From Candidatus Gastranaerophilales bacterium (lineage in GTDB: Bacteria; Cyanobacteriota; Vampirovibrionia; Gastranaerophilales; Gastranaerophilaceae), in the NCBI GenBank assembly GCA_944324475.1, contig CALUWK010000002.1, positions 33,387 through 97,386 of the forward strand: a DNA stretch of 64,000 bases, given 5' to 3'. Shown here piece by piece: positions 1 to 64,000 of the stretch. The notes beneath the pieces were generated by a model. It had not been told where the DNA came from and did no database searches. It saw nothing but the letters and a program-made list of their open reading frames with translations. Within the stretch, counting starts at the first letter, position 1. Each line of letters starts with the position of its first letter. The translations under genes were made by a program, and so were the position numbers.

Positions 1-21
1 AAAACTGCCCAAAAAGTCTAA

Positions 22-50
22 TTGGAAAAAAAAGTCCAATATGCTATAAT
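22..50 (+). promoter_or_regulatory. sigma70-like promoter (TTGGAA - 17 nt - TATAAT) upstream of the ABC ATPase gene
   Basis: TTGGAA at 22-27, 17-nt spacer, TATAAT at 45-50. A GAGGA Shine-Dalgarno lies at 63-67, before the GTG start at 74. Confidence 0.45.
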
Positions 51-73
51 TCCCCATAATTAGAGGAAAAATT

Positions 74-1021
74 GTGGATAAAATTTTAAAAATTAAAAAT
101 TTAAGTACAGGTTTTTATATAGAAGACAATTTTTATTTCGCAATAAATAATATAAATTTAGAATTTGAAAAAGGCAAAATCCACGCAATAGCAGGTGAGT
201 CGGGGTGCGGAAAATCTGTTTTTATTAATAGTATTTTAAAGTTACTTCCAAAAAATGCAAAAGTTGTCTCGGGAGAAATTTTATTTAACAATCAAAATAT
301 TCTTAACATAAGAGAAAAAGATTTTAATAAAATCAGAGGAACAAAAATTTCTCTAATTCCGCAAGACCCTTTTATGTCACTCAACCCATTATATAAAATA
401 GAAAACCAGCTACTTGAGGTCAATTTTCTAAAAAATAAAGACAAAGAACAAGCCAAAAAAATAATTATAAATGCACTTGAAGAAGTTAAAATACAAAATA
501 TTGACAATGTTTTAAAATCATATCCACATGAATTGTCAGGTGGCATGAAACAAAGAATAATAATAGCTATGGCACTTATTTCCGATGCAGAACTTATATT
601 AGCGGACGAACCAACAACAGCGCTTGATGTTAGTGTATCAAATTCAATATTAAATCTACTATTAGAACTTAAAAATAAAAATAAAACAATAATCTTAATT
701 ACACACGACTTATCTATTGTGTATAATTATTGTGATACAGCTACGATAATGTATCTTGGAGATATAGTTGAAAATTCAAACGCAAAACAACTTTTTAAAT
801 ACCCAAAACATCCCTATACAAAAGCATTAATTGAAGCACTACCAACATTACGTGGAAGAAAATTAAAAAATATTAAGGGACAAATTTCACCTATAACAAA
901 TACAATAAAGGGTTGTAAATTTCATCCAAGGTGCGAATGTAAAAAAAATATATGCCTAGAACAAAAACCTGTCTTGAAAACAGTTGATAGCAGCAAAATT
1001 GCTTGTTGGTTATTTGAATAA
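74..1021 (+). CDS. oligopeptide/dipeptide-type ABC transporter ATP-binding protein (OppD/DppD class)
   Basis: Walker A GESGCGKS, ABC signature LSGGMKQR, Walker B LILADEPTTALD. The C-terminal extension typical of Opp/Dpp ATPases is present (HPYTKALIEALP, GCKFHPRC). GTG start with upstream SD. Confidence 0.9.
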   Translation: MDKILKIKNLSTGFYIEDNFYFAINNINLEFEKGKIHAIAGESGCGKSVFINSILKLLPKNAKVVSGEILFNNQNILNIREKDFNKIRGTKISLIPQDPFMSLNPLYKIENQLLEVNFLKNKDKEQAKKIIINALEEVKIQNIDNVLKSYPHELSGGMKQRIIIAMALISDAELILADEPTTALDVSVSNSILNLLLELKNKNKTIILITHDLSIVYNYCDTATIMYLGDIVENSNAKQLFKYPKHPYTKALIEALPTLRGRKLKNIKGQISPITNTIKGCKFHPRCECKKNICLEQKPVLKTVDSSKIACWLFE

Positions 1022-1025
1022 TAAT

Positions 1026-1054
1026 TTGTCATAGCATAAAATGGGTACTATAAT
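1026..1054 (+). promoter_or_regulatory. sigma70-like promoter (TTGTCA - 17 nt - TATAAT) upstream of the tandem paralog pair
   Basis: TTGTCA at 1026-1031, 17-nt spacer, TATAAT at 1049-1054, about 30 nt upstream of the ATG at 1086. Confidence 0.45.
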
Positions 1055-1085
1055 TATGAAAACACAGATAATATGAGAATAAATC

Positions 1086-2090
1086 ATGACAACAAATATA
1101 CACAAATACAATGGCGTAGAATGGTCATTACCATTACTTTTTCAACACGAACCAATATGGGATGCGATTTATAGATCTCTTAAAAATTTTGATATAACAA
1201 TACCAAAAGTAAATCTTTTTGGTTCGCCATCTAATATTTGGACCGGAGGGAGAGCACCTGCCATATACAAAAATATTAATGAAGAAACATTAATAAACAC
1301 TTTTAAATATTTAAAAAAAATTAACGCAACCCCAACTTTCACTTTTACTTCAACTCAGTTAACAAAAGAGGATTTAAAGGATGAATATGCGAATTTTCTT
1401 TTAGATATAGCTCTTGAAAATGATGCAAGATTTATAGTTTATTCTGATATATTAAGAGATTATATTAAAGAAAAAAAGTCTGATGCGTGTACAGTTGCAT
1501 CAGTAATAAAATCAAACTTTAGATTTCAAGGCCCAAATAAAATTGAAGAACCGACAGTTGAAAAAGAAACAAATTATTATAATAAATTACTCAAAGAATA
1601 TGATATTGTTGTAGTCAGACCTGAATATTCAATAACAACGCTAACGGAACATCCAGAATATATTGATGATATATCAAGAATTGAAGTTATGATTAATCAA
1701 CCTTGTATATATAATTGTCCCATGATGCCAGAGCACTACAGGTTTTTAGAAAAATTAAAATTAAAACCAAAAATAAATGAGCGTTTTCAATGCATAAGAA
1801 AAGATATTCCCAAAAATATTTTACTTGAAAACACCTTAGCACACCCACAAAAAATTGTTGAAAAACTTGTATACGAAAATGGAGTAAAAAATCTTAAGCT
1901 CCAAGGGAGAGGAACGGACACTCCAATATGTTCTCTAATTCACATATTGAGTAATTTGATGTTTAACCAAGATGGAAATGGCTATCAAATATTTGCACAC
2001 ATTCATAAAACACTTGAAATTTCGATGCAAAATTTTCAAAACATAACAAATAACTACAGAGATACGACAGTATGCCAAAAGAACTTTTAA
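1086..2090 (+). CDS. hypothetical protein, paralog A of a tandem pair (no family recognised)
   Basis: 334-aa ORF. It aligns along its full length with the next ORF. The central 131 aa (INATPTF...MINQPCI) are identical to paralog B, while the termini are only weakly similar. Conserved QPCI(Y/F)NCPM cysteine motif. Confidence 0.7.
   Translation: MTTNIHKYNGVEWSLPLLFQHEPIWDAIYRSLKNFDITIPKVNLFGSPSNIWTGGRAPAIYKNINEETLINTFKYLKKINATPTFTFTSTQLTKEDLKDEYANFLLDIALENDARFIVYSDILRDYIKEKKSDACTVASVIKSNFRFQGPNKIEEPTVEKETNYYNKLLKEYDIVVVRPEYSITTLTEHPEYIDDISRIEVMINQPCIYNCPMMPEHYRFLEKLKLKPKINERFQCIRKDIPKNILLENTLAHPQKIVEKLVYENGVKNLKLQGRGTDTPICSLIHILSNLMFNQDGNGYQIFAHIHKTLEISMQNFQNITNNYRDTTVCQKNF
1318..1724 (+). repeat. 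direct repeat copy 1 (393 nt perfect identity, then 1 mismatch and 13 more matches) inside paralog A
   Basis: By direct comparison, 1318-1710 is identical to 2304-2696 (offset 986 nt). The first mismatch is at 1711 vs 2697. Confidence 0.9.
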
Positions 2091-3031
2091 AATATAAAAA
2101 TACAGAATGGTCGATACCAATTTTTATAAACAATATTCCTATATGGGGTACGATAAATGCTATTCTTCAACAGTTCAAGTTTGAAATTCCCAAGATTAAT
2201 TTAAGCGGAAATGTTTATAACTTATGGTCAAACCACAACAAAAATATACCTTATGAAAAAATACCTAAAAATAAATTAAAAAATATAATAGAATACACAA
2301 AAGAAATTAACGCAACCCCAACTTTCACTTTTACTTCAACTCAGTTAACAAAAGAGGATTTAAAGGATGAATATGCGAATTTTCTTTTAGATATAGCTCT
2401 TGAAAATGATGCAAGATTTATAGTTTATTCTGATATATTAAGAGATTATATTAAAGAAAAAAAGTCTGATGCGTGTACAGTTGCATCAGTAATAAAATCA
2501 AACTTTAGATTTCAAGGCCCAAATAAAATTGAAGAACCGACAGTTGAAAAAGAAACAAATTATTATAATAAATTACTCAAAGAATATGATATTGTTGTAG
2601 TCAGACCTGAATATTCAATAACAACGCTAACGGAACATCCAGAATATATTGATGATATATCAAGAATTGAAGTTATGATTAATCAACCTTGTATATTTAA
2701 TTGTCCCATGCCTTGCATAATAAAAGAAAAAGAAACGGATGACGATACAGTAAGCAATTTTAAATGCATAAAAGAAATTATCAGAAATAAAGATGTAATA
2801 AAACAAAATGTTTCACATTCTAATAAAGACATAGTTAAACTCATAAACAACGGGGTTTCAAAACTTGCCATGCATGAATTTGATTATAATAAAACACCTA
2901 TTGACATACTTCATCAAATATACAATCTAATGTTCAATAATAATGGAAAATACTATCATGTCTATAATTTAATCGGTGTAAATTCACTTGAAAAAGAAAT
3001 AAATTATTTTAAAAACTTTTTTGATTCATAA
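2072..3031 (+). CDS. hypothetical protein, paralog B of a tandem pair
   Basis: 319-aa ORF whose start overlaps the end of paralog A by 19 nt. It has the same architecture and an identical central block. Confidence 0.7.
   Translation: MPKELLKYKNTEWSIPIFINNIPIWGTINAILQQFKFEIPKINLSGNVYNLWSNHNKNIPYEKIPKNKLKNIIEYTKEINATPTFTFTSTQLTKEDLKDEYANFLLDIALENDARFIVYSDILRDYIKEKKSDACTVASVIKSNFRFQGPNKIEEPTVEKETNYYNKLLKEYDIVVVRPEYSITTLTEHPEYIDDISRIEVMINQPCIFNCPMPCIIKEKETDDDTVSNFKCIKEIIRNKDVIKQNVSHSNKDIVKLINNGVSKLAMHEFDYNKTPIDILHQIYNLMFNNNGKYYHVYNLIGVNSLEKEINYFKNFFDS
2304..2710 (+). repeat. direct repeat copy 2 inside paralog B
   Basis: Identical to 1318-1710. The flanking coding sequence is strongly diverged on both sides. 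Confidence 0.9.
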
Positions 3032-3569
3032 TTTTTTCAAACAACGACAAAGAAAATCCAACTACATTATCAATATTACCCTCAATTTTTACAACAAAAT
3101 CAAAATTGTTATCTTGAATACCATAGCTTCCTGCTTTATCAAAAGGTTTGCAATTTTCAATATATTTTTTTATATCAACCGATGACAATTTTCTAAAAGT
3201 TACATTAGTTGTTTCAGTTTCAACCACAACATCGTCTCCCTTAATCAAACAAATTGAGGTTGCAACAAAATGAGTACGATTTGATAACATTTTTAGCATT
3301 TGGAATGCATCATCATAACCATCAGGTTTACCCAGAATTTTATTATTCAAAACAACAACTGTATCTGCCGATACAATAGATGAATCACTATCAACTCTAT
3401 TTTTTACATCCAAAGCCTTTTGCAGTGCACAATTTTCAACAAGTTCCTTTGAATATTCCAAATTAGAAATATTTTCAACATAAAAAGAAGGTACAACATC
3501 AAAAATATAGCCTGCATTAGATAAAATTTCTTTTCGCCGTGGAGAAGCACTTGCTAAAACTATTTTCAT
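3009..3569 (-). CDS. maf: Maf-like nucleoside triphosphate pyrophosphatase (septum formation protein Maf family)
   Basis: N-terminal KIVLASASPRRKEIL and overall Maf-like sequence. I prefer the ATG at 3569, because the ORF-track start at 3596 lies inside the tsf terminator stem. Confidence 0.85.
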   Translation of the reverse strand: MKIVLASASPRRKEILSNAGYIFDVVPSFYVENISNLEYSKELVENCALQKALDVKNRVDSDSSIVSADTVVVLNNKILGKPDGYDDAFQMLKMLSNRTHFVATSICLIKGDDVVVETETTNVTFRKLSSVDIKKYIENCKPFDKAGSYGIQDNNFDFVVKIEGNIDNVVGFSLSLFEKIMNQKSF

Positions 3570-3586
3570 AACTAAATTATACACAA

Positions 3587-3612
3587 AAAACGCCATTAAA
3601 AAATGGCGTTTT
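3587..3612 (-). terminator. rho-independent terminator after tsf
   Basis: The stem AAAACGCCAT / ATGGCGTTTT has a 6-nt loop. On the minus strand it is followed by a T-run (TTTTTTGTGT). Confidence 0.7.
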
Positions 3613-3638
3613 AGTATTATTTAGTATTAAAATTGACA

Positions 3639-4514
3639 TTAACCTTTTATTTGATTCATAACTTCTTGCGCAAAATTGTCTTGTCTTTTTTCAAGACCTT
3701 CACCAAGAACATATCTTTCAAATCTAACAATTTCACACTTTCCATCAATTAATTGCGAAATTGTTAAATCGGGATTTTTAACAAATGGTTGCTCCAAAAG
3801 ACATCTTTGAGACATTAATTTGTTAACTCTACCTTCAACAATTTTTTCTCTGATTTGTTCAGGTTTATTTGCTAAATCTTCTTTGCCCATTTCAATACGT
3901 TTTTCTTCTGCAATAACTGAAGCCGGAATTTCGTCTCTTGAAACAAACTCGGGAGCATTTGAAGCAATATGCAAGCAAATATCTTTAGTTAAAGTTTCAT
4001 CACAATTATTACATTTTGCTTCCAATAAAACACCTATTTTGCCATTATGAATATATGTATTAACACAACAACCAGCATCATATCTGACAAATCTTCTGAT
4101 TGTAATTTTTTCGCCAATTTTAGCGATTCTTTCTTTGATTACTTCTTCTATTGGTTTTTTGCAAACAGGGCAGTCCATTTTAACCAATTCATCAACAGAA
4201 GTTGGATTTAATTCCAAAACTGCCTTAGCCATCATGTTTGCAAAGTCTTTAAAATCATCATTCTTTGCGACAAAATCAGTTTCGCAATTTACTTCAACCA
4301 TTGCGCCAATTTTTCCGTCAACAACAGATGCCACAACACCTTCTGCTGCAATTCTGCCCATTTTTTTATCAGCAGAAGCCATGCCTTTTTGTCTTAAAAG
4401 TTCAATTGCTTTATCCATATCACCATCGGTTTCAACAAGAGCTTTTTTAGCATCCATCATACCGGCGCCGGTTTTATCTCTCAATTCTTTTACCATTGAT
4501 GCTTTTATTTCCAT
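3639..4514 (-). CDS. tsf: translation elongation factor Ts
   Basis: N-terminal UBA-like VKELRDKTGAGMMDAKKAL. The rest is EF-Ts-like and the gene sits immediately downstream of rpsB. Confidence 0.95.
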   Translation of the reverse strand: MEIKASMVKELRDKTGAGMMDAKKALVETDGDMDKAIELLRQKGMASADKKMGRIAAEGVVASVVDGKIGAMVEVNCETDFVAKNDDFKDFANMMAKAVLELNPTSVDELVKMDCPVCKKPIEEVIKERIAKIGEKITIRRFVRYDAGCCVNTYIHNGKIGVLLEAKCNNCDETLTKDICLHIASNAPEFVSRDEIPASVIAEEKRIEMGKEDLANKPEQIREKIVEGRVNKLMSQRCLLEQPFVKNPDLTISQLIDGKCEIVRFERYVLGEGLEKRQDNFAQEVMNQIKG

Positions 4515-4541
4515 AGTTTATTCTCCTAATTCTAATCTAAA

Positions 4542-5297
4542 TTACGCTTCAGTAGCATTTGCATCTGCTGCAGTTACTTTTTCAATTTTACCTGTTGTTT
4601 TTGCATTGTTTGCTCTTAATTCTTTGCCTTCTAAAACAGCGTCAGCCATTTTTGAAGCAATTAATTTAATGGAACGAAGAGCATCATCATTACCAGGAAT
4701 AATATAATCAATGCCATCAGTATCAGCATTAGTATCAGCTAAACATACAACAGGAATACCTAATTTGTTAGCTTCTTTAATTGCAATTAATTCTTTCTTT
4801 TGATCAATTACCACTAAAATATCAGGCATGCCTTTCATTTCTTTAATACCACCTAAAGTTTTTGATAATTTAGCAACTTGTCTTGTTAATTGAGCAACTT
4901 CTTTTTTTGGTAATTTATTTGCAGCACCTGATTCTAAGAAAGATTCAAGTTCTCTTAGTTTATTAACTCTACCTCTGATTGTTTCAAAATTAGTCATCAT
5001 ACCACCTAACCAACGACGGTTGATATAATAACCTCCGCAACGAACAGCCTCTTGAGCAACAACATCGACTGCTTGTTTTTTAGTACCAACAAATAAAACA
5101 TTTTTACCTTGTGAAGCAAATTTTCTAACTACATCATAAGCCTTATCTAATAAATCAGATGTTTTTCTTAAATCAATAATGTAGATACCATTTTTTGCAC
5201 CAAAAATATATTGTTTCATTTTTGGATTCCATTTTTGTGTTTGGTGACCAAAGTGTACACCTGCATCTAATAATTCTACTAAAGTAGCTACTGCCAT
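4542..5297 (-). CDS. rpsB: 30S ribosomal protein S2
   Basis: [20 protein letters not shown] and the remainder of the S2 fold sequence. Conserved rpsB-tsf order. Confidence 0.95.
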
Positions 5298-5473
5298 AGT
5301 TTCTTATCCTTTCTTTTTTCGGTTTAATCCTGACCCCTTGGCTCGGGCTGGCTAAAATACCATTTGGAAATAATAACCGAAAAGGTAATCTAATAACAAA
5401 ATTATCATATATAAAACATATGTTAAAAGCAAGAATGAATTAAAATCCTGTATGCAAAATTTAATCATACATA

Positions 5474-5502
5474 TTGACATTTTGTTAGGTTTACCTTACT
5501 AT
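5474..5502 (+). promoter_or_regulatory. near-consensus sigma70 promoter (TTGACA - 17 nt - TACTAT) for the DtxR/MntR-family gene
   Basis: TTGACA at 5474-5479, 17-nt spacer, TACTAT at 5497-5502. AAGGAG SD at 5514-5519, ATG at 5529. Confidence 0.55.
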
Positions 5503-5526
5503 GTATAAAAAGTAAGGAGTGCCTAA
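5485..5526 (+). promoter_or_regulatory. imperfect palindrome overlapping the -10 element and SD; candidate operator or RBS-sequestering hairpin
   Basis: TTAGG-N4-CCTTACT-N10-AGTAAGG-N4-CCTAA. 12 of 16 arm positions are complementary. Confidence 0.4.
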
Positions 5527-5528
5527 CA

Positions 5529-5915
5529 ATGATAAGTGCAAGTCTTGAAGATTATCTAGAATTTATACACAATACAATCCTTGAAAAAAAAGAAATAAAG
5601 GCAATTGATATTTCAAAAGCATTCAGTATCTCAAGACCATCCGTATCAGAAGCACTGATTCGACTTGCTGATATGGATTTAATAATCTACGAAGGAAGAA
5701 AAGGTATAAAAATAACAAAAAAAGGAATAGAACAAGCCAAAAAAACAGTTAAAAAACATCAAATTCTATCAGATTTTTTTGTTGAAATTCTTATGATTGA
5801 TAAACAAACAGCAGAAAAAAACGCCTGCAAAATAGAGCATGTTATTGACGATGAAATAATTGAAAAAATGAAAAAATACAAAGAAAGTAAACTAAAAAAC
5901 AATGAACAATCTTAA
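5529..5915 (+). CDS. DtxR/MntR-family metal-dependent transcriptional repressor (short form)
   Basis: N-terminal winged HTH (EDYLEFI...ISKAFSISRPSVSEALIRL) followed by the DtxR dimerisation/metal-binding helix region (KKHQILSDFFVEILMID...CKIEHVIDDE). Confidence 0.8.
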   Translation: MISASLEDYLEFIHNTILEKKEIKAIDISKAFSISRPSVSEALIRLADMDLIIYEGRKGIKITKKGIEQAKKTVKKHQILSDFFVEILMIDKQTAEKNACKIEHVIDDEIIEKMKKYKESKLKNNEQS

Positions 5916-6888
5916 AATCTTTGGGAAATTTCTCGATCAGCCGATATTAATAACAAAATTAAACAAATCAATGCCGAAAATAATGGCTTGCGGGGCAGGT
6001 ATTATTTTAGCAAATGACGCTATTGACGTTTTTAAAAAAAATAATAAAGATAAAAATTTTAAAAAAGATTTATTTAAAAAAGCAATTATTTTAGCTTTTG
6101 CAATATCAAGCGCGCTTTTAGCTCCTAAAATTGCATCTAAAATAACAAAAAGAACACCAATTGAAACGCTTGATGAAATTCGCAATAAAAATGAAAAATT
6201 AATTAATGATTTTCTTAAAAATAATAATCTCGAAGAATCAGCAAAAAATCTGCTTATTAAAGCAAAAAATGAAATTTTAACTCTTGGTGAAATAAAAAAA
6301 CTTGTTAAGAATTTATCCAATAATAATGATGGAGAAAAACTTTTTAATGAATTAATACCTGACCCAGAAAATATCCAAGCAAAAGATATTTTTTCTGAAA
6401 TCGGTTATCTTTCAATTTATGGGTTAGTTCCTGTAATAGGAGGGATAATAGGGGGTATTTGTGCCGATAAAACAACAAAAGAATGTAATAAAGAAAAAAT
6501 AACAGATAAAATCAATGAAGGAATTTATCAATATCTCGCTAATATTTTTATGTGCAACATAGGAGCAGGTCTGGCTTTGTCAATTCTAGAGAAAATGAAG
6601 ATAACCTCAAAATCTTCAAGAGCAATAGGTATGACAACAGGAATTATCTTAACAGGAGTGATAGGTGGCTCCAAAATCGCCAATACAATTTCGCAAAAAG
6701 TAATTCAGCCATTTATATACCCAAACAAAGCAAAAAAAGAAAGAAAACCGGAAATAATGGATTTAGGACTACATGCAGATGACATTGCAACAGTATCACT
6801 ATTATCAGGATTAAAATGGATAGAACCGATAATACCCAGTTTATACACAATATCAGGATATAAAGCCGGTACAGGATACAGAAACTAA
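5902..6888 (+). CDS. hypothetical lysine-rich integral membrane protein
   Basis: 328-aa ORF overlapping the repressor gene by 14 nt. It has several hydrophobic/glycine-zipper segments (GGIIGGICAD, GIILTGVIGGSKI). No recognisable family. Confidence 0.6.
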   Translation: MNNLKIFGKFLDQPILITKLNKSMPKIMACGAGIILANDAIDVFKKNNKDKNFKKDLFKKAIILAFAISSALLAPKIASKITKRTPIETLDEIRNKNEKLINDFLKNNNLEESAKNLLIKAKNEILTLGEIKKLVKNLSNNNDGEKLFNELIPDPENIQAKDIFSEIGYLSIYGLVPVIGGIIGGICADKTTKECNKEKITDKINEGIYQYLANIFMCNIGAGLALSILEKMKITSKSSRAIGMTTGIILTGVIGGSKIANTISQKVIQPFIYPNKAKKERKPEIMDLGLHADDIATVSLLSGLKWIEPIIPSLYTISGYKAGTGYRN

Positions 6889-6950
6889 ATCATCACATAT
6901 AATGAAGTTTTATTAATATTTTTGATATTTAAATAGCAAAATGTAAAATA

Positions 6951-7511
6951 TTGATTATGGATTATACAGCACAAATAGAAAAACTTTTTAAATACTTTGA
7001 TTTAAGTTTAGAATTTGAAAATAAAGTTATAATTACAAAACTAAAACAAAATTTTAACAATGATTTAAACTTATTCGGATGTTTTATTAAAGATTATTTA
7101 ACCATTAAATGTCCAAATAAAGAAATTGAAGACATTAATATATACAGTGAATTTGTAATATTTTTTGAAAATATTAAAATTCAAGAAAAAAATAACGAGC
7201 TTTTTGAATTTTTTAATTATGGTAATTATTATTTAACCATTGTTTTTGAAAATACCAATGAAATTAATCTGCAAAGCACTATTGGAGTAGTTAATTCTTG
7301 TTTTGCACTTGATTGTTACCCATACTTAATGATTTTACAAAATAAATTAAACAAAAAAGAAATTAACAAAAATTCATATATTTTAATGTTAAAATCAATA
7401 TCTGATGCAGTACTTGAAAGATTTAAACATCCTGAAAATTCAAACATAGAATTTAAAAATCTAAAAATTGCAAATGAGATAATTAATTTGAAAGAAAGGC
7501 TGGTAAGCTGA
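6951..7511 (+). CDS. hypothetical protein
   Basis: 186-aa ORF with a TTG at 6951 or ATG at 6957, ending 1 nt before obg. No recognisable motifs. Confidence 0.5.
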   Translation: MIMDYTAQIEKLFKYFDLSLEFENKVIITKLKQNFNNDLNLFGCFIKDYLTIKCPNKEIEDINIYSEFVIFFENIKIQEKNNELFEFFNYGNYYLTIVFENTNEINLQSTIGVVNSCFALDCYPYLMILQNKLNKKEINKNSYILMLKSISDAVLERFKHPENSNIEFKNLKIANEIINLKERLVS

Positions 7512-7512
7512 A

Positions 7513-8802
7513 TTGGCAGCTTTTATAGATAAAGCTAAAATAAAGGTTATATCAGGCGCAGGCGGAAATGGTGCACTCGCTTGGCGCAGAGAAAAATATG
7601 TCGACAAAGGCGGACCCGCAGGCGGAGACGGCGGTGCAGGCGGCAGTGTATATTTTATTGCAACAACAAACATGTCAACACTACTTGATTTTACACATAA
7701 AACTGTTTTTAGAGCGCAAAAAGGCGAAAACGGAAAAAGCAAAAATTGTCATGGTAAAAACGGTGATGATTTATACATAAAAATGCCCGTAGGGGTTATT
7801 GTAAGAGACTTAAAAACAAACAAACTTATAGCTGATTTAAATAAAAATAATAAAACCGTATTAATAGCAAAGGGCGGAAGAGGTGGTAGAGGAAACGCAC
7901 GTTTTGCAACTGCTCAAAAAAGAGCACCTCAATTTTGCGAACCCGGAGAACCTTCAATAGAAAGAGAACTTGAACTAGAACTTAAACTAATAGCCGACGT
8001 CGGACTTATAGGAATGCCAAATGCCGGAAAATCAAGTTTAATAAGTGTTGTTAGCGCAGCAAAACCCAAAATAGCAGACTATCCGTTTACAACACTGATA
8101 CCTAATCTTGGAGTAGTTAAAAAAACAGAAGGAGACGGTTTTGTTATTGCTGACATACCAGGACTTATTGAAGGAGCCTCAAAAGGTTATGGGCTTGGAC
8201 ATGAATTTTTAAGGCATGTTCAAAGATGTAAACTTTTATTGCATATAATTGATATTTCCGAAGAAAACAGTTTGGAAAATTATAAAAAAATAAATAAAGA
8301 ATTAAAAAAATTTGACTCTGAATTAACAAAAAGACAACAAATTATTGTTCTAAATAAATTGGACTTGATTGATTTTGAACATGCTCAAGAAATTAAAAAA
8401 GAATTTATAAAAAAAACTAAAACCAAGAATGAAATTTTCACTGTTTCAACAGCCACAAAACAAGGTATAAATGAACTTTTAAATTATATCAGCAAAAAAC
8501 TGGAACAAATAGAAGATATTGAAATTGAACTCGATATAGAAGAAGATTTCAATTCAACCAATAATGATGATTCTAATTTCGAAATTATAAAACTTAACAA
8601 AAGTACATATCAAATAAAATGTGGCAAATTAAAGCGTATAGCATCAGTTACAGATATCAAAAACTTGCATCAAATAAAAAGATTAACAAATATAATGGAT
8701 TCCATGGGGATATATGAAAAACTCAGAGAATACGGGGTTAAAAATAAAGATACAATCTTAGCAGAGGGAATAGAATTAATGTTTGATGAAGATTATTACT
8801 AA
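7513..8802 (+). CDS. obg: GTPase Obg/CgtA
   Basis: Glycine-rich Obg fold (GGNGALAWRREKYVDKGGPAGGDGGAGGSVYF), G1 GMPNAGKSS, G3 DIPGLIEGA, G4 NKLD, plus a C-terminal OCT-type domain. Confidence 0.95.
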   Translation: MAAFIDKAKIKVISGAGGNGALAWRREKYVDKGGPAGGDGGAGGSVYFIATTNMSTLLDFTHKTVFRAQKGENGKSKNCHGKNGDDLYIKMPVGVIVRDLKTNKLIADLNKNNKTVLIAKGGRGGRGNARFATAQKRAPQFCEPGEPSIERELELELKLIADVGLIGMPNAGKSSLISVVSAAKPKIADYPFTTLIPNLGVVKKTEGDGFVIADIPGLIEGASKGYGLGHEFLRHVQRCKLLLHIIDISEENSLENYKKINKELKKFDSELTKRQQIIVLNKLDLIDFEHAQEIKKEFIKKTKTKNEIFTVSTATKQGINELLNYISKKLEQIEDIEIELDIEEDFNSTNNDDSNFEIIKLNKSTYQIKCGKLKRIASVTDIKNLHQIKRLTNIMDSMGIYEKLREYGVKNKDTILAEGIELMFDEDYY

Positions 8803-8904
8803 AAAGTTACATTTTGACAAAATAAAAAGTCATAGTAAACTTAAAATTAAGATAGTAAAAAATATATGTGGTAATATTAGTATTGGAAAAAGAGTTTAAT
8901 ATTA

Positions 8905-10125
8905 ATGTTTTTTGAGGATGAAAAAGATATTATAGAAAATAGTGCTGATGTACAAATATCAGAAGATGGAACCATAACTTGGGAGGATGTTTTAAGTGAT
9001 GCCGATGAAAAAATTATATCGGTTAAAAATTCACCTAAAACTAAGAGTGAACCTCCCAAAGAAACTACCATTGATTTAGGAGATGAATTAGAACTTGTTT
9101 CAGATGTTGATGAAGATATAAACGAAGAGGACCTTGCTCAAATTTTAAATGAGACACCTTCTCCAAAGCAAAAAGCATTTGACAGCTTTGGAACAACAGA
9201 TGAACAAAACGAAACACAGGATATTGATTTCGACATAGATAGTCAATTAAAAAATGCCACAATGCAAGAAAACGGACAAATGCCGAATGAAGACGAGGAT
9301 ATTGTTCTTCCGAGAAAAAATGAACAAAAAAAATCTCCGAGTTTGATGATTTTCTTACTTGCAATACTTTTTGCAATAGTCGTTGTAGCCGGTGTTTATT
9401 ATATTCTTGAATACACAAAAGAAAACAATTTAAATCAAAATGAACTTCAAACACCTCAAAGTGTAAGCGAAGAAATGAATAAAATTACACCGGAAGAAAT
9501 AGCTAAAAGAAGTGAAGAGAGTGCAAACATCCCTGTTGTTAATGAAAATGAAGTCGGTGAAATAAAACCGGATGAAAAACCTGCAGTTGAAGAAAAAAAA
9601 GAAGTGATAGATATAAAACCTACAGGCAGAGCAAATCCCTTTATGCCTCTTCAAAAATATATTGCAGTTGAAATACCTGAAACAGTAATCGAATATGATA
9701 AAACCGGACTTCCAAAACCACCTGAAAGTTATGGTTTAAAGGATGAAAAAACAGTAAAAATGTTAGCTATTGCAGTTTCAGGCATAATGTATGATGAAAC
9801 AAATCCTTCAGCAATAATCACTTTTGACAATAATGACTACTTTGTTCAAAAAGGTGACAGATTAGATGATTATAGAGTTGTAGATATAGCCAGAAATTCG
9901 GTTACGATCGCACTTGGAAAAAATTTATATAGAGCTAATATAGGAGAAGAATTTAAAATATCATCATCATTCTACGGAAGTGCCGAATATTTATCTCCAA
10001 AACAAGGAGGAGGAAGACAATATCATGCGGTATCAAGTGAACAAGAAAATTTACAACAAAAAAGAAATGAAATTCCCACAAGCAGGTATGTTTCAGAAGA
10101 TGATGTAATAATAAATTCAAAGTAA
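8905..10125 (+). CDS. secretin-associated protein: acidic N-terminus, one TM helix, C-terminal PilP/GspC-HR-like domain
   Basis: TM segment LMIFLLAILFAIVVVAGVYYIL. The C-terminal block LAIAVSGIMYDETNPSAIITFDNNDYFVQKGDRLDDYRVVDIARNSVTI resembles the PilP/GspC homology region. The gene lies directly upstream of the secretin. Confidence 0.5.
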   Translation: MFFEDEKDIIENSADVQISEDGTITWEDVLSDADEKIISVKNSPKTKSEPPKETTIDLGDELELVSDVDEDINEEDLAQILNETPSPKQKAFDSFGTTDEQNETQDIDFDIDSQLKNATMQENGQMPNEDEDIVLPRKNEQKKSPSLMIFLLAILFAIVVVAGVYYILEYTKENNLNQNELQTPQSVSEEMNKITPEEIAKRSEESANIPVVNENEVGEIKPDEKPAVEEKKEVIDIKPTGRANPFMPLQKYIAVEIPETVIEYDKTGLPKPPESYGLKDEKTVKMLAIAVSGIMYDETNPSAIITFDNNDYFVQKGDRLDDYRVVDIARNSVTIALGKNLYRANIGEEFKISSSFYGSAEYLSPKQGGGRQYHAVSSEQENLQQKRNEIPTSRYVSEDDVIINSK

Positions 10126-10149
10126 TTTTACAATCTAGGAGAAATTAAA

Positions 10150-12042
10150 ATGCAAAGTTTCAAAGCAAGTAATATAAACAAATTTTGTTTAACTATTTTA
10201 AGTTTAACACTCTTATCACAGACTGTTTTGGGGTATGATAATAGTAAGGTATCTTACTTAGATAGTATTTCAAGTGAATACTTGTACAATAATCAGGTTT
10301 CAGAAAGCAGTAGCATATTAAACTTAAATTCTATAGATGCAAAAAGTGTTGAAACTACACTTAAATTAGATAACACTCCTATTATTACAAAATCGAATGC
10401 GAAAATTAATATATCACTCAGAGATTCTGATTTAAAACAAGCATTAAGGATGTTAGCAGACAAAGCAAAATTAAATATTGTTTTTGATAAATCCGTAGAA
10501 GGTAAAATTACTTTAGACTTAAATAACATAAATATAAATGATGCATTTATGGTTATTTTTAAATCATCACAATTAACATATACAATGGATGGAAACACAA
10601 TAACCGTAATGACATTGGAAGCAGCAGATGAGCTTGCATATACAAGAAAAAGTATGACTGTAATTCCGATAAAATACGTTAATGCAGAAAGCGTAGCAGA
10701 GTTTTTAAATTCTAATTTATTTAAATCTAAAATATTTGGACTATCAAGCCAACCGATTGTAACATCTAATCCAAGAACAAACCAAATCGTTGTCTTTGGA
10801 AGTAATGCAGATGTAACAGCAGTAAAAAGAGTCTTACCTGTACTAGATACAAAACCTATGGTTAATAATTTTAAAGTTAACCATACTACACCAAAAGAAA
10901 TGGCAACATTGATATGCAATTCTTTATTCTACAACAAAAATTCAACCAGCTCACCTGGGTCGTCTGCTTCAACTGATTCAGAAGAAGTTATTTTGGGTGG
11001 TGGAACAGTTGCCTGCAGAGATGAATCAACAGACACAAAGAGTGAGGAAGAAGGATTAGCAGCATTTAAAAGTAGTCCTCTAACAATTACGTATTTTCCA
11101 GAGCTCGGTAGAATTTCAGCCTTTGGAGGATCAGTTGAACAAATAGAAATTATAAAAGAATTTATAAAAGAACATGACAAAAAACAGTTGATGGCCTATG
11201 TTGAGCTTTCAGTAATTGAACTTAATGAAACCGGCTCAAAAGAATTTTCAAATACTTGGAACTTATGGACGCCGTTTATTTCACTTAATTTCACCCCATC
11301 TGATGGTTTAACTACAAGTTCGGTTTCTCCATTCTTTATATGGGGGGATACTTATCCAACAAAAACTACAACCGAAGTTACTGATAAAGATGGCAATACA
11401 ACAAAAACAGAAGCTGTATCATACGTAACCAAGTCAAATAATTCAGCACTAACCTATCAATTAAAATATTTAGTTGAAAACGGCAACGGAAGAGTTCTTA
11501 CAAATCCAAAAATTATGGTTACAAATGGCAAAAAAGCAACAATAGATATGACTTCTGACTACGTAAAATCTGTTACAAGCCAAATTTTGCAAGGTTCAGA
11601 CACGGTTACAAGTGCTACTCAAAGAACATATGATATTGGTTCAGATGAAGGTTTGTTAATTGAAATTGTACCTTTTATATCACCTGACGGATATGTCTCT
11701 ATGAATATATCACCAGAATTTGCAACAATAAAAAGTCAAGTTTTCTCAACAAGTGAAACAGGACAGCAAGAGCTTGCCGCAACATTGCTGCAAAGACGGG
11801 ATTTAGAACTAAAAAATATTAGAATTAAAGATGGTGAAACACTTGTTTTAGCTGGTTTAATCAAGGAAAACGAAACCCAGACAGTTAAAAAAATGCCTAT
11901 ACTATCTGACTTACCGTTTATAGGTGCATTCTTTAGAGCTAATTCAACAACTAAAACCAGAGAAGAACTTGTTATAATGGTAACTCCGCACATTGTTAAA
12001 GATGGGCAAGATTTTTCAGATGAAAAAATATACGATTTATAA
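10150..12042 (+). CDS. type IV pilus / type II secretion secretin (PilQ/GspD family)
   Basis: N-terminal signal peptide and an STN/secretin-N-like module (LKQALRMLADKAKLNIVFD). C-terminal secretin domain (GETLVLAGLIKE...KKMPILSDLPFIGAFFR...REELVIMVTPHIV). Confidence 0.9.
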   Translation: MQSFKASNINKFCLTILSLTLLSQTVLGYDNSKVSYLDSISSEYLYNNQVSESSSILNLNSIDAKSVETTLKLDNTPIITKSNAKINISLRDSDLKQALRMLADKAKLNIVFDKSVEGKITLDLNNININDAFMVIFKSSQLTYTMDGNTITVMTLEAADELAYTRKSMTVIPIKYVNAESVAEFLNSNLFKSKIFGLSSQPIVTSNPRTNQIVVFGSNADVTAVKRVLPVLDTKPMVNNFKVNHTTPKEMATLICNSLFYNKNSTSSPGSSASTDSEEVILGGGTVACRDESTDTKSEEEGLAAFKSSPLTITYFPELGRISAFGGSVEQIEIIKEFIKEHDKKQLMAYVELSVIELNETGSKEFSNTWNLWTPFISLNFTPSDGLTTSSVSPFFIWGDTYPTKTTTEVTDKDGNTTKTEAVSYVTKSNNSALTYQLKYLVENGNGRVLTNPKIMVTNGKKATIDMTSDYVKSVTSQILQGSDTVTSATQRTYDIGSDEGLLIEIVPFISPDGYVSMNISPEFATIKSQVFSTSETGQQELAATLLQRRDLELKNIRIKDGETLVLAGLIKENETQTVKKMPILSDLPFIGAFFRANSTTKTREELVIMVTPHIVKDGQDFSDEKIYDL

Positions 12043-12053
12043 GAAAAGAAAAA

Positions 12054-14360
12054 ATGGATAATAATATAATTACAAAATTAATCAGCAAGATAAACTTTGA
12101 CCTTGCAGACAAATTTGAATTATCAGTAGCGGAAGAATTGTCTTTCGTCCCTGTTAATATGCAAAACGATGTTTTTTTTATAGCAATATATTCAAATTCA
12201 AACAAAGATAAAATTCTGCAATACGTAAATAAGATTATAAAAAATAAAATTGAATTTATATATTTAACCCAAGACAATTTTGAACAGCTATTTGATGCTT
12301 TTTTAAAACAATTTTCGGCAAAATATGGTGTTTCAATTAAAAATCCTATAAAACATCAGGATGATTCACTTGAATTTGATCCTGAAGACTTTGAAGATAT
12401 AAATGATGGCGATGACGAACTTACCATAGATGATTCAGAAGATGACTTAATCATTGACGAAGATAGTGATGAAGATTTAAATAATTCCGAAACAAAAGAT
12501 GAAGACCTATATTTCGATGATTCAGACGAAATTGAAGAAATTGACGAAAATAACAACTTGCCACAAAAAAAATTAAATATTGACGACGGTGACGGAATTG
12601 CAAAAGCAGACATAACAAAAGTTAAAGCTCCTCAAACCAAAAAATTAGGTGAAATTCTACTTGAAGAAAATCTTATAACAAAAGAGCAGCTTGAGATTGC
12701 TCTAGCGGAAGGTAAGGCACAAGGAATACCACTTGGGTCAGTGCTTGTAAAAATGGGCTTTGTTACCATAAAAGACTTAAAAGAAGCGCTTGGCGCTCAA
12801 ATGGGTCTAAAATATGCAACAGCAGAACAACTAAAAGCTTTACCTACAGCGATATCCATATTACCCGAAGATTTTGTTAAAATAAACAAAGTAATTCCTT
12901 TGAGTATGACAGATAAATCCCTTGTCGTTGGTATGGTAAACCCAAATGATACAAAAGTTATAAATGAAATAGTTTATCAAACAGGCTTAAAACCAACTGT
13001 CATGCTTGTTACACATGTTGAATTTGAAAACTTTATAAACACATACTATAATGTCGATAAATCAGATGCCGATGAACTGTTACAACAAATCAACGAAGAC
13101 GACAAAATTGAATCAAATTCATCTGGTCTTTGGGAACAAGTTGAACAAGAAATACAAGATTCAGACAGTGCAGTATCACAACTTGCAAATAAAATTATAA
13201 CAATGGCAATAGACAGACGTGCATCAGATATCCATATAGAACCGTTGACTGTTGGATATAGGGTGCGTTTAAGAGTTGACGGCTCCTTACAAGAAGCCCT
13301 CAAAATTCCTGCAAAAGTTGATAGTGCAATTATTTCAAGGTTTAAAGTACTATCCAGAATGAATATTGCAGAACACAGACGTGCACAAGATGGCTCCTTC
13401 ACGCTCAAATACAAAAATAAAGCGCAAGATTTTCGTGTGAACACTCTGCCTGTGGCCGGAAAAGAAAAAATGGTAATTCGTGTTCTTGCCCCACAAATGG
13501 ATTCAAAAGAAGCTAAAGCGGATAAAATTGAAATTGTAGGTGCATCAGAAGACGACATAAAAAAAATCAGATATTTGGTATCCTCTCCAAATGGAATTGT
13601 TCTAACATCTGGCCCAACAGGATCAGGTAAAACGACAACCCTATATGCACTTTTAAGATACATGAATTCAGACTCCGTAAACATAACAACCATTGAAGAT
13701 CCTGTTGAAATTAAGCTTGAAGGTATAAACCAATCTTCCATAAATACAAAGGCAGGAATTACGTTTGCAAACTCTTTACGTGCAATTTTAAGACAAGACC
13801 CCGATACAATATTAATAGGTGAAATTCGTGACTATGAAACACTTGAAGTAGCCATATCAGCGTCATTAACTGGTCACCTTGTACTTTCAACCGTACACAC
13901 AAATTCAGCCGCTGCAACAATTACAAGATTAATTGAAATGGGAGCAAAAGACTACCTCATTTCATCAACAATATCGGGAATTATTGCACAAAGATTGGTA
14001 AAAAAACTTTGTCCAAATTGCAAAGAAGAATATTATCCAAGCTATGAAGAAGCAAAACAAATTTTAACCGACCCTATCGAAATACAAAAATTAACTCAAA
14101 CAAAAATTTATAAACCACATGGATGTCCAAATTGCAAAAATTCGGGCTATCTTGGCAGACTTGCAGTTATGGAAATTTTAGTGGTAAACAATGAAATAAG
14201 AAAAATGATAGCTCAACGTGCGCATGACGTTGAAATTGAGGATTATGCAATAAAACAAGGTATGAAAACTCTTAAAATGTCTTGTTTAAGACATATTCTA
14301 GAAGGTAGTACTTCAATAGCAGAACAGGTAAGAATCCTTGGATTGGCAGGCGAACAATAA
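12054..14360 (+). CDS. type IV pilus assembly / T2SS ATPase (PilB/GspE family) with a long acidic insert
   Basis: Walker A GPTGSGKTT, Walker B/Asp box DPDTILIGEIRD, His box GHLVLSTVHTN, and tetracysteine CPNC...CPNC. There are two N-terminal GspE-N-like modules separated by a D/E-rich stretch of roughly 70 aa. Confidence 0.9.
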   Translation: MDNNIITKLISKINFDLADKFELSVAEELSFVPVNMQNDVFFIAIYSNSNKDKILQYVNKIIKNKIEFIYLTQDNFEQLFDAFLKQFSAKYGVSIKNPIKHQDDSLEFDPEDFEDINDGDDELTIDDSEDDLIIDEDSDEDLNNSETKDEDLYFDDSDEIEEIDENNNLPQKKLNIDDGDGIAKADITKVKAPQTKKLGEILLEENLITKEQLEIALAEGKAQGIPLGSVLVKMGFVTIKDLKEALGAQMGLKYATAEQLKALPTAISILPEDFVKINKVIPLSMTDKSLVVGMVNPNDTKVINEIVYQTGLKPTVMLVTHVEFENFINTYYNVDKSDADELLQQINEDDKIESNSSGLWEQVEQEIQDSDSAVSQLANKIITMAIDRRASDIHIEPLTVGYRVRLRVDGSLQEALKIPAKVDSAIISRFKVLSRMNIAEHRRAQDGSFTLKYKNKAQDFRVNTLPVAGKEKMVIRVLAPQMDSKEAKADKIEIVGASEDDIKKIRYLVSSPNGIVLTSGPTGSGKTTTLYALLRYMNSDSVNITTIEDPVEIKLEGINQSSINTKAGITFANSLRAILRQDPDTILIGEIRDYETLEVAISASLTGHLVLSTVHTNSAAATITRLIEMGAKDYLISSTISGIIAQRLVKKLCPNCKEEYYPSYEEAKQILTDPIEIQKLTQTKIYKPHGCPNCKNSGYLGRLAVMEILVVNNEIRKMIAQRAHDVEIEDYAIKQGMKTLKMSCLRHILEGSTSIAEQVRILGLAGEQ

Positions 14361-15571
14361 TGGCAGTCTTTTTATATACAGCGATAAAAAACAATAAAAC
14401 CATTGTTTCCGGACGAGTCGAAGCTCTAGATGTTGCAGATGCACGCAGAAAAGTTCGCCAAATGAGCCTTATTCCTACATCTTTTACTGATGCAGAAACT
14501 ACTGAACAAAAAAAAGCAAAGGGCAAAGTTGCAAAAATAAGCGCTCTTAGTTTAAAAGAAAAAATTGATTTTACGTCTACACTTGAAATTTTAACTTCAA
14601 CAGGTATTCCAATAATTGAAGCACTTTTATTTATTGAACAAAATTCAGATTCTCAAAGAATAAGAAAAATAACACATGAATTCAGAAAACAAATAATAGG
14701 AGGTTCAACACTCGGTGAAACTCTTGAAAAATATAGAAATATATTTGGGCGAGTGTACATAGGACTTGTAAAAGCAGGAGAAGACTCAGGTGAGCTCGAC
14801 AAAACATTAGTTCGAATGTTGGAATTGCTAAAAAAACAAGATTCGGTAAAAGGAAAAGTTATCGGAGCACTAATTTATCCTGCTATTGTAGTATTACTTG
14901 CTATTGTTGCAGTAATTATAATGCTTGTGTTTGTATTCCCAGCTTTCGATGAAATGTTTAATAACCTCGGAAAACCTCTTCCTTGGATTACAAAAGCCTG
15001 TATGAACATGGGCGTATTTATGAAAAAATACTGGTTTGTATTTGTTATCGGTACTGTAGGTTTATTTATAGGATTAAATCAAGCATATCAAAATCCAACA
15101 ATAAGAAAAATGATTGACAAGTTTGTGTTACATCTACCAATGATGTCAGAATTAATGAAGTTTTCAAATTTTTCAAATTTTATTGCAGTATTACAAGTTT
15201 CATATGAAGCAGGTATTCCGATTGTTGACTGCTTATTTTTAGCAAATCTTACAATGGATAATTTTGTATTGAAAACAGCTATAATGCAAGTAGCATCAAA
15301 AGTTCAACAAGGTACACACTTATCTGTAGCCCTAAAAAGTGTAAATGAAGTTCCAACCATGATGACTTTTATGATTGCAACAGGCGAACAGTCAGGTAGA
15401 TTAGGTGATTCTTTGTACCATTGTGTAAGTTTTATTGATAAAAAGCTAGATGCAGTTATCGATGCTTTTACAAAACTAATTGAACCTCTGCTTATGGTAT
15501 TTATTGGTGTATTGGTCGGTTTCTTAGGATTAGCATTATATTTGCCCTTATTTCAAGCATATCAACAATAA
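14360..15571 (+). CDS. type IV pilus / T2SS platform protein (PilC/GspF family)
   Basis: Duplicated GspF domain with GEDSGELDKTL and GEQSGRLGDSL motifs and three TM regions. The start overlaps the ATPase stop. Confidence 0.9.
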   Translation: MAVFLYTAIKNNKTIVSGRVEALDVADARRKVRQMSLIPTSFTDAETTEQKKAKGKVAKISALSLKEKIDFTSTLEILTSTGIPIIEALLFIEQNSDSQRIRKITHEFRKQIIGGSTLGETLEKYRNIFGRVYIGLVKAGEDSGELDKTLVRMLELLKKQDSVKGKVIGALIYPAIVVLLAIVAVIIMLVFVFPAFDEMFNNLGKPLPWITKACMNMGVFMKKYWFVFVIGTVGLFIGLNQAYQNPTIRKMIDKFVLHLPMMSELMKFSNFSNFIAVLQVSYEAGIPIVDCLFLANLTMDNFVLKTAIMQVASKVQQGTHLSVALKSVNEVPTMMTFMIATGEQSGRLGDSLYHCVSFIDKKLDAVIDAFTKLIEPLLMVFIGVLVGFLGLALYLPLFQAYQQ

Positions 15572-15673
15572 AACAAAATTATATAAAAGATTTTATCGAT
15601 TCTTTTTATATAAATCAAACGTGATTTAATAAATTGAAATATATTAGATGAAAATAAATACATTCAATATCAT

Positions 15674-15707
15674 TAGAGGTGACGCACTATTGAATGCGTC
15701 ACCTCTA
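15674..15707. terminator. strong hairpin between convergent genes (probable bidirectional terminator)
   Basis: 13-bp perfect stem TAGAGGTGACGCA / TGCGTCACCTCTA with an 8-nt loop, between the pilC-like stop (15571) and the tpsB stop (15727). Confidence 0.65.
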
Positions 15708-15726
15708 ACATCGTAATAAATCATTA

Positions 15727-17505
15727 TTATAAAATATTGGATGTAATCATAAAGTGAACTCTGAAGCTTGATGCATCATCAGGTTTATTAACAATAGGAA
15801 CACCAAAATAAACATTTCCTGACAAATATCTTGTCATCTTCAAGACAAGACCGCCACCAACGCTCATTACAAAACTTGAACTCGGCATTCCATAACCATA
15901 ATCTCCAAACCAACCTAAATCGCAAAAAGCAGCAAGTCTTATAGAATCGTCAATAAATCTAAGCTTCTCTGGCAAATGATTTAAGAAAGGAACAGGCGCT
16001 CTTAATTCTGCAGAAGCAGTTACACCATAGTCTCTTAAGAAATAACCTTCCTCAAAACCTCTAACAGAAGAAATACCACCAATTTGCATTTTGTCTGAGT
16101 ACCAAACATTTCTATTTACCCACTGACCATTAGCAGTAAATATACCCATCATTCTCCATGGTAACACTTGCAATCTTGCAACAGAAGCCTGTATTTTTAC
16201 CATTTTATTTGTTGGGGTTTCTCTTGAATATACACCGTAAGAATCATTGGATGCACCAAAAATGTCTATACCTTTTGCTATACCGATGTTGCCAAACCAT
16301 TTACCATAAAAATCATCTTTAACATTTGTTAAATTAAGTTTTATTGCCCTTGTTCTATATCCATATAAATCATAACCTAACAAAGTAGTGTTGGTATTTC
16401 TCATGTCAAAGGCAATATCGCCATATAACTTATAATTTTCTGTCTTAACCAATCTACGTGACAAATCAACATAGAAACTGTGTGATTTACCTTTTACATC
16501 AAGATCTTTTAAAATACCTTTATCTAATTTTGTACCTGAATAAGAATAACCAAGATTCAACTTAGTTTCGTGTCTTCCAATAGGAACAGAATAAAAAACA
16601 CCTTGCCCGATAGAACTCCTTGCCAAAGAGGTTGTAGATAAAATTTGATCACCAAAACCAGTTAAATTGCTCATACCAGCAAATATAACAAAACGATTTA
16701 AACCAACCGAAGATCTACCTTGGTTATCAAAACGAAAATCAAAATCAATAGGAAACCTATCTTTTACATTCAATGTTAAATCAGTGTATTGTTCTGAATC
16801 TTCATTATCCTGAAGCGCAACCGCACCTTTTATATAATCAGTAGCGTTTAATTCACGCAAAGACTCTTGAATATCTGCAACATTTAAAACTTTATCCTCT
16901 TGAATATTTTTATCTTTCAAAAAAGTAGCACTCAAATATTTTTTTCTTGCCCACTTATTGCCTTCAATAGTAATATTTCCATATTTGCCTTCTAGAACAA
17001 CTATTTCAACATTACCATCCTCAACTTTTTGAGGAGGCAAATAAGCAGTTGTTGAAATATAACCATTCTTTTGATAATATTCGGTAATCGCATTTGCCAT
17101 ACCTATAAGATCATTAATTGTAACAACATCGCCTATTTTCTGACACACAAGATTCATTAGCTGTTCTTCCGTGTATTCAGTGTTTCCGGTTATATGAATG
17201 GAATTAAGAGTAAAGCTTACTTCCTTATTCGGAAGATCCTGCATTTTATCCTTCATTTCCTTATTCATTTCAATTTTTTCTTCGTAGTGTTCTTCTTCTC
17301 TGTCATCTCTGACCCTTTGTTCATAATCTTTTATTTGACGTAAATTTGTCTGATCAATAACACCTGCATCAAAATTTCCAATACCATTTGGAATAAGATT
17401 TGAGCCAGCTTCCGGACCGGCAATTACATTTGGGGAAGAAATAAATAATACACTAAACAATACAAGTAATTTAACTTTTAAACTATAATCTACTTTCTTA
17501 AGCAC
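15727..17505 (-). CDS. two-partner secretion outer-membrane transporter (TpsB; ShlB/FhaC/HecB family)
   Basis: Signal peptide, POTRA-like region (FTLNSIHITGNTEYTEEQL...; VEIVVLEGKYGNITIEGN), and a C-terminal Omp85-type beta-barrel ending in an aromatic-rich strand. GTG start. Divergent from a TpsA gene. Confidence 0.85.
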   Translation of the reverse strand: MLKKVDYSLKVKLLVLFSVLFISSPNVIAGPEAGSNLIPNGIGNFDAGVIDQTNLRQIKDYEQRVRDDREEEHYEEKIEMNKEMKDKMQDLPNKEVSFTLNSIHITGNTEYTEEQLMNLVCQKIGDVVTINDLIGMANAITEYYQKNGYISTTAYLPPQKVEDGNVEIVVLEGKYGNITIEGNKWARKKYLSATFLKDKNIQEDKVLNVADIQESLRELNATDYIKGAVALQDNEDSEQYTDLTLNVKDRFPIDFDFRFDNQGRSSVGLNRFVIFAGMSNLTGFGDQILSTTSLARSSIGQGVFYSVPIGRHETKLNLGYSYSGTKLDKGILKDLDVKGKSHSFYVDLSRRLVKTENYKLYGDIAFDMRNTNTTLLGYDLYGYRTRAIKLNLTNVKDDFYGKWFGNIGIAKGIDIFGASNDSYGVYSRETPTNKMVKIQASVARLQVLPWRMMGIFTANGQWVNRNVWYSDKMQIGGISSVRGFEEGYFLRDYGVTASAELRAPVPFLNHLPEKLRFIDDSIRLAAFCDLGWFGDYGYGMPSSSFVMSVGGGLVLKMTRYLSGNVYFGVPIVNKPDDASSFRVHFMITSNIL

Positions 17506-17862
17506 TTTTCTTAAATTCCTTTTCGCTTAAACTACGGAACATGCACAATAATTACTAAACGTGCAATAATATCATAAGGCAAATCAAAATACATAACAAT
17601 AAATTATATTGATGATTTTTATCTTACTATAAAAAAATAATTATATTTAAAATTTGCTATTTTGTTAATTTTTATTAATTTAATATATACTAAAGTATAT
17701 ATTTATTATATAATTTCTTGATTTATTTAATTTTTTTTGTTAGTATGGAAAGCAACAAAAAATTGTAAATTTTTGTAAAAGTGAGTATTGTATTTGAAAA
17801 ATTTTTGTTTCCATGTGGTTTTTATAACTATATAGGCATATGGATACAAAGAAGATTGTTTT

Positions 17863-20800
17863 ATGAAAGGAAACCCCATAATGAGTCAATTTAAGAAAAA
17901 GATTACAGCATTTACTGCAATGCTTGCATTTTTGTCTATAACAGGCGCAACAGCTTATGCTGCATCAGTTAGCGATGTTATTAACAATACTGGAAATATT
18001 GGCTTCGGCACCTCAGATAATAGACTAGATGTAAATATAACTGGCGGCCAACATGGTGCCGTCGGACAAGTTGATTGGAATGATTTTTCTGTTGGCAAAG
18101 GTGAACAAGTTAATTTTGGTTTTTCAGGCCTATCTCAAACAATTATCAACCGTGTTCTCGGCGGTAGAGTCTCTGATATACAAGGAAGTTTAACAAATTC
18201 TTGTATAAATGGAGGTGCTTGTGACTCATTTGCCGCAACAGGTAAAGTTATTCTTATTAACCCTGCAGGTGTTATGTTTGGCGCAGGCTCAACAGTAGAC
18301 TTAAATTCATTCACTGTTTCAACATTTGACTTTAAAGGTGCAAAAAACTTAAAAGGAATGAGCGATACAGAAATGGCAGCGTATCAATCTGGAGTTTTAA
18401 ATAAGTTATCTCCAACTCCAGAAGTAAATGGAGAAAATAGAGTATACGGATCAATTTCTTTTGATTCAAACTATACAAAAGCATTTGAAGAAGCAGGTTT
18501 ATCATTTAAAAAGGGTGACACATTTATTAGTCTGGACGGAACGACATTTGCTCACTTTAACGAAGATGGAACTTTAAATGATGCAAATCCAAACAAATCC
18601 ATTGCAATAGTTTCTGATAATATAAAATATAAAGATTCTATAATCAGAACGGGAAATAATCATAACTATATTACATCAAATGGTGCACAATCATTTTCAA
18701 ATGTTAGACTTATCACTGCAGACGGTGTAACCTTTGATTATCTGGCTAATGGATATTTAGATAATATTAACGTAGCACAAGACACAGAAAGCGATGTACA
18801 AAGAACAATTGATATAGACAATTCAGGTCTTGCGCCTGATGAAACAGCTATCAGGTCTGGCGATGTACATATTATAAACAAATCAAACGCAGCAGGCTCA
18901 GATATAAAAATTTCAAATTCCATAATTAAAGGTACAAAACTTATCAACAAAGAAAATGGCGATATTATGATAGTAGGTTCTCAAGATGTATTGGTAGACA
19001 ATTCACGTCTTGAAACAGTAAATACTAGCGTAACCAAAGATAATACTACTATAGGAACAGAAACTCAAAACGGTGGCGAAGTATATATAACAGCGGATAA
19101 AGATGTAACAGTTAAAGATTCACTAATATATACAGCAGGTTCCAAAGATCAACCTGATGGAAGCAATGCTGGGGCAGTAAGAATATTCTCCTATGGTGGA
19201 AAAGCCTCTGTAGACGGAAGCAAAATTATAGCCAACGGAGATACCTACATTCAATCAACAAACAAAGTTGAAGTTAATGATTCATTAATCCGAACTACTA
19301 ATACTGAAGATAAAAACGATATAACAAATATAAAACTTGCTGCTGCTGATGAAGTAAGAGTTAATAACTCCATTGCAAACGCAGATGGCAACATCGATAT
19401 TTTATCAGCATACTCAGATAATTCACTTGCAGGTAACATAATAATTTCAGGCGATATTGACGAAAATGGAAAAAACAAAACTCTAATCGCTGCAGGCGAT
19501 AAATTATCGATACAAGGTTCAAATACGCTTATAGACAATTCTTCACTTGTATACGATGAAATAAAATTCTACAATGATGGAACTACGGGCTTAAACAATG
19601 TGACAGTTGCAAATAACTCAACATTTAGCCCAGTCACATCTGATGGCAAAGTTGGTGGCGATATTACACTAGAAACAAATGGTAATTTCACGCTAGACAA
19701 TGCAACAATGAAAAGAGCTGCATATAGCTTAAAACTTGATAGAAATGAAGATGGCACATTGGTAGATGACGGAACTGCAGATGCAATTGGTTATAAACTA
19801 ACCATAAATACCGCAGATGCTAACAATTTAAATGTTACATCTACTGAAGGAGATGTAGTTGCAACAAACAGTTCAAACGTTCATGTTAATAATGATATAA
19901 ATCTTCTTTCTAAAAAAGGTGATGTGAAAATAGATAATTCAACACTAAAAGCAGACAACAATATCTTGGCAGAAGCAACTCAGGGTGGCATGTACGTTAA
20001 AGATAATGCAGTTATAAATGCAAATAAAGATGTAACCCTAAAAGCTTATGAATCTATTACCTTTGGAAAACAAGGTGCATCTGACATTAATATTGATAAT
20101 TCAGTTAAAATTGCATCTGGCGAAGATATGTATATAACTTCAACAGGAGGCAATATTACTGGCGAAAAAACCACTATGCCAACACTGGAATATGGTGACA
20201 GACTAACATTCAACGCAAAAGGCGATAATACATTCACAAGTGAAGATTCGTTAAAGTCAGTAAACGTTGACTATATTGCTGGTGGCGCAAACAAATTCTA
20301 TACTCAAGACGACATTCAATTTGTGAACTCAACATTTGAAGCACCTGAAAACTTTATCGAATCAGGTAGCGATGTTATAATGAATAACCTAACAATCAAA
20401 CAAGCAACAGCAAATGCAAAAGATACCGTTACCGAAATATATGCTAACGGGGATGTCACAACAGATGACGTAACAGGAACAGCAGCAGAAGATGTTGCAG
20501 CTAAAACTCATAAATTCCCGCAAAGCGTTTCAGTTGACAGAAGTGGCAATGGCAAAACTGTTCTTGATGTTAATAAAACAAAATTAAAAATAACAACAGA
20601 AACAGTAAAAGATGCAAATGATCCAACAAATGGAAGTATCGTGGTAGATTTGAAAAATGCAGATAATAAAGATGCAGGTATTGAATTTACTGCACAAAAT
20701 GTAGAAAAATTAGACAAAGATCCAACAGGTGGAAACTTCAGACCCGGATACTATCTATCAGGTACTCAAAAATGGGATGAAAAAAGTGAAAAATATGAAG

Positions 20801-21384
20801 GTCCAGAAGTACATGTAAATGCAGTTGATGATAAGCTTTCAGTATCTAAAATTATTACAGATAAATTATTCACTGATGCCAATGATAAAATGTATGCGTC
20901 TGATGTTGACTTAACTCAAGAACAAATGGCTGGACTTCCTGCAGGTACACCTTCAAAAGGCTATATTGAAGTTAGAGATTATATGGGATTCAACCAAGAT
21001 AACGACTTTACAAAAGATCCAACTGACTTTGATTACACAGGCAGCTATGTTGAAGGCAAACTTGATACACCGGATGGCACAATAGATGTATATGAAAAAC
21101 ACACTATTAACTTCGGTGACACTGATGAAGACTTTATCTTAGTTTACGATAAACCAATTAAAGAAGAAGAATGTCCAGAACCTCCAGTTGTTACACCTGA
21201 TGATACAAATATAGATTCTATGATCAATCAGATTAAACTTCCAAGGGAACAGGTAGAAATTTCAAAAACTTCAAAAGTTTCTGATAATACGGTTGATCAG
21301 ACATCAAATATAATGTCAGCTGCAGCGAAAGTTGATCTAGGTCAAGATGACAACAGCAAAACAAAAGAAGACGAAGAAGAATAA
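17863..21384 (+). CDS. TpsA exoprotein with an N-terminal filamentous-haemagglutinin-type TPS domain and a beta-helical repeat body
   Basis: Signal peptide (ITAFTAMLAFLSITGATAYA). TPS domain (WNDFSVGKGEQVNF...IINRVLGGRVSDIQG...GKVILINPAGVMFGAGSTVDLNSF). Long N/D/T/G-rich repeats follow. An alternative start at ATG 17881 has a better SD. Confidence 0.85.
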   Translation: MKGNPIMSQFKKKITAFTAMLAFLSITGATAYAASVSDVINNTGNIGFGTSDNRLDVNITGGQHGAVGQVDWNDFSVGKGEQVNFGFSGLSQTIINRVLGGRVSDIQGSLTNSCINGGACDSFAATGKVILINPAGVMFGAGSTVDLNSFTVSTFDFKGAKNLKGMSDTEMAAYQSGVLNKLSPTPEVNGENRVYGSISFDSNYTKAFEEAGLSFKKGDTFISLDGTTFAHFNEDGTLNDANPNKSIAIVSDNIKYKDSIIRTGNNHNYITSNGAQSFSNVRLITADGVTFDYLANGYLDNINVAQDTESDVQRTIDIDNSGLAPDETAIRSGDVHIINKSNAAGSDIKISNSIIKGTKLINKENGDIMIVGSQDVLVDNSRLETVNTSVTKDNTTIGTETQNGGEVYITADKDVTVKDSLIYTAGSKDQPDGSNAGAVRIFSYGGKASVDGSKIIANGDTYIQSTNKVEVNDSLIRTTNTEDKNDITNIKLAAADEVRVNNSIANADGNIDILSAYSDNSLAGNIIISGDIDENGKNKTLIAAGDKLSIQGSNTLIDNSSLVYDEIKFYNDGTTGLNNVTVANNSTFSPVTSDGKVGGDITLETNGNFTLDNATMKRAAYSLKLDRNEDGTLVDDGTADAIGYKLTINTADANNLNVTSTEGDVVATNSSNVHVNNDINLLSKKGDVKIDNSTLKADNNILAEATQGGMYVKDNAVINANKDVTLKAYESITFGKQGASDINIDNSVKIASGEDMYITSTGGNITGEKTTMPTLEYGDRLTFNAKGDNTFTSEDSLKSVNVDYIAGGANKFYTQDDIQFVNSTFEAPENFIESGSDVIMNNLTIKQATANAKDTVTEIYANGDVTTDDVTGTAAEDVAAKTHKFPQSVSVDRSGNGKTVLDVNKTKLKITTETVKDANDPTNGSIVVDLKNADNKDAGIEFTAQNVEKLDKDPTGGNFRPGYYLSGTQKWDEKSEKYEGPEVHVNAVDDKLSVSKIITDKLFTDANDKMYASDVDLTQEQMAGLPAGTPSKGYIEVRDYMGFNQDNDFTKDPTDFDYTGSYVEGKLDTPDGTIDVYEKHTINFGDTDEDFILVYDKPIKEEECPEPPVVTPDDTNIDSMINQIKLPREQVEISKTSKVSDNTVDQTSNIMSAAAKVDLGQDDNSKTKEDEEE

Positions 21385-21408
21385 ATAAAATCAAATACAG
21401 ATAAAACT

Positions 21409-21443
21409 AAAGCCCTGAAATCTAATTATGATTTCAGGGCTTT
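21409..21443. terminator. hairpin between convergent genes (probable bidirectional terminator)
   Basis: 13-bp stem AAAGCCCTGAAAT / ATTTCAGGGCTTT with a 9-nt loop, 25 nt after the tpsA stop. Confidence 0.6.
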
Positions 21444-21543
21444 AAATAATAATATCAACTTATGCAATATATAAAAAATTAATTTAAAAAATAAACAAAA
21501 TACAAAGATTAAAAACACAAATTATTAGTTAACAAAAACAAAA

Positions 21544-23409
21544 TTAGTCGTCATCTTTTTCTTTAATTTTACTAACATTATTTTTTTCGTCAATTTTTTC
21601 TTTTAAATTGCCCTTACTGATATTCATTAAATTTTTCTGTCTTTCTTGCTGCATTTTTTTAATTTTCAACTTTAACTTACCTGCCGGTTTTACCATTAAA
21701 ACGGGGACAAGAAAACGAACAACAAGAGTAAATATGGTTAATGATTTAAATTTCTTTAATTTATTTGCATATTTTCTTGCAACTTCATTTGCAACTTCTT
21801 CAACTTGTTTTACATTATTTATGTCAAAATCTTTCCTTTTAAGTATAGCTTTTGCAATTCCCTTAGGATTATTAAGTTTTCTACAAGCATTCATAATTTC
21901 TGCAGACAAGTCTGTGACTTGCTTTCCTTTTTTTATTTCATCTGCAAGATTCATAATATTATTTTGAATTAAACCGGAATACCTATTTTTTCCTTTTTCA
22001 ATTAAGCCATCTAATGAAGTATCCAATATAAAAGAAGCTAAACTTGAAGCAACAGAAACAAGTACAGATTGAACATTTAAGCCAAGCTTTTGATCGGGTT
22101 CAATTTTTTTAGAATGATTAGTATTTACGCACCAAAATAATGTTAAACAAAAAGATTCAAAATCACCCATTCTCGCGCTAGGTTTTGGAAGTTTAGCAAG
22201 ACTTTCGACACATTTTTCACCAAACCTAGACATCGAAGCTTGTTCTATTACTCCTGCAATTTTATCAATTACTAAACTAGCACTTGAGCCTTTAAATGAC
22301 AAATTTTTTGAACTGTTATTCATGTACTGTTCAAACATTTTTTTTGTATTTTTAAAATTTTCCGAAGCTTCGAGAGTTGAACCAATTTTTGCTTTTGCTT
22401 CTTTTTCTTTATTTTGTTGTGCTTCAAAATTTTTCTTAGCAAAAATAAAAGCAACAATGCCAGGCAAAAGTAAACTTGAAATTTTTGCTTTAAATATTGT
22501 AATCGGCGTTCCAGCAATATTCTTCCAAAGAGCATCATAAGCGTTGCTTATTGTATCTTTATAATTTGCAGCTTTGAATTCATCTTTTAATTTTTTTAAA
22601 AGATTTGGATTTTTTTCAAAAATATTAACATGTCTTTTGCAAGTTTCTACAAGCTCCTCTGCTTTTTTTGCTATTTCATCACTACCAGGTTTAAATTCTT
22701 CCGTTTTTTTAAATAAAGCACCAAAAAACCTTAAAACTTTTCTAATACCTGTATTCTCGCTATATGCTTTTTTAGCTAACCCTAGTTTATCTTTGAATAC
22801 ATTATGTTGTTTTATTAATACATCTTCAGCAAGATCAAGTGCAGCAGAACTATCTTTTTCTACTACTTTTATTTTTAAATCATCAGTAACTTTAATTAGC
22901 TTTCTATTATTTTTTGTTATATCAACAGCCTTATTAATTATTTTACCGCTAATTGTAAAACTCAAAAAACTACCCAGAAAAGCCGATAAAAAATTCTTAA
23001 CTGCAATAAGTTGTTTATCTTTTTCATCAGCATCCTTTGTTTTCAAAACCAATAAAGGTTTTAAAATACCTGCAATAAGCAAAGAATATATGGCATTGTA
23101 TGCAGTTTCATTATCATAAACAAAATCGATTAATTTATTTATAGGACCACTTTGCATAAAAGCATCACCTGTTTTATTAAGTCCTTTTGAAATTGTCTCT
23201 CCAATTTTTACATTACGCAAATTAGACGCAAATCTTCCAGCTAATTTTTTAGTTCCTAAAACCGCAGACCCGCCGAAGCTTACTGCCTGAGCGGGTCTGT
23301 CATTTATATAAACCTTGTCTTTATTATTCTCATCAAATCCGTACACGTTATGTGTGAGTTTTTCTGTTGTCTGCTTTTTTATTTGCGAATGTTTAAATTC
23401 TAGTCTCAT
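21544..23409 (-). CDS. hypothetical lysine-rich membrane-associated protein (621 aa)
   Basis: Long uninterrupted ORF with several hydrophobic helices and a highly basic C-terminus. No recognisable catalytic motif. Confidence 0.6.
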   Translation of the reverse strand: MRLEFKHSQIKKQTTEKLTHNVYGFDENNKDKVYINDRPAQAVSFGGSAVLGTKKLAGRFASNLRNVKIGETISKGLNKTGDAFMQSGPINKLIDFVYDNETAYNAIYSLLIAGILKPLLVLKTKDADEKDKQLIAVKNFLSAFLGSFLSFTISGKIINKAVDITKNNRKLIKVTDDLKIKVVEKDSSAALDLAEDVLIKQHNVFKDKLGLAKKAYSENTGIRKVLRFFGALFKKTEEFKPGSDEIAKKAEELVETCKRHVNIFEKNPNLLKKLKDEFKAANYKDTISNAYDALWKNIAGTPITIFKAKISSLLLPGIVAFIFAKKNFEAQQNKEKEAKAKIGSTLEASENFKNTKKMFEQYMNNSSKNLSFKGSSASLVIDKIAGVIEQASMSRFGEKCVESLAKLPKPSARMGDFESFCLTLFWCVNTNHSKKIEPDQKLGLNVQSVLVSVASSLASFILDTSLDGLIEKGKNRYSGLIQNNIMNLADEIKKGKQVTDLSAEIMNACRKLNNPKGIAKAILKRKDFDINNVKQVEEVANEVARKYANKLKKFKSLTIFTLVVRFLVPVLMVKPAGKLKLKIKKMQQERQKNLMNISKGNLKEKIDEKNNVSKIKEKDDD

Positions 23410-23473
23410 AGTACCTATATAAAACCACTAAATAATTAAAATTGCTATAACTTCATTTTTTGTTACAAATTTC

Positions 23474-24451
23474 TCATACATTTAAAATTATTGATTTCTT
23501 TGAATTAATGTACCGCTCTATTTTATTTACAATTAACTTTTCGAATTTAATATCAAAAATATTATTTATTTCGTTTATAAAAAAGCATGGACTTGTTATA
23601 TTGATTTCTATTATTTTCCCATCTATAACATCTAATCCTGCCATATAAACACCATCACGTTCAAACTTTTGTTTTACATAATCTTCGATCAATTTTTCTT
23701 TTGAACTTAATTGAGCAAATTTTAAAGTATCTTTATTATGTTCACTAAACTTAAAATCATTGTTTGAAGCAACTTTCAAGACACAATAATCAAAAATTTC
23801 GCCACAAATATATATAAGTCTTTTATCTCCATTTTTTATTTGAGAAAGATATTCTTGAACCATGACCATGGTTTTGCTTTCATTCGTTGCAGTTTTTATA
23901 ATAGTATTAATGTTTTTATCGTCTTTATTTAAATAAAATACACCAGAGCCAAAACACCTGTTTAATGGTTTTATTACAATTTCTTTCTTTTCAAATAAAA
24001 ATTCTTTAATTATTTTTTCATCAGAAGTAACTATATTATCCGGAACTATTCCTTTAAATTCATTTATGTATAGTTTTTCATTTTTCTCCCTAATTGCATA
24101 AGGAGAATTCATTATTACGGTATTTTTATTTTCAACATAAGATAAAATATAGGTCGCATTAATATAATCAACATCCACGGGAGGATCAGGTCTGAAAAAT
24201 ATTATATCAAATTCATTTAAATTTCTTTTAATATAGATTTCATCTTTTATTATATTCTCATTTTCAACATGACTTTCCGAACAAATACAAAATGGAACAT
24301 TTAATTGCAAAAATAATTTATTTTTAGTACACACAAAAACATTATAGCCTCTATTTAAAAATTCCCAAATAAGCCAAAAATTGGTAACTAATTTATTAAA
24401 TTCAAAATATTTAAATTCAACTTCATCTATTATAATTAAAATGTTTTTCAT
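23474..24451 (-). CDS. ATP-grasp ligase resembling prokaryotic glutathione synthetase (GshB/RimK-like)
   Basis: GshB-like N-domain and RPDPPVD...Y. ATP-grasp core (IVIKPLNRCFGSGVF, MVQEYL, GDKRLIYICGE, GLDVIDGKIIEINITSP). Confidence 0.6.
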   Translation of the reverse strand: MKNILIIIDEVEFKYFEFNKLVTNFWLIWEFLNRGYNVFVCTKNKLFLQLNVPFCICSESHVENENIIKDEIYIKRNLNEFDIIFFRPDPPVDVDYINATYILSYVENKNTVIMNSPYAIREKNEKLYINEFKGIVPDNIVTSDEKIIKEFLFEKKEIVIKPLNRCFGSGVFYLNKDDKNINTIIKTATNESKTMVMVQEYLSQIKNGDKRLIYICGEIFDYCVLKVASNNDFKFSEHNKDTLKFAQLSSKEKLIEDYVKQKFERDGVYMAGLDVIDGKIIEINITSPCFFINEINNIFDIKFEKLIVNKIERYINSKKSIILNV

Positions 24452-24479
24452 AAATAAATTATAACAAATAAAAATTTTA

Positions 24480-24701
24480 GTGTATAATAATCGTATGAAA
24501 AATTGTCCTTTTAAAAATGATGTTTGTGATGAAAATTGCGCATTATTTATAAAATCAGATGAATTAAACGAATTGGTAGCAAACAGATTGAAATCAATAG
24601 GAGTTATTGTTTATAATGAAAATGGGATTTGCTCGCTAAAAAACATGGCTTTAGCACAAAGCAGATTTATTTTTGAAAATACCAAAGTCTTTAAAAATTA
24701 A
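24480..24701 (+). CDS. small hypothetical protein with an N-terminal three-cysteine cluster
   Basis: 73-aa ORF (GTG 24480; ATG at 24495 is more likely) with CPFKNDVCDENC. It is first in a long co-directional gene run. Confidence 0.4.
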   Translation: MYNNRMKNCPFKNDVCDENCALFIKSDELNELVANRLKSIGVIVYNENGICSLKNMALAQSRFIFENTKVFKN

Positions 24702-25763
24702 GTGGGGAATAATTTGTTTAGAGAAAATATAATTTCTGAATTGAAAGAAAAAATAAAACAAAATCCAACCGACATAGAAAATTACAAAAACCTCTCCAAT
24801 TACTATATCGGCAGTAATGACTTGAATAATGCAATGCAAGTTTACAAAGAAATTTTGAAAATTGCACCTTGCGACTTTCAATCTCTAATTAATTTAGGAA
24901 GTATATATTTTTATAAAAAATCATATCTTGAAGCAATTGAATGCTATAACAAAGCAATTTCAATAGAGCCAAATAATTATGCGTCTTATTATAATCTCGG
25001 AAATATATATGCAGAAATAGATAACTTTGAATTATCTTTATCCAATTATGAAAAAGCATTAAAAATAAATCCGCAAAAAGCAGAGATTTACAATGCTTTA
25101 GGATATTTATATCAAGATATTGACAATTTGGATACTGCAAGCAAATATTATTCAAAAGCTATTGAAATTGAGCCATTAAATAACGAGTACTATATCAATC
25201 TCGCAAACATAGAACAAAAAAAAGGTAACAATATTGACGCCTTAACTTATTATGAAAAAGCAAGCGAAATAAACCCCAATGACGAAAAAGCAATCTTGTG
25301 TTTAGCAAATACCTATGCTGCTGTTAAAAATTTTAATAAAGCTAAAGAATTATATGATAAGGCTATTGAAATAAATCCTGCATATTATTCAGCATGGGTT
25401 TGCAAAGCTATAACGTATTGCGATAATAACAAAGCTCAAGATGCAATAGAATTATTAAAACATGCCATTGAAATTGAGCCCGAAAAAGCAAATGCATATA
25501 TATTACTTGCAAATATTCTAGTTGACGAAAAAAGATATGAAGAAGCACTCATAATATACAAAACTGCTTCTAAAATATTAACAAAAGACCCCAAAATCTC
25601 AACTTTTATAGCAAACACTTATGTTATGCTTGACGATTATATCCAAGCTGCTAAATATTATAAAAAGGCTATGAAACAAGCTCCTAAAGATAACGAAATA
25701 AAACTAATTTATATAGAAATGGCTAACAGTTATACAAATGCTAAAATGAAAGGTATAAAATGA
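24702..25763 (+). CDS. tetratricopeptide (TPR) repeat protein
   Basis: Eight or more tandem 34-aa repeats with the A-x3-Y-x2-A-L/I-x-I/L-x-P-N pattern (e.g. AIECYNKAISIEPNN, YEKALKINPQK). Confidence 0.85.
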   Translation: MGNNLFRENIISELKEKIKQNPTDIENYKNLSNYYIGSNDLNNAMQVYKEILKIAPCDFQSLINLGSIYFYKKSYLEAIECYNKAISIEPNNYASYYNLGNIYAEIDNFELSLSNYEKALKINPQKAEIYNALGYLYQDIDNLDTASKYYSKAIEIEPLNNEYYINLANIEQKKGNNIDALTYYEKASEINPNDEKAILCLANTYAAVKNFNKAKELYDKAIEINPAYYSAWVCKAITYCDNNKAQDAIELLKHAIEIEPEKANAYILLANILVDEKRYEEALIIYKTASKILTKDPKISTFIANTYVMLDDYIQAAKYYKKAMKQAPKDNEIKLIYIEMANSYTNAKMKGIK

Positions 25764-26161
25764 ATCCAAAATTTTCAGACAGAATTGTTTCGATTCTTGC
25801 ATATTTTACGTTCGGTATTTTCAGTATAATCTGGATTGTGTTTGCTAATCTTACAAAAAAAAATATGAGCTCTTTTTTAGTCTTTAATTTGTATCAAGCA
25901 ATTTTTATATCAGTGGTTCTAGCTATGGGTTCACTTATATATAGTATAGCTGTTAACATAGTAAGTATAATTCCTATAATCGGCAATTTTGTAAGATGGT
26001 TAGATGTAGTTTTTAATCAAACACCTATATATTTTACATTTACAATTTCCGGCTTATTTGTAACAATTTTAGTTTTTTATTTATCAATTTTATCTTTGCT
26101 TGGCAAAAAACCATACCTACCATTTGTTTCTGAAACAATATCGTCAAATTTTGGAGGATAA
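25760..26161 (+). CDS. small four-TM membrane protein (Tic20/DUF4870-like pattern)
   Basis: The ATGA overlap couples it to the TPR gene. RIVSILAYFTFG... and FLVFNLYQAIF resemble Tic20-like family signatures. Four hydrophobic helices. Confidence 0.45.
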   Translation: MNPKFSDRIVSILAYFTFGIFSIIWIVFANLTKKNMSSFLVFNLYQAIFISVVLAMGSLIYSIAVNIVSIIPIIGNFVRWLDVVFNQTPIYFTFTISGLFVTILVFYLSILSLLGKKPYLPFVSETISSNFGG

Positions 26162-26162
26162 T

Positions 26163-26573
26163 TTGAAAAAAAAGCTTTTTTTTCTTTTTAATATCTTATT
26201 GTATTCATACTGTTTTGCAGATGATTTAAATTTAGAAAATGAAGAACTCAAAAGCGCACTGAATCACAATAACTACGAACCAAACTATTTCACATTATTA
26301 GTTGGGTTATTTTTGGTTATTTTTCTAATATACATAACTGGATATGTATATCAAAAATTAACAAAAATAAAAATACATACGAAAGACGATGAAACAAATA
26401 AACCTATAATTCTTTCTACAACATCATTAGGACAAGGTAAAAATATACATATTATAAAAATTAACGATGAATATATGCTAATTGGTGCTACACAAAATAA
26501 TATTACATTTTTAAAAAATTTAGATAAAAAATTTTATATTGAAAGTTTGGAAAAAACAAATGAAAACAGTTAA
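26163..26573 (+). CDS. FliO-like flagellar export apparatus protein
   Basis: TTG start 5 nt after a GGAGG SD. A signal/TM segment, a second TM (LLVGLFLVIFLIYITGYVY), then KPIILSTTSLGQGKNIHIIKINDEYMLIGATQNNITFLKNL, which matches the FliO core pattern. Confidence 0.5.
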   Translation: MKKKLFFLFNILLYSYCFADDLNLENEELKSALNHNNYEPNYFTLLVGLFLVIFLIYITGYVYQKLTKIKIHTKDDETNKPIILSTTSLGQGKNIHIIKINDEYMLIGATQNNITFLKNLDKKFYIESLEKTNENS

Positions 26574-27423
26574 AATTAAGGATAAAAAAATAGGATATAA
26601 TGAACCAACGTTCATAATAGCCGAAATTGGCATAAATCATAACGGTTCATTAACTACAGCAAAAAAATTAATCAACATTGCGCACCTTTTTGGATGTGAT
26701 GCGGTAAAATTTCAAAAAAGAACAATAGAAAAAGTATATACAAAAGAAGAACTTTTAATGCCAAGACAAAGTGTTTTTGGCGAAACAAACGGAGATTTAA
26801 AACGCGGTTTGGAATTCGGATATAAAGAATATAAAGAAATAGACAAATACTGCAAAGAACTAGGTATTTACTGGTTTGCATCAGCATGGGACACGGAAAG
26901 TGTTGATTTTCTTGAGGAATTTAATGTATGTGCGCACAAAATTCCATCAGCTTGCATTACCAATATAAATTTATTAGAACGCATCAAAAAAACAAACAAA
27001 CCTATTTTTATTTCAACCGGCATGTCAACAATGAAAGAAATAGATACCGCCGTAAATATACTCGGCATGGATAATCTGGTTATATTTCACTGCACTTCAA
27101 CATATCCGACTCAAAATAATGAAATTAACTTAAAAGTTATTCCATACCTAAAAGAAAAATATGCTTGTCCCATAGGATATTCAGGTCATGAAAAAGGAAT
27201 TGTTCCCTCGACTATTGCTGTTGTATTAGGAGCATGTGCAGTTGAAAGACACATAACTCTGGATAGAACAATGTGGGGAACAGATCAAGCTGCAAGCTTG
27301 GAACCTGAGGGGTTAAGGAAGCTCACAAGAGACATAAGAAACATAAAAGATTTTATGGGGGATGGAATAAAAAAAGTCTACGAATCAGAACTGCCTATCA
27401 AAAAGAAACTCAGGAGAATCTAA
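26560..27423 (+). CDS. NeuB-family nonulosonic acid (sialic-acid-type) synthase, TIM-barrel only (no C-terminal SAF domain)
   Basis: FIIAEIGINHNGS, CDAVKFQKR, STGMST, HCTSTYP, GYSGHE, ERHITLD motifs. The protein ends about 20 aa after the barrel. The ATG at 26560 overlaps the FliO-like stop by 14 nt. Confidence 0.8.
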   Translation: MKTVKIKDKKIGYNEPTFIIAEIGINHNGSLTTAKKLINIAHLFGCDAVKFQKRTIEKVYTKEELLMPRQSVFGETNGDLKRGLEFGYKEYKEIDKYCKELGIYWFASAWDTESVDFLEEFNVCAHKIPSACITNINLLERIKKTNKPIFISTGMSTMKEIDTAVNILGMDNLVIFHCTSTYPTQNNEINLKVIPYLKEKYACPIGYSGHEKGIVPSTIAVVLGACAVERHITLDRTMWGTDQAASLEPEGLRKLTRDIRNIKDFMGDGIKKVYESELPIKKKLRRI

Positions 27424-27911
27424 TGACATTAAAATTATCAAACAATATAAAATTTATAGTAAGTGATTTTGACGGAGTATTTACAGACGGCTCACTATAC
27501 TTATCAGAAAATAACGACATCCAAAAAAAATTAAATTTCAAAGATATAATGGGAGTTTCTTTAATACTTAAAGCAGGGATTAATTTTGGTATAATATCAG
27601 GTGAAAAAAGCAATATTCTAAATTACTTTAAAGAAAAATTTTCAATAACTGAAATCCATGGCGGAATAAGACAAAAAGGCATAGTTTTAAAAGATATTAT
27701 GCAAAGATATAATCTAAACTCAAGCGATGTTTTATATATTGGCGATGATATAAATGATATACCTGCATTTGATTTAGTTGATTACAAAATAGCTCCTAAA
27801 AATTTAAACCCTATATTGCAATTTAAAGTGGAAAAATTGCAAATAACGGAAAATTATGGCGGAAATGGAGCAATAAGAGAAATTGCGGATACTTTGGTAA
27901 ATTTAAAATAA
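27423..27911 (+). CDS. HAD-IIIA KdsC-family sugar-acid phosphate phosphatase
   Basis: DFDGVFTDG (DxDxT-type nucleophile motif) and GDDINDIP. The size (162 aa) and tetramer-type cap-less architecture are typical of KDO-8-P / KDN-9-P phosphatases. Confidence 0.8.
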   Translation: MTLKLSNNIKFIVSDFDGVFTDGSLYLSENNDIQKKLNFKDIMGVSLILKAGINFGIISGEKSNILNYFKEKFSITEIHGGIRQKGIVLKDIMQRYNLNSSDVLYIGDDINDIPAFDLVDYKIAPKNLNPILQFKVEKLQITENYGGNGAIREIADTLVNLK

Positions 27912-27912
27912 A

Positions 27913-29631
27913 ATGTTTTTAATAAAATTATATAGGTATTTTCATAGTTTATTCTTGGCTGTTGAAAATTTTAACAGGCAAATTAATCAATATAAAATTA
28001 TTTCAAAGGAACCCGCCATACCTTCTTATGCCTATATTAACTGGGGCTTGCATTTAATTAATTCAGGAAACAAAGAAAAGGGCATTGAAAAACTCAAACA
28101 AAGCATTCTTATGAACAAATCAAATCCTGAGGTGTATTTAAATTTGGGAGTAGCGTATGCGCAAAATAATAATTATGACGAAGCTTTAAAAAATTTTAGA
28201 AAAGCAGTAAGACTTGATAAAAATAACGCACGTGCATGGGGCTATTTAGCCGGAATTTATGCGGAAATCAATGATAAAAATCTTGCAAAATCAGCTTTTG
28301 AAAAATCCTTAAAATTAGATAGAACAAATCCAATAACATATTATAATTATGGCATTTTTTCAATTAAAAATAATCAAAAAGAAATCGCAAAATCATTATT
28401 TAAAAAAGCATACATAATAGATCCCATGAATGTACAACCACTTTTAATGTGGGGGATAATTTTACTTCAAGAAGAAGAATATAAAAGCGCGTTTTCAAAA
28501 TTTTTAAAAATATTATCTCAAGAACCTTTTCATACAGAAGCCCTGTATTTATGCGGATTATCATCCTTAAAACTCAAAAATTACAACGATTGTGTGTCTT
28601 TTTGTAAAAAATGCATAAGTTTAAATCCAAAAAAAACAGAAAACTATCTTTTAATTGTTGAAAGTTATCTAAATTTAAATGAAAAAGAAAATTGCCTTGA
28701 AGCTTTCAAAAAATATGAACAATTTTGTTCGAACGATTGGAAATACTATAATTCTTGGGGCACAGCACTCCAATCTTATGAAATGTGGGATGAATCAATC
28801 GAAAAATTTAAAAAATCTATAGAAATTAAAGATGATGAATTCATTTCACACAACGCACTTTCATATTCCTATTTAAAAAACGGCAACTTTGAAGAAGCAA
28901 AAAATGAAATTGAAAAAACTCTGGCAATTAACCCCGAATTTGCAAGTCCTTATTATAATTTAGGTAAAATATACTTAAAAGAACAATTATATAAAAATGC
29001 TATAGACTCTTTTAAAAAAGCCATATCCTTAGATGCATCTTTAAAACAAGTATATTTTGATATAGCAGCAGCATATTATTCCCTAAAAGATCCGAAAAAT
29101 GCAGCTAAATACTGGTTAAAATCGGCAGAATACGATAAAAGCAATGCTAATATATATGTAAATCTTGCTTTATGCTACTTAAACGAGTTTAATGATGAAT
29201 TAAAAGCTCAACGATATATCAGAACCGCCTATGAATTAGACAGAAAAAATCCAGAAATTGTTTTGAAATATGGATTAATTTTATTGAAAACCAATGATAT
29301 ATACAGGGCAAAAGATAAATTTGAAGAAGCATATAGTATTAATCCAAATTTAACTACAGTTATTTTGGCACTGGCAGAATGCGAACTAAGATTAAATAAC
29401 CCCGAAAAGGCATTCGAACTAATTGAAAAATGTGAAAATGAAATCACATCAAAAAAAGACTTTATGCTAATTAAAATGTATGCTATGATTGAAATTTCTA
29501 AAAAACAGCCTGACAATATTGAAATAAAAAACAAAATTTATCAAATTTGTGATAAAATAATTGAAGTCTTTGGAAATGATGAAACTATAGAAAAAATTAA
29601 AAAACAATACTCTTCAACTAATGAGGTATAA
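27913..29631 (+). CDS. large TPR repeat protein (572 aa)
   Basis: About 14 TPR units (e.g. ALKNFRKAVRLDKNNARAW, AFEKSLKLDRTNP). Confidence 0.85.
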   Translation: MFLIKLYRYFHSLFLAVENFNRQINQYKIISKEPAIPSYAYINWGLHLINSGNKEKGIEKLKQSILMNKSNPEVYLNLGVAYAQNNNYDEALKNFRKAVRLDKNNARAWGYLAGIYAEINDKNLAKSAFEKSLKLDRTNPITYYNYGIFSIKNNQKEIAKSLFKKAYIIDPMNVQPLLMWGIILLQEEEYKSAFSKFLKILSQEPFHTEALYLCGLSSLKLKNYNDCVSFCKKCISLNPKKTENYLLIVESYLNLNEKENCLEAFKKYEQFCSNDWKYYNSWGTALQSYEMWDESIEKFKKSIEIKDDEFISHNALSYSYLKNGNFEEAKNEIEKTLAINPEFASPYYNLGKIYLKEQLYKNAIDSFKKAISLDASLKQVYFDIAAAYYSLKDPKNAAKYWLKSAEYDKSNANIYVNLALCYLNEFNDELKAQRYIRTAYELDRKNPEIVLKYGLILLKTNDIYRAKDKFEEAYSINPNLTTVILALAECELRLNNPEKAFELIEKCENEITSKKDFMLIKMYAMIEISKKQPDNIEIKNKIYQICDKIIEVFGNDETIEKIKKQYSSTNEV

Positions 29632-29632
29632 A

Positions 29633-30892
29633 ATGGGGCTAATAATTCAAAAATTTGGGGGAACATCAGTTGCAGACAGTGAAAAAATTAAAAACGTAGC
29701 AAATGCTGTGATAAGAGAAAAAAAACTCGGCAATGATGTTATTGTGGTAGTCTCCGCAATGGGTCACACTACAGATAATTTAATAAAATTATCAAAAGAA
29801 ATCACAATTAATCCAGACCCACGAGAAATGGATGTATTGCTTTCAACAGGAGAACTAATTTCAATGTCACTACTAGCAATGGCAATAAATGAAACAGGAT
29901 ATAAAGCAATTAGTTTAACAGGTTATCAAGCGGGAATAAAAACTGAAAATTGCCATGCCCATGCAAGAATTGTCGATATAGATACATCTCGCATTAAAAA
30001 ACATTTATCAGAAAATAAAATTATTGTAGTTGCAGGATTTCAAGGATTTTGCGACGACTGCGATATAACGACATTAGGCAGAGGCGGTTCAGACACAACA
30101 GCGGTTGCTTTAGCTTGCGCACTTAATGCAGACAGATGTGATATATATTCAGATGTTGAAGGAGTTTACACTGCAGATCCGAGAATTATAAAAACAGCAA
30201 AGAAATTAAAAGAAATTTCTTACGATGAAATGCTCGAACTTGCAAGAGTAGGAGCAAATGTGCTACATCCTCGTTCTGTTGAAGCTGCAAAATTAAATAA
30301 CATGAAAATGAGAGTAAGAAGCTCTTTTAAGCTCGATGATTTAGGAACTTTAATAATAGGAGTTGATGATATGGAATTAAATAAACCTGTAACAGGACTT
30401 GCTTGCGATTGTTCACAAATTAGAATTGTTATCTGCGACGTAGAAGACAAACCCGGAAATGCGGCAAAATTATTCAATTTACTGGCTGATAACGATTTAA
30501 GTGTTGATATGATAATCCAATCGTATGCAAGAAATTTTAAAAATACAAACGATATCGCATTTACAATTTCTAAAACAGACTTAATAAAATTTGATTCCAT
30601 AAAAAACAAGATAAATGAAATAGTGAATGCGAGTAATATTTTTATAGACGAAGATATAGTTAAAGTGTCTATAGTAGGCGCAGGAATGATAGACAGACCC
30701 GGTATTGCAGCCAAGATGTTTGATACGCTTGCAAAAGAAAATATAAATATAAAAATGATTTCTACAAGCGAAATAAAAATTAGTTGCCTTGTTGAAAAAA
30801 AATATTCTAAACCGGCAGCAGAAGCCCTATGTTCGGTATTTAATTTAGATGGAGCAACTGTTGCAGATGTAAAAGGCGATTTACCTTCATAA
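29633..30892 (+). CDS. lysC: aspartate kinase
   Basis: IQKFGGTSV, VVVSAMGHTTD, GRGGSDTTA, and two C-terminal ACT domains. I prefer the ATG at 29633, preceded by GAGG, over the ORF-track start at 29621. Confidence 0.95.
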   Translation: MGLIIQKFGGTSVADSEKIKNVANAVIREKKLGNDVIVVVSAMGHTTDNLIKLSKEITINPDPREMDVLLSTGELISMSLLAMAINETGYKAISLTGYQAGIKTENCHAHARIVDIDTSRIKKHLSENKIIVVAGFQGFCDDCDITTLGRGGSDTTAVALACALNADRCDIYSDVEGVYTADPRIIKTAKKLKEISYDEMLELARVGANVLHPRSVEAAKLNNMKMRVRSSFKLDDLGTLIIGVDDMELNKPVTGLACDCSQIRIVICDVEDKPGNAAKLFNLLADNDLSVDMIIQSYARNFKNTNDIAFTISKTDLIKFDSIKNKINEIVNASNIFIDEDIVKVSIVGAGMIDRPGIAAKMFDTLAKENINIKMISTSEIKISCLVEKKYSKPAAEALCSVFNLDGATVADVKGDLPS

Positions 30893-30895
30893 TTT

Positions 30896-32224
30896 ATGAA
30901 AAATATTGTTGAAGATTTTTTAAAGAAATATAAGATTAAAGACGAAAATATAATTGTCGGTTTTTCGGCAGGTCCTGACAGTACTGCTTTAGCTTTAGTT
31001 TTATCTGAATTAAAAAATGAATATAATTTAAATTTAATTCTTGCATACTTTAACCACAACTGGCGAATAAATGAAGTTGAAAAAGAAATTGAATTTACTA
31101 AAAACTTTGCAAGTAAAATTAAATCATCATATTTTATTGACGAAGCACCGGCAAATTGTAAAAAAACAGAAGAAATTGCCAGAAATCTGAGATATGATTT
31201 TTTTAATAGCTGTGCAAAAAAATTTAATTCAAAAACAGTAATGTTGGCACATAATAAAAATGACAATATCGAAACTTTAATATATAGAATTATAAAAGGA
31301 ACGTCACTCAAAGGTTTATGTGCAATTCCTGAAAACAGAGATATTTATTTTCGACCGTTGTTAAACGTTACAAAAGACAAAATTATTGATTTTTTAAATA
31401 AAAATAATCAAAATTATTTAATTGATTCTTCAAATCTTGACATCAAATATAAAAGAAATTTAATCAGAAAAAAAATACTGCCTTTATTTAACGAAATTAA
31501 CCCAAATTACATTAATTCAATAAATAATCTTATTAAAAATTCTTTAGCTACAAAAAAAATTGTTGATAATTTAGTTAATATCGAAAAACAAAAGATTATT
31601 AAAAACAATAAAATCACAAGAAATAAATACCTTGCCATTAACCCAGAATTAAGATATGAAATTTTAAATGATTTTTTATACGAATATTTAAAAAACAGGG
31701 ATTACAAAACAATTTTAAAACTAGATAGCTTTATTATAAATAACGAAAAATCAAAATGTTCAATTAGTTCAGACAATTTTTTAACTATAAGTAATAATGA
31801 AATTTATATATATACAAAAAAAACAAAAAATAATGGCGAAGTTGTTATAAAAGATTTTGGCGAATATAATTTTTTGGATATTATCTTTAAAATTGAAGAA
31901 TACAATATGCATATAAATAAATTTCCTAAATCAAACGAAAATTTTTGTTTTATTTCTCCTGAAGAAGAAAATATTTTTCCCCTAACATTAAGAAACCGTA
32001 AAAATGGGGACATTTTTTCACCATTTGGTTTAAAAGAAGGTAAAATGAAACTAAAAGACTATTTTATAAATGAAAAAATACCTCAAAACAAAAAAGATGA
32101 GTACATTCTATTATGCAAAGAAAAAGAAGTTTTGTGGATTTTAGGACAAAAAATCAGTGAAAAATATAAAGTAAAATCAAATAAATGTTACAAATTATCT
32201 TATTTTAAAAAGGATAAATTATGA
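30896..32224 (+). CDS. tilS: tRNA(Ile)-lysidine synthetase
   Basis: PP-loop VGFSAGPDSTAL, LAHNKNDNIETL, and the C-terminal TilS substrate-binding region. Conserved tilS-hpt order. Confidence 0.9.
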   Translation: MKNIVEDFLKKYKIKDENIIVGFSAGPDSTALALVLSELKNEYNLNLILAYFNHNWRINEVEKEIEFTKNFASKIKSSYFIDEAPANCKKTEEIARNLRYDFFNSCAKKFNSKTVMLAHNKNDNIETLIYRIIKGTSLKGLCAIPENRDIYFRPLLNVTKDKIIDFLNKNNQNYLIDSSNLDIKYKRNLIRKKILPLFNEINPNYINSINNLIKNSLATKKIVDNLVNIEKQKIIKNNKITRNKYLAINPELRYEILNDFLYEYLKNRDYKTILKLDSFIINNEKSKCSISSDNFLTISNNEIYIYTKKTKNNGEVVIKDFGEYNFLDIIFKIEEYNMHINKFPKSNENFCFISPEEENIFPLTLRNRKNGDIFSPFGLKEGKMKLKDYFINEKIPQNKKDEYILLCKEKEVLWILGQKISEKYKVKSNKCYKLSYFKKDKL

Positions 32225-32751
32225 AAAAAAATGAAAATTTAAAAATTTTAATAGATTCAAACACTTTAAATAAAAGAATTAAAGAACTTGCAAATGACAT
32301 TAATAATTATTACGGAACAAAAAACCCTCTTACAATTATTTGCATATTAAAAGGTGCAGTCATGTTTTATACTGAACTAGCAAAGCACCTTAAAATGCCA
32401 GTTAAAATGGAATTTGTGACACTATCAAGTTATGGAGATAGTGAAAAATCTTCAGGTAAAATTAAAGCCTTAAACCTTGCTATTTCAGACATGGAAAATC
32501 AAAATGCATTAATAATAGAAGATATAATTGATACAGGACTAACACTTGATTTTCTTTTAAAATTTATAAAAACAAACTACAAAGTTAAAGAAGTTAAACT
32601 CGCCGTTTTATTTGATAAAAAATGCGCAAGAAAATATGATATTCAACCTGATTTTTGCGCATTTAACATTGATGATAAATTTATAGTAGGTTTTGGATTA
32701 GACTATTGCGGATTTTATAGAAATTTAGATTATATTGGATATTTTGAATAA
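32221..32751 (+). CDS. hpt: hypoxanthine phosphoribosyltransferase
   Basis: PRPP-binding LIIEDIIDTGLTL. Typical Hpt length, and an ATGA overlap with tilS. Confidence 0.9.
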   Translation: MKKNENLKILIDSNTLNKRIKELANDINNYYGTKNPLTIICILKGAVMFYTELAKHLKMPVKMEFVTLSSYGDSEKSSGKIKALNLAISDMENQNALIIEDIIDTGLTLDFLLKFIKTNYKVKEVKLAVLFDKKCARKYDIQPDFCAFNIDDKFIVGFGLDYCGFYRNLDYIGYFE

Positions 32752-33285
32752 TTATAAAAAGAAAATTGAACATATCCAAATAGCAGCAATTATGCCTACA
32801 ATATCTGCTAAAATCCCAGCTAACAGAGCATGCCTAAACTTTTTAATACCAACAGCGCCAAAATAAACAGATGCAACATAAAAAGTTGTTTCAGAACTTC
32901 CAGTTATGACCGCAGCCAATTTTGTAGCGTAAGAATTAACACCAGTAGCACTAATTATATCAGACAACACCCCTAAGCTAGCAGAACCAGAAAGTGAACG
33001 AGTAACCATTAAAATTGTAGTTTCTGCAGGAATTTTAAAATAATTAAGTACTGGTTTTAAAATACCAGATAAAATATCTATTGCACCACTCGCTCTAAAC
33101 ATTGCAGCACACACAATAATAGCAACCAAATAAGGAATTATCCTAACTGCTATATTAAATCCATCCTTTGCACCTTCAACAAAACATTCATAGGCAGGGG
33201 TTTTTTTATACAAAGCGAAACACAAAATTACCACTATTATAAAAGGTAAAATAAATATAGAAAGAGTATTTAAAAATTTTATCAT
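32752..33285 (-). CDS. spmB: nucleoside-recognition-domain membrane protein, SpmB-like
   Basis: SpmB-like sequence (GAIDILSGILKP...; SSETTFYV). 4-nt overlap with the upstream SpmA-like gene. Confidence 0.75.
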   Translation of the reverse strand: MIKFLNTLSIFILPFIIVVILCFALYKKTPAYECFVEGAKDGFNIAVRIIPYLVAIIVCAAMFRASGAIDILSGILKPVLNYFKIPAETTILMVTRSLSGSASLGVLSDIISATGVNSYATKLAAVITGSSETTFYVASVYFGAVGIKKFRHALLAGILADIVGIIAAIWICSIFFL

Positions 33286-33857
33286 TTATAAAACCTTTCT
33301 AAAGCTTTTACAAAAAATAAAGCAGAAACAAAAGCTATTGTTGTAACAATTAAAGTAGGAATTATAATTTGCGAAGGATTATCCATTTTAGCAGCGCTTA
33401 AAATTGCAATAACCACCGCAGGAACTATTTGAAAACCAGCAGTATTTATTGCAAGAAAAGTACACATAGAATTTGTTGCCTTCTGTTTATTTTGATTTTC
33501 TTTTTGCATATCTTCCATTGCCTTTATTCCAAACGGAGTAGCAGCATTAGCCAATCCCATAGCATTTGCGGTTATGTTAAGAGCGATATTAGACAATGCA
33601 TCATTATTTTTCTTTAAATCAGGAAAAATTAAAAGTAAAGGTTTTTTAATCAATTTTGAAAAAATATCAACAAGTCCGGATTTTTTCGCAATATTTACTA
33701 TTCCGAGCCAAAATGCCATAATTCCTATTAATCCAAAAGCAATCTCCACTGCCCTTTGAGAAGATCTTAACATCTCATTAACTACAATATCCATTCTATT
33801 GTTTAAAATTGCACAAATAAAAGAAATTAAAATTAAAAAAATAAAAATATAATTCAA
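33282..33857 (-). CDS. spmA: nucleoside-recognition-domain membrane protein, SpmA-like
   Basis: SpmA-like N-terminus and GLANAATPFGIKAM motif. Confidence 0.75.
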   Translation of the reverse strand: MNYIFIFLILISFICAILNNRMDIVVNEMLRSSQRAVEIAFGLIGIMAFWLGIVNIAKKSGLVDIFSKLIKKPLLLIFPDLKKNNDALSNIALNITANAMGLANAATPFGIKAMEDMQKENQNKQKATNSMCTFLAINTAGFQIVPAVVIAILSAAKMDNPSQIIIPTLIVTTIAFVSALFFVKALERFYK

Positions 33858-33866
33858 AATGCTACC

Positions 33867-35492
33867 TTACTTTATATTTTGAAATTTTGAAGAAAAATAT
33901 TCCTCGCCTTTTTTTGTAATACTGTATTTATTGGAGCCCTCGCCGCTAAATAAATCAATATAACCATTTTTCATACATTCATCAATAATTGACATATCGG
34001 CAATTTTACCGGTTGCAGGAAAAATTTTAGAATTTATAAATTTCATTGAAAAATTATCTTCATGTAGCATATTTTTAATATAATATGCGCAAATAAGAAA
34101 TTCATCTTTCAATTCATTCACATTAAAACCGGAAAGAAATAAATGAAAATCAATAACAGGCCCTTCAATTTTTGCCCCACTTTGCACTTCATCTTCTTTT
34201 TGTTCAGCTACTTCCAATTTTTCAGTCAATTCCTTTGAAACAATTTCATTCTTATCAGAAAAGTTAATATTATTGTCATTTAAGGAAATTTCTTCACTAT
34301 CAAAAAAACCGTCGCCTTCAACCAATTCGCTTTTAGTCGACAAATGAGAATCATCGGCAATTTTTTTAGTGTCGTCAAACGCTTGTATATCTGAAATTAC
34401 TTCAATATCCTCATTTTCATTTGTTAAAACATTTTCCTCTAATGCTTCATTTAAAGCTGTTATTGTAATTTCACTCTTTTTTGAATTTTCAATATTTAAA
34501 TTATTCTCATAAGAAGAAAAAATATTATCTACCATTGATTGATTATTTTGATAATAATTTATTTTATCATTGGAATTTTTAATTTTAATTTCTTCAATTT
34601 TTAAATCTTTTTTAGTTTCATATTGAATACCGTTACTATCATCACCAAAAATCTCTAATTCTTTATTTGATTCTTTTCGATTATCGTCCTCATTAAACAA
34701 ATTGACAGAATCCATCTCACTTTCAATAAGTTTTAAAATATCATCAATATTGCCTAAATGATTAGCAGTATCATTTTGCTCTTTCACATTTTTATTTTCA
34801 TTATTTGAAATTTTATTATCACTATTTAATATATCATCCCCACAACTATCTTTAATTGAACTTACTTCTTCAATGTTTCCAACAAGATTTTTATCCAAAA
34901 TCTCAGATTTAATTTCAGCCTCATCTACAGATTCATTTTCCACTTGTTCGGGATGTGTTAATTCATCTAAACTCGCTTGGTAGACAACTTCTGTTTTATT
35001 ATCATTAACAACATTGTCATAATTTTCCTCAATACTTTCAGATTTGTTATCAGAAACATTTGATTCTTCAATCTGCACGGCTTCAATGTCGTCATCTTGA
35101 GAAGAAATTGAACAATCTTCATCTGCAGATTGATTTTCTGTTTGTTGAGAAAGTGTTAATTCATCTAAACTCGCTTGGTAGACAACTTCTGTTTTATTAT
35201 CATTAAAAACAGAAATATTATCATTTAATGATAGATTAGCTTGACCTTCACCAACTTCTTCAAGATTCATTACGGAAGATTTTTCACCAATCTCAGCTTT
35301 TTTTTCAAATTCATCGATTGATTTTAAATTTTCACTTTTTATTTCAATTTTTTTTATCTTTGAAATAAAATCATCACTAACACCAAAAATGTACGCAAAA
35401 TACATATCCATCTCTCTTTGCGTAACTATTTTATCATTAGATTCAAGTATAAATTCGCTATTTTGCGATTTTATTTTGATGTTATAATACAT
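33867..35492 (-). CDS. highly acidic hypothetical protein with an internal 66-aa repeat and a globular C-terminal domain
   Basis: 541-aa ORF. NDNKTEVVYQASLDELT occurs twice, 66 residues apart. The middle is D/E/N/S-rich, and the C-terminal ~100 aa are non-repetitive (FLICAYYIKNML...KYSITKKGEEYF). Confidence 0.65.
   Translation of the reverse strand: MYYNIKIKSQNSEFILESNDKIVTQREMDMYFAYIFGVSDDFISKIKKIEIKSENLKSIDEFEKKAEIGEKSSVMNLEEVGEGQANLSLNDNISVFNDNKTEVVYQASLDELTLSQQTENQSADEDCSISSQDDDIEAVQIEESNVSDNKSESIEENYDNVVNDNKTEVVYQASLDELTHPEQVENESVDEAEIKSEILDKNLVGNIEEVSSIKDSCGDDILNSDNKISNNENKNVKEQNDTANHLGNIDDILKLIESEMDSVNLFNEDDNRKESNKELEIFGDDSNGIQYETKKDLKIEEIKIKNSNDKINYYQNNQSMVDNIFSSYENNLNIENSKKSEITITALNEALEENVLTNENEDIEVISDIQAFDDTKKIADDSHLSTKSELVEGDGFFDSEEISLNDNNINFSDKNEIVSKELTEKLEVAEQKEDEVQSGAKIEGPVIDFHLFLSGFNVNELKDEFLICAYYIKNMLHEDNFSMKFINSKIFPATGKIADMSIIDECMKNGYIDLFSGEGSNKYSITKKGEEYFSSKFQNIK
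34956..35009 (-). repeat. intragenic direct repeat copy (about 54 nt perfect)
   Basis: GTGTTAATTCATCTAAACTCGCTTGGTAGACAACTTCTGTTTTATTATCATTAA occurs twice with a 198-nt (66-codon) period. Coordinates are hand-indexed, +/-2 nt. Confidence 0.8.
35153..35206 (-). repeat. intragenic direct repeat copy (about 54 nt perfect)
   Basis: Second copy of the same 54-mer. Coordinates are hand-indexed, +/-2 nt. Confidence 0.8.
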
Positions 35493-35504
35493 TTTTTCCT
35501 AATT

Positions 35505-35633
35505 CTACTGAGCATGCTTCTTCAAAATTTCTTCACGCCATTTTTCAAGCTGTTGTTCAACAAACTCCGCATCATCAGAAGAAAACTCAACTTCTAATTC
35601 ACCTTTTTTCATTTTAAAAACATATTGGGGCAT
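35505..35633 (-). CDS. small ORF (42 aa) below the ORF-track threshold, immediately upstream of the acidic protein gene
   Basis: AAGGAG SD 8 nt before the ATG at 35633. It translates to MPQYVFKMKKGELEVEFSSDDAEFVEQQLEKWREEILKKHAQ, and its stop is 12 nt before the next start. Confidence 0.45.
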   Translation of the reverse strand: MPQYVFKMKKGELEVEFSSDDAEFVEQQLEKWREEILKKHAQ

Positions 35634-35867
35634 TAAATCAACTCCTTAGTAATACAATAACATTATAATAAAAAAATATACTAAATCTTCTATTTTTTAA
35701 GTATTGTAAAAAAAATATACACTTAACGCTAAAAAGCATGAAAAAATTGATTTTTCTAAAAAAATTGTTAAATTATTATTATAATAACCGATTTTTAATC
35801 CATTTGTATGACTAAAGGACGTATATTTTTTTCTATAATACTTTTGGGGAAAGCTTGAGGTTTTAAT

Positions 35868-37391
35868 TTGTATAATTCAATCTATCCAATTAATATAAAT
35901 TACAGAAAACACAATCAATTTAATTCAACCAATGCAGAATCGGAAAAAACTGCAAATATTGATATTTCCGATAAAAACAAAAAGCGAAATACTTTTCCTA
36001 ATGGTGCAAAAGTTGCAATAGACTACACCAAGGGGCAAATAAATATTTCTCAAGTTTTAATGGATTTTAGAAACACCATTCTTGCTATCAATGCTCCTGA
36101 TGACGTCAGACAAGAAGTCTCAATATATCTAGATCTTGTAGATAAAGAAGCACACAAAGAAAATCCTTCAAAAGAGATAATTATTGCAAATTTAAAAAAT
36201 GCATCAAAAATTTCTGATGCATTTATAGCAAAAAGCCTAAATAAACCTTCTAACGTGGTTGAAGGCTGGATAGATGCTTTATTTTTGCAAAAAATAAATT
36301 TAAAAGCCGACCCAAGTGAAATCAACCCTGATTTCATGCTTGAATTTCCACAAAAAGCAAAAGACAGAATTGAAAAAGAAATAACTCCATCTTTTGTTTT
36401 AACACCAAGTGCTAAAACTCAAGATATAAAACCAAATGAAAATACAGAAAACACACAAAATGCTCACATTAGCGAACAAAGTTTTGCTAATACACCTTCT
36501 TCAACACAAGATATTTTTGATAATTATCAAGAACAAGATTTTGAAAATTTAGAAATTGAAAACGAAATTGAATTAAATGAAAATATAAGTGAAAAAACCG
36601 AAAAGACAATTCCAAATAGCCCTTTTGCTCCTTTTAATGATGCAGATATAAAAGCTAGAGAATTATACATATCAGCAAAAAATATGCCACAAACAAATCA
36701 GGGAGATACAGATGCGCTAAATTTTTTAAATGAAGCTTTAGGAATATTATCAAACAGTGAAACTTCAAATGAAAACATCAAAGCAGCAATTCACTTTGAA
36801 AGAGGAAAAATTTTTGACGACTATGATTATGTTGATTTTGCTCTTAAAGACTATTGGCAAGCAACAAAAACAGATGAACTCAATTTGAAATCACAAGCTT
36901 TTTTTCGTTCAGGCTCAATTTATGACGAATTTGGTGAATTTTCCCCTGCATTAAACAACTATTTATCTGCAGTTGCCTACAGTGGAGAAGCCGAAAATCC
37001 CAATATTCAAACAAAAGCATTAACGAGTATTGCCGGACTTTATGCTAAACAATTCGATTCTGAAAATACTGATGAATACACGGGACTTGCTTTTGACGTA
37101 GCACAAAACAGTAATGACGAAACTTTAATTGCAAACACCTATTCAAATGGAGCAGAAAATTACCAATACATTGGTGACAACGATAAAGCTTTAAATAGTT
37201 ATAAAAACGCATTAAAAATTTTTTCCGCCACTCAAGAAAGTTACGAACAAATTGCATATAACTATGAACAAGCTTCTTTGGTTATGGAAAAACTAGGCAA
37301 CAAAGCTAAGGCAAAGAAGCTTCAAGCAAAAGCAAATCTATATTATCAAAAAGCTCAACTTCAAGAGGGGCAACTGGAAGCAGCAAGTTAA
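35868..37391 (+). CDS. hypothetical protein with C-terminal TPR-like repeats
   Basis: 507-aa ORF (TTG start). The C-terminal third has TPR-like units (ALKDYWQATKTDELN, ALNNYLSAVAYSG, ALNSYKNALKIF). Confidence 0.6.
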   Translation: MYNSIYPININYRKHNQFNSTNAESEKTANIDISDKNKKRNTFPNGAKVAIDYTKGQINISQVLMDFRNTILAINAPDDVRQEVSIYLDLVDKEAHKENPSKEIIIANLKNASKISDAFIAKSLNKPSNVVEGWIDALFLQKINLKADPSEINPDFMLEFPQKAKDRIEKEITPSFVLTPSAKTQDIKPNENTENTQNAHISEQSFANTPSSTQDIFDNYQEQDFENLEIENEIELNENISEKTEKTIPNSPFAPFNDADIKARELYISAKNMPQTNQGDTDALNFLNEALGILSNSETSNENIKAAIHFERGKIFDDYDYVDFALKDYWQATKTDELNLKSQAFFRSGSIYDEFGEFSPALNNYLSAVAYSGEAENPNIQTKALTSIAGLYAKQFDSENTDEYTGLAFDVAQNSNDETLIANTYSNGAENYQYIGDNDKALNSYKNALKIFSATQESYEQIAYNYEQASLVMEKLGNKAKAKKLQAKANLYYQKAQLQEGQLEAAS

Positions 37392-38367
37392 TCTTTTTAT
37401 TTTGAACTTTTTTATCATACATCATAAGTTCAAGAATTTTTTGTTTTTTAAATTTAAGTTTTTTATTTGTTAAAGAAAATTTATCAATTAGAAAATTTAT
37501 TTTATTATAATAATTATCGTCAATTTTTTTCATTTCATAAGAAAGTTTACTTGCACATTTTATACCATAAGACACAGCTTCGCCATGAGATATTTTTTTA
37601 TATTTTAAATAAGTTTCAAAAGCATGGGCAAAGGTATGCCCAAAATTCAATATTTTTCTTAAATTATTTTCACTCTTATCCAAACTAACAACATTTGCTT
37701 TTAAAGAAACACAACAAGCTATTATTTTAACCATTTCATTTTTAACATCTTTTGTTTGGTTAACCGTTAAAATATCTTCTAAATTATAAAATTTTTCACA
37801 CTTGCAAGATTTTTCTATAAAGGCATATTTTAACACTTCGCCCAATCCGCACTTATAGTTATAATCATCCAAAGTATTCAAAAACATAGGATCAATTAAA
37901 ACTTTATCAGCCAAATAAAAAGTACCTATTAAATTTTTACCAAATGAAGTATTATAACCCGTTTTGCCACCAATAGAAGAATCACACATGGCAAGCAGAG
38001 TAGTTGGAATTTGGATGAATTTTACCCCCCTTAAAATTACACTTGCACAATATCCTGCAATATCTCCAACAACGCCTCCTCCAAAAGCAACAATGCAATC
38101 ATTTCTTTCTATTTTTTCTTCAAGGAGTTTATTTAAAATATAATTACAAGTTTTATAATTTTTATACTTCTCACCATCTTTTATAATAATAATTTTCTTA
38201 TCATTAAATTTATACAAAATCTCCGGATATAATTTTGCTATAGTTGAATTAGTTATAAAAAAACACTTATTAATATCTAAAAAATCATCAATGTTTTTAG
38301 ACAAGTCATTTTCTATTAAAATTTCACTTTTATTTACTTCAGAATTTTTTATATATATTTTTTCCAT
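37306..38367 (-). CDS. aroB: 3-dehydroquinate synthase
   Basis: GGGVVGDIAGYCAS, IQIPTTLLAMCDSSIGGKTG, GHTFAHAFE, HGEAVSYG. Confidence 0.95.
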   Translation of the reverse strand: MEKIYIKNSEVNKSEILIENDLSKNIDDFLDINKCFFITNSTIAKLYPEILYKFNDKKIIIIKDGEKYKNYKTCNYILNKLLEEKIERNDCIVAFGGGVVGDIAGYCASVILRGVKFIQIPTTLLAMCDSSIGGKTGYNTSFGKNLIGTFYLADKVLIDPMFLNTLDDYNYKCGLGEVLKYAFIEKSCKCEKFYNLEDILTVNQTKDVKNEMVKIIACCVSLKANVVSLDKSENNLRKILNFGHTFAHAFETYLKYKKISHGEAVSYGIKCASKLSYEMKKIDDNYYNKINFLIDKFSLTNKKLKFKKQKILELMMYDKKVQNKKINLLLPVAPLEVELFDNIDLLLLEASLP

Positions 38368-38870
38368 AATTTTTCACATATTTCTTTTGTAATTTCATAA
38401 ATATCTTTATTATCAGTTTGAACTACAATATCTGCCATATTATAAAATTTCTCTCTATCATTCAAAATTTTTTTTATTTCATCTTTAGGATCATCTACCA
38501 ACAATAATGGTCTACTTTTATCATTCTTAATTCTTTCAAATATAGAATTACAACTTGTTTTAAGATAAATTGTTTTAATATTCCCACAAAAAAGTATTTC
38601 TCTATTATTAGAATTCAATACGACACCACCACCTGTAGAAATAATGAACTCCTCATTTTTTACAATATCAACCAAAATTTCATTTTCTTTTTCTCTAAAA
38701 TTATTTTCCCCATATATATCAAAATATTTTTTTATAGTCAACTTATATTTATTTTCAAAAATTTCATCAGTTTCAAAAAGTTTTATATTTGTTATTTTAT
38801 TTAATTGTTTTGCAATCGTTGATTTTCCGCTACCCATCATTCCGATTAACGCAACTTTATTATATTCCAT
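38349..38870 (-). CDS. aroK: shikimate kinase
   Basis: P-loop LIGMMGSGKSTIAK, and STGGGVV. Lies between aroC and aroB. Confidence 0.9.
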   Translation of the reverse strand: MEYNKVALIGMMGSGKSTIAKQLNKITNIKLFETDEIFENKYKLTIKKYFDIYGENNFREKENEILVDIVKNEEFIISTGGGVVLNSNNREILFCGNIKTIYLKTSCNSIFERIKNDKSRPLLLVDDPKDEIKKILNDREKFYNMADIVVQTDNKDIYEITKEICEKLWKKYI

Positions 38871-39984
38871 TTATCCTCTTTTGATAATTTTTAAAAGCTA
38901 AATCTATATCATTTTTACAATCATGACCAAACTTTTCAAAAAAAGCATCCAATATAATAATTGCAGCCATATTCCTTGCAACCACACCGCATGCTTCAAC
39001 AGCACAACAATCAGTTCTTTCGAAATGCGCCTTGGTTTTTATATGAGTTTTTATCTCAACGCTATTAAGTGCTTTTTTCATTGTGGGAATCGGCTTCATA
39101 GCAATTTTAAGCACAATATCTTCACCATTAGACATTCCGCCTTCAATTCCGCCCGAATTATTTGTTTTATGAAATATTTTTCCATTTTCTTCAAAAATTT
39201 CATCATGCGAGCTTGAACCAGAATATTTAGCATAATCCTTTCCAAGTCCTATTTCCACTGATTTTATCGCAGGGATAGACATCATAGCCTGAGCTAATTT
39301 TCCATCCAACCTTTTATCCCAATGAACAAAACTACCAAGCCCTGCGGGGGGATTTTTAATAACAATTTTAATGATCCCACCCAAAGAATCGCCTTCTTTT
39401 TGATATTTTTCAACAAAACTTTTAAAATCCTTTTTATTTTCGCAATCCTTAATAGAAATAATTTCTGATTCAAAAGAAATATTATAATATTTTAAAATAT
39501 TTTGACATATCGCACCAACCGCAACTCTTGTAGCTGTCTCTCTTGCACTTGAGCGCTCAAGAACGTATCTTATATCATCAAATCCATATTTAAAAACTCC
39601 TGCCAAATCAGCATGTGCAGGCCTAAATTTTGCTATTCTTTTTTCAATAATTTTCTTTTCAATTTCACATTTTAAATTTTCATCAATTTTACTAAAATCA
39701 ATTTTTTCAACGCTCATTGGATAAACCCAATTTTGCCAATCCTTATTTTCAATCTCAATAGAAATAGGACTTGCTGTGGTTACAGAAAAACGCACACCGG
39801 AATGCACTTTAATTTTATCTTTTTCAATTTTCATTCTGCCGCCACGCCCGTATCCTTGTTGACGACAAGCAAGCTCAGAATTTATAAAAGTAAAATCAAG
39901 CTCATAGCCAAACGGAATTCCTTCAATTATAGCATTTAATTTTTCCCCGTGCGATTCTCCCGATGTTAAAAAACGTATTGCCAT
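38860..39984 (-). CDS. aroC: chorismate synthase
   Basis: LTSGESHG, GRGGRMKIE, RSSARETATRVA, GGIEGGMSNG. Confidence 0.95.
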   Translation of the reverse strand: MAIRFLTSGESHGEKLNAIIEGIPFGYELDFTFINSELACRQQGYGRGGRMKIEKDKIKVHSGVRFSVTTASPISIEIENKDWQNWVYPMSVEKIDFSKIDENLKCEIEKKIIEKRIAKFRPAHADLAGVFKYGFDDIRYVLERSSARETATRVAVGAICQNILKYYNISFESEIISIKDCENKKDFKSFVEKYQKEGDSLGGIIKIVIKNPPAGLGSFVHWDKRLDGKLAQAMMSIPAIKSVEIGLGKDYAKYSGSSSHDEIFEENGKIFHKTNNSGGIEGGMSNGEDIVLKIAMKPIPTMKKALNSVEIKTHIKTKAHFERTDCCAVEACGVVARNMAAIIILDAFFEKFGHDCKNDIDLAFKNYQKRINGI

Positions 39985-39993
39985 CTTATCCCC

Positions 39994-40731
39994 TTAAATA
40001 ACAATCCAAGGCTTTTCTTCTTGAGCAATTATAACTTCAACTTTTGTTTTTGCAATTAAACCCTGAATAAGAGGTAATACTGGAAGTTCAGATTCAAAAT
40101 GCCCAATATCAGCAACAGCAAAACCTTCAACCTCGAGTGCTTTGTGAAATTTAATATCGCCTGTTATATATAAATCTATATCATAATTTTTTAGTTTATC
40201 AATAAAACTCCCGCCCGCACCTGCACACACTGCAACATTTTTAACGGTATCAATATTATTCGGATTAATAAGTTTTAAATGCTCCAAATTTAATGCTTGT
40301 TTTATATTTTTTATCATCTGATCTAAAGCAAATTCATCTTTCAAATGTGAAATTTTAATATAATCGTCCACTGTAATAAGATTTTGTAAACCTAAAACTC
40401 CACACAATGCATCAGTTGTTGAACCATAAGTCTTATCAAGATTCGTGTGGGCACAATAAACACAAATATTATTTCTTATTGCTTCTGCTATAAGTGAATT
40501 TTCGATTTTTTTAATAGAATTAAATATCAAAGGATGATGAGTAATAATTAAATCACAATCATTTGTTACTGCTTGTTCTAAAACATCTCTGGTAAAAGAA
40601 AGAGCAACTAAAACTTTATTTGTATAATCATGTTCCAAATTTATCTGCCAACCTGAATTATCCCAAGATTCTGCAAGTTCTAAAGAAGCATACTTTTCAA
40701 TTTTTGAAATGATATAGTCTGTTTTAATCAC
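39994..40731 (-). CDS. Nif3-family dinuclear metal centre protein (GTP cyclohydrolase 1 type 2 homolog)
   Basis: ESWDNSGWQI, ITHHPLIF, HTNLD, and a C-terminal GHFESE. I prefer the GTG at 40731, preceded by GGAGG, over the ORF-track ATG at 40758. Confidence 0.85.
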   Translation of the reverse strand: MIKTDYIISKIEKYASLELAESWDNSGWQINLEHDYTNKVLVALSFTRDVLEQAVTNDCDLIITHHPLIFNSIKKIENSLIAEAIRNNICVYCAHTNLDKTYGSTTDALCGVLGLQNLITVDDYIKISHLKDEFALDQMIKNIKQALNLEHLKLINPNNIDTVKNVAVCAGAGGSFIDKLKNYDIDLYITGDIKFHKALEVEGFAVADIGHFESELPVLPLIQGLIAKTKVEVIIAQEEKPWIVI

Positions 40732-41899
40732 AAACAACCTCCAAAATTTTTCTAGCAATGTTGTCTTTCGTGTCTAATTCCATATTTATAATTTTACCAC
40801 TTTTTTCTATAATTGTAACTTTATTTTCATCAGTATTTAACGCAATTTTTACCTCGTTTGCAACTATATAATCAAGATTTTTATTTTTTAATTTGTTTTT
40901 AGCTTGAGCTACACAATCTTCATCAGCCAAGCAAAAGCCGACTATTTTTTGATTTTGTCTTTTATTTTGAGCTATTTTCTTGACAACATCCTGATTTTTC
41001 ACAAACTCAAGCGCAAACTCATGTTGCATATTTTCTTTTATTATCTTTTTTTCTGATTTATTTTTTACCTTAAAATCACAAACTGCAGCTGCCATAATTA
41101 AAACATCAAAATCGTTATTTTTAATAGCTTCAAGCATTTCGTCTGCCGAGTTTACATTAATTGATTTATATGGCACATTTTCAAGTTCGACTGCAGAAAT
41201 AGCTAAAACATCAAACCCCATTCTATATGCCCACTTACAGAGCGACTTACCCATTTTTCCCGATGAAAAATTACTTATACAACGAACACTATCTATTGAT
41301 TCTTTAGTTCCACCAAGAGTCACTATAACTTTTTTCCCATTATTAATTTTATTTTGAAAAAGATTTTTTAAAGTTTTTTCAAAAATCAATTCAATTTTTG
41401 CAAGTCTTCCACAACCAACATCCCCACAAGCAAGAAAACCATCCTCAGGGTCAACAAAATCTACATTTTGATTTTTGAGTTTTTTGATATTTTCTTGAAT
41501 AAACGGATTATTCCACATATTTTTATTCATTGCAGGAGCCATTAAAATTGGTTTTTTAGTTGAAAGATAAGCACAAAAAATACTACTTAAAAGGTTATCG
41601 GCAATTCCTTGAGCGCATTTTGAAAGAGTATTTGCGCTAATAGGTGCTACAACAAAAATATCCGCCCATTCAACAAGATTTATATGTTGAACATTATTCC
41701 TTGGGCTAAATTGACTATAATAAACTTCATTTTCCGACAATGTCTCCAATACAAGTGTAGAAACAAAATTAAGAGCATTTTCTGTTACAACAACTTTCAC
41801 ATTATAGCCATTTTTTTTATACAATCTTACTAATTCATATATTTTATACGAAGCAATAGATGATGTTATACCCACTAATATATTTTTTAAATTGTTCAT
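40724..41899 (-). CDS. coaBC: bifunctional phosphopantothenoylcysteine decarboxylase / phosphopantothenate-cysteine ligase
   Basis: N-terminal flavoprotein domain (ILVGITSSIASYK, PAMNKNMW) and a C-terminal CoaB domain (ISNFSSGKMG, AAAVCDF). Confidence 0.95.
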   Translation of the reverse strand: MNNLKNILVGITSSIASYKIYELVRLYKKNGYNVKVVVTENALNFVSTLVLETLSENEVYYSQFSPRNNVQHINLVEWADIFVVAPISANTLSKCAQGIADNLLSSIFCAYLSTKKPILMAPAMNKNMWNNPFIQENIKKLKNQNVDFVDPEDGFLACGDVGCGRLAKIELIFEKTLKNLFQNKINNGKKVIVTLGGTKESIDSVRCISNFSSGKMGKSLCKWAYRMGFDVLAISAVELENVPYKSINVNSADEMLEAIKNNDFDVLIMAAAVCDFKVKNKSEKKIIKENMQHEFALEFVKNQDVVKKIAQNKRQNQKIVGFCLADEDCVAQAKNKLKNKNLDYIVANEVKIALNTDENKVTIIEKSGKIINMELDTKDNIARKILEVVCD

Positions 41900-42465
41900 T
41901 TTGTTTCCTTATTGTATATTTTAATTAATTCATCAACTGCCTCATCAACAACTTTATTTTCAATTACATAATGAAATTTATTTGCATTGTTCAACTCATC
42001 TTCAGCTATCATAAGCCTTTTTTTGATTGATTCTTCACTTTCACTGTGACGACCTCTCAAACGTTTTTCTAATTCATCAAAACTGGGAGGCTTAATAAAA
42101 ATTGTTACAGCTTCAGGGCATTTACTCATTACTTGCAGTGCACCTTGAAGCTCAATTTCAAGAAGAACACTTTTACCTTCTTTCAATTTTTCTTCTACAA
42201 ATTTTTTACTGGTACCGTAAAAATTACCACTATAGCAAGCATATTCCAAAAAAGCATTTTCTTTAATCAATTTTTCAAATTCATCTTTTGAAATAAAAAA
42301 ATAATGCATTCCGTTTATTTCACCATCTCTAGGCGCCCTTGTCGTATTTGAAATTGAATATACAATATTGTTATCAACCTTTTTAAAAAAATCAGCCAAT
42401 ATTGTCCCCTTGCCAACACCTGAAGGGCCTGTAAATATTATAAGTTTTGCTTTATTTTTTGTCAT
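41896..42465 (-). CDS. gmk: guanylate kinase
   Basis: P-loop FTGPSGVGKGT, TTRAPRDGE, YGT. Confidence 0.95.
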   Translation of the reverse strand: MTKNKAKLIIFTGPSGVGKGTILADFFKKVDNNIVYSISNTTRAPRDGEINGMHYFFISKDEFEKLIKENAFLEYACYSGNFYGTSKKFVEEKLKEGKSVLLEIELQGALQVMSKCPEAVTIFIKPPSFDELEKRLRGRHSESEESIKKRLMIAEDELNNANKFHYVIENKVVDEAVDELIKIYNKETK

Positions 42466-42517
42466 ATTTAACCAAAATACACTAATTTATCTAATTATAT
42501 AATAAAAATTGATTTAA

Positions 42518-42549
42518 TTAAAAAAAAGGATGATAATTTTATCATCCTT
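42518..42549 (-). terminator. rho-independent terminator after the pilin-like gene
   Basis: Stem AAGGATGAT / ATCATCCTT with a 6-nt loop. On the minus strand it is followed by a T8-10 run. Confidence 0.7.
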
Positions 42550-42588
42550 ACCAAAACACAAAATAATATGAAAATATGTTAAACTTTT

Positions 42589-43491
42589 TTATTCCCAATT
42601 TTTATTTAAGATGTCCTTATCGCAGCCTTTTTTAAAGTTAGAATATGTATCATAATTACTTCCTGGCCCCATTGCACTTATTACCGGCGGATATTCATTT
42701 ATGGTTGGACCAAAAATATATTTTCCATTTGAATATATAACAGGTCTAATTGTAACTTTGCAAGGGCCATAAACATAATAACAATAATAATCCCAATAAT
42801 AAGCACTGCTACACCTCTCATATTCGGTAACTCTTGCACTAACGTAATCAACTACACCTGGTCTATATTTTTTGCAATTACCGCTTGATGTTTTAAAATA
42901 TCCCTTTTGGCAACCATCCATATAGCCTTCAAATTGCTCTAGACCAGATTGCGAACTTGAATTAGATGATGAATTAGGACAATCACCTCCTATACCACAT
43001 TGATAACATTCAGATGCGCCTATACCTGACCATTCACCACTGTTGCAACTTTTGCAAGTGACCGAACCAACAGTATCTTGCCAGTAACCTGCCTGACAAT
43101 CCTTGCATGCTGCCTGCCCTTTTAGATTTTGATATTGACCCTTAGGGCAAACGATACAATTAATTTGTTTTATTTGATTTTGATAATATCCTTCTGGACA
43201 CTGAATATAGTTCATTGCAGCTTCATGATCAACGTAAGCTCCAATCGGAGAATCTTTGCAAAACATCTTACCTACCTCATCTTGGTATTGTCCCTTTGGG
43301 CAAGGCTTACATGTTTTTATACCATCAAAATAATAGCCCATATTACACACTTTAAAATTAGAATTTGATGAAACAACATTAATTTTTGATATTTTTTTTG
43401 AAACAATAGGGCTAAAAGCCGCAAATAAACAACTAACAGTAATCAAGCTAATCATTAATTCAATTAATGAAAATGCATTAAAATATTTCAT
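42589..43491 (-). CDS. prepilin-type N-terminal cleavage/methylation-domain protein fused to cysteine-rich CxxCPxGxYQ repeats
   Basis: Class III signal peptide MKYFNA/FSLIELMISLITVSCLFAAF (Glu at +5). It is followed by CKPCPKGQYQ, CPEGYYQ, CIVCPKGQYQ, CKDCQAGYWQ and CKSCNSGEW. I count about 20 Cys in the mature part, and the C-terminus is aromatic-rich. Confidence 0.8.
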   Translation of the reverse strand: MKYFNAFSLIELMISLITVSCLFAAFSPIVSKKISKINVVSSNSNFKVCNMGYYFDGIKTCKPCPKGQYQDEVGKMFCKDSPIGAYVDHEAAMNYIQCPEGYYQNQIKQINCIVCPKGQYQNLKGQAACKDCQAGYWQDTVGSVTCKSCNSGEWSGIGASECYQCGIGGDCPNSSSNSSSQSGLEQFEGYMDGCQKGYFKTSSGNCKKYRPGVVDYVSARVTEYERCSSAYYWDYYCYYVYGPCKVTIRPVIYSNGKYIFGPTINEYPPVISAMGPGSNYDTYSNFKKGCDKDILNKNWE

Positions 43492-43542
43492 TTTTTAATT
43501 CCTATTTATTGCAAACGAAACACGCCTTACAAAAGGCGGATA

Positions 43543-43635
43543 AATTACAACTTAGCCACAAATGTAATTTTGTAGTATAGTTATATGTGTAATTGTTGTA
43601 TTATATCGATACCATTATTATATACATAAATTACA
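43543..43635. promoter_or_regulatory. four copies of the heptamer AATTACA/TGTAATT in the divergent intergenic region (candidate operator array)
   Basis: AATTACA at 43543-43549 and 43629-43635, both within the 11-mer ATAAATTACAA. TGTAATT at 43563-43569 and 43588-43594. The first pair forms the 8-bp inverted repeat AAATTACA-N13-TGTAATTT. Confidence 0.4.
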
Positions 43636-43672
43636 ATATTTGTCAATATATATAAATACACACGGGTAATTT

Positions 43673-43963
43673 ATGTCTACGCAAGGTCAAAGACTAAAAA
43701 AAATCAGAAACGAACTGAATCTGACTCAAGCACAACTAGGCTTGGCTTTGGGTATTTCAAAACAGTTTTATTCTAATATTGAAACAGATAGGACTTTACT
43801 GAATAATGAAAAATTAGTATTGCTATATAAAGACTATAATGTAAATTTAAATTACCTTCTGGGCGGAGTTTTGCCTATGTTTAACGATGATAAAAAAACA
43901 ACTAATGATTTTGAAGAAAAAGTAAAAAAAATATTAATTCAAGAAGGTTTAATAAAAAATTAA
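43673..43963 (+). CDS. XRE-family helix-turn-helix transcriptional regulator
   Basis: LKKIRNELNLTQAQLGLALGISKQFYSNIETDR is a typical Cro/CI-type HTH. 96 aa. Confidence 0.85.
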   Translation: MSTQGQRLKKIRNELNLTQAQLGLALGISKQFYSNIETDRTLLNNEKLVLLYKDYNVNLNYLLGGVLPMFNDDKKTTNDFEEKVKKILIQEGLIKN

Positions 43964-43979
43964 AAACTTTTACTAATTT

Positions 43980-44001
43980 AAAGACCCCTCAAGGGGTCTT
44001 T
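43980..44001. terminator. hairpin between convergent XRE and rpoD genes (bidirectional terminator)
   Basis: 9-bp stem AAAGACCCC / GGGGTCTTT with a 4-nt loop and A/T runs on both sides. Confidence 0.65.
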
Positions 44002-44005
44002 AAAT

Positions 44006-45076
44006 TTAAACTTCAACATATTCTTTTAAACGCTTTGAACGATTAGGATGTCTCAACTTTCTTAGCGCCTTAGCCTCAATTTGTCTGATGCGTTCACGAG
44101 TGACACCAAATAACTGACCAACTTCTTCAAGTGTTCTTTGTCTGCCGTCATCCATGCCAAAACGCAATCTTAAAACATCCCTTTCTCGAGCCGAAAGTGA
44201 GCTTAAAACTTCAGCTAAATCTTCTCTTAAAAGTTCATGAGCAACTGTTTTTACAGGAGCATCAGCATCTTTATCTTCAATAAAATCACCCAATCTTGAA
44301 TCTTCTTCTTTTCCAATAGGAGTTTCAAGAGACAAAGGTTCTTGAGCAACTTTTATTATTTCTCTTAACTTATTAATAGAAATTCCCATTTCTGCAGACA
44401 ATTCTTCTTCAGATGGCTTTCTTGCAAGCTCTTGAGCCAATTTTCTTGTGACCTTCTTAAGTTTATTAATTGTCTCAACCATATGAACAGGAATTCTAAT
44501 TGTTCTGGCTTGATCAGCTATCGCTCTTGTTATTGCTTGTCTAATCCACCAAGTTGCATAGGTAGAAAACTTATAACCTCTTTCATGATCAAACTTTTCG
44601 GCCGCTCTGATTAAACCAAGATTTCCTTCTTGAATTAAATCCAAAAAAAGCATGCCTCGTCCTACATATTTTTTTGCTATAGAAACAACAAGTCTTAAAT
44701 TAGCTTGAACAAGCTTTCTTTTTGCAACAGCGCCGCTATTGCCACCTGCTACAATTTTTCTTGCTAAATCTATTTCTTCATCGGCAGTTAAAAGTTTAAT
44801 TCTGCCAATTTCACGCAAATACATTCTTACAGGATCGTCAACAGAAACTCCTCTTGGAACAGTTAAATCATTCTCCATTTCGCCTTCTGATTCTTGTTGA
44901 TCAAAAAAGCTAATAGTGCTTGAATTTTCAACTGCACTAACACCCTGAGTTCTCATAATGTTAGAAATATTATCAGTTTCAAGACCCGTACCTTCAAAGT
45001 ACTCGTCTTCTTCTATCATTTCTGATTTATCCATAACATTAATTACAGAACTGTCGGAATTTCTTTTTCTACTCAT
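44006..45076 (-). CDS. rpoD: primary-type RNA polymerase sigma factor (sigma-70 family, RpoD/SigA)
   Basis: Regions 1.2 to 4.2 are present: [77 protein letters not shown]. The gene lies downstream of dnaG. Confidence 0.95.
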
Positions 45077-45094
45077 TAATTATCTCCAATCTGT

Positions 45095-46969
45095 CTATTT
45101 GTTTTTTAACTCTTGAAAAATTTTTGTTGAAATAACTAATTTTTCTTCTTCTGTCAAGTTATTGTTTTTTAGCATTTTTTTCAACTCATTTTTCCTATAT
45201 TGTTGCTTCAAATTTTCTAATCTTTCAAACGTTTCATCTACTGCTTGCATAAAATCGTCTTGTGACAAGTTGTTAAATTCATGCGATGAAAAAATATTAT
45301 CTGAAATTTTCTTTTGTATATGCTGTTCATTATAAAACCCTAAAAAAAGTTTTTTTGCTAGTTCGTCAACATTATTTACTTCCAAAAATTTTTTGTCAAT
45401 GCTTTCAAGTATCTTCGAATTTTCCATATCTTGCGAACTATAACCTGATAATTTCTTTTGCAAATATATTTTTTTATCTTCTGTATTTGCCGCAAATGCC
45501 AATTTTATCAAGTTCTGCTCCATTAATTCATATAAATTTGACGAGGCTCTATTTGATAATTTTATTTTGTCAATTAAATTTTCATTCTCAACTTTTAAAA
45601 TACCAAATTCATCTTGTTGCTTGTTTATAATTTGAGTTTTTAAAATTGTTTCTGCAACATCTAACTTAAAAGCTGCTGCTTTTATATAATCGTCCAAAAT
45701 TACAGAATTTTTAATTTGATACAAAATATCAGCAATTTGTATGACAAAATGACTTTTTTCTTGTGGAGTTAAATTACTTCTTATCTCCTTATAAATTTGA
45801 TTTAACTGATAATCCAACAATAATGGAGCATCATTTATCTTTTTTAAATATTCTTCCCCACCAAACTCCCTTATAAATTCATCAGGATCCTTACCTTGAA
45901 TTTCTGATACAACCCTAATTTCACAAACATTTTCTTCACTGCTTCTAAAATTAGAATCATATTGTTTTATATCTCCTAATGCTAAAAAAATATTTTTAAT
46001 TACTTCAGCACCATGTTCTATCGCTTTTTTACCTGCACTATCTGTATCAAAAGCAAGATAAATTTTTCTTGAAGGACTATATCTGCTAATAAGCTTGATA
46101 TGTTGAGCTGTAAGTGCCGTTCCGCAAGTCGCAACTGCATTTTCAACTCCACCAAGATGTGCCGATATTACATCAAAATAACCTTCCATAAAAATCACTG
46201 AATCACTTTTTTTAATGGCGTCTTTCGCTCTGTTTAAACCAAATAGAACAGCACTTTTGTTATAAATAACACTTTCAGGAGAATTTATATATTTGGGCAT
46301 TTGACCTTCAATAATTGCTCTTGCTCCAAAAGCAATTATATTAGAATTAATATCTTTAATTGGAATTATAATTCTATTTTTAAAACGATCTATAAATGTT
46401 CCTTCTTTTTCGTAAACAAGACCCGCTTTATTTAATTCTTCAACAGTAAAACCAAGCTTGGTTAAATAAGCTTTAAGTTCAAAATTTCCCTTTGGAGCAA
46501 GTCCTAAAGAAAATTTGGAAATTGCAACTTCGTTTATTCCCCTTTTTTTAAGATATTCAAGAGCCTTTTGATTTGATTCAAGATTATTTTTGAAAAATTT
46601 ACATGCTTGTTCCATAGCGTCATATAAACGTTCTTTTTCAGCCTTATGAAAAGAAGCATTCTTCAAATTTCTTTTAGGTAACTCTATTCCTAAGTTTAAA
46701 GCTTGTTCTTCAATTACTTCATTAAATGATTGATTATTAATTTTCATTAAAAAAGTAAATACATCTCCGCCTTCTCCACAACCAAAACATTTAAATATTT
46801 GTTTATCTGGAGTAACAACAAAAGAGGGTGTCTTTTCATTATGAAATGGACATAGACCTTGGAAATTTCTTCCCGATTTTTTAAGAACAACATATTTAGA
46901 TATAACATCTACAATATCTAAACTATTTTTAATTTGCTCGACTGCTTGCTGATAAGAAACTTCCGACAT
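45095..46969 (-). CDS. dnaG: DNA primase
   Basis: Zinc finger CPFHNEKTPSF...CFGCGEGGDVF, RNA polymerase core, and TOPRIM (IFMEGYFDVIS, DTDSAGKKA). Confidence 0.95.
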   Translation of the reverse strand: MSEVSYQQAVEQIKNSLDIVDVISKYVVLKKSGRNFQGLCPFHNEKTPSFVVTPDKQIFKCFGCGEGGDVFTFLMKINNQSFNEVIEEQALNLGIELPKRNLKNASFHKAEKERLYDAMEQACKFFKNNLESNQKALEYLKKRGINEVAISKFSLGLAPKGNFELKAYLTKLGFTVEELNKAGLVYEKEGTFIDRFKNRIIIPIKDINSNIIAFGARAIIEGQMPKYINSPESVIYNKSAVLFGLNRAKDAIKKSDSVIFMEGYFDVISAHLGGVENAVATCGTALTAQHIKLISRYSPSRKIYLAFDTDSAGKKAIEHGAEVIKNIFLALGDIKQYDSNFRSSEENVCEIRVVSEIQGKDPDEFIREFGGEEYLKKINDAPLLLDYQLNQIYKEIRSNLTPQEKSHFVIQIADILYQIKNSVILDDYIKAAAFKLDVAETILKTQIINKQQDEFGILKVENENLIDKIKLSNRASSNLYELMEQNLIKLAFAANTEDKKIYLQKKLSGYSSQDMENSKILESIDKKFLEVNNVDELAKKLFLGFYNEQHIQKKISDNIFSSHEFNNLSQDDFMQAVDETFERLENLKQQYRKNELKKMLKNNNLTEEEKLVISTKIFQELKNK

Positions 46970-47098
46970 TTTCTAATGTAAACTCTATTTTGTATTCTGT
47001 CTTTTTTTAACACCAAAATAACATATTTTAAAGAGTGTTTTGATAAATAATTTAAAAAAGTTTACAACCTCTTTTATTTATGATTAAATTTCTTATTA

Positions 47099-48043
47099 TT
47101 GATAGCATGGCTTGTTAAAATGAAAGAGTTTTTTTCTAATGATATAGTCTTATACTTGGAAGAAAAAACAAAGTCAAAATGCGATTTTGTTTCTTTATTT
47201 AACGACATAGAAACAAAATTTAAAAAAAATGAGCTTTGCTATTTATTTAATTTCATCCTAAAAAACAAACACGAAATAGCACTATTAAACGAAACAATTA
47301 GAAGAATCAACAAATTTAAATTCATTGATAATTTAAATTCTTTAATCGATTTTATCTTAATTCAAAATACAAACAATGATTTTTTAAATCTCAAGGTTCT
47401 CGCAATTAAAACAATTTCCGGCTACAAAAATAAAATTGCAGTACAACCACTTTTGTTTTGTTTGAATGATAAAAATTCAAATTACAAAATAAAACTAGCT
47501 TCAGCAGAAGCCTTAGGAAAAATCGGAGACAAAAATGCCTTTGAATCTTTAAAAAACGTTGTAAATAACGAAGAAGAAAAATCAACCTACGTTAAAGAAT
47601 CTGCAATAACAGCTCTTGGCATGCTAAAAGACAGCAGGGCTTTAGATGTTTTTGACTCTATAATTAACACAAAACAAATGTTTTTAGATAAATTTTTATA
47701 TTTAAAAGAGAAAATAATTGAAGCAATTTCAAATTTTGATACCACAAAAGACAAAAAAGCTATTGAAATTTTAAAAAAAGCGCTAAATGATACATCTGCA
47801 AAAATAAGAATTGCAGCCATTGAAACAATAATGAATTCAGACAATCAAGAAAGTTATGAACTTATATATGATTGCTTAAAATATGATTCAGATATTGAAG
47901 TTAAAAAAAATGCATTAACCGCTCTATACAACATTAGCAACAGAAAAATTCTGGATGAAGTTATAAACAATGATTTTGAAAATGAATTAAAAAATTACGC
48001 AAAAAAACTATTAAATATATATGAGGACAATAATGAACAATGA
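47099..48043 (+). CDS. HEAT-repeat (PBS-lyase-type) protein
   Basis: Repeated units such as KLASAEALGKIGDKNAFESL, ESAITALGMLKDSRALDVF, IRIAAIETIMNSDNQES and VKKNALTALYNIS. The start could be TTG 47099 or ATG 47120. Confidence 0.7.
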   Translation: MIAWLVKMKEFFSNDIVLYLEEKTKSKCDFVSLFNDIETKFKKNELCYLFNFILKNKHEIALLNETIRRINKFKFIDNLNSLIDFILIQNTNNDFLNLKVLAIKTISGYKNKIAVQPLLFCLNDKNSNYKIKLASAEALGKIGDKNAFESLKNVVNNEEEKSTYVKESAITALGMLKDSRALDVFDSIINTKQMFLDKFLYLKEKIIEAISNFDTTKDKKAIEILKKALNDTSAKIRIAAIETIMNSDNQESYELIYDCLKYDSDIEVKKNALTALYNISNRKILDEVINNDFENELKNYAKKLLNIYEDNNEQ

Positions 48044-48674
48044 TGCCGTAATGCTACTTTCAGGAGGTCTTGATAGCTTAGTTTCTCTAGATATAGCAAT
48101 TAAAAAACTTAATATTAAATTAGCTCTTATATTCGACTACGGACAATATGCATATTTTGAAGAAAAGCAAGCTGCGATGAATATAGCAAAACACTATAAT
48201 ATTAATCTAAAATTTATAAATTTATCATTCATGAAAGAATTGTGCGATTTTCAAAATAAAAATTTAGATGAATTCGAGTCTGTTTGGATACCAAACAGAA
48301 ATGGTTTATTTCTAAATATCGCAGCTTCATATTGCGATAAATATAACTATAATTGTATAATTTTCGGAGCTAATAAAGAAGAAGGAATACAATTTCCAGA
48401 TAATTCAGAAAAATTTGTTAAAAAATGCAATGAAGTCCTTGAATTATCAACGCTTTGTAAACCAAAAATTTTTGCTCCTTGTTTACAATTTGATAAAATT
48501 CAAATAGTAAATTATGCTATTGATAACAATGTACCTTTAAAATTTTTAAAAAGCTGTTATGATACTTCAAAAAACACCGGCAAAAAACATTGCGGCAAAT
48601 GCATGTCTTGTAAATTGCTCAAAAATGCTATTAAAAAAAGCAAAAAGCCTGAACTTATAGGGGAAATATTTTAA
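48021..48674 (+). CDS. queC: QueC-like PP-loop ATPase (7-cyano-7-deazaguanine synthase family)
   Basis: AVMLLSGGLDSLVS PP-loop, and the C-terminal zinc cluster C-x12-CGKCMSC typical of QueC. Confidence 0.7.
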   Translation: MRTIMNNDAVMLLSGGLDSLVSLDIAIKKLNIKLALIFDYGQYAYFEEKQAAMNIAKHYNINLKFINLSFMKELCDFQNKNLDEFESVWIPNRNGLFLNIAASYCDKYNYNCIIFGANKEEGIQFPDNSEKFVKKCNEVLELSTLCKPKIFAPCLQFDKIQIVNYAIDNNVPLKFLKSCYDTSKNTGKKHCGKCMSCKLLKNAIKKSKKPELIGEIF

Positions 48675-49229
48675 ATGGAAACACTTTTTATCGAAAACGA
48701 AATAAAATATACAGGTAAAGAACTTGCCCCATTGTGGATTTATAAAAATTTTAATATTTTAGGAGATGCAATAGTTGCTTTTGTAGGCGAAGTAGATGTA
48801 AAACTTAATGAAATGGTGGATATTGAAGATGTTATTAACAACGAACCAATTTATTCTAAAAAAATGTTAAATTTTATTATTGAATGTTTTAATTTTACAT
48901 TAGAACAAATGGTTTGGGCTCAAAGACTTTTTGTATCAATTATAAAAGAAACTATTGAAGAATACGGTTTTTTTGTTTTAAGAAAAGGAGATGATTTGTT
49001 TTTTGACAACAGAAAGTTATCGGTCTCTATTGCAACTAAATCGATTAATTCTTGCCTTATACACACTGCATTAAATATAATAAAAGAAGGCGCACCAATA
49101 AAAGCGTCAGATTTAAATGAAATAGGAATTAAGGATTATAAAAAGTTTGCCCTAGAAATTTTATCAAAATTTAAACAAGAAACAGAAAGTATAAAAAAAG
49201 CAACATACAAGGTAAGAGGTTTAGTTTGA
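48675..49229 (+). CDS. hypothetical protein, DUF366-like
   Basis: 184-aa ORF starting 1 nt after the QueC-like stop. GDAIVAFVGEVDV...MVDIEDV...MLNFIIECF resembles what I recall of the DUF366 family. Recognition is from memory only. Confidence 0.4.
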   Translation: METLFIENEIKYTGKELAPLWIYKNFNILGDAIVAFVGEVDVKLNEMVDIEDVINNEPIYSKKMLNFIIECFNFTLEQMVWAQRLFVSIIKETIEEYGFFVLRKGDDLFFDNRKLSVSIATKSINSCLIHTALNIIKEGAPIKASDLNEIGIKDYKKFALEILSKFKQETESIKKATYKVRGLV

Positions 49230-49987
49230 AAATGAATTTTAATACATCAGATTACTTTGCATACAAAAAAAGTAAAATACAATCAGAAATTGAGCAACCA
49301 AAAAAACCAATTTCAAAATTAAATTTTCTTTTTCAACTTTTTATTGCGACATTTATAATTATTTTTATAATTATTGTTGTTTTTATTATGAAGTACTCGG
49401 CAAAAATGGATATAGAATACTCAAAAGGCGATTTGTCTTTGAGAAATCCCGACACGATGGAAAATTTCTCCGGATATGCACCAACTGTAGAAGAAGAACA
49501 ACAAAAAAAAATAGATAAAAGATTAATGTTAATACAACAAGAAGAAAATGCACCCTCAGAAGCAAAAATAATTACAAAAGAAAAAACAATCCCAGAGGTC
49601 ATTGACCCTTCGCACATCGATAAAAGCATTAAAGAAGAAAGCAAAATCGAAAAAAATACAGAAATACAAATCAAAGAACAAAATAAAATATCCGCAGCAA
49701 TAGAAGAACTTGCAACACACAATAAAAAACCACAAGAAGAAACTTTAATTGAAAAAAATGTTATTGTTATGTCAAAAATTTTAATTGGCAGATATTCCAA
49801 TTTTGACGAAGCAAAAAAAATGCAAACAGCAATAAAAAATCAAAATCCTTCGCTTACACCTTTTGTCAGAAAAGTTGGAGATGTATTTAGCGTCCAGATG
49901 GGCTCTTTTCAAGATTTTGATGTAGCTAAAAAACAAGCTCAAAAATTAAAAGCCGAAGGTTTTGATGTATGGATATATCAACAATAA
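49226..49987 (+). CDS. SPOR-domain (septal peptidoglycan-binding) membrane protein
   Basis: N-terminal TM (LFQLFIATFIIIFIIIVVFIM), a charged linker, and a C-terminal SPOR-like fold (ILIGRYSNFDEAKKMQ...VFSVQMGSFQDFDVAKKQAQKLKAEGFDVWIY). Confidence 0.75.
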   Translation: MKMNFNTSDYFAYKKSKIQSEIEQPKKPISKLNFLFQLFIATFIIIFIIIVVFIMKYSAKMDIEYSKGDLSLRNPDTMENFSGYAPTVEEEQQKKIDKRLMLIQQEENAPSEAKIITKEKTIPEVIDPSHIDKSIKEESKIEKNTEIQIKEQNKISAAIEELATHNKKPQEETLIEKNVIVMSKILIGRYSNFDEAKKMQTAIKNQNPSLTPFVRKVGDVFSVQMGSFQDFDVAKKQAQKLKAEGFDVWIYQQ

Positions 49988-49992
49988 AATTT

Positions 49993-50033
49993 AAAATGTC
50001 CTAAAGATTTTTTAATAATCTTTAGGACATTTT
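49993..50033. terminator. long perfect hairpin between convergent genes (bidirectional terminator)
   Basis: 17-bp stem AAAATGTCCTAAAGATT / AATCTTTAGGACATTTT with a 7-nt loop. Confidence 0.75.
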
Positions 50034-50055
50034 AAAAGCAATCTTTATCTAAACT

Positions 50056-50826
50056 TTACATTGCACCTTTTATAAGTTCAATAAAGCTATCAGCTTTTAA
50101 TGACGCACCACCAATTAAACCACCATCGATTTCAGGTTGTGCCATTTGTTCAACTATAGTAGAAGGTTTAACTGATCCACCGTACAAAATTCTAATATTG
50201 TCAGCAACATCAGCACTGTATAAATTTTTAATTACTTTTCTTATTTCACCTATTGTTCTGTTTGCTTCTTTTGCATCACAGGACTTACCTGTTCCAATTG
50301 CCCAAATAGGTTCATAAGCAATAACGCATTTTTTAGCATCTTCTGCCGATATACCCTTAAATGCTTTTGTAATCTGAGATGAAAGATGCTCATCAGTTAT
50401 ACCTTGTTCTCTTTGCTCCAATGTTTCGCCACAACAAATAATAGGTATTAAGCCTTTTTGCAAAATTGCAATTACCTTTTGATTAATGAATTCATCAGTT
50501 TCACCAAACATTTGACGTCTTTCAGAATGACCTACAATAACAAACTTTACTTTAAAATCAGCTAACATATCAAGGGATATTTCGCCAGTATAAGCACCTG
50601 AAGGATTTGGATTTACATTTTGTGCAGCAAGCGACAATTTTGGTTCATTTTTAATTAAATCATAGACTTGCCATAAAGCCGTATAAGTAGGTGCTAAAAC
50701 AACTTCCGGCATTTTTGATGAATCAAGTTGACTAATTCCATACATAATCCCATCTGTTAATTCTTTCGCTTCAGCTTTATTGTTGTTCATTTTCCAGTTG
50801 CCTGCAATAATGGGTCTTCTTGCCAT
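50056..50826 (-). CDS. tpiA: triosephosphate isomerase
   Basis: IAGNWKMN, VIVGHSERR, AYEPIWAIGTG, GGASL. Confidence 0.95.
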   Translation of the reverse strand: MARRPIIAGNWKMNNNKAEAKELTDGIMYGISQLDSSKMPEVVLAPTYTALWQVYDLIKNEPKLSLAAQNVNPNPSGAYTGEISLDMLADFKVKFVIVGHSERRQMFGETDEFINQKVIAILQKGLIPIICCGETLEQREQGITDEHLSSQITKAFKGISAEDAKKCVIAYEPIWAIGTGKSCDAKEANRTIGEIRKVIKNLYSADVADNIRILYGGSVKPSTIVEQMAQPEIDGGLIGGASLKADSFIELIKGAM

Positions 50827-50893
50827 AATAATAACTCCTTATTTAAAAATACTTACAAAAGTAATTTTAGCACAAGAAAACAAAATTAAAAAT

Positions 50894-51718
50894 TTAAACA
50901 ATAGTTTTGTTGAGTCTTTCGTTTCGATTTACAGACAATATATTTCTCAATTTCATAATAGCCTGTGCATGAAGTTGACAAACTCTTGACTCAGAAACAT
51001 TAATTGCTTCGCCAATTTCTTTTAAAGTCATATTTTCATGATAATAAAACACTAATAATGTTCTTTCTCTTTCAGGTAATTTCTTTAATGCCATCTGCAA
51101 CTCTTTTTTTGCATCAACCTTTTCGATTTTATCCTCGGGGCGTTGTGAATTTTCATCTTCAATAGTGTCAATTATTTCAACACTATCTTCACCATTTCCT
51201 TTTTTATCATAAATAGAATTAACTGTAACATCAGACGACATTATTTCAACAATTTTTTGCTCGCTTAATCCCATAACGTCTGCAATTTCTTTAGTAGTAG
51301 GGGGTCTTCCTATTTGTTGTTTTAATCTTTCAGTTGCGATTTTTATTTCTTTTATTTTTCTCCTCAAAGTTCTTGGCAACCAATCAGATGAGCGAATTTT
51401 ATCAATTATAGAACCTCTTATTCTCATAAGTGCATAAGACTCAAATTTTGCACCTTTTGAAGGATGATATTTTTCAATAGCATCTATTAAACCTTCAATT
51501 CCAAAAGAAACTATATCATCAAAAGTAAAACTTGGAGGCAAATTAACCTTAATTCTACCAACAACATATCTAGCAAGATAAATATATTGAACTATCAATT
51601 TATCTCTGACTGTTTTTTTAGTTTTATCTTCCAAATATAATTCCCAAAGCTCAGAAATTTGCTCGTCCGAAAGTCTAGTTATCTTCTTATATGAATCAAT
51701 GTCTGCTGTCTGACTCAT
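50894..51718 (-). CDS. fliA: flagellar/alternative sigma factor, sigma-28 (FliA/SigD/WhiG) family
   Basis: Regions 2 to 4 only. GIEGLIDAIEKYHPSKGAKFESYALMRIRGSIIDKIR, DWLPR, and 4.2 TLKEIGEAINVSESRVCQLHAQAIMKLR. Confidence 0.8.
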   Translation of the reverse strand: MSQTADIDSYKKITRLSDEQISELWELYLEDKTKKTVRDKLIVQYIYLARYVVGRIKVNLPPSFTFDDIVSFGIEGLIDAIEKYHPSKGAKFESYALMRIRGSIIDKIRSSDWLPRTLRRKIKEIKIATERLKQQIGRPPTTKEIADVMGLSEQKIVEIMSSDVTVNSIYDKKGNGEDSVEIIDTIEDENSQRPEDKIEKVDAKKELQMALKKLPERERTLLVFYYHENMTLKEIGEAINVSESRVCQLHAQAIMKLRNILSVNRNERLNKTIV

Positions 51719-51811
51719 CTTTAGCTCTTATAATCCCCAATGTCAAAATATCTATGTTTAATATTCTCTAAAAAGCACACTATAATGTCATCATCTATTT
51801 ACATGATGACA

Positions 51812-52222
51812 TTATTGAGAACTTTGCAAATTTTTATTTATCATTTTTTTTGATTTATCGACGTTTTTCATCTTTTTATTTATGTCATTAATTTCCTTTT
51901 TTAAAGCTTTACAGGTAGCATTAGCCTTAGCCTTTTCATTTAAAGCTTCATTATATTTTGAAGTTAAAACCGCAAGTTCTTGCCTTAGTTCAACTTGAGC
52001 ATCATCAAGATTAACCAGGGCACTATTAAATTTTTCTTCTTTTATAGAAGTCGACCTATATATTGAATTAACATTAGCAGTTGAAGAATTGGTTGTTGTT
52101 GTATTTACGGCAGGAGCAAGTTTAACTTCTGTAGCTTTATCCATAGAATCAAAAACCGTATCCATAGCAAAAACACAACTTGATGCGAGTAAAACAGAAA
52201 ATAAACATATAATTTTTTTCAT
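51812..52222 (-). CDS. secreted coiled-coil hypothetical protein
   Basis: Signal peptide MKKIICLFSVLLASSCVFA, then a heptad-rich basic C-terminal half. Confidence 0.55.
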   Translation of the reverse strand: MKKIICLFSVLLASSCVFAMDTVFDSMDKATEVKLAPAVNTTTTNSSTANVNSIYRSTSIKEEKFNSALVNLDDAQVELRQELAVLTSKYNEALNEKAKANATCKALKKEINDINKKMKNVDKSKKMINKNLQSSQ

Positions 52223-52343
52223 AATAACTCCAAAATAATTCTATTCCTGATTATATTTTAGCCAAGCAAATCTCTATGGTCAAATAAAACTCAAATAATT
52301 ACTCTTTTTATTTGATTTAATATTTTAATGTTATAATTTTCGT

Positions 52344-53189
52344 ATGGAAAATTCATACATACTTGCTTTAATATTATCAACTCTTGCAGGACTTTCTACA
52401 GTTCTAGGAGGATTCGTTACTTTTTTCATAAAAGAAAATTCACTCAAATTTTTATCATTCGGACTGGGTTTATCGGCAGGAGTTATGCTGTTTATATCAC
52501 TTGTTGATTTATATCCTGAATCTTGTGAAATGATTAAAAATCAACTTGGAGAGAGATTTCTTTTTCTTGCTGTTTTATCTTTTGCAGTTGGCATATTAAT
52601 TGCTGTTTTAATTGATTATTTTATTCCGGATCACCTTCAAAATCAAATGTTTACCAAACAACTCGGTGCAAATGAAAAACATGAAGATAGCACGGATTGC
52701 ACAGAAAATGAAAATGCAATTATTTCAATAGGTAAAATTAAAAAAGCAGGTATTTTAACTGCTCTTGTAGTGGCAATTCATAACCTACCTGAAGGACTTG
52801 CAACCTTTTTTCTTACGGCACAAGATGTTATGCTGGGCATAGGTATAGTCATTGCTATAGCCATTCACAATATCCCTGAAGGAATGGCTATTTCAATCCC
52901 TGTATATCAAGCAACGCACTCCAAAAGAAAAGCCTTCTTATATTCTTTTTTATCAGGCATGGCAGAACCTGTTGGAGGTGTAATTGGCTTTATAATAATC
53001 AAAACTTTATTTCCAAATTTATGTGTCGGAATATTATTTTCACTTGTAGCAGGAATCATGACATATATTTCACTCGACACTCTTTTACCTTTATCAAAAG
53101 ACTACGACACAGGACACTACTCGATATCAGGAGTTGTGCTCGGGCTTTTGATTATGGGCATTGCTCTTGTTTTACTTGAAATAAATTAA
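52344..53189 (+). CDS. zupT: ZIP-family divalent metal (zinc) transporter
   Basis: HNLPEGLA and HNIPEGMA signature helices. Eight TM segments, with a histidine/acidic loop. Confidence 0.85.
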   Translation: MENSYILALILSTLAGLSTVLGGFVTFFIKENSLKFLSFGLGLSAGVMLFISLVDLYPESCEMIKNQLGERFLFLAVLSFAVGILIAVLIDYFIPDHLQNQMFTKQLGANEKHEDSTDCTENENAIISIGKIKKAGILTALVVAIHNLPEGLATFFLTAQDVMLGIGIVIAIAIHNIPEGMAISIPVYQATHSKRKAFLYSFLSGMAEPVGGVIGFIIIKTLFPNLCVGILFSLVAGIMTYISLDTLLPLSKDYDTGHYSISGVVLGLLIMGIALVLLEIN

Positions 53190-54592
53190 ACTTTTCTAAT
53201 TAATTTAATAAAAGTATCATAATATGTTTTAAATTTTGTTACGGAATTAATATTTGCTACCATTTTTAAAATATAAGAAGCTCTCAAATAATAATTCCTG
53301 TTCATTTTTTTATTATATTCATATATTTCATCAGAACTCAACGAATATGATTTTACAGTTGGTATAAAATAAGGTTTTTCGTAATTAATCTCGCCAAGTC
53401 TGTTCTTTTTTGCATATTCATAAAATTTAGTACCCAAAAGAGCTGTTGCAGTATAAAAACTTGCGAATTCTGTATTTAATTTTTTTGCAAATCTATATGT
53501 TTTTTCAATGGTTTCCTTTGTTTCCCATGGAAGTCCTATAACATAATAAGCATATACTTGAATACCTGCTTTTTTAATCATTGAAATTGCAGACTCAACT
53601 TGTTGCAAAGTAATATTTTTACCCATTTTATCGAGTAATTCTTGACAACCACTTTCTATCCCAACAGACAATAAACTACAACCTGCTTTTTTCATTAATT
53701 TTAAAGTTTCAAAATCTAAAGTATCCACCCTTGTATTTGCCGAAAATTTAATCTTTAAATTAGAATCAATAATAAGCTTGCATAACCTTTGAACCCAACC
53801 TGTATCAAAATTAAATAAATCCGACCAAAAAATAAAGTTTTTTATATTATATTTTAAAACACATTCTCTAATTTCTTCAACAACAAGCTCTGCTTTTCTA
53901 TATCTAACATGTTTACCGTTCAGAGGTGTTGCCAAACAAAAAAAACAATGATTCGGACACCCCTTAGATACACGAATAATTGTTTGCGCTTCTTTTGTAT
54001 CTGGTCGTACATAAAATGAATTATCAATCAAATCTCTGTCAAGAAAAGGTAAATAATCGAGATTTTCATTCATTCTCCTATCAGGAGTAGATACAATTTT
54101 TTCATCAATTTGATAAGTAATTCCATTTATTTTTTTTAAATCTTCATATTGAATTATTTGATCAAAAGCAGGCTCAATTTCACCTCTTAAAGCAATGTCT
54201 ATTTCAGGATATTGTTGCATTATAGCGTAAGAATTAAAATTAAAAACAGCACCTTTAACTATAACTACAGTATCTTCAAGCAAATCCTTAGCTTGAGTTA
54301 AAATTGATAAATCCTTTTCAAGAGTTGTAGAAGCAACATTCAAAACCAAAAAATCTGGCTTAAAAACTCTTAAATCTCTCATAAAATCATATACAGTTTC
54401 ATTTTTTAAGCTATAATCTTTAAACTTGGTTTCATAACCTCTTTTTTTGGCCAATGCAGACAAGCTCATCATATCAACTGGAGGCAACGGAGGAATAATA
54501 ATTGTCTCCAATGTCGGCTGTTGACACCTATCCTCTCTATTCATAACAACAGAAGGCGGATATATAAAAAATATTTTTTGATTATTCTTCAT
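53186..54592 (-). CDS. B12-binding-domain radical SAM enzyme (class B)
   Basis: N-terminal cobalamin-binding-like Rossmann region, a CPNHCFFC (CX3CX2C) cluster motif, and a GIESG motif. Confidence 0.8.
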   Translation of the reverse strand: MKNNQKIFFIYPPSVVMNREDRCQQPTLETIIIPPLPPVDMMSLSALAKKRGYETKFKDYSLKNETVYDFMRDLRVFKPDFLVLNVASTTLEKDLSILTQAKDLLEDTVVIVKGAVFNFNSYAIMQQYPEIDIALRGEIEPAFDQIIQYEDLKKINGITYQIDEKIVSTPDRRMNENLDYLPFLDRDLIDNSFYVRPDTKEAQTIIRVSKGCPNHCFFCLATPLNGKHVRYRKAELVVEEIRECVLKYNIKNFIFWSDLFNFDTGWVQRLCKLIIDSNLKIKFSANTRVDTLDFETLKLMKKAGCSLLSVGIESGCQELLDKMGKNITLQQVESAISMIKKAGIQVYAYYVIGLPWETKETIEKTYRFAKKLNTEFASFYTATALLGTKFYEYAKKNRLGEINYEKPYFIPTVKSYSLSSDEIYEYNKKMNRNYYLRASYILKMVANINSVTKFKTYYDTFIKLIRKV

Positions 54593-54593
54593 T

Positions 54594-55394
54594 TTAATTC
54601 TTTGATATTCTCATTTTTAAAATTAATTTAATTAAACTGTTAACAAAATCTTGGGAAAAAAATCTGGTCAATTTTGCAATTTTTGCATCAATTCCAATAT
54701 TATAAACGGTCTTAGGGTTTTTTAATTGCACAATTTCAGCAATTTTTTTTGATACATAAATATGATTCATAGCATGCAATGAATTTTTTTGAGCATTTTT
54801 AACAAGAAACTCTTTTTGAGCATCAAATTTCTTGGAGCTCTTATTTAAGACCTCTTTATTAAGTTCTATAGAACTTTCCCAAAATTTTGTTGCAACAGCA
54901 CCCGGACGAATTGAAACTACCTTCCTGTTACTTTCTATAGAATATAAATTTAATAAAATATCACAAGCAGCCTTAGAAATACAATAAGGGCTCAAAAAAG
55001 GAAAAACACCATACCCCGCCATAGAACTAACATTTATCAATCTTCCGTTTTCTTCCAAAAAAGGACAAAAATACTTTATTATTCTTAAAAGACCGAACAA
55101 ATTAACATCTAGTTGTTTTTTTAAATCATTTTCATTCAATTCTTCGATAGCACCAGCAACTGCAATACCGGCGAAATTTATAATTACATCAAATTTTATA
55201 TTAAAAAATTTTTCCTTCAAATGAATAAAATCCATTTCATTTGTTACGTCAAGATAATATTCATGCACTTTTTCATCAATCAAACCAGTCCTTCTTGATG
55301 TTGCATAAATATTAAAATTTTTATTTTTTAGCTCATTAATCGTCTCCAAAGCAAGTTCGGAATTTGAAGCTATTATCAAAATATTCTTATCCAT
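54594..55394 (-). CDS. short-chain dehydrogenase/reductase with a degenerate N-terminal glycine motif
   Basis: NFAGIA (NNAG-like) and the catalytic S...YCISK (YxxxK). The usual TGxxxGxG is replaced by IIASNSELALE. Confidence 0.7.
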   Translation of the reverse strand: MDKNILIIASNSELALETINELKNKNFNIYATSRRTGLIDEKVHEYYLDVTNEMDFIHLKEKFFNIKFDVIINFAGIAVAGAIEELNENDLKKQLDVNLFGLLRIIKYFCPFLEENGRLINVSSMAGYGVFPFLSPYCISKAACDILLNLYSIESNRKVVSIRPGAVATKFWESSIELNKEVLNKSSKKFDAQKEFLVKNAQKNSLHAMNHIYVSKKIAEIVQLKNPKTVYNIGIDAKIAKLTRFFSQDFVNSLIKLILKMRISKN

Positions 55395-55477
55395 AAAACA
55401 TATTTTATTTTAAATAAAAAAAATGTACAACAGTATAAAAACTTTTAAAAAAATAAATTTTATGATAATAATATTAT

Positions 55478-56506
55478 ATGAAAAAAGCATTGGTATCGGG
55501 TTATATCGGTTTCAATAATTTTGGAGATGAGGCAATTTTTTATTCTCTTTCAAGCCATCTTAAAGAATTAGGATTTGAAGTCTCAGTGCTTTGTAACAAT
55601 AAAGAAATTGTACAAAAAAAATATAACGTAGGTACCTATAATTATAAAAATCCGATAGAAATTTTAAAAGCAATTATTCAATGTAACATTTTAATTTCAG
55701 GTGGCGGGAGCCTTCTTCAAAATAAAACCAGCAATTTAAGCTTATTCTACTATCTTTTTATACTACTAACTGCTAAATTATTATTCAAAAAAACTATAAT
55801 TTTTGCTCAAGGAATAGAGCCTATAAACGGAATTTTTCAAACTTATATAACCAAGACTATTATAAAAACGACAAACTTTATTTCAGTTAGAGACAAAAAC
55901 AGCTTCAATTTGTTAAAAAGTTGGAAATTAAAACCAACACTGGTTTCTGATCCTATATATTCGATAGTTGAAAATATTAAAATAAGCAATGAAAAAAAAG
56001 GAATAATGGTTCAATTAAGAAACTTTAAAAACATAAATATTAATTTTTTAGAAGATTTAGCAACTTCAATTAAAAAAAGTGATACAAAAGAAGATATAGG
56101 TGTCTTTTCTTTTCAAGATGAAATAGATGAAGATATATGTAAAAAATTTATTGAAATTCTTAAAAGAAAAAATATAAAAGCAAACTATATTTCAAATAAA
56201 TCAATAGAAAAAACCATAGAAATTGTAAACAAATCAAAATATATGATAACAACAAGGCTTCATGGGGTATTAATATCTCATGCACTAAAAACAAAAACCT
56301 TCGCTCTTGTATATGATAAAAAAGTTGAAACATTTGCAAATGAATTAGATATCGAAACAATAAATGTATATAACTACAATAAAAATGAATTTATAGATAA
56401 AATCAAGATTTTTTTAAATAATGATTATAACAATGCAAAAGACTATAGAAAATTTGACTGGAGTAAAATAGATAAAGTTTTAACAGATAATCGGGGGCAA
56501 AAATGA
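55478..56506 (+). CDS. csaB: polysaccharide pyruvyl transferase (CsaB family)
   Basis: GYIGFNNFGDEAI N-terminal motif, SGGGSLLQ, and RLHGVLIS. Confidence 0.75.
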   Translation: MKKALVSGYIGFNNFGDEAIFYSLSSHLKELGFEVSVLCNNKEIVQKKYNVGTYNYKNPIEILKAIIQCNILISGGGSLLQNKTSNLSLFYYLFILLTAKLLFKKTIIFAQGIEPINGIFQTYITKTIIKTTNFISVRDKNSFNLLKSWKLKPTLVSDPIYSIVENIKISNEKKGIMVQLRNFKNININFLEDLATSIKKSDTKEDIGVFSFQDEIDEDICKKFIEILKRKNIKANYISNKSIEKTIEIVNKSKYMITTRLHGVLISHALKTKTFALVYDKKVETFANELDIETINVYNYNKNEFIDKIKIFLNNDYNNAKDYRKFDWSKIDKVLTDNRGQK

Positions 56507-57735
56507 TTGTAGCAAGTATTGATTTAATGGACGGAAAAGCAGTTCAACTTCAACAAGGAAAAAACAAAGTGCTTGAACGTGAAGACGTTTTAGATATTGC
56601 AAAGTATTATTCACGTTTTGGCGAAATTGCAGTTATTGATCTCGATTGCGCTCTAAATACAGGTAAAAACAATGAAGAATTAATTAAAAAAATATGCAAA
56701 ATTGCTCCTGCAAGGGTAGGCGGAGGCATCAGAACAATCGAAAAAGCTAAAAAAGTTCTTTCCTGGGGGGCAAAAAAAATAATAATCGGAACAGCAGCAA
56801 GTGAAGATTTTTTATCAAAACTGCCAAAATCAAAAGTTCTCGTTGCAATAGATTCAAGAGACGGAAAAATCACAACAAAAGGTTGGATGGAAGTAAGTGA
56901 ATTTTCAACAATAGATTACGTAAAAAGATTTGAAGACTATTGCTCAGGTTTTGTTTTCACCATTGTTGAAAGAGAAGGCATGATGCAAGGGGCAGATATT
57001 AATTTTATTAAAGAAATTGCTTCCTCAACATCAAAACCTATAACAGCAGCAGGAGGCATCTCATCTGTTGAAGAAATTGTAGAACTAGAAAAAAATAATA
57101 TTAATTCACAACTAGGAATGTGTATATATACTGGTAAAATAACTCTCGAAGATGCTTTTTGCGCTTGTCTTGATTTCAGAAAACAAAATGGTTTAATTCC
57201 AACCATTGTACAAGATAAAATGACAAAACAAGTCATAATGTTAGCATATAGCAATGAAGAATCATTAAAAAAATCTTTCAAAGAAGGAATATGCACATAT
57301 TTTTCCCGTTCAAGAAATACCCTTAGAACAAAAGGCGAAGATCATGGAAACTATCAAGAATTATTAAATGCTAAATTTGACTGCGATAGAGACGCAATAC
57401 TCTTTACAGTAAAACAAAAAGGTAACTCTTGTCATCTCAACAGATTTAGTTGTTTTCAAGATAAAGATTTTACATTTGAAGAACTATATGAATTAATAGA
57501 AGATAGAAAAGAAAAAATGCCACAAAACAGCTACACCTGCACACTTTTTAGAGACAATTTTTTATTAAAGAAAAAAATTATGGAAGAAGCTTTTGAAGCG
57601 GTGAATTTCGAACAAACAGAAGGTCTTGCATGGGAAACAGCAGAGCTTATTTATCACCTTTTTGTATATATGTCAAAAAATAATGTAACCATTGAAGATG
57701 TTAGAAATAATCTGACTTCAAGGACTAAAAAATAA
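56503..57735 (+). CDS. trifunctional fusion: HisA-like ProFAR isomerase + phosphoribosyl-AMP cyclohydrolase (HisI) + phosphoribosyl-ATP pyrophosphatase (HisE)
   Basis: HisA part: aa 1-~225, with ASIDLMDGKAVQL, GGGIRT, IIIGTAA, AIDSRDGK, AAGGISS. HisI part: aa ~232-320, with IPTIVQD...YFSRSRNTLRTKGEDHGN...DCDRDAILF...CHLNRFSCF. HisE part: aa ~325-410, with SYTCTLF...KKIMEEAFE...ELIYHLFV. Confidence 0.8.
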   Translation: MIVASIDLMDGKAVQLQQGKNKVLEREDVLDIAKYYSRFGEIAVIDLDCALNTGKNNEELIKKICKIAPARVGGGIRTIEKAKKVLSWGAKKIIIGTAASEDFLSKLPKSKVLVAIDSRDGKITTKGWMEVSEFSTIDYVKRFEDYCSGFVFTIVEREGMMQGADINFIKEIASSTSKPITAAGGISSVEEIVELEKNNINSQLGMCIYTGKITLEDAFCACLDFRKQNGLIPTIVQDKMTKQVIMLAYSNEESLKKSFKEGICTYFSRSRNTLRTKGEDHGNYQELLNAKFDCDRDAILFTVKQKGNSCHLNRFSCFQDKDFTFEELYELIEDRKEKMPQNSYTCTLFRDNFLLKKKIMEEAFEAVNFEQTEGLAWETAELIYHLFVYMSKNNVTIEDVRNNLTSRTKK

Positions 57736-57752
57736 CTTTGAAAGGTTGAAAA

Positions 57753-58436
57753 ATGTCAGATTTATCAATAAAATGCAGACAATTTTTTAAAAAATGCAGA
57801 TTAGAAATTATATGTTTTTTAGTTGTTAATTTATTTAAACTTGAAAAAATATTTTATAAATGTAAATGCATTAACTATCCAAAAGAAAAATGTATGTTTG
57901 CACTATGGCATGCACATCAATGCGGCGTCTTTTCCTGCAATTTAAACAGAAAAACTTGCATTATGGTATCAAGTTCACAAGATGGTGAAATTATATCACG
58001 TGCGGCAAATGCTGTTGGAGTAGAAACAGTAAGAGGTTCAAAAACAAGAGGTGGAACAAAAGCAAGCCTTGAATTAATTAAAAGAATTCAAAACGAAGAT
58101 ATTAATGGTGCATTAACAATAGATGGACCCAAAGGACCAAACAGGGTTGTTAAAAAAGGTATTATTGAAATAGCAAAGATAGCAAAAGTACCCATTGTTC
58201 CGGCTGTTTATTGGAGTCCACAAAAAAGATTTCTAAAATTCAAATCTTGGGATAAATTCAGATTTCCACTTATTGGAACAAATCTTGTTATGATTTTTGG
58301 CGATCCGATTTCTGTTCCGGATAATCCAAATAACGAAGAAATTGAAAAAATACGTTTGAAGATAGAAAATGACTTAAAAAATTTATATAAAGATTTAAAA
58401 CAAAATTACTACACCTATTTAAAGCAAAAAAAATAA
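57753..58436 (+). CDS. DUF374-domain protein (lysophospholipid-acyltransferase-like; often Kdo-transferase associated)
   Basis: ALWHAHQ, MVSSSQDGEIISRAANAVGVETVRGS, DGPKGPNRVVKKGII. Confidence 0.7.
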   Translation: MSDLSIKCRQFFKKCRLEIICFLVVNLFKLEKIFYKCKCINYPKEKCMFALWHAHQCGVFSCNLNRKTCIMVSSSQDGEIISRAANAVGVETVRGSKTRGGTKASLELIKRIQNEDINGALTIDGPKGPNRVVKKGIIEIAKIAKVPIVPAVYWSPQKRFLKFKSWDKFRFPLIGTNLVMIFGDPISVPDNPNNEEIEKIRLKIENDLKNLYKDLKQNYYTYLKQKK

Positions 58437-58456
58437 TTTCGCTGCTTTAAACAAAT

Positions 58457-58813
58457 ATGAACAACATAAATTTCAAAGCAAAATTAACAATAAATCCAAA
58501 TCTTAAAAAAACCCTTAAAACAAGTGATATTGATGAAATAACACTAACTACAAAAAAATTCGTTGAAAATCCCAAAATTTCAAGCCTGCTAAATGAAGAT
58601 GAAGTTATTTTATCAGGCTTAAAAAGTAATGAAAAAGAAGGTCTTTCAATTCAAATAGGACAACAAAAAATTGAAATAAAAACAAAAGGACCAATAGAAA
58701 CAACACTCGTAATCGGACAAATTTTACTTTATCTTTGTGCAAAAGACAATATACATCCATTGAATGGAAGCATAGAAAGTATATTGGAAGCATCCGAAAA
58801 ACTAATAAATTAA
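58457..58813 (+). CDS. hypothetical protein
   Basis: 118-aa ORF, co-directional with the preceding genes. No recognisable motifs. Confidence 0.45.
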   Translation: MNNINFKAKLTINPNLKKTLKTSDIDEITLTTKKFVENPKISSLLNEDEVILSGLKSNEKEGLSIQIGQQKIEIKTKGPIETTLVIGQILLYLCAKDNIHPLNGSIESILEASEKLIN

Positions 58814-58816
58814 ATT

Positions 58817-59881
58817 CTAAAATAAATTCATCTGAGAGGTTTTTAATTTATAGCCTAAATATTCATAGGCATATTTTGTGGCCTTTCTGCCTCGTGGAGT
58901 TCTTGCAATTAAGCCTTTTTGAATTAAATACGGCTCGTATACGTCCTCTATTGTTCTAATATCTTCTCCTAAAGCAACCGCCAAAGTTTCAATTCCTACA
59001 GGACCACCATCAAAAGACTTTATTATTAGTTCAAGCAATGCTCTATCTGTTACATCAAGCCCTATTTCATCTATGTCAAGAGCTGAGAGTGCATCTTTTG
59101 CAACATCTTTTGTTATAACTCCGTCTCCTTTTACAATAGCCCAATCCGCGCTTCTTTTAACTAATCTATTCGCTATACGAGGAGTATAACGCGAGCGTTT
59201 TGCAATCTCCATTGCTCCATCATCATCAATTTGAAAATCCAAAATTTTAGCCGTTCTTTTTACAATTTTACTTAATTCTTCAGGAGTATAAAACTCTAGT
59301 CTGTGAATTATACCAAATCTATCTCTTAAAGGACCAGATAGTGCACCTGCTTTTGTTGTTGCGCCAATTAGAGTAAATTTTTGAATAGGAATTCGAACTG
59401 TTTTGACACTTTGATTTTTACCAGTAGTTAAATCTATAACAAAATCTTCCATAGCAGGATAAAGTATTTCTTCTGCTATTTTGTTTAGTCTATGAATTTC
59501 ATCAATAAAAAGAACTTCACCTTCTTTCATTTGCATTAAAATTCCAATTACATCCCTTGGTCTTTCTATCGAAGGAGCAGAAGTAATCTTTATTTTTGTA
59601 TTTAATTCATTAGCAATAATACTAGCAAGAGTAGTTTTACCAAGTCCAGGAGGTCCATAAAACAATAAATGATCAAGATGAACTTTTCTTTTTTTACTTG
59701 CCTCTATTGAAATTTTCAAAGTCTCTTTAATTGATGTCTGACCAATATAGTCATCAAAATTCAAAGGACGTATATTTTTTTCATATCCATCCTCATTTGA
59801 AACACAAGTAGCACTTAAGTCAGGATTTACCTGCTTAAGTGCTTTATTAGTTTTCATATTTTCGTTATCTGAAATTATCAT
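58817..59881 (-). CDS. ruvB: Holliday junction branch migration helicase RuvB
   Basis: Walker [12 protein letters not shown], Walker [10 protein letters not shown], sensor motifs, and a winged-helix C-terminus. Confidence 0.95.
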
Positions 59882-61203
59882 TAATGAACTAAAAATCTAA
59901 AATAAATATAAACTGTAGAAATTAACAAAGATATAGCAGTTACAATTATACCATACTTTAAAAATTTCATAAACGAAATAGGGCAACCTGCTTTTGCAGC
60001 ATTTTCAGATACTATAACATTTGCTGCCGCACCGATTATAGTCATGTTACCACCAAGACAAGCGCCTAAAGCCAAACACCACCACAATGGATGCGCATAA
60101 GTATGACCCATAGTCTGCTCAATAGTAGCTATCATTGGAGCCATTGTCGCAGTATATGGAATATTATCAATTATTCCTGACAAAATTCCTGATGCCCATA
60201 AAATTATCATAGAAGTTGCAGTTTGAGAACCTTGAGTAACATCTAATAGCCATTTTGCCATCAATGCAATTCCGCCTGATTCTTCTAAACCACCAATTAT
60301 TATAAATAAACCAACAAAGAAAAATATTGTATTCCACTCAACTTCAACAAGTACTTCAGCCGGTTTTTCAAAAATCAAAAGAACACTTGCCCCAATCATA
60401 GCTATTAAAAATGTAGGGATATGTGATATATCATGTGAAATAAAACCTAAAATTACAAGTAATAAAACAACTCCGGAGCGAATAGCAAGATTCATATCTG
60501 TTATTGATTTTGAATTATCAATTTTAGACACAAGTTCCATTTTTTCAGGAGATGATTTTAACTCTTTTCTATATATAAAAATCAAAAGAGCAATAACAAC
60601 TGCCATAATGACAACTACAATGCCAGTTAATTCACGCACAAAATCCATAAAACTAAAATTAGCAGCAGAGCCAATTATTATATTCGGAGGGTCACCAATT
60701 AAAGTAGCTGTACCACCTATATTTGAACAGAAAATTTCAGTTATCAAAAAAGGAATAGGACTAATATCCAACAATTTACAAGCAGCAAAAGTGATTGGCA
60801 TAACAAGTATAACAGTTGTGACATTGTCTAAAAATGCAGATGCTACAGCGGTAAACACAGCTAAAGCAGCAAGTACAAGCTTTGGTTTTCCTTTTGTTTT
60901 TTTTAAAATTTCATTTGCAAGCCATGTAAACATGCCTGATTTTGAAGCAATATGAACTATAATCATCATTGAAACAAGCAAAAATATTACATTAAAATCA
61001 ATAAAAGAAACAAAGTAAGATGCAAGGTTATCCTTTGTTTTTTCAGTAGCAAGTAAACCTAAAAACAAAGTTAAAGATCCACCCAAAAGAGCAATTACAA
61101 CTTTTGGTATTTTTTCCCATGCAATAAAAACATAAGCAACCAACAAAATAATTGCAGAGGTTAAAATTGCATTATTTGACACAAATTCATGTAAATATTC
61201 CAT
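59881..61203 (-). CDS. ArsB/NhaD-superfamily anion/cation permease
   Basis: Ten to twelve TM helices. [10 protein letters not shown] and [10 protein letters not shown] are repeated-half motifs typical of the ArsB/NhaD (citrate-transporter-like) fold. Confidence 0.7.
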
Positions 61204-61327
61204 AATCCTCCTAAATTAGTTAAATAAAAATAGTCAATAAATAAATAATATATTAAAAATATGTTTAGTAAAGTATTAAAACATTTTTTATTATGGTATA
61301 GTAAAAACGTTAAATAAAGAAAGAAAA

Positions 61328-62086
61328 ATGGACAATCTTAAGAATTTAATTAAAACAATCAAAATACTTCGTTCACCTGAAGGCTGCGAGTGGGATAGAG
61401 CTCAAACACACAAAACAATAAGACAAAATATGCTTGAAGAAGCCTATGAAGCAGTTGAGGCGATTGACGAAAATAACTCGGAACATCTAAAAGAAGAACT
61501 GGGAGATGTTCTTTTGCAAGTCTTGTTACATTCACAAATTGCAGATGATGACGGTGAATTTAACATTGAAGACGTTGCAAAACTATTAAATGAAAAACTT
61601 ATACACAGACATCCGCATGTTTTTGGAGACAAAAAAACAAAAGACACAAAACAAATCTTGCAAAACTGGGAAAAATTAAAAGCAGAAGAAAAAAAAGAAA
61701 GAAAGAAAACACTTGACGGTATACCATCAACCCTACCTGCACTGTTGTGCTGTATGAAAATCTCTAAAAAGGCAGCCAGAGCAGGTTTTGAATGGAAAAA
61801 TGAAAAACAAGTCATTGAATGTTTTTTAAGCGAAATAGAAGAATTCAAAAATGCTAAAACGATAAATAATAAAGAGGAAGAACTAGGCGATATTCTGTTT
61901 TCACTGGTAAACATTGCAAGGTGGAATGATATTGACCCTGAGACAGCTTTAAGTAAAGCAAATAAAAAATTTATAAAAAGATTTAACAAATTAGAAACTT
62001 TAACAGAAAAAAATCTAAATGAACTAACTTTTGAAGAATATAACGAATTATGGTCAATAGCAAAAAAACTAACAAAAGAGGATTAA
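61328..62086 (+). CDS. mazG: nucleoside triphosphate pyrophosphohydrolase MazG
   Basis: LRSPEGCEWDRAQTH, EEAYEAVEAI, and EELGDVLLQV, with a second MazG-type half (EELGDILFSLVN). Confidence 0.9.
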   Translation: MDNLKNLIKTIKILRSPEGCEWDRAQTHKTIRQNMLEEAYEAVEAIDENNSEHLKEELGDVLLQVLLHSQIADDDGEFNIEDVAKLLNEKLIHRHPHVFGDKKTKDTKQILQNWEKLKAEEKKERKKTLDGIPSTLPALLCCMKISKKAARAGFEWKNEKQVIECFLSEIEEFKNAKTINNKEEELGDILFSLVNIARWNDIDPETALSKANKKFIKRFNKLETLTEKNLNELTFEEYNELWSIAKKLTKED

Positions 62087-63781
62087 ATGAACAATAAAAA
62101 AATTGATATAGAACCATGTTACATACTTTTATTAATTTTAGGTTGTATACTTTTTATTTTTTCTAATATAGGAATATATCCTTTAATTGACATAGACGAA
62201 ACAAGGTACGTTAATATAAGCAAATATATGTATCTTACAAAAGAATATTTAACCCCCATATTAAACTTTGAACCTTTTTTAGAAAAACCACCATTGTATT
62301 TTTGGTTAAACATATTATCATATAAATTTTTTAATACTCAAAGTATTTTTGCCAGTCGTTTTGCAACAGGTTTAGTCGGAAGTTTCGGAGTTTTATTTAC
62401 CTATTTTTTTGCAAAAAAAATTTTAAATGACAAATTATACGGCTTTTTAAGTGCAAGCATACTTTTAGCCAGTGCATGGTTTTTAGTTTTTTGCCATGTT
62501 GCAATTTTAGATTTAAATTTTATGGTTTTTTCAATGTGCGCTATATATTGTGCAATCTTGCCCTTATTTATTGATAATGAAAAAACAAAAAAAATATGTT
62601 GGTATTTTGGTTATGCTTTTATGGCAATATCAATTCTGGCAAAAGGTTTTATAGGACTTGCTGTACCTGCTATGGTAGTATTTTTCACCTACCTTATATT
62701 CAATAAATTAAAAGAAATTTTTAAACCGATCTACATTATTCCTGGATTAATACTATTTTTAGTAATTGCACTACCTTGGCACATAATGATTTATAAGGCC
62801 CATGGAGCAAATTGGGTAAATATGTATATCTTAAAACATCATTTTGCAAGATTATTAAATTCAGAAGGACTTGGAAGAAAACAACCTTTTTTATTCTATG
62901 TACCAATTATTTTAGCAGGATTAATACCTTGGACATTTAATTTTATTGTTTCACTAATTAAAGACATTAAAAATTTTGTACAAAAAATTAAAACAAAAGC
63001 TATTTTCAAATTCAATACAACAAATTCTAAGGTTTTAGCTTTTGCATATACGTATGCTATTTGTACGTTTTTATTTTTCTCAAGTGCAAGCACAAAACTC
63101 CCTCCATATATTCTGGCTATGTTTCCAGCTTTATCCCTTATTATTGGAAATTTGTGGTATAGGGCAATACAATATGACGAAAATAAAAAAGAACTCAAAA
63201 TTTCAAATTATATAAATTCTATTCTTTTTGCAATAATTTCTTTTTCAGGAATTGTCTTTGCACTAGTTTATAAAGCAATTTTACCAAAAAACATAGAATT
63301 TTATATTGATAATGCAACAACTTTTGCTATACCATCATTAATTTATATTTTTATTATTTCATCGTATGCTATTGATTCCATAAAAAAAGAAAAAATATTT
63401 CAAACCTTCATATTTCATCTTGCACTTATGATTGGAGTAGTATATGTAACATGCGACTTTGGAATTCCTTATTATACAAGCTTTGCTCAAGATGAACTTG
63501 AAGAATATGCAGCATTTATAAACCAACAAAAAAATTCCCAAACTGTAACTTATGGCTTTAGTGCAAAATATTCAATATTAAACCCTAAAAAGAAAATAAA
63601 ATATATTGTAACAAGTAACAAAGACAACTACGAAGAATTAGTAAAATATATCAACAAAAATAAAAAGAAAAATGTCTACATCTTAACAAGAACCAAAAAC
63701 AATGATTTAGACAACAAAAAAGAATTTAAACAAATTAAAAGCGGAAAAATTTATAAAATATACAAAGATACAATTCACTAG
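62087..63781 (+). CDS. GT39/GT83-type (ArnT/PMT-like) membrane glycosyltransferase
   Basis: DETRY motif in the first periplasmic loop (IDIDETRYVNISK), KPPLYFW, more than 10 TM helices, and a soluble C-terminal domain. Confidence 0.8.
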   Translation: MNNKKIDIEPCYILLLILGCILFIFSNIGIYPLIDIDETRYVNISKYMYLTKEYLTPILNFEPFLEKPPLYFWLNILSYKFFNTQSIFASRFATGLVGSFGVLFTYFFAKKILNDKLYGFLSASILLASAWFLVFCHVAILDLNFMVFSMCAIYCAILPLFIDNEKTKKICWYFGYAFMAISILAKGFIGLAVPAMVVFFTYLIFNKLKEIFKPIYIIPGLILFLVIALPWHIMIYKAHGANWVNMYILKHHFARLLNSEGLGRKQPFLFYVPIILAGLIPWTFNFIVSLIKDIKNFVQKIKTKAIFKFNTTNSKVLAFAYTYAICTFLFFSSASTKLPPYILAMFPALSLIIGNLWYRAIQYDENKKELKISNYINSILFAIISFSGIVFALVYKAILPKNIEFYIDNATTFAIPSLIYIFIISSYAIDSIKKEKIFQTFIFHLALMIGVVYVTCDFGIPYYTSFAQDELEEYAAFINQQKNSQTVTYGFSAKYSILNPKKKIKYIVTSNKDNYEELVKYINKNKKKNVYILTRTKNNDLDNKKEFKQIKSGKIYKIYKDTIH

Positions 63782-63984
63782 ACTTCTTCAGCTTCTATTT
63801 TATCAAAATGTTCTTTTGCTTCCCTTTGAATTAATTTTGCTTTAACAAAGTTATTTGTAGCAGTCTTTCTAATATCTTCTGATAAAGAACTTTTCATAGA
63901 TTTTTTTGCAGCACTATCTGCAAGTATAACTCCAACAGGAGCTAACAAACTAAATACAGATGATAATTTACCATGTTTTTCCAT
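63778..63984 (-). CDS. small hypothetical protein
   Basis: 68-aa ORF with one hydrophobic segment. It overlaps the GT39 stop convergently by 4 nt, has no clear SD, and is close to the window edge. Confidence 0.3.
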   Translation of the reverse strand: MEKHGKLSSVFSLLAPVGVILADSAAKKSMKSSLSEDIRKTATNNFVKAKLIQREAKEHFDKIEAEEV

Positions 63985-64000
63985 AAAAGGATTAACTTTA

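Follow-up and report, generated by a model that had tools for sequence, protein, structure and literature searches.

Introduction

Concerted evolution that is confined to one domain and recurs over time has been described for the same-operon paralogues mtrA-1 and mtrA-2 (2015, PMC4632066), and a catalogue of recurrent, long-lasting cases of concerted evolution covers 26 prokaryotic genes (Wang & Chen 2018, PMC6053082). Gene conversion at tufA/tufB and in the rRNA operons of enterobacteria is described (PMC5485169, PMC8022953) as a RecA-type, non-reciprocal exchange with homology-dependent tracts that keeps dispersed duplicates identical over nearly their full length. Adjacent paralogues can also be bound to each other through their products, as for the U32 proteins UbiU and UbiV, which form a tight heterodimer in which each subunit carries a 4Fe-4S cluster held by four cysteines in the motif CX6CX15CX3/4C (PMC6747719).

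Here we describe two tandem genes, A and B, in a 64-kb stretch of Candidatus Gastranaerophilales DNA (the window, by which we mean the whole stretch analysed). The pair resembles mtrA-1/mtrA-2 and the cases of Wang & Chen in that one part is repeatedly homogenised in several lineages while another part stays distinct, and in that the paralogues are closer to each other there than to their orthologues. It differs from them in that the homogenised part is internal, is bounded on both sides and lies inside a predicted single-domain barrel; moreover, the protein family is uncharacterised, the tract has decayed in some species, and the time depth is that of one genus rather than hundreds of millions of years. 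The likeness to tufA/tufB and the rRNA operons lies in the probable type of exchange, whereas A and B are adjacent direct repeats that share only 39-41% of each gene as homogenised sequence. Like ubiU and ubiV, they are neighbouring paralogues. The phenomenon as such is therefore already known, and A and B are a new, very clean case of it in an unstudied family.

An identical central block in two otherwise diverged genes

The original prediction, made from the letters of the window and its open reading frames, had pointed to a stretch shared by A and B without synonymous differences, flanked by only weakly similar protein ends. Direct comparison bore this out: the two copies (Table 1) agree over 393 nt with zero mismatches and form the maximal exact block at an offset of 986. 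Immediately beyond the block, identity between A and B in 30-nt windows is only around 27-67%, and the protein ends are 35% (N-terminus, over 77 aa) and 29% (C-terminus, over 87 aa) identical. The BLAST alignment of the pair is longer (1313-1724 / 2299-2710), with 2 mismatches in 412 nt. The A/T difference at the 3' edge of the block, one of the two, is a non-synonymous change that sets Tyr against Phe in QPCI[Y/F]NCP; next come 13 matching bases, which code for the conserved NCPM, and beyond them A and B diverge completely. The block is the sole long repeat in the window, and A and B are the only two copies of the family in the genome. Chance is excluded as the origin of the block, as at a per-site identity of around 77% between orthologous cores the expectation for 393 matching positions would be 0.77^393 or around 1e-45.

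The surroundings of the pair also agree with what had been predicted, namely a short overlap between A and B, an Opp-type ABC ATPase upstream (ABC_tran and oligo_HPY domains were found) and a promoter of its own. For the latter, the candidate is an 11/12 match to the sigma-70-like consensus just 5' of gene A, which is the best such match within positions 1-3700.

Table 1. Features of the A/B locus (positions within the window)
Feature	Position	Strand	Description
OppD-like ABC ATPase, lone	74-1021	+	ABC_tran + oligo_HPY; upstream of A; syntenic neighbour throughout the genus
Promoter-like site, TTGTCA-17-TATAAT	1026-1054	+	11/12 consensus match; between ABC ATPase stop and A start
Gene A	1086-2090	+	ORF, 334 aa; canonical family member
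Conversion tract, gene A copy	1318-1710	+	exact identity, dS 0; aa 79-208, barrel beta3 to first-Cys strand
Tract 3' edge	1711-1724 (partner 2697-2710)	+	A/T difference (1711/2697), Tyr209/Phe209, then 13 shared bases (NCPM)
Gene B	2072-3031	+	ORF, 319 aa; degenerate paralogue
Overlap of A end and B start	2072-2090	+	19 nt, from the ORFs
Conversion tract, gene B copy	2304-2696	+	exact identity to 1318-1710
Maf gene, convergent	3009-3596	-	23-nt overlap of its 3' end with the end of B; syntenic right-hand border of the array

Recurrence in sister species with shifted tract edges

Tandem copies of the family, one to three in number, occur in 12 of the 25 genomes of the window's genus. These arrays share their position between the ABC ATPase on the upstream side and Maf on the downstream side; the ATPase directly adjoins the array in some species and is separated from it by a SecA-like gene in others. 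Two other species of the same genus also have exact central blocks between tandem copies, and the block of G001 spans 408 nt, that of G005 361 nt. Codon-by-codon mismatch maps place the tract edges, in residues of A, at 79-209 in the window's genome (G000), at around 91-226 in G001 and at around 100-219 in G005. The edges of the 393-, 408- and 361-nt blocks are thus different, so that tract boundaries move between species. This was the outcome of the comparison of orthologous loci that had been proposed as a check on the original prediction, and it also means that the identity is not a peculiarity of one assembly whose relatives have cores as diverged as their flanks.

Older, partial core tracts with 80-97% identity and exact runs of 22-61 nt are present in G003, G010, L038 and L116, while the pairs or triplets of G009, G021 and G037 have a core identity of 50-70% and no recent tract. 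Five genomes carry a single copy (G002, G014, G017, G019 and G024). Core identity within a genome is 100, 97 or 96%, compared to 75-87% between species; for neighbouring genes, the identity between species is 68-82%. Across the family, amino acid identity is 60-87% in the core, 37-62% at the N-terminus and 30-56% at the C-terminus.

Synonymous divergence and incongruent phylogenies

The contrast between block and flanks is also seen at synonymous sites, for which dS along the alignment had been suggested as a further check and was calculated by the method of Nei and Gojobori. Between paralogues, core dS is 0 over around 66 synonymous sites in each of G000, G001 and G005, whereas flank dS is 1.4-2.7, the N-terminal flank of G005, at 0.62, being the exception; the A/B flanks are saturated. 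Between G001 and G005, the orthologous cores have a dS of 0.84, and for the paralogous cores within G003 and G010 the value is 0.73. Given this divergence of orthologous cores and the 68-82% identity of neighbouring genes, the conversions post-date speciation and are independent of each other. Within the tract, paralogues of one genome are more alike than orthologues of different genomes, which is what concerted evolution of a segment looks like.

The phylogenies of tract and flanks are incongruent, the placement of B in G000 aside. In the flank tree, the copy-1 sequences of G001, G005, G003 and G010 cluster together, as do their copy-2 sequences, whereas in the core tree the same copies cluster by genome. 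AU tests, which rest on the flank data while identical core rows collapse in the core tree, reject a within-genome clade of the flanks for G001 (p 2e-41) and G005 (p 1e-12). For G000, a clade of A and B (p 0.14) and a grouping of B with the copy-2 lineage (p 0.07) are both compatible with the flank data. The flank branch of B has a length of 1.63 compared to a median of 0.34, and no database protein exceeds 40% identity to its N-terminal flank or 36% to its C-terminal flank as a possible ortholog; with divergence of this degree, the B flanks do not settle the orthology of the gene.

A remotely U32-like protein family

The family comprises around 127 close members, nearly all from gut metagenome-assembled genomes of Candidatus Gastranaerophilales / Melainabacteria. 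Its proteins are around 320 aa long, and the family also occurs in Lachnospiraceae. Searches of A and B against Pfam and NCBIfam gave nothing significant, Peptidase_U32 did not match either protein even at E<=1, PADLOC returned only a chance-level Csx1 match for the proteins, and a sequence profile searched against the PDB gave only chance matches.

We take the peptidase U32 superfamily (PF01136) to include UbiU/UbiV, RlhA and TrhP, with structure 5d88 being its member Mk0906. The structure predictions and profile comparisons that had been recommended for A and B point towards this superfamily. AlphaFold (AF2) models both proteins as a beta/alpha (TIM) barrel, with pLDDT values of 93.8 (A) and 91.4 (B). 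Among the Foldseek matches, 5d88 (U32 peptidase Mk0906) ranks first for A, at E 2.4e-5 and TM 0.46/0.59, and second for B, at E 4e-5, although other TIM barrels follow so closely that this match is weak when taken alone; TM-scores are 0.46-0.59. Among 52 diverse family members, 22 have sub-threshold matches to Peptidase_U32 (best E 2e-4, below the cut-off), and no other family recurs to a similar extent, PIN_3 being next with 5 members. Alignment of the family with a bona fide U32 alignment by hhalign gave a probability of 86% (E 5e-6, 143 columns), and single-sequence templates gave 48% and 30%; the single-template alignment pairs EVLINQxC with ELEMFVHGAQC and LKLQGR with FKIEGR.

The family thus resembles U32 proteins in its predicted TIM barrel, in the strand motifs E-x-[LF]-x-[NH]-[QG]-x-C and K-[LI]-[QE]-G-R and in a cysteine cluster past a barrel strand. 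It differs from them in having three invariant cysteines (C207, C211 and C236; CX3CX24C) plus a histidine, H217, that is invariant among close members, instead of the four-cysteine motif, which is absent from the family, and it lacks the U32 C-terminal domain. Neither A, B nor any family member tested reaches the Pfam gathering threshold for PF01136, and two bona fide U32 proteins are encoded elsewhere in the genome. Since the cysteine spacing differs, we regard the family, whose barrel is confidently predicted, as a probable remote relative of U32 and not as a member of it. The initial view that the family is unrecognised therefore holds insofar as no Pfam or NCBIfam model covers it, and falls short insofar as fold, sub-threshold and profile matches point to a remote relative. 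By way of their cysteines, A and B may bind a metal or Fe-S centre via C207/C211/C236, joined by H217 or, in B, by C215.

Canonical and degenerate copies

Gene A carries the motifs GGR (aa 54-56), C207/C211/H217/C236 and KLQGR (around aa 270-275). In B, GGR is replaced by NHN and KLQGR by AMHEF, H217 is lost and an extra Cys215 is present, with the three invariant cysteines and the predicted fold retained. The copy-2 lineage of other genomes (G001_2, G005_2, G003_3, G010_2 and P0048) similarly has GGQ or GGT for GGR and no KLQGR, and distant family members likewise lose GGR and KLQGR together, a joint loss that points to the likely active site. These features suggest, at the level of motifs, that A and B are a canonical and a degenerate copy, with B as a possibly non-catalytic or re-specialised partner of A. 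Around 190 flank codons of B have stayed open in DNA of 29% G+C (the value for the window), for which random sequence would be expected to contain around 8% stop codons, so B is likely to be under selection. Both GGR and KLQGR lie outside every conversion tract seen.

Weighing alternative explanations

All assemblies of this locus derive from short-read metagenomes, in which bubble-popping could turn a pair that is around 97-99% identical into a perfectly identical one, and merely similar cores or even a single gene might have been collapsed or threaded by the assemblers to give the block. Two observations suggest that the locus is prone to such damage. A low-coverage, low-quality scaffold of the same strain (L026) contains one hybrid gene, P0002, composed of the A N-terminus, the core and the B C-terminus, and is otherwise identical apart from an N-gap in a neighbouring gene; this is the form expected of a collapsed tandem repeat, though it may instead be a genuine variant that arose by RecA-mediated deletion. 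The MEGAHIT assembly of E02_bin289, the closest relative, is interrupted at the 3' end of the core, where contigs stop and resume with 127 nt in common; a repeated core would have this effect, so the break hints at one. Against an artefact stand L027, L028 and L029, three additional assemblies that come from two studies and agree with the window at 100%. Both copies with the block are present in L027 and L028, and L029, at 1.9 kb, contains gene A and the first bases of gene B only. The B N-terminus and A C-terminus seen in these assemblies cannot come from a genome with one gene, so two genes exist. Furthermore, assemblers kept core differences of 3-20% in G003, G010 and L116, so that only a pair already at least around 97% identical could have been polished to 100%, and such a pair would still mean recent conversion. 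The pattern also recurs, with edges at other positions, in two more species. We therefore consider it very unlikely that the identity is false.

The hybrid P0002 would likewise be the evidence for a programmed switch in which crossing-over at the direct repeat toggles between two genes and one hybrid gene, or shuffles termini. Yet P0002 comes from the scaffold whose quality, N-gap and form fit a collapsed repeat, and it is the sole variant, with four assemblies being identical and the reciprocal hybrid not seen. Dedicated recombinases, invertases or silent cassettes were not found near A and B, whose neighbours are the ABC ATPase and Maf, and the tract edges differ between species. Such a switch is thus extremely improbable. 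For the same reasons, and because flanks are inherited vertically and are orthologous by copy, the other option of the original prediction, that termini were shuffled around a constant cassette, finds no support. Homogenisation driven by selection deserves more weight, though we judge it unlikely as the main cause: A and B could form a heterodimer like UbiU-UbiV in which identical cores are favoured at a symmetric interface or shared cofactor site, so that converted alleles become fixed. The precedent of adjacent U32 paralogues forming a tight heterodimer (PMC6747719) and the conservation of a canonical plus degenerate pairing in at least 5 species speak for this idea, as does the fact that tracts always end short of GGR and, on the 3' side, of KLQGR. 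Moreover, both genes have been kept although a direct repeat of 393 nt ought to favour deletion, which suggests that both are needed. However, the pairs and triplets that lack a recent tract (G009, G021 and G037) show that core identity is not required, single-copy genomes exist, and core GC3 gives no added signal.

Two further candidates were tried and rejected. GC-biased conversion does not fit because core GC3 is lower and not higher than that of the flanks, and is low in unconverted copies, too. An embedded RNA or mobile cassette was not detected, given that there was no Rfam, plasmid or phage match and that the block is colinear with the family alignment.

Recent gene conversion and its proposed course

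In the 393-nt core, one copy overwrote the other, and across species the central tract was copied between paralogues recently, repeatedly and independently, with lineage-specific edges. For A and B, we therefore hold it highly likely that the identical core stems from recent gene conversion between old tandem paralogues, recurrent in the genus and probably limited by homology as well as by selection. This is the reading that had originally been favoured, i.e., recent gene conversion homogenising a central module, and it is now carried by the dS contrast, the recurrence in G001 and G005 and the flank trees.

The proposed course is a non-reciprocal homologous recombination between direct copies, probably via a RecA-type pathway. 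Conservation across the family is highest in the core, so that the core alone would have the nucleotide identity needed for an exchange to begin and to be resolved. An identical tract would then ease further exchange inside it, making the island self-maintaining while the diverged flanks would stay out of reach. Since the flanks carry the canonical or degenerate versions of GGR and KLQGR, tracts that ran into them and erased these distinctions were probably purged by selection.

Implications for the family and for metagenomics

A bolder reading, which we see as improbable, is that the family forms a new U32-like branch of metal or Fe-S barrels with a catalytic and a degenerate subunit, in which selection maintains the conversion of the core and leaves only the motif-bearing ends (GGR, the His/Cys loop and KLQGR) free to differ. 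If this were true, domain-resolved concerted evolution would keep the heteromer compatible, with its subunits co-evolving in lock-step.

For metagenomics, the locus serves as a warning, because it fragments or collapses in short-read assemblies and thereby gives rise to chimeric database proteins such as P0002. For the evolution of the family itself, it offers clean, internal and sharply bounded conversion tracts in bacterial tandem paralogues at several ages, from perfect over partly decayed to absent, and this set of species is usable for studying tract lengths, homology thresholds and the balance of conversion and deletion in an uncultured phylum.

Gene neighborhood and a hybrid protein

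Upstream of the array of tandem paralogues A and B, the genus has conserved a gene order of DUF2229 first and then an OppD-like ATPase that stands alone, in that no permease or binding protein gene adjoins it. In sister species, a gene for a SecA-like protein of 504-528 aa separates the array from the ABC ATPase gene, and the window's genome lacks it at that position.

The same strain as the window also has a database entry, P0002, that is a hybrid of the two paralogues, with N-terminus and core from gene A and the C-terminus from gene B. Its gene lies on a gapped scaffold, and P0002 is most likely the product of a tandem repeat collapsed there, though it could be a genuine deletion variant.

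Features in the window and at related loci (L, numbered loci; G000, the window's genome)
Feature	Location	Remarks
SecA-like gene	L043:1973-3487; L116:1-1026	P-loop_SecA, SecA_DEAD, SEC-C domains
DUF2229 and OppD-like ATPase arrangement	L027:1779-2936; L030:2763-3908	
P0002 gene	L026:5680-6639	ENA ERZ28614667 scaffold_8434, gapped
Bona fide U32 proteins	G000:C4:65232-65918; G000:C1:93037-93714	L035, L036
Direct repeat	window 34921-35211	93 nt, 89% identical, spacing 198 nt
Hairpin	window 3587-3612	11-bp stem
A/B-family gene beside RrnaAD/KsgA	L033:6136-8050	another Gastranaerophilales lineage

A second, much smaller direct repeat in the window is probably internal to a minus-strand coding region. 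Between Maf and tsf, a perfect stem with T-runs on either side looks like a bidirectional intrinsic terminator.

Family distribution and possible function

Gut MAGs of Lachnospiraceae (L057-L115; Acetatifactor, Eisenbergiella) commonly contain distant relatives of the A/B family, at 24-30% identity, so the family extends outside Melainabacteria. Elsewhere in the window's genome are genes for two bona fide U32 proteins, 407 and 596 aa long, both of which have the canonical four-Cys motif; the family therefore supplements rather than replaces the standard U32 enzymes. In L033, a single family member lies directly 3' of an rRNA dimethyladenosine transferase gene (RrnaAD/KsgA), an adjacency that weakly hints at an RNA-modification context, like that of the U32 enzymes RlhA and TrhP.

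Follow-up and report, generated by a model that had tools for sequence, protein, structure and literature searches.

The window analysed here, a stretch of 64,000 nucleotides from a Candidatus Gastranaerophilales genome, carries between rpoD and gmk a complete open reading frame for a pilin-like, cysteine-rich protein of 300 amino acids. Mobile-element genes are absent from this locus, and an Rfam scan of the whole window gave no match. The gene, the predicted regions of its product and the control elements around it are listed below, with the evidence for each in brackets.

42526..42549, minus strand: intrinsic terminator past the stop codon, with TTTTTTAATT following a stem of 10 bp (terminator scan)
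42576..43380, minus strand: replaceable ectodomain cassette, residues 38-300 plus the stop codon and 13 nt (homologous flanks, different ectodomain in a related species)
42589..43491, minus strand: complete open reading frame, 300 aa, pilin-like Cys-rich modular surface protein, P0001 (open reading frame list)
42592..42936, minus strand: orphan Tyr-rich C-terminal domain, residues 186-300, 6 Cys, presumed ligand-binding head (homology search, ortholog, model)
42937..42978, minus strand: Ser/Asn-rich linker PNSSSNSSSQSGLE, residues 172-185 (read from sequence; pLDDT <50 at residues 178-191)
42979..43347, minus strand: stalk of 5-6 Ephrin-receptor-like/TNFR-like Cys repeats, residues 49-171, 14 Cys (PF07699, pLDDT, matches to Mst1, ELAPOR1 and 4-1BB)
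43348..43386, minus strand: short Ser/Asn-rich linker, residues 36-48, holding the 5' boundary of the cassette at 43380/43381 (pLDDT <50 at residues 38-41; blastn breakpoint against locus L022)
43387..43473, minus strand: hydrophobic helix of alpha1-N type, residues 7-35, the 'carrier' that the family conserves (invariant columns, AlphaFold, weak N_methyl/ComGC matches)
43474..43491, minus strand: leader MKYFNA, residues 1-6, with a predicted prepilin-peptidase cut after Ala6 (read from sequence)
43523..43538, minus strand: terminator-like hairpin with a T-rich tail, lying in the 5' leader ~30 nt ahead of the start codon (terminator scan)
43542..43674, no strand assigned: five TGTAATT(T)/AAATTACA motifs in alternating orientation, candidate XRE operators (inverted and direct repeats)
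43617..43646, minus strand: sigma-70 promoter, TTGACA-18 nt-TATAAT (12/12 consensus match)
43673..43963, plus strand: divergent XRE-family HTH regulator, 96 aa (HTH_19, HTH_3)

The protein is identical on 6 independent contigs from different samples, with unchanged neighbour genes, and it has a 72% ortholog in conserved synteny, against which dN/dS is 0.086. By these comparisons, 42589-43491 is a real gene under purifying selection. Sequence searches also place it as one copy of a large paralogous family, which a preliminary description of this locus had missed. We obtained 88 matches and kept 80 loci from 14 genomes, whose source guts were human, goat, deer and rabbit, with at least 17 copies in one genome. 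The confirmed loci listed all belong to Gastranaerophilales/Melainabacteria, except for one record titled 'uncultured bacterium'. No member carries a name, and the family is not described in the literature searched. The question raised in the preliminary description, whether this might be a common annotated pilin class, is thus answered in the negative by the unnamed members and the lineage-restricted loci.

Control of the gene

The divergent XRE gene noted previously is confirmed, and the proposal that it is a dedicated regulator has strong comparative backing. The product of 43673-43963 matches HTH_19 (47.1 bits, E=2.3e-12) and HTH_3 (45.5 bits, E=7.6e-12), both above their cutoffs, and orthologs with 66-83% identity occupy the same position at five other loci (L009, L022, L041, L059 and L081). 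Across the family, a divergent XRE-like open reading frame lies immediately upstream of 56 of 73 genes, at a median gap of 148 nt. Seen from the side of the regulators, 57 of the 66 XRE-like open reading frames in 770 kb occupy this upstream divergent position, and 56 of these 57, the window's included, match HTH_3.

Conservation of the promoter extends to the orthologous loci L009, L022, L041 and L059 and, for the most part, to L081. Among the five candidate operator motifs, one falls inside the promoter spacer and another over the XRE start codon. The window contains 31 copies of TGTAATT, 4 of which are gathered within 189 nt at the candidate operators (Poisson P ~3e-6), and the exact 11-mer TTGTAATTTAT has 2 copies in 64 kb, both in the same region. 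The TGTAATT motifs are kept at the orthologous sites. In the paralogs, an exact 8-mer test for operator-like repeats returned at least 3 copies in 12 of 51 regions and p<=0.01 in 4 of 51; private operators across the family are a suggestion from these repeats, statistically clear in some paralogs only.

The gene looks monocistronic, as had been proposed, given its strong promoter and the hairpin/T-run terminator of its own at 42549..42526. The hairpin in the 5' leader has a counterpart (CCTTT...AAAGG followed by a T-run) at L009, L022, L041 and L059, where the sequence differs. RNAalifold applied to five orthologous leaders revealed little covariation, and the terminator-like hairpin was misaligned. 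This hairpin may act as an attenuator, which we offer as a lead only.

A pilin-type helix joined to cysteine repeats

The predicted protein runs from the leader and alpha1-N helix through a short linker into the cysteine repeats, and from there through a Ser/Asn linker to the Tyr-rich C-terminal domain. Its N-terminus reads MKYFNA/FSLIELMISLITVSCLFAAFSPIV, with Phe at +1, Glu at +5, Ser at +14 and Pro at +22. Across 58 family members, residues F7, S8, L9, E11, L12, I14, S15, L16, I17, S20 and P28 are invariant; position -1 is Ala in 61 and Gly in 16 of 77 genes, and the leaders measure 11 aa at the median, with a median net charge of +2. A small residue at +14, Pro at +22 and Glu at +5 are filament-packing positions in type IVa pilin structures. 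Gly at -1 is canonical for prepilins, and Ala is atypical yet known in Com pilins. ComGC and ComGD both gave weak matches to the N-terminus of the 300-residue protein, and the ComGC match agrees with the Ala at -1.

The profile check suggested in the preliminary description came out in two parts, since Ephrin_rec_like was matched above its cutoff and Pfam N_methyl (PF07963) reached 18.2 bits (E=0.0019), below its cutoff of 21.2. Among the family members, 23 of 58 matched N_methyl at E<=0.001. Because the Pfam threshold was missed, our prepilin call rests on the motif together with its conservation throughout the family. The prepilin signal read earlier from the same residues (MKYFNA/FSLIELM, Glu+5) is present, conserved family-wide, and of class III type.

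AlphaFold places a helix over residues 9-35 only, then the linker and then the repeats. The pilin globular head (alpha1-C/beta-sheet, with a long alpha1 of ~50 residues) is absent from the model, in which only alpha1-N is present, and no pilin occurs among the 183 Foldseek PDB matches of the protein. Incorporation into a filament is therefore not assured. The former assignment as a 'pseudopilin or minor pilin' has to be revised accordingly in its wording: judged by the model, the protein is a pilin-like carrier helix plus foreign modules, and not an ordinary minor pilin or pseudopilin. By six-frame motif scan, 42589-43491 is the only pilin gene in the window.

The claim of eukaryote-style repeats, in turn, proved sound by Pfam, PDB sequence match, Foldseek and structural model. 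All five tandem CxxCPxGxYQ modules listed previously were recovered by regular expression (CKPCPKGQYQ at residue 61, CPEGYYQ at 98, CIVCPKGQYQ at 112, CKDCQAGYWQ at 129 and CKSCNSGEWS at 146), as was a looser sixth, CNMGYYF, at residue 49. Pfam Ephrin_rec_like (PF07699) matches in 3 stretches with 66.4 bits (E=1.9e-18, cutoff 23.1), and the TNFR_ELAPOR1, NCD3G and TNFR_c6 models match as well, each below its own cutoff. The top PDB sequence match is the Chlamydomonas mastigoneme protein Mst1 (E=3.9e-19), which is returned again by Foldseek against the PDB (E=3e-9) along with ELAPOR1 and 4-1BB. AlphaFold models the repeat region as an extended run of short paired strands, with pLDDT 92-98 over residues 50-165.

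The protein contains 21 cysteines, C21 in the hydrophobic helix and 20 in the ectodomain, in keeping with the earlier count of about 20 in the mature part. Ectodomain cysteines are even in number in 43 of 59 family members (p=3e-4), a bias that supports the predicted disulfides. The Tyr-rich C-terminus that had also been noted corresponds to AYYWDYYCYYVYGPC at residues 230-244. The 72% ortholog retains this C-terminal domain, with joint loss of C227 and C237. A search with residues 172-300 against 1.84 billion cluster representatives (50% identity) returned only the protein itself and one weak repetitive match. The domain has pLDDT <50 for most of its length, and since it is so poorly modelled, a binding function for this head is a guess.

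A candidate assembly or display system is encoded in the same window.

10150..15571, plus strand: type IV filament machinery, candidate display system (Pfam on called genes)
10150-12042, plus strand: secretin (Pfam)
12054-14360, plus strand: MshEN+T2SSE ATPase with an MshE-type c-di-GMP-binding domain (Pfam)
14360-15571, plus strand: T2SSF platform protein (Pfam)

The gene was earlier said to lie far from the assembly genes, and this machinery is indeed 27 kb away and unlinked to it. NCBIfam models leave its identity ambiguous between PilQ/PilB/PilC and GspD/E/F, all of them scoring below equivalog cutoffs. For three unannotated open reading frames near the machinery (406, 328 and 186 aa), neither Pfam nor NCBIfam gave anything significant. 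The block at 24.7-32.7 kb was considered as a set of pilus genes and rejected, as it encodes TPR proteins, FliO, NeuB, a HAD hydrolase, aspartate kinase, TilS and HPRT. No Dsb/VKOR gene was seen in the window; in anaerobic fermenters, such as this organism, oxidative folding systems are often absent. The GxGDxK motif of prepilin peptidases was found neither in the window, nor in ~0.8 Mb of related loci, nor in 10 kb on either side of the window. The genes pilA, B, C, T and D have been reported for a related genome, that of Gastranaerophilus termiticola (PMC5877343).

Ectodomains are exchanged between sites

The family combines one type of N-terminal helix with many ectodomains (median 528 aa), including Ephrin_rec_like/TNFR-like stalks, Lcl_C (DUF1566, which we take to be IPR011460), Gly_rich_2 and phage tail-collar modules. 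Lcl_C is matched by 19 of 58 members, and the A3 consensus puts its motif at the C-terminal end. One member, P0045, matches the Giardia VSP model PF03302. The nearest matches outside the family (P0008, P0011-P0013, P0077, P0087 and P0092) look eukaryotic. The family genes are scattered and unlinked to the assembly machinery. As a separate observation, a contig end cuts 13 of the 77 family genes in the MAG loci analysed exactly at this gene boundary, an artefact that the nature of the family would explain.

Aligned by blastn to L022, a locus of a related species, the window matches only over 43381-48997 and 36956-42575, which sets breakpoints at 43381 and 42575. The order DnaG-RpoD-XRE-gene-Gmk-CoaBC is kept at L022, but the gene there encodes an unrelated protein of 507 aa with 67 Cys. 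Similarity between XREs does not follow similarity between ectodomains (Mantel r=0.02), a result on which we rejected co-duplication of the XRE with the ectodomain. The closest ectodomain pairs are found within a single genome, beside unrelated XREs, and the DNA that encodes the N-terminus shows greater similarity within a genome than across genomes. At the level of sequence comparison, these data show that XRE, promoter and helix make up stable sites with orthologs in other species, in which the ectodomain part, from about codon 38 to past the stop, is swapped, and that ectodomains are exchanged between sites within genomes and replaced between species. This cassette property of the ectodomain had escaped the preliminary description.

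Silent promoter-less cassettes were absent from the window and there were few extra copies in the loci, which leaves a silent archive of the pilE/pilS type unsupported. There is likewise no recombinase or invertase near 42589-43491. Because the window's cassette is identical in 6 samples, we see no sign of rapid switching.

Proposed function, rival readings and known systems

We consider it somewhat probable that the gene encodes a modular pilin-like adhesin, composed of an anchor, a disulfide-bonded stalk and a head, which is displayed on a filament and held under private XRE control. The class III signal would direct insertion into the inner membrane, with cleavage after Ala6 by a prepilin peptidase, and oxidation would yield about 10 disulfides. 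The type IV filament machine 27 kb away could then present the protein, most probably in few copies or at a filament tip, and the C-terminal head would be held out by the repeat stalk to serve as an adhesin. Binding of the XRE to the TGTAATT repeats that overlap the strong promoter would gate expression of this single gene, and the leader hairpin may add attenuation. Finally, cassette turnover could diversify binding or antigenic specificity in the gut. An unlikely extension of these ideas is a multi-locus variable surface coat, with dozens of expression sites, each made up of an XRE switch, a strong promoter, a possible attenuator and a prepilin-type anchor, that carry recombined, disulfide-rich eukaryote-like cassettes, and with cross-talk among XREs limiting expression to one or a few copies in each cell. 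Programmed or mutually exclusive expression of the family copies is pure conjecture. If the variable coat were real, it would be the bacterial equivalent of VSP variation in Giardia or VSG variation in trypanosomes, carried on a type IV filament.

It is also possible, if doubtful, that the protein is a class III signal substrate that never polymerises, its helix acting as an export signal and anchor or as a release signal, and its ectodomain being periplasmic or surface-located. Archaeal sugar-binding proteins with prepilin-type signals (the bindosome) provide a precedent. Such a substrate would fit a model with only a 27-residue helix (9-35) and no pilin head, the large size of the members, a number of copies per genome (at least 17) far above that of the minor pilins in a typical pilus, and genes scattered away from the machinery. 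A plain anchor, however, has no need of an invariant small residue at +14, Pro at +22 and Glu at +5, a secretin-containing machine is present, and modular pilins with bulky grafts do enter pili (PMC8179133). Another view, in which the gene encodes a standard pseudopilin of type II secretion or one of the core minor pilins (GspH-K, PilV/W/X type), is highly improbable: it could draw on the pilin-type N-terminus and on machinery that scores equally well as GspD/E/F, but the gene lies outside the machinery operon, the pilin fold is missing from both the model and the fold matches, the copies in a genome are numerous and scattered with regulators of their own, and no Pfam or NCBIfam pseudopilin model was matched past the N-terminal helix.

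The preliminary description had suggested that the module might mimic or bind a host ligand. The eukaryotic look of the repeats might reflect recent eukaryote-to-bacterium transfer, the product imitating a host receptor domain of ephrin receptor, TNFR or ELAPOR type and engaging some ligand of the host. We regard this as very unlikely, even though Ephrin_rec_like is held to be eukaryotic, with rare and sporadic bacterial cases put down to horizontal transfer (PMC6993872), the nearest matches outside the family look eukaryotic, and every relative with a solved structure is eukaryotic. Identity to eukaryotic repeats is 25-38%, with partial coverage only, and what is present is of the stalk type, with no Eph- or TNFR-type ligand-binding domain. 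With GC3 at 22% compared to 17-20% in its neighbours, the gene is fully host-like in composition and shows no signal of recent horizontal transfer in this measure. The occurrence of the repeats in dozens of diverged paralogs, in 14 genomes, points to old acquisition or convergent expansion. The least probable of all these readings would make the XRE and its partner a toxin-antitoxin, phage or defence module; the XRE does weakly resemble HipB/Y4mF-type antitoxins, phage repressors and defence-associated HTH proteins, but PHROG and PADLOC searches of the 300-residue protein gave no match, the partner has an export signal and is predicted to form about 10 disulfides, the two genes point away from each other and are not co-transcribed, and the locus between rpoD and gmk is free of mobile-element genes.

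Considered as a modular pilin-like adhesin, the protein has relatives on two sides. Its repeats belong, at the level of sequence and fold, with those of eukaryotic Ephrin_rec_like proteins (Mst1, 8tx1/8wa2; ELAPOR1, 9vqm; 4-1BB; the Eph Cys-rich region), with which it has in common the pattern C-x2-C-P-x-G-x-Y-Q of this domain, formerly called GCC2_GCC3. In contrast to those proteins, it is found in a bacterial host with a prepilin-type signal attached, and it lacks kinase, Ig and ligand-binding domains. In this family, a type of repeat that passes for eukaryotic has undergone a large expansion in bacteria. On the other side stand the modular type IV pilins, exemplified by Streptococcus sanguinis PilB (vWA module) and PilC (lectin module) (Raynaud et al. 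2021, PMC8179133). The survey in that study gives 264 modular-pilin architectures, IPR011460 among them, and in the part of its supplement covered here IPR011641 (Ephrin_rec_like) does not occur. The operational definition used there, an N-terminal IPR012902 motif plus at least one further domain that is not specific to pilus biology, fits our protein, with a motif that is sub-threshold. It differs from the described examples in that no recognisable pilin head stands between helix and module, the complete small pilin module being absent, and the massive paralogy, the private XRE of each copy and the cassette-swapped module are undescribed for modular pilins. The 'modular pilin' idea is here widened to a head-less carrier helix.

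Gastranaerophilales, which are related to cyanobacteria, are widespread in the gut and uncultured; among their exposed proteins, those of this family would be the most diversified. Neisseria pilE/pilS variation and the Cys-rich (CXXC) VSPs of Giardia are families with a conserved anchor and a variable ectodomain. By analogy only, the present family shares with them a conserved anchor, a variable exposed part and within-genome recombination, and with the VSPs also Cys-rich ectodomains. It differs in that no silent cassettes were found and no recombinase or invertase lies close by, and its individual XRE control has no counterpart in either system. Large lineage-specific expansions with prepilin-type N-termini are also known among the DUF1559 proteins of Planctomycetes and the archaeal class III substrates of the bindosome, which resemble our family in their many paralogs and in the fusion of a pilin-like N-terminus to non-pilin domains. 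In lineage, ectodomains, paired regulators and cassette behaviour the Gastranaerophilales family is distinct from both, each of its genes being tied to a regulator of its own and to cassette exchange; together with the head-less carrier and the repeat expansion, these links make adhesion, immune evasion and phage-receptor variation testable in Gastranaerophilales.

The cysteine-rich protein and its gene

The gene under study lies on the minus strand, and no other ORF with a pilin motif was found in the 64-kb window (29% G+C):

42589-43491, minus strand: study ORF, 300 aa, from the ORF call

Its product begins MKYFNA/FSLIELMISLITVSCLFAAFSPIV and holds 21 cysteines, one in the hydrophobic helix and 20 in the ectodomain, in line with the preliminary description, which had counted about 20 in the mature part and listed five cysteine modules. 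These lie at residues 61, 98, 112, 129 and 146, with a looser sixth at 49, and residues 230-244 form a Tyr-rich stretch. The proposed kinship to cysteine-rich receptor-like repeats was borne out by Pfam, where Ephrin_rec_like matched three stretches (66.4 bits, cutoff 23.1, E=1.9e-18) and NCD3G, TNFR_ELAPOR1 and TNFR_c6 gave sub-threshold matches. An AlphaFold model built on an alignment of 53 sequences places a helix at residues 9-35, followed by a disordered linker and, at residues 50-165, a string of short paired strands (pLDDT 92-98); the last 120 residues are of low confidence, and the model contains no pilin head. Foldseek matches in the PDB were exclusively eukaryotic cysteine-repeat proteins, led by the Chlamydomonas mastigoneme protein Mst1 (E=3e-9) and continuing in order with ELAPOR1, 4-1BB/TNFR, thyroglobulin, CaSR and Eph receptors, and a PDB sequence search was concordant (Mst1, E=3.9e-19). 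Exhaustive HMMER comparison of C-terminal residues 172-300 with 1.84 billion cluster representatives recovered nothing beyond the protein itself except a single weak and repetitive match; judged by sequence comparison, this C-terminal head is an orphan domain.

The identical protein occurs on six contigs from several samples, always in the gene order DnaG, RpoD, XRE (a divergent HTH regulator), study gene, Gmk and CoaBC, and a sister species has a 72% ortholog in unchanged synteny. Compared with that species, the window protein is the most diverged of its neighbourhood (70.6% identity, neighbours 80-97%), and the dN/dS of 0.086 against the ortholog denotes strong purifying selection and disfavours a spurious ORF. 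The ortholog keeps every cysteine except C227 and C237, whose joint loss is the behaviour expected from a disulfide pair. GC3 is 22% in the gene and 17-20% in its neighbours, a composition that gives no sign of recent foreign origin.

A lineage-restricted family with replaceable ectodomains

A single-sequence search with the window protein returned 14 relatives only, eight of them cysteine-rich with the N-terminus (A/G)FSL(I/V)ELMISLI..S.I.AAF.P.I.KKL in common. A search by sequence pattern through 185,579 species-representative genomes confirmed 88 loci, the best 80 of which were retained and listed. The family is restricted in lineage: 79 of the 80 listed loci are on MAGs whose labels read Candidatus Gastranaerophilales or Melainabacteria, and the remaining one (L027) bears only the record title 'uncultured bacterium'. 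These best 80 of 88 loci fall in 14 genomes, one of which holds at least 17, and sample names point to the gut of goats, roe deer and rabbits; the BRZ_* and E02 samples we take to be human gut. Complete members have 391-937 aa and 22-73 Cys, with a median ectodomain of 528 aa and 55 Cys (9.7%), and the smallest cysteine-rich members are the window protein and its orthologs in two species. A profile search gave 89 proteins at E<=0.001, mostly family members, none of which carries an annotated name (names stood only on a few eukaryotic or 'hypothetical protein' matches), so that this is not a common annotated pilin class. Literature searches brought up no paper describing this family, pilin-like genes paired with an XRE regulator, or the exchange of cassettes in Melainabacteria.

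Across 58 members F+1, S+2, L+3, E+5, S+14 and P+22 of the helix are invariant, leaders are short and basic, and the -1 residue is Ala (61) or Gly (16) and nothing else. In type IVa pilins, positions +1, +5, +14 and +22 matter for processing and for alpha1-N packing in filaments, and an invariant buried Glu is more than a simple membrane anchor would require. The prepilin N-terminus claimed for the window protein is upheld by this motif, although N_methyl scored slightly below its Pfam cutoff (18.2 against 21.2 bits); NCBIfam gave weak ComGC/ComGD matches to the N-terminal helix only. Modules found on the family helix (n=58) include Ephrin_rec_like (25), Lcl_C/DUF1566 (19), TNFR_ELAPOR1 (18) and Gly_rich_2 (11), and short members carry a phage tail-collar domain. 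In a rabbit-gut genome, an ORF of family locus L087 (5989-6360) and the homolog P0094 join the family N-terminus to a small tail-collar-like domain (123-127 aa, no Cys), so the carrier helix serves quite unrelated modules. Of 59 members, 43 have an even number of ectodomain Cys (p=3e-4), a signature that would be expected for disulfide-bonded exported proteins.

The ectodomain behaves as a cassette. At the same DnaG-RpoD-XRE-gene-Gmk-CoaBC site of BRZ_DL__bin42 (locus L022), where RpoD and Gmk are 96.6% and 92% identical to those of the window, the gene encodes a 507-aa protein with 67 Cys. The two DNAs align over 43381-48997 and 36956-42575 with nothing between, which sets the variable segment at 42576-43380, from codon 38 to 13 nt beyond the stop. 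Other locus pairs show that this pattern is general. Between genomes (L013/L080, L011/L040), similarity extends through the flanks, the XRE and the intergenic DNA, takes in the first 90-115 nt of the gene and ends there; in L022/L009, the pair with both full flanks, it returns directly after the stop codon. Within genomes, the stretch that paralogs share (72-87% DNA identity) begins near +50 nt, or at −10 nt in one pair, and runs on in the direction of the gene's 3' end, passing the stop in three of four pairs; the upstream regions and XREs of these same paralogs are unrelated. Similarity among XREs shows no correlation with similarity among ectodomains (Mantel r=0.02, p=0.39). The XREs closest to each other are orthologs from different genomes whose neighbouring genes encode unrelated ectodomains, and the ectodomains closest to each other share one genome and adjoin dissimilar XREs. 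Similarity of the N-terminal coding DNA is 0.71-0.82 within genomes and 0.64 between them.

Contig ends truncate 19 of 77 family genes, and 13 of these breaks lie 31-63 residues past the predicted cleavage site, at the boundary between conserved and variable parts (L041, L044, L047, L050, L058-L061, L063, L065, L067, L072, L079). Their cause would be either the 5' repeat that the genes share or the presence of differing cassettes within a population, and they mean that the family is systematically under-assembled in metagenomes. Since no silent cassettes were found and the window cassette is identical across six samples, exchange is documented on an evolutionary scale and not as rapid switching.

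Regulator, control region and filament machinery

The features around the start of the gene are as follows:

43673-43963, plus strand: XRE-type HTH protein, 96 aa (HTH domain match)
~43555-43575, minus strand: hairpin CTACAAA...TTTGTGG in the 5' leader of the study gene
43523-43538, minus strand: terminator-like hairpin CGCCTTTTGTAAGGCG with a T-run after it, just ahead of the ribosome-binding site and ~30 nt from the start codon

The dedicated divergent XRE regulator noticed at this gene proved to be a family rule: where 900 nt or more of upstream DNA is available, 56 of 73 family genes have a divergent XRE-like ORF directly upstream (median gap 148 nt). The loci, 770 kb in all, contain 66 XRE-like ORFs, of which 57 occupy this position, and 56 of 57 such ORFs, the window's included, match HTH_3 (Pfam). 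Loci L032, L071 and L086 have, besides the divergent one, a second small XRE-like ORF immediately upstream in family-gene orientation. The 181-nt intergenic region contains a perfect TTGACA-18-TATAAT promoter for the study gene and five TGTAATT(T)/AAATTACA motifs whose orientation alternates; of these, one lies within the promoter spacer and another overlaps the XRE start codon. It holds four of the window's 31 TGTAATT copies (P about 3e-6) and both copies of the 11-mer TTGTAATTTAT, which occurs nowhere else in the window; orthologous sites of four other species keep promoter and motifs. Both hairpins of the roughly 120-nt leader recur at orthologous sites, the terminator-like one with a different sequence in those four species, and may form a transcription attenuator, for which covariation support is weak. 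A proper terminator stands 3' of the stop codon, as had been described.

Genes for a type IV filament form a compact set at 10150-15571 (plus strand), 27 kb from the study gene, in keeping with the distance from assembly genes remarked earlier:

10150-12042, plus strand: secretin (gene annotation)
12054-14360, plus strand: ATPase, 768 aa, with an N-terminal MshE-type c-di-GMP-binding domain
14360-15571, plus strand: platform protein

NCBIfam does not separate PilQ/B/C from GspD/E/F here, and the set is not assignable to type IV pilus or type II secretion. No pilin, PilM/N/O or peptidase genes adjoin the set, beside which lies an unannotated 406-aa ORF (8905-10125), and no prepilin peptidase was found in the window, its 10-kb extensions or the family loci; Gastranaerophilus termiticola is reported to have pilA, B, C, T and D (PMC5877343). 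Also beside the filament genes lies a candidate for a second adhesin system, in which a ShlB/POTRA transporter (15727-17505, minus strand) is paired for two-partner secretion with an exoprotein of 1173 aa that bears a TPS (haemagglutination activity) domain (17863-21384, plus strand); the sister species has its TPS protein in a different place (L007). A 564-aa PMT/ArnT-family membrane glycosyltransferase (62087-63781, plus strand) could act on lipid A or on surface proteins rich in Ser/Thr, and we note beside it the Ser/Asn-rich linkers of the window protein. A FliO-like ORF (26100-26573, plus strand) overlaps its neighbours amid TPR, NeuB and HAD-hydrolase genes and does not lie in a flagellar operon. 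ORFs of 541, 621, 334, 319, 328 and 186 aa had no Pfam match at E<=0.01 and are lineage-specific unknowns; sizeable Pfam-less ORFs are:

33867-35492, minus strand
21544-23409, minus strand
1086-3031, plus strand
5902-7511, plus strand

Alternative readings and relation to modular pilins

The window protein is best read as a modular pilin-like adhesin, in which a class III signal and alpha1-N carrier would bear an Ephrin-receptor-like stalk held by disulfide bonds, together with a specific head. The protein would undergo cleavage, methylation and export, with the type IV filament machine as its probable means of display; binding of its own XRE repressor would gate expression, and cassette exchange would diversify the exposed part.

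The main rival holds that the helix is an export signal and anchor only and does not polymerise; it is favoured by the absence of a pilin head and by how numerous and large the paralogs are, but the invariant +14 and +22 residues speak against it. The preliminary label of pseudopilin or minor pilin retains its pilin-type N-terminus and loses its pilin head, and the Pfam and NCBIfam results disfavour a type II pseudopilin in particular. Recent host mimicry through horizontal transfer is likewise disfavoured, given the host-like GC3 and the spread of the family over the best 80 of 88 loci in 14 genomes, as is a toxin-antitoxin or phage module made up of the gene and its XRE, given that the window protein has no PHROG or PADLOC match.

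The closest concept to the modular pilin-like adhesin proposed here is the modular pilin (Raynaud et al., PMC8179133). The window protein combines a pilin motif with a foreign domain, as the operational definition of that work has it, but lacks the complete pilin module, and the Ephrin_rec_like architecture is not among the portion of its supplement entries examined. Ephrin_rec_like has been described as an invention of eukaryotes that turns up sporadically in bacteria (PMC6993872), so its family-wide expansion in a bacterial order is unusual, and the main interest lies in this family-level architecture behind the single gene first noticed.
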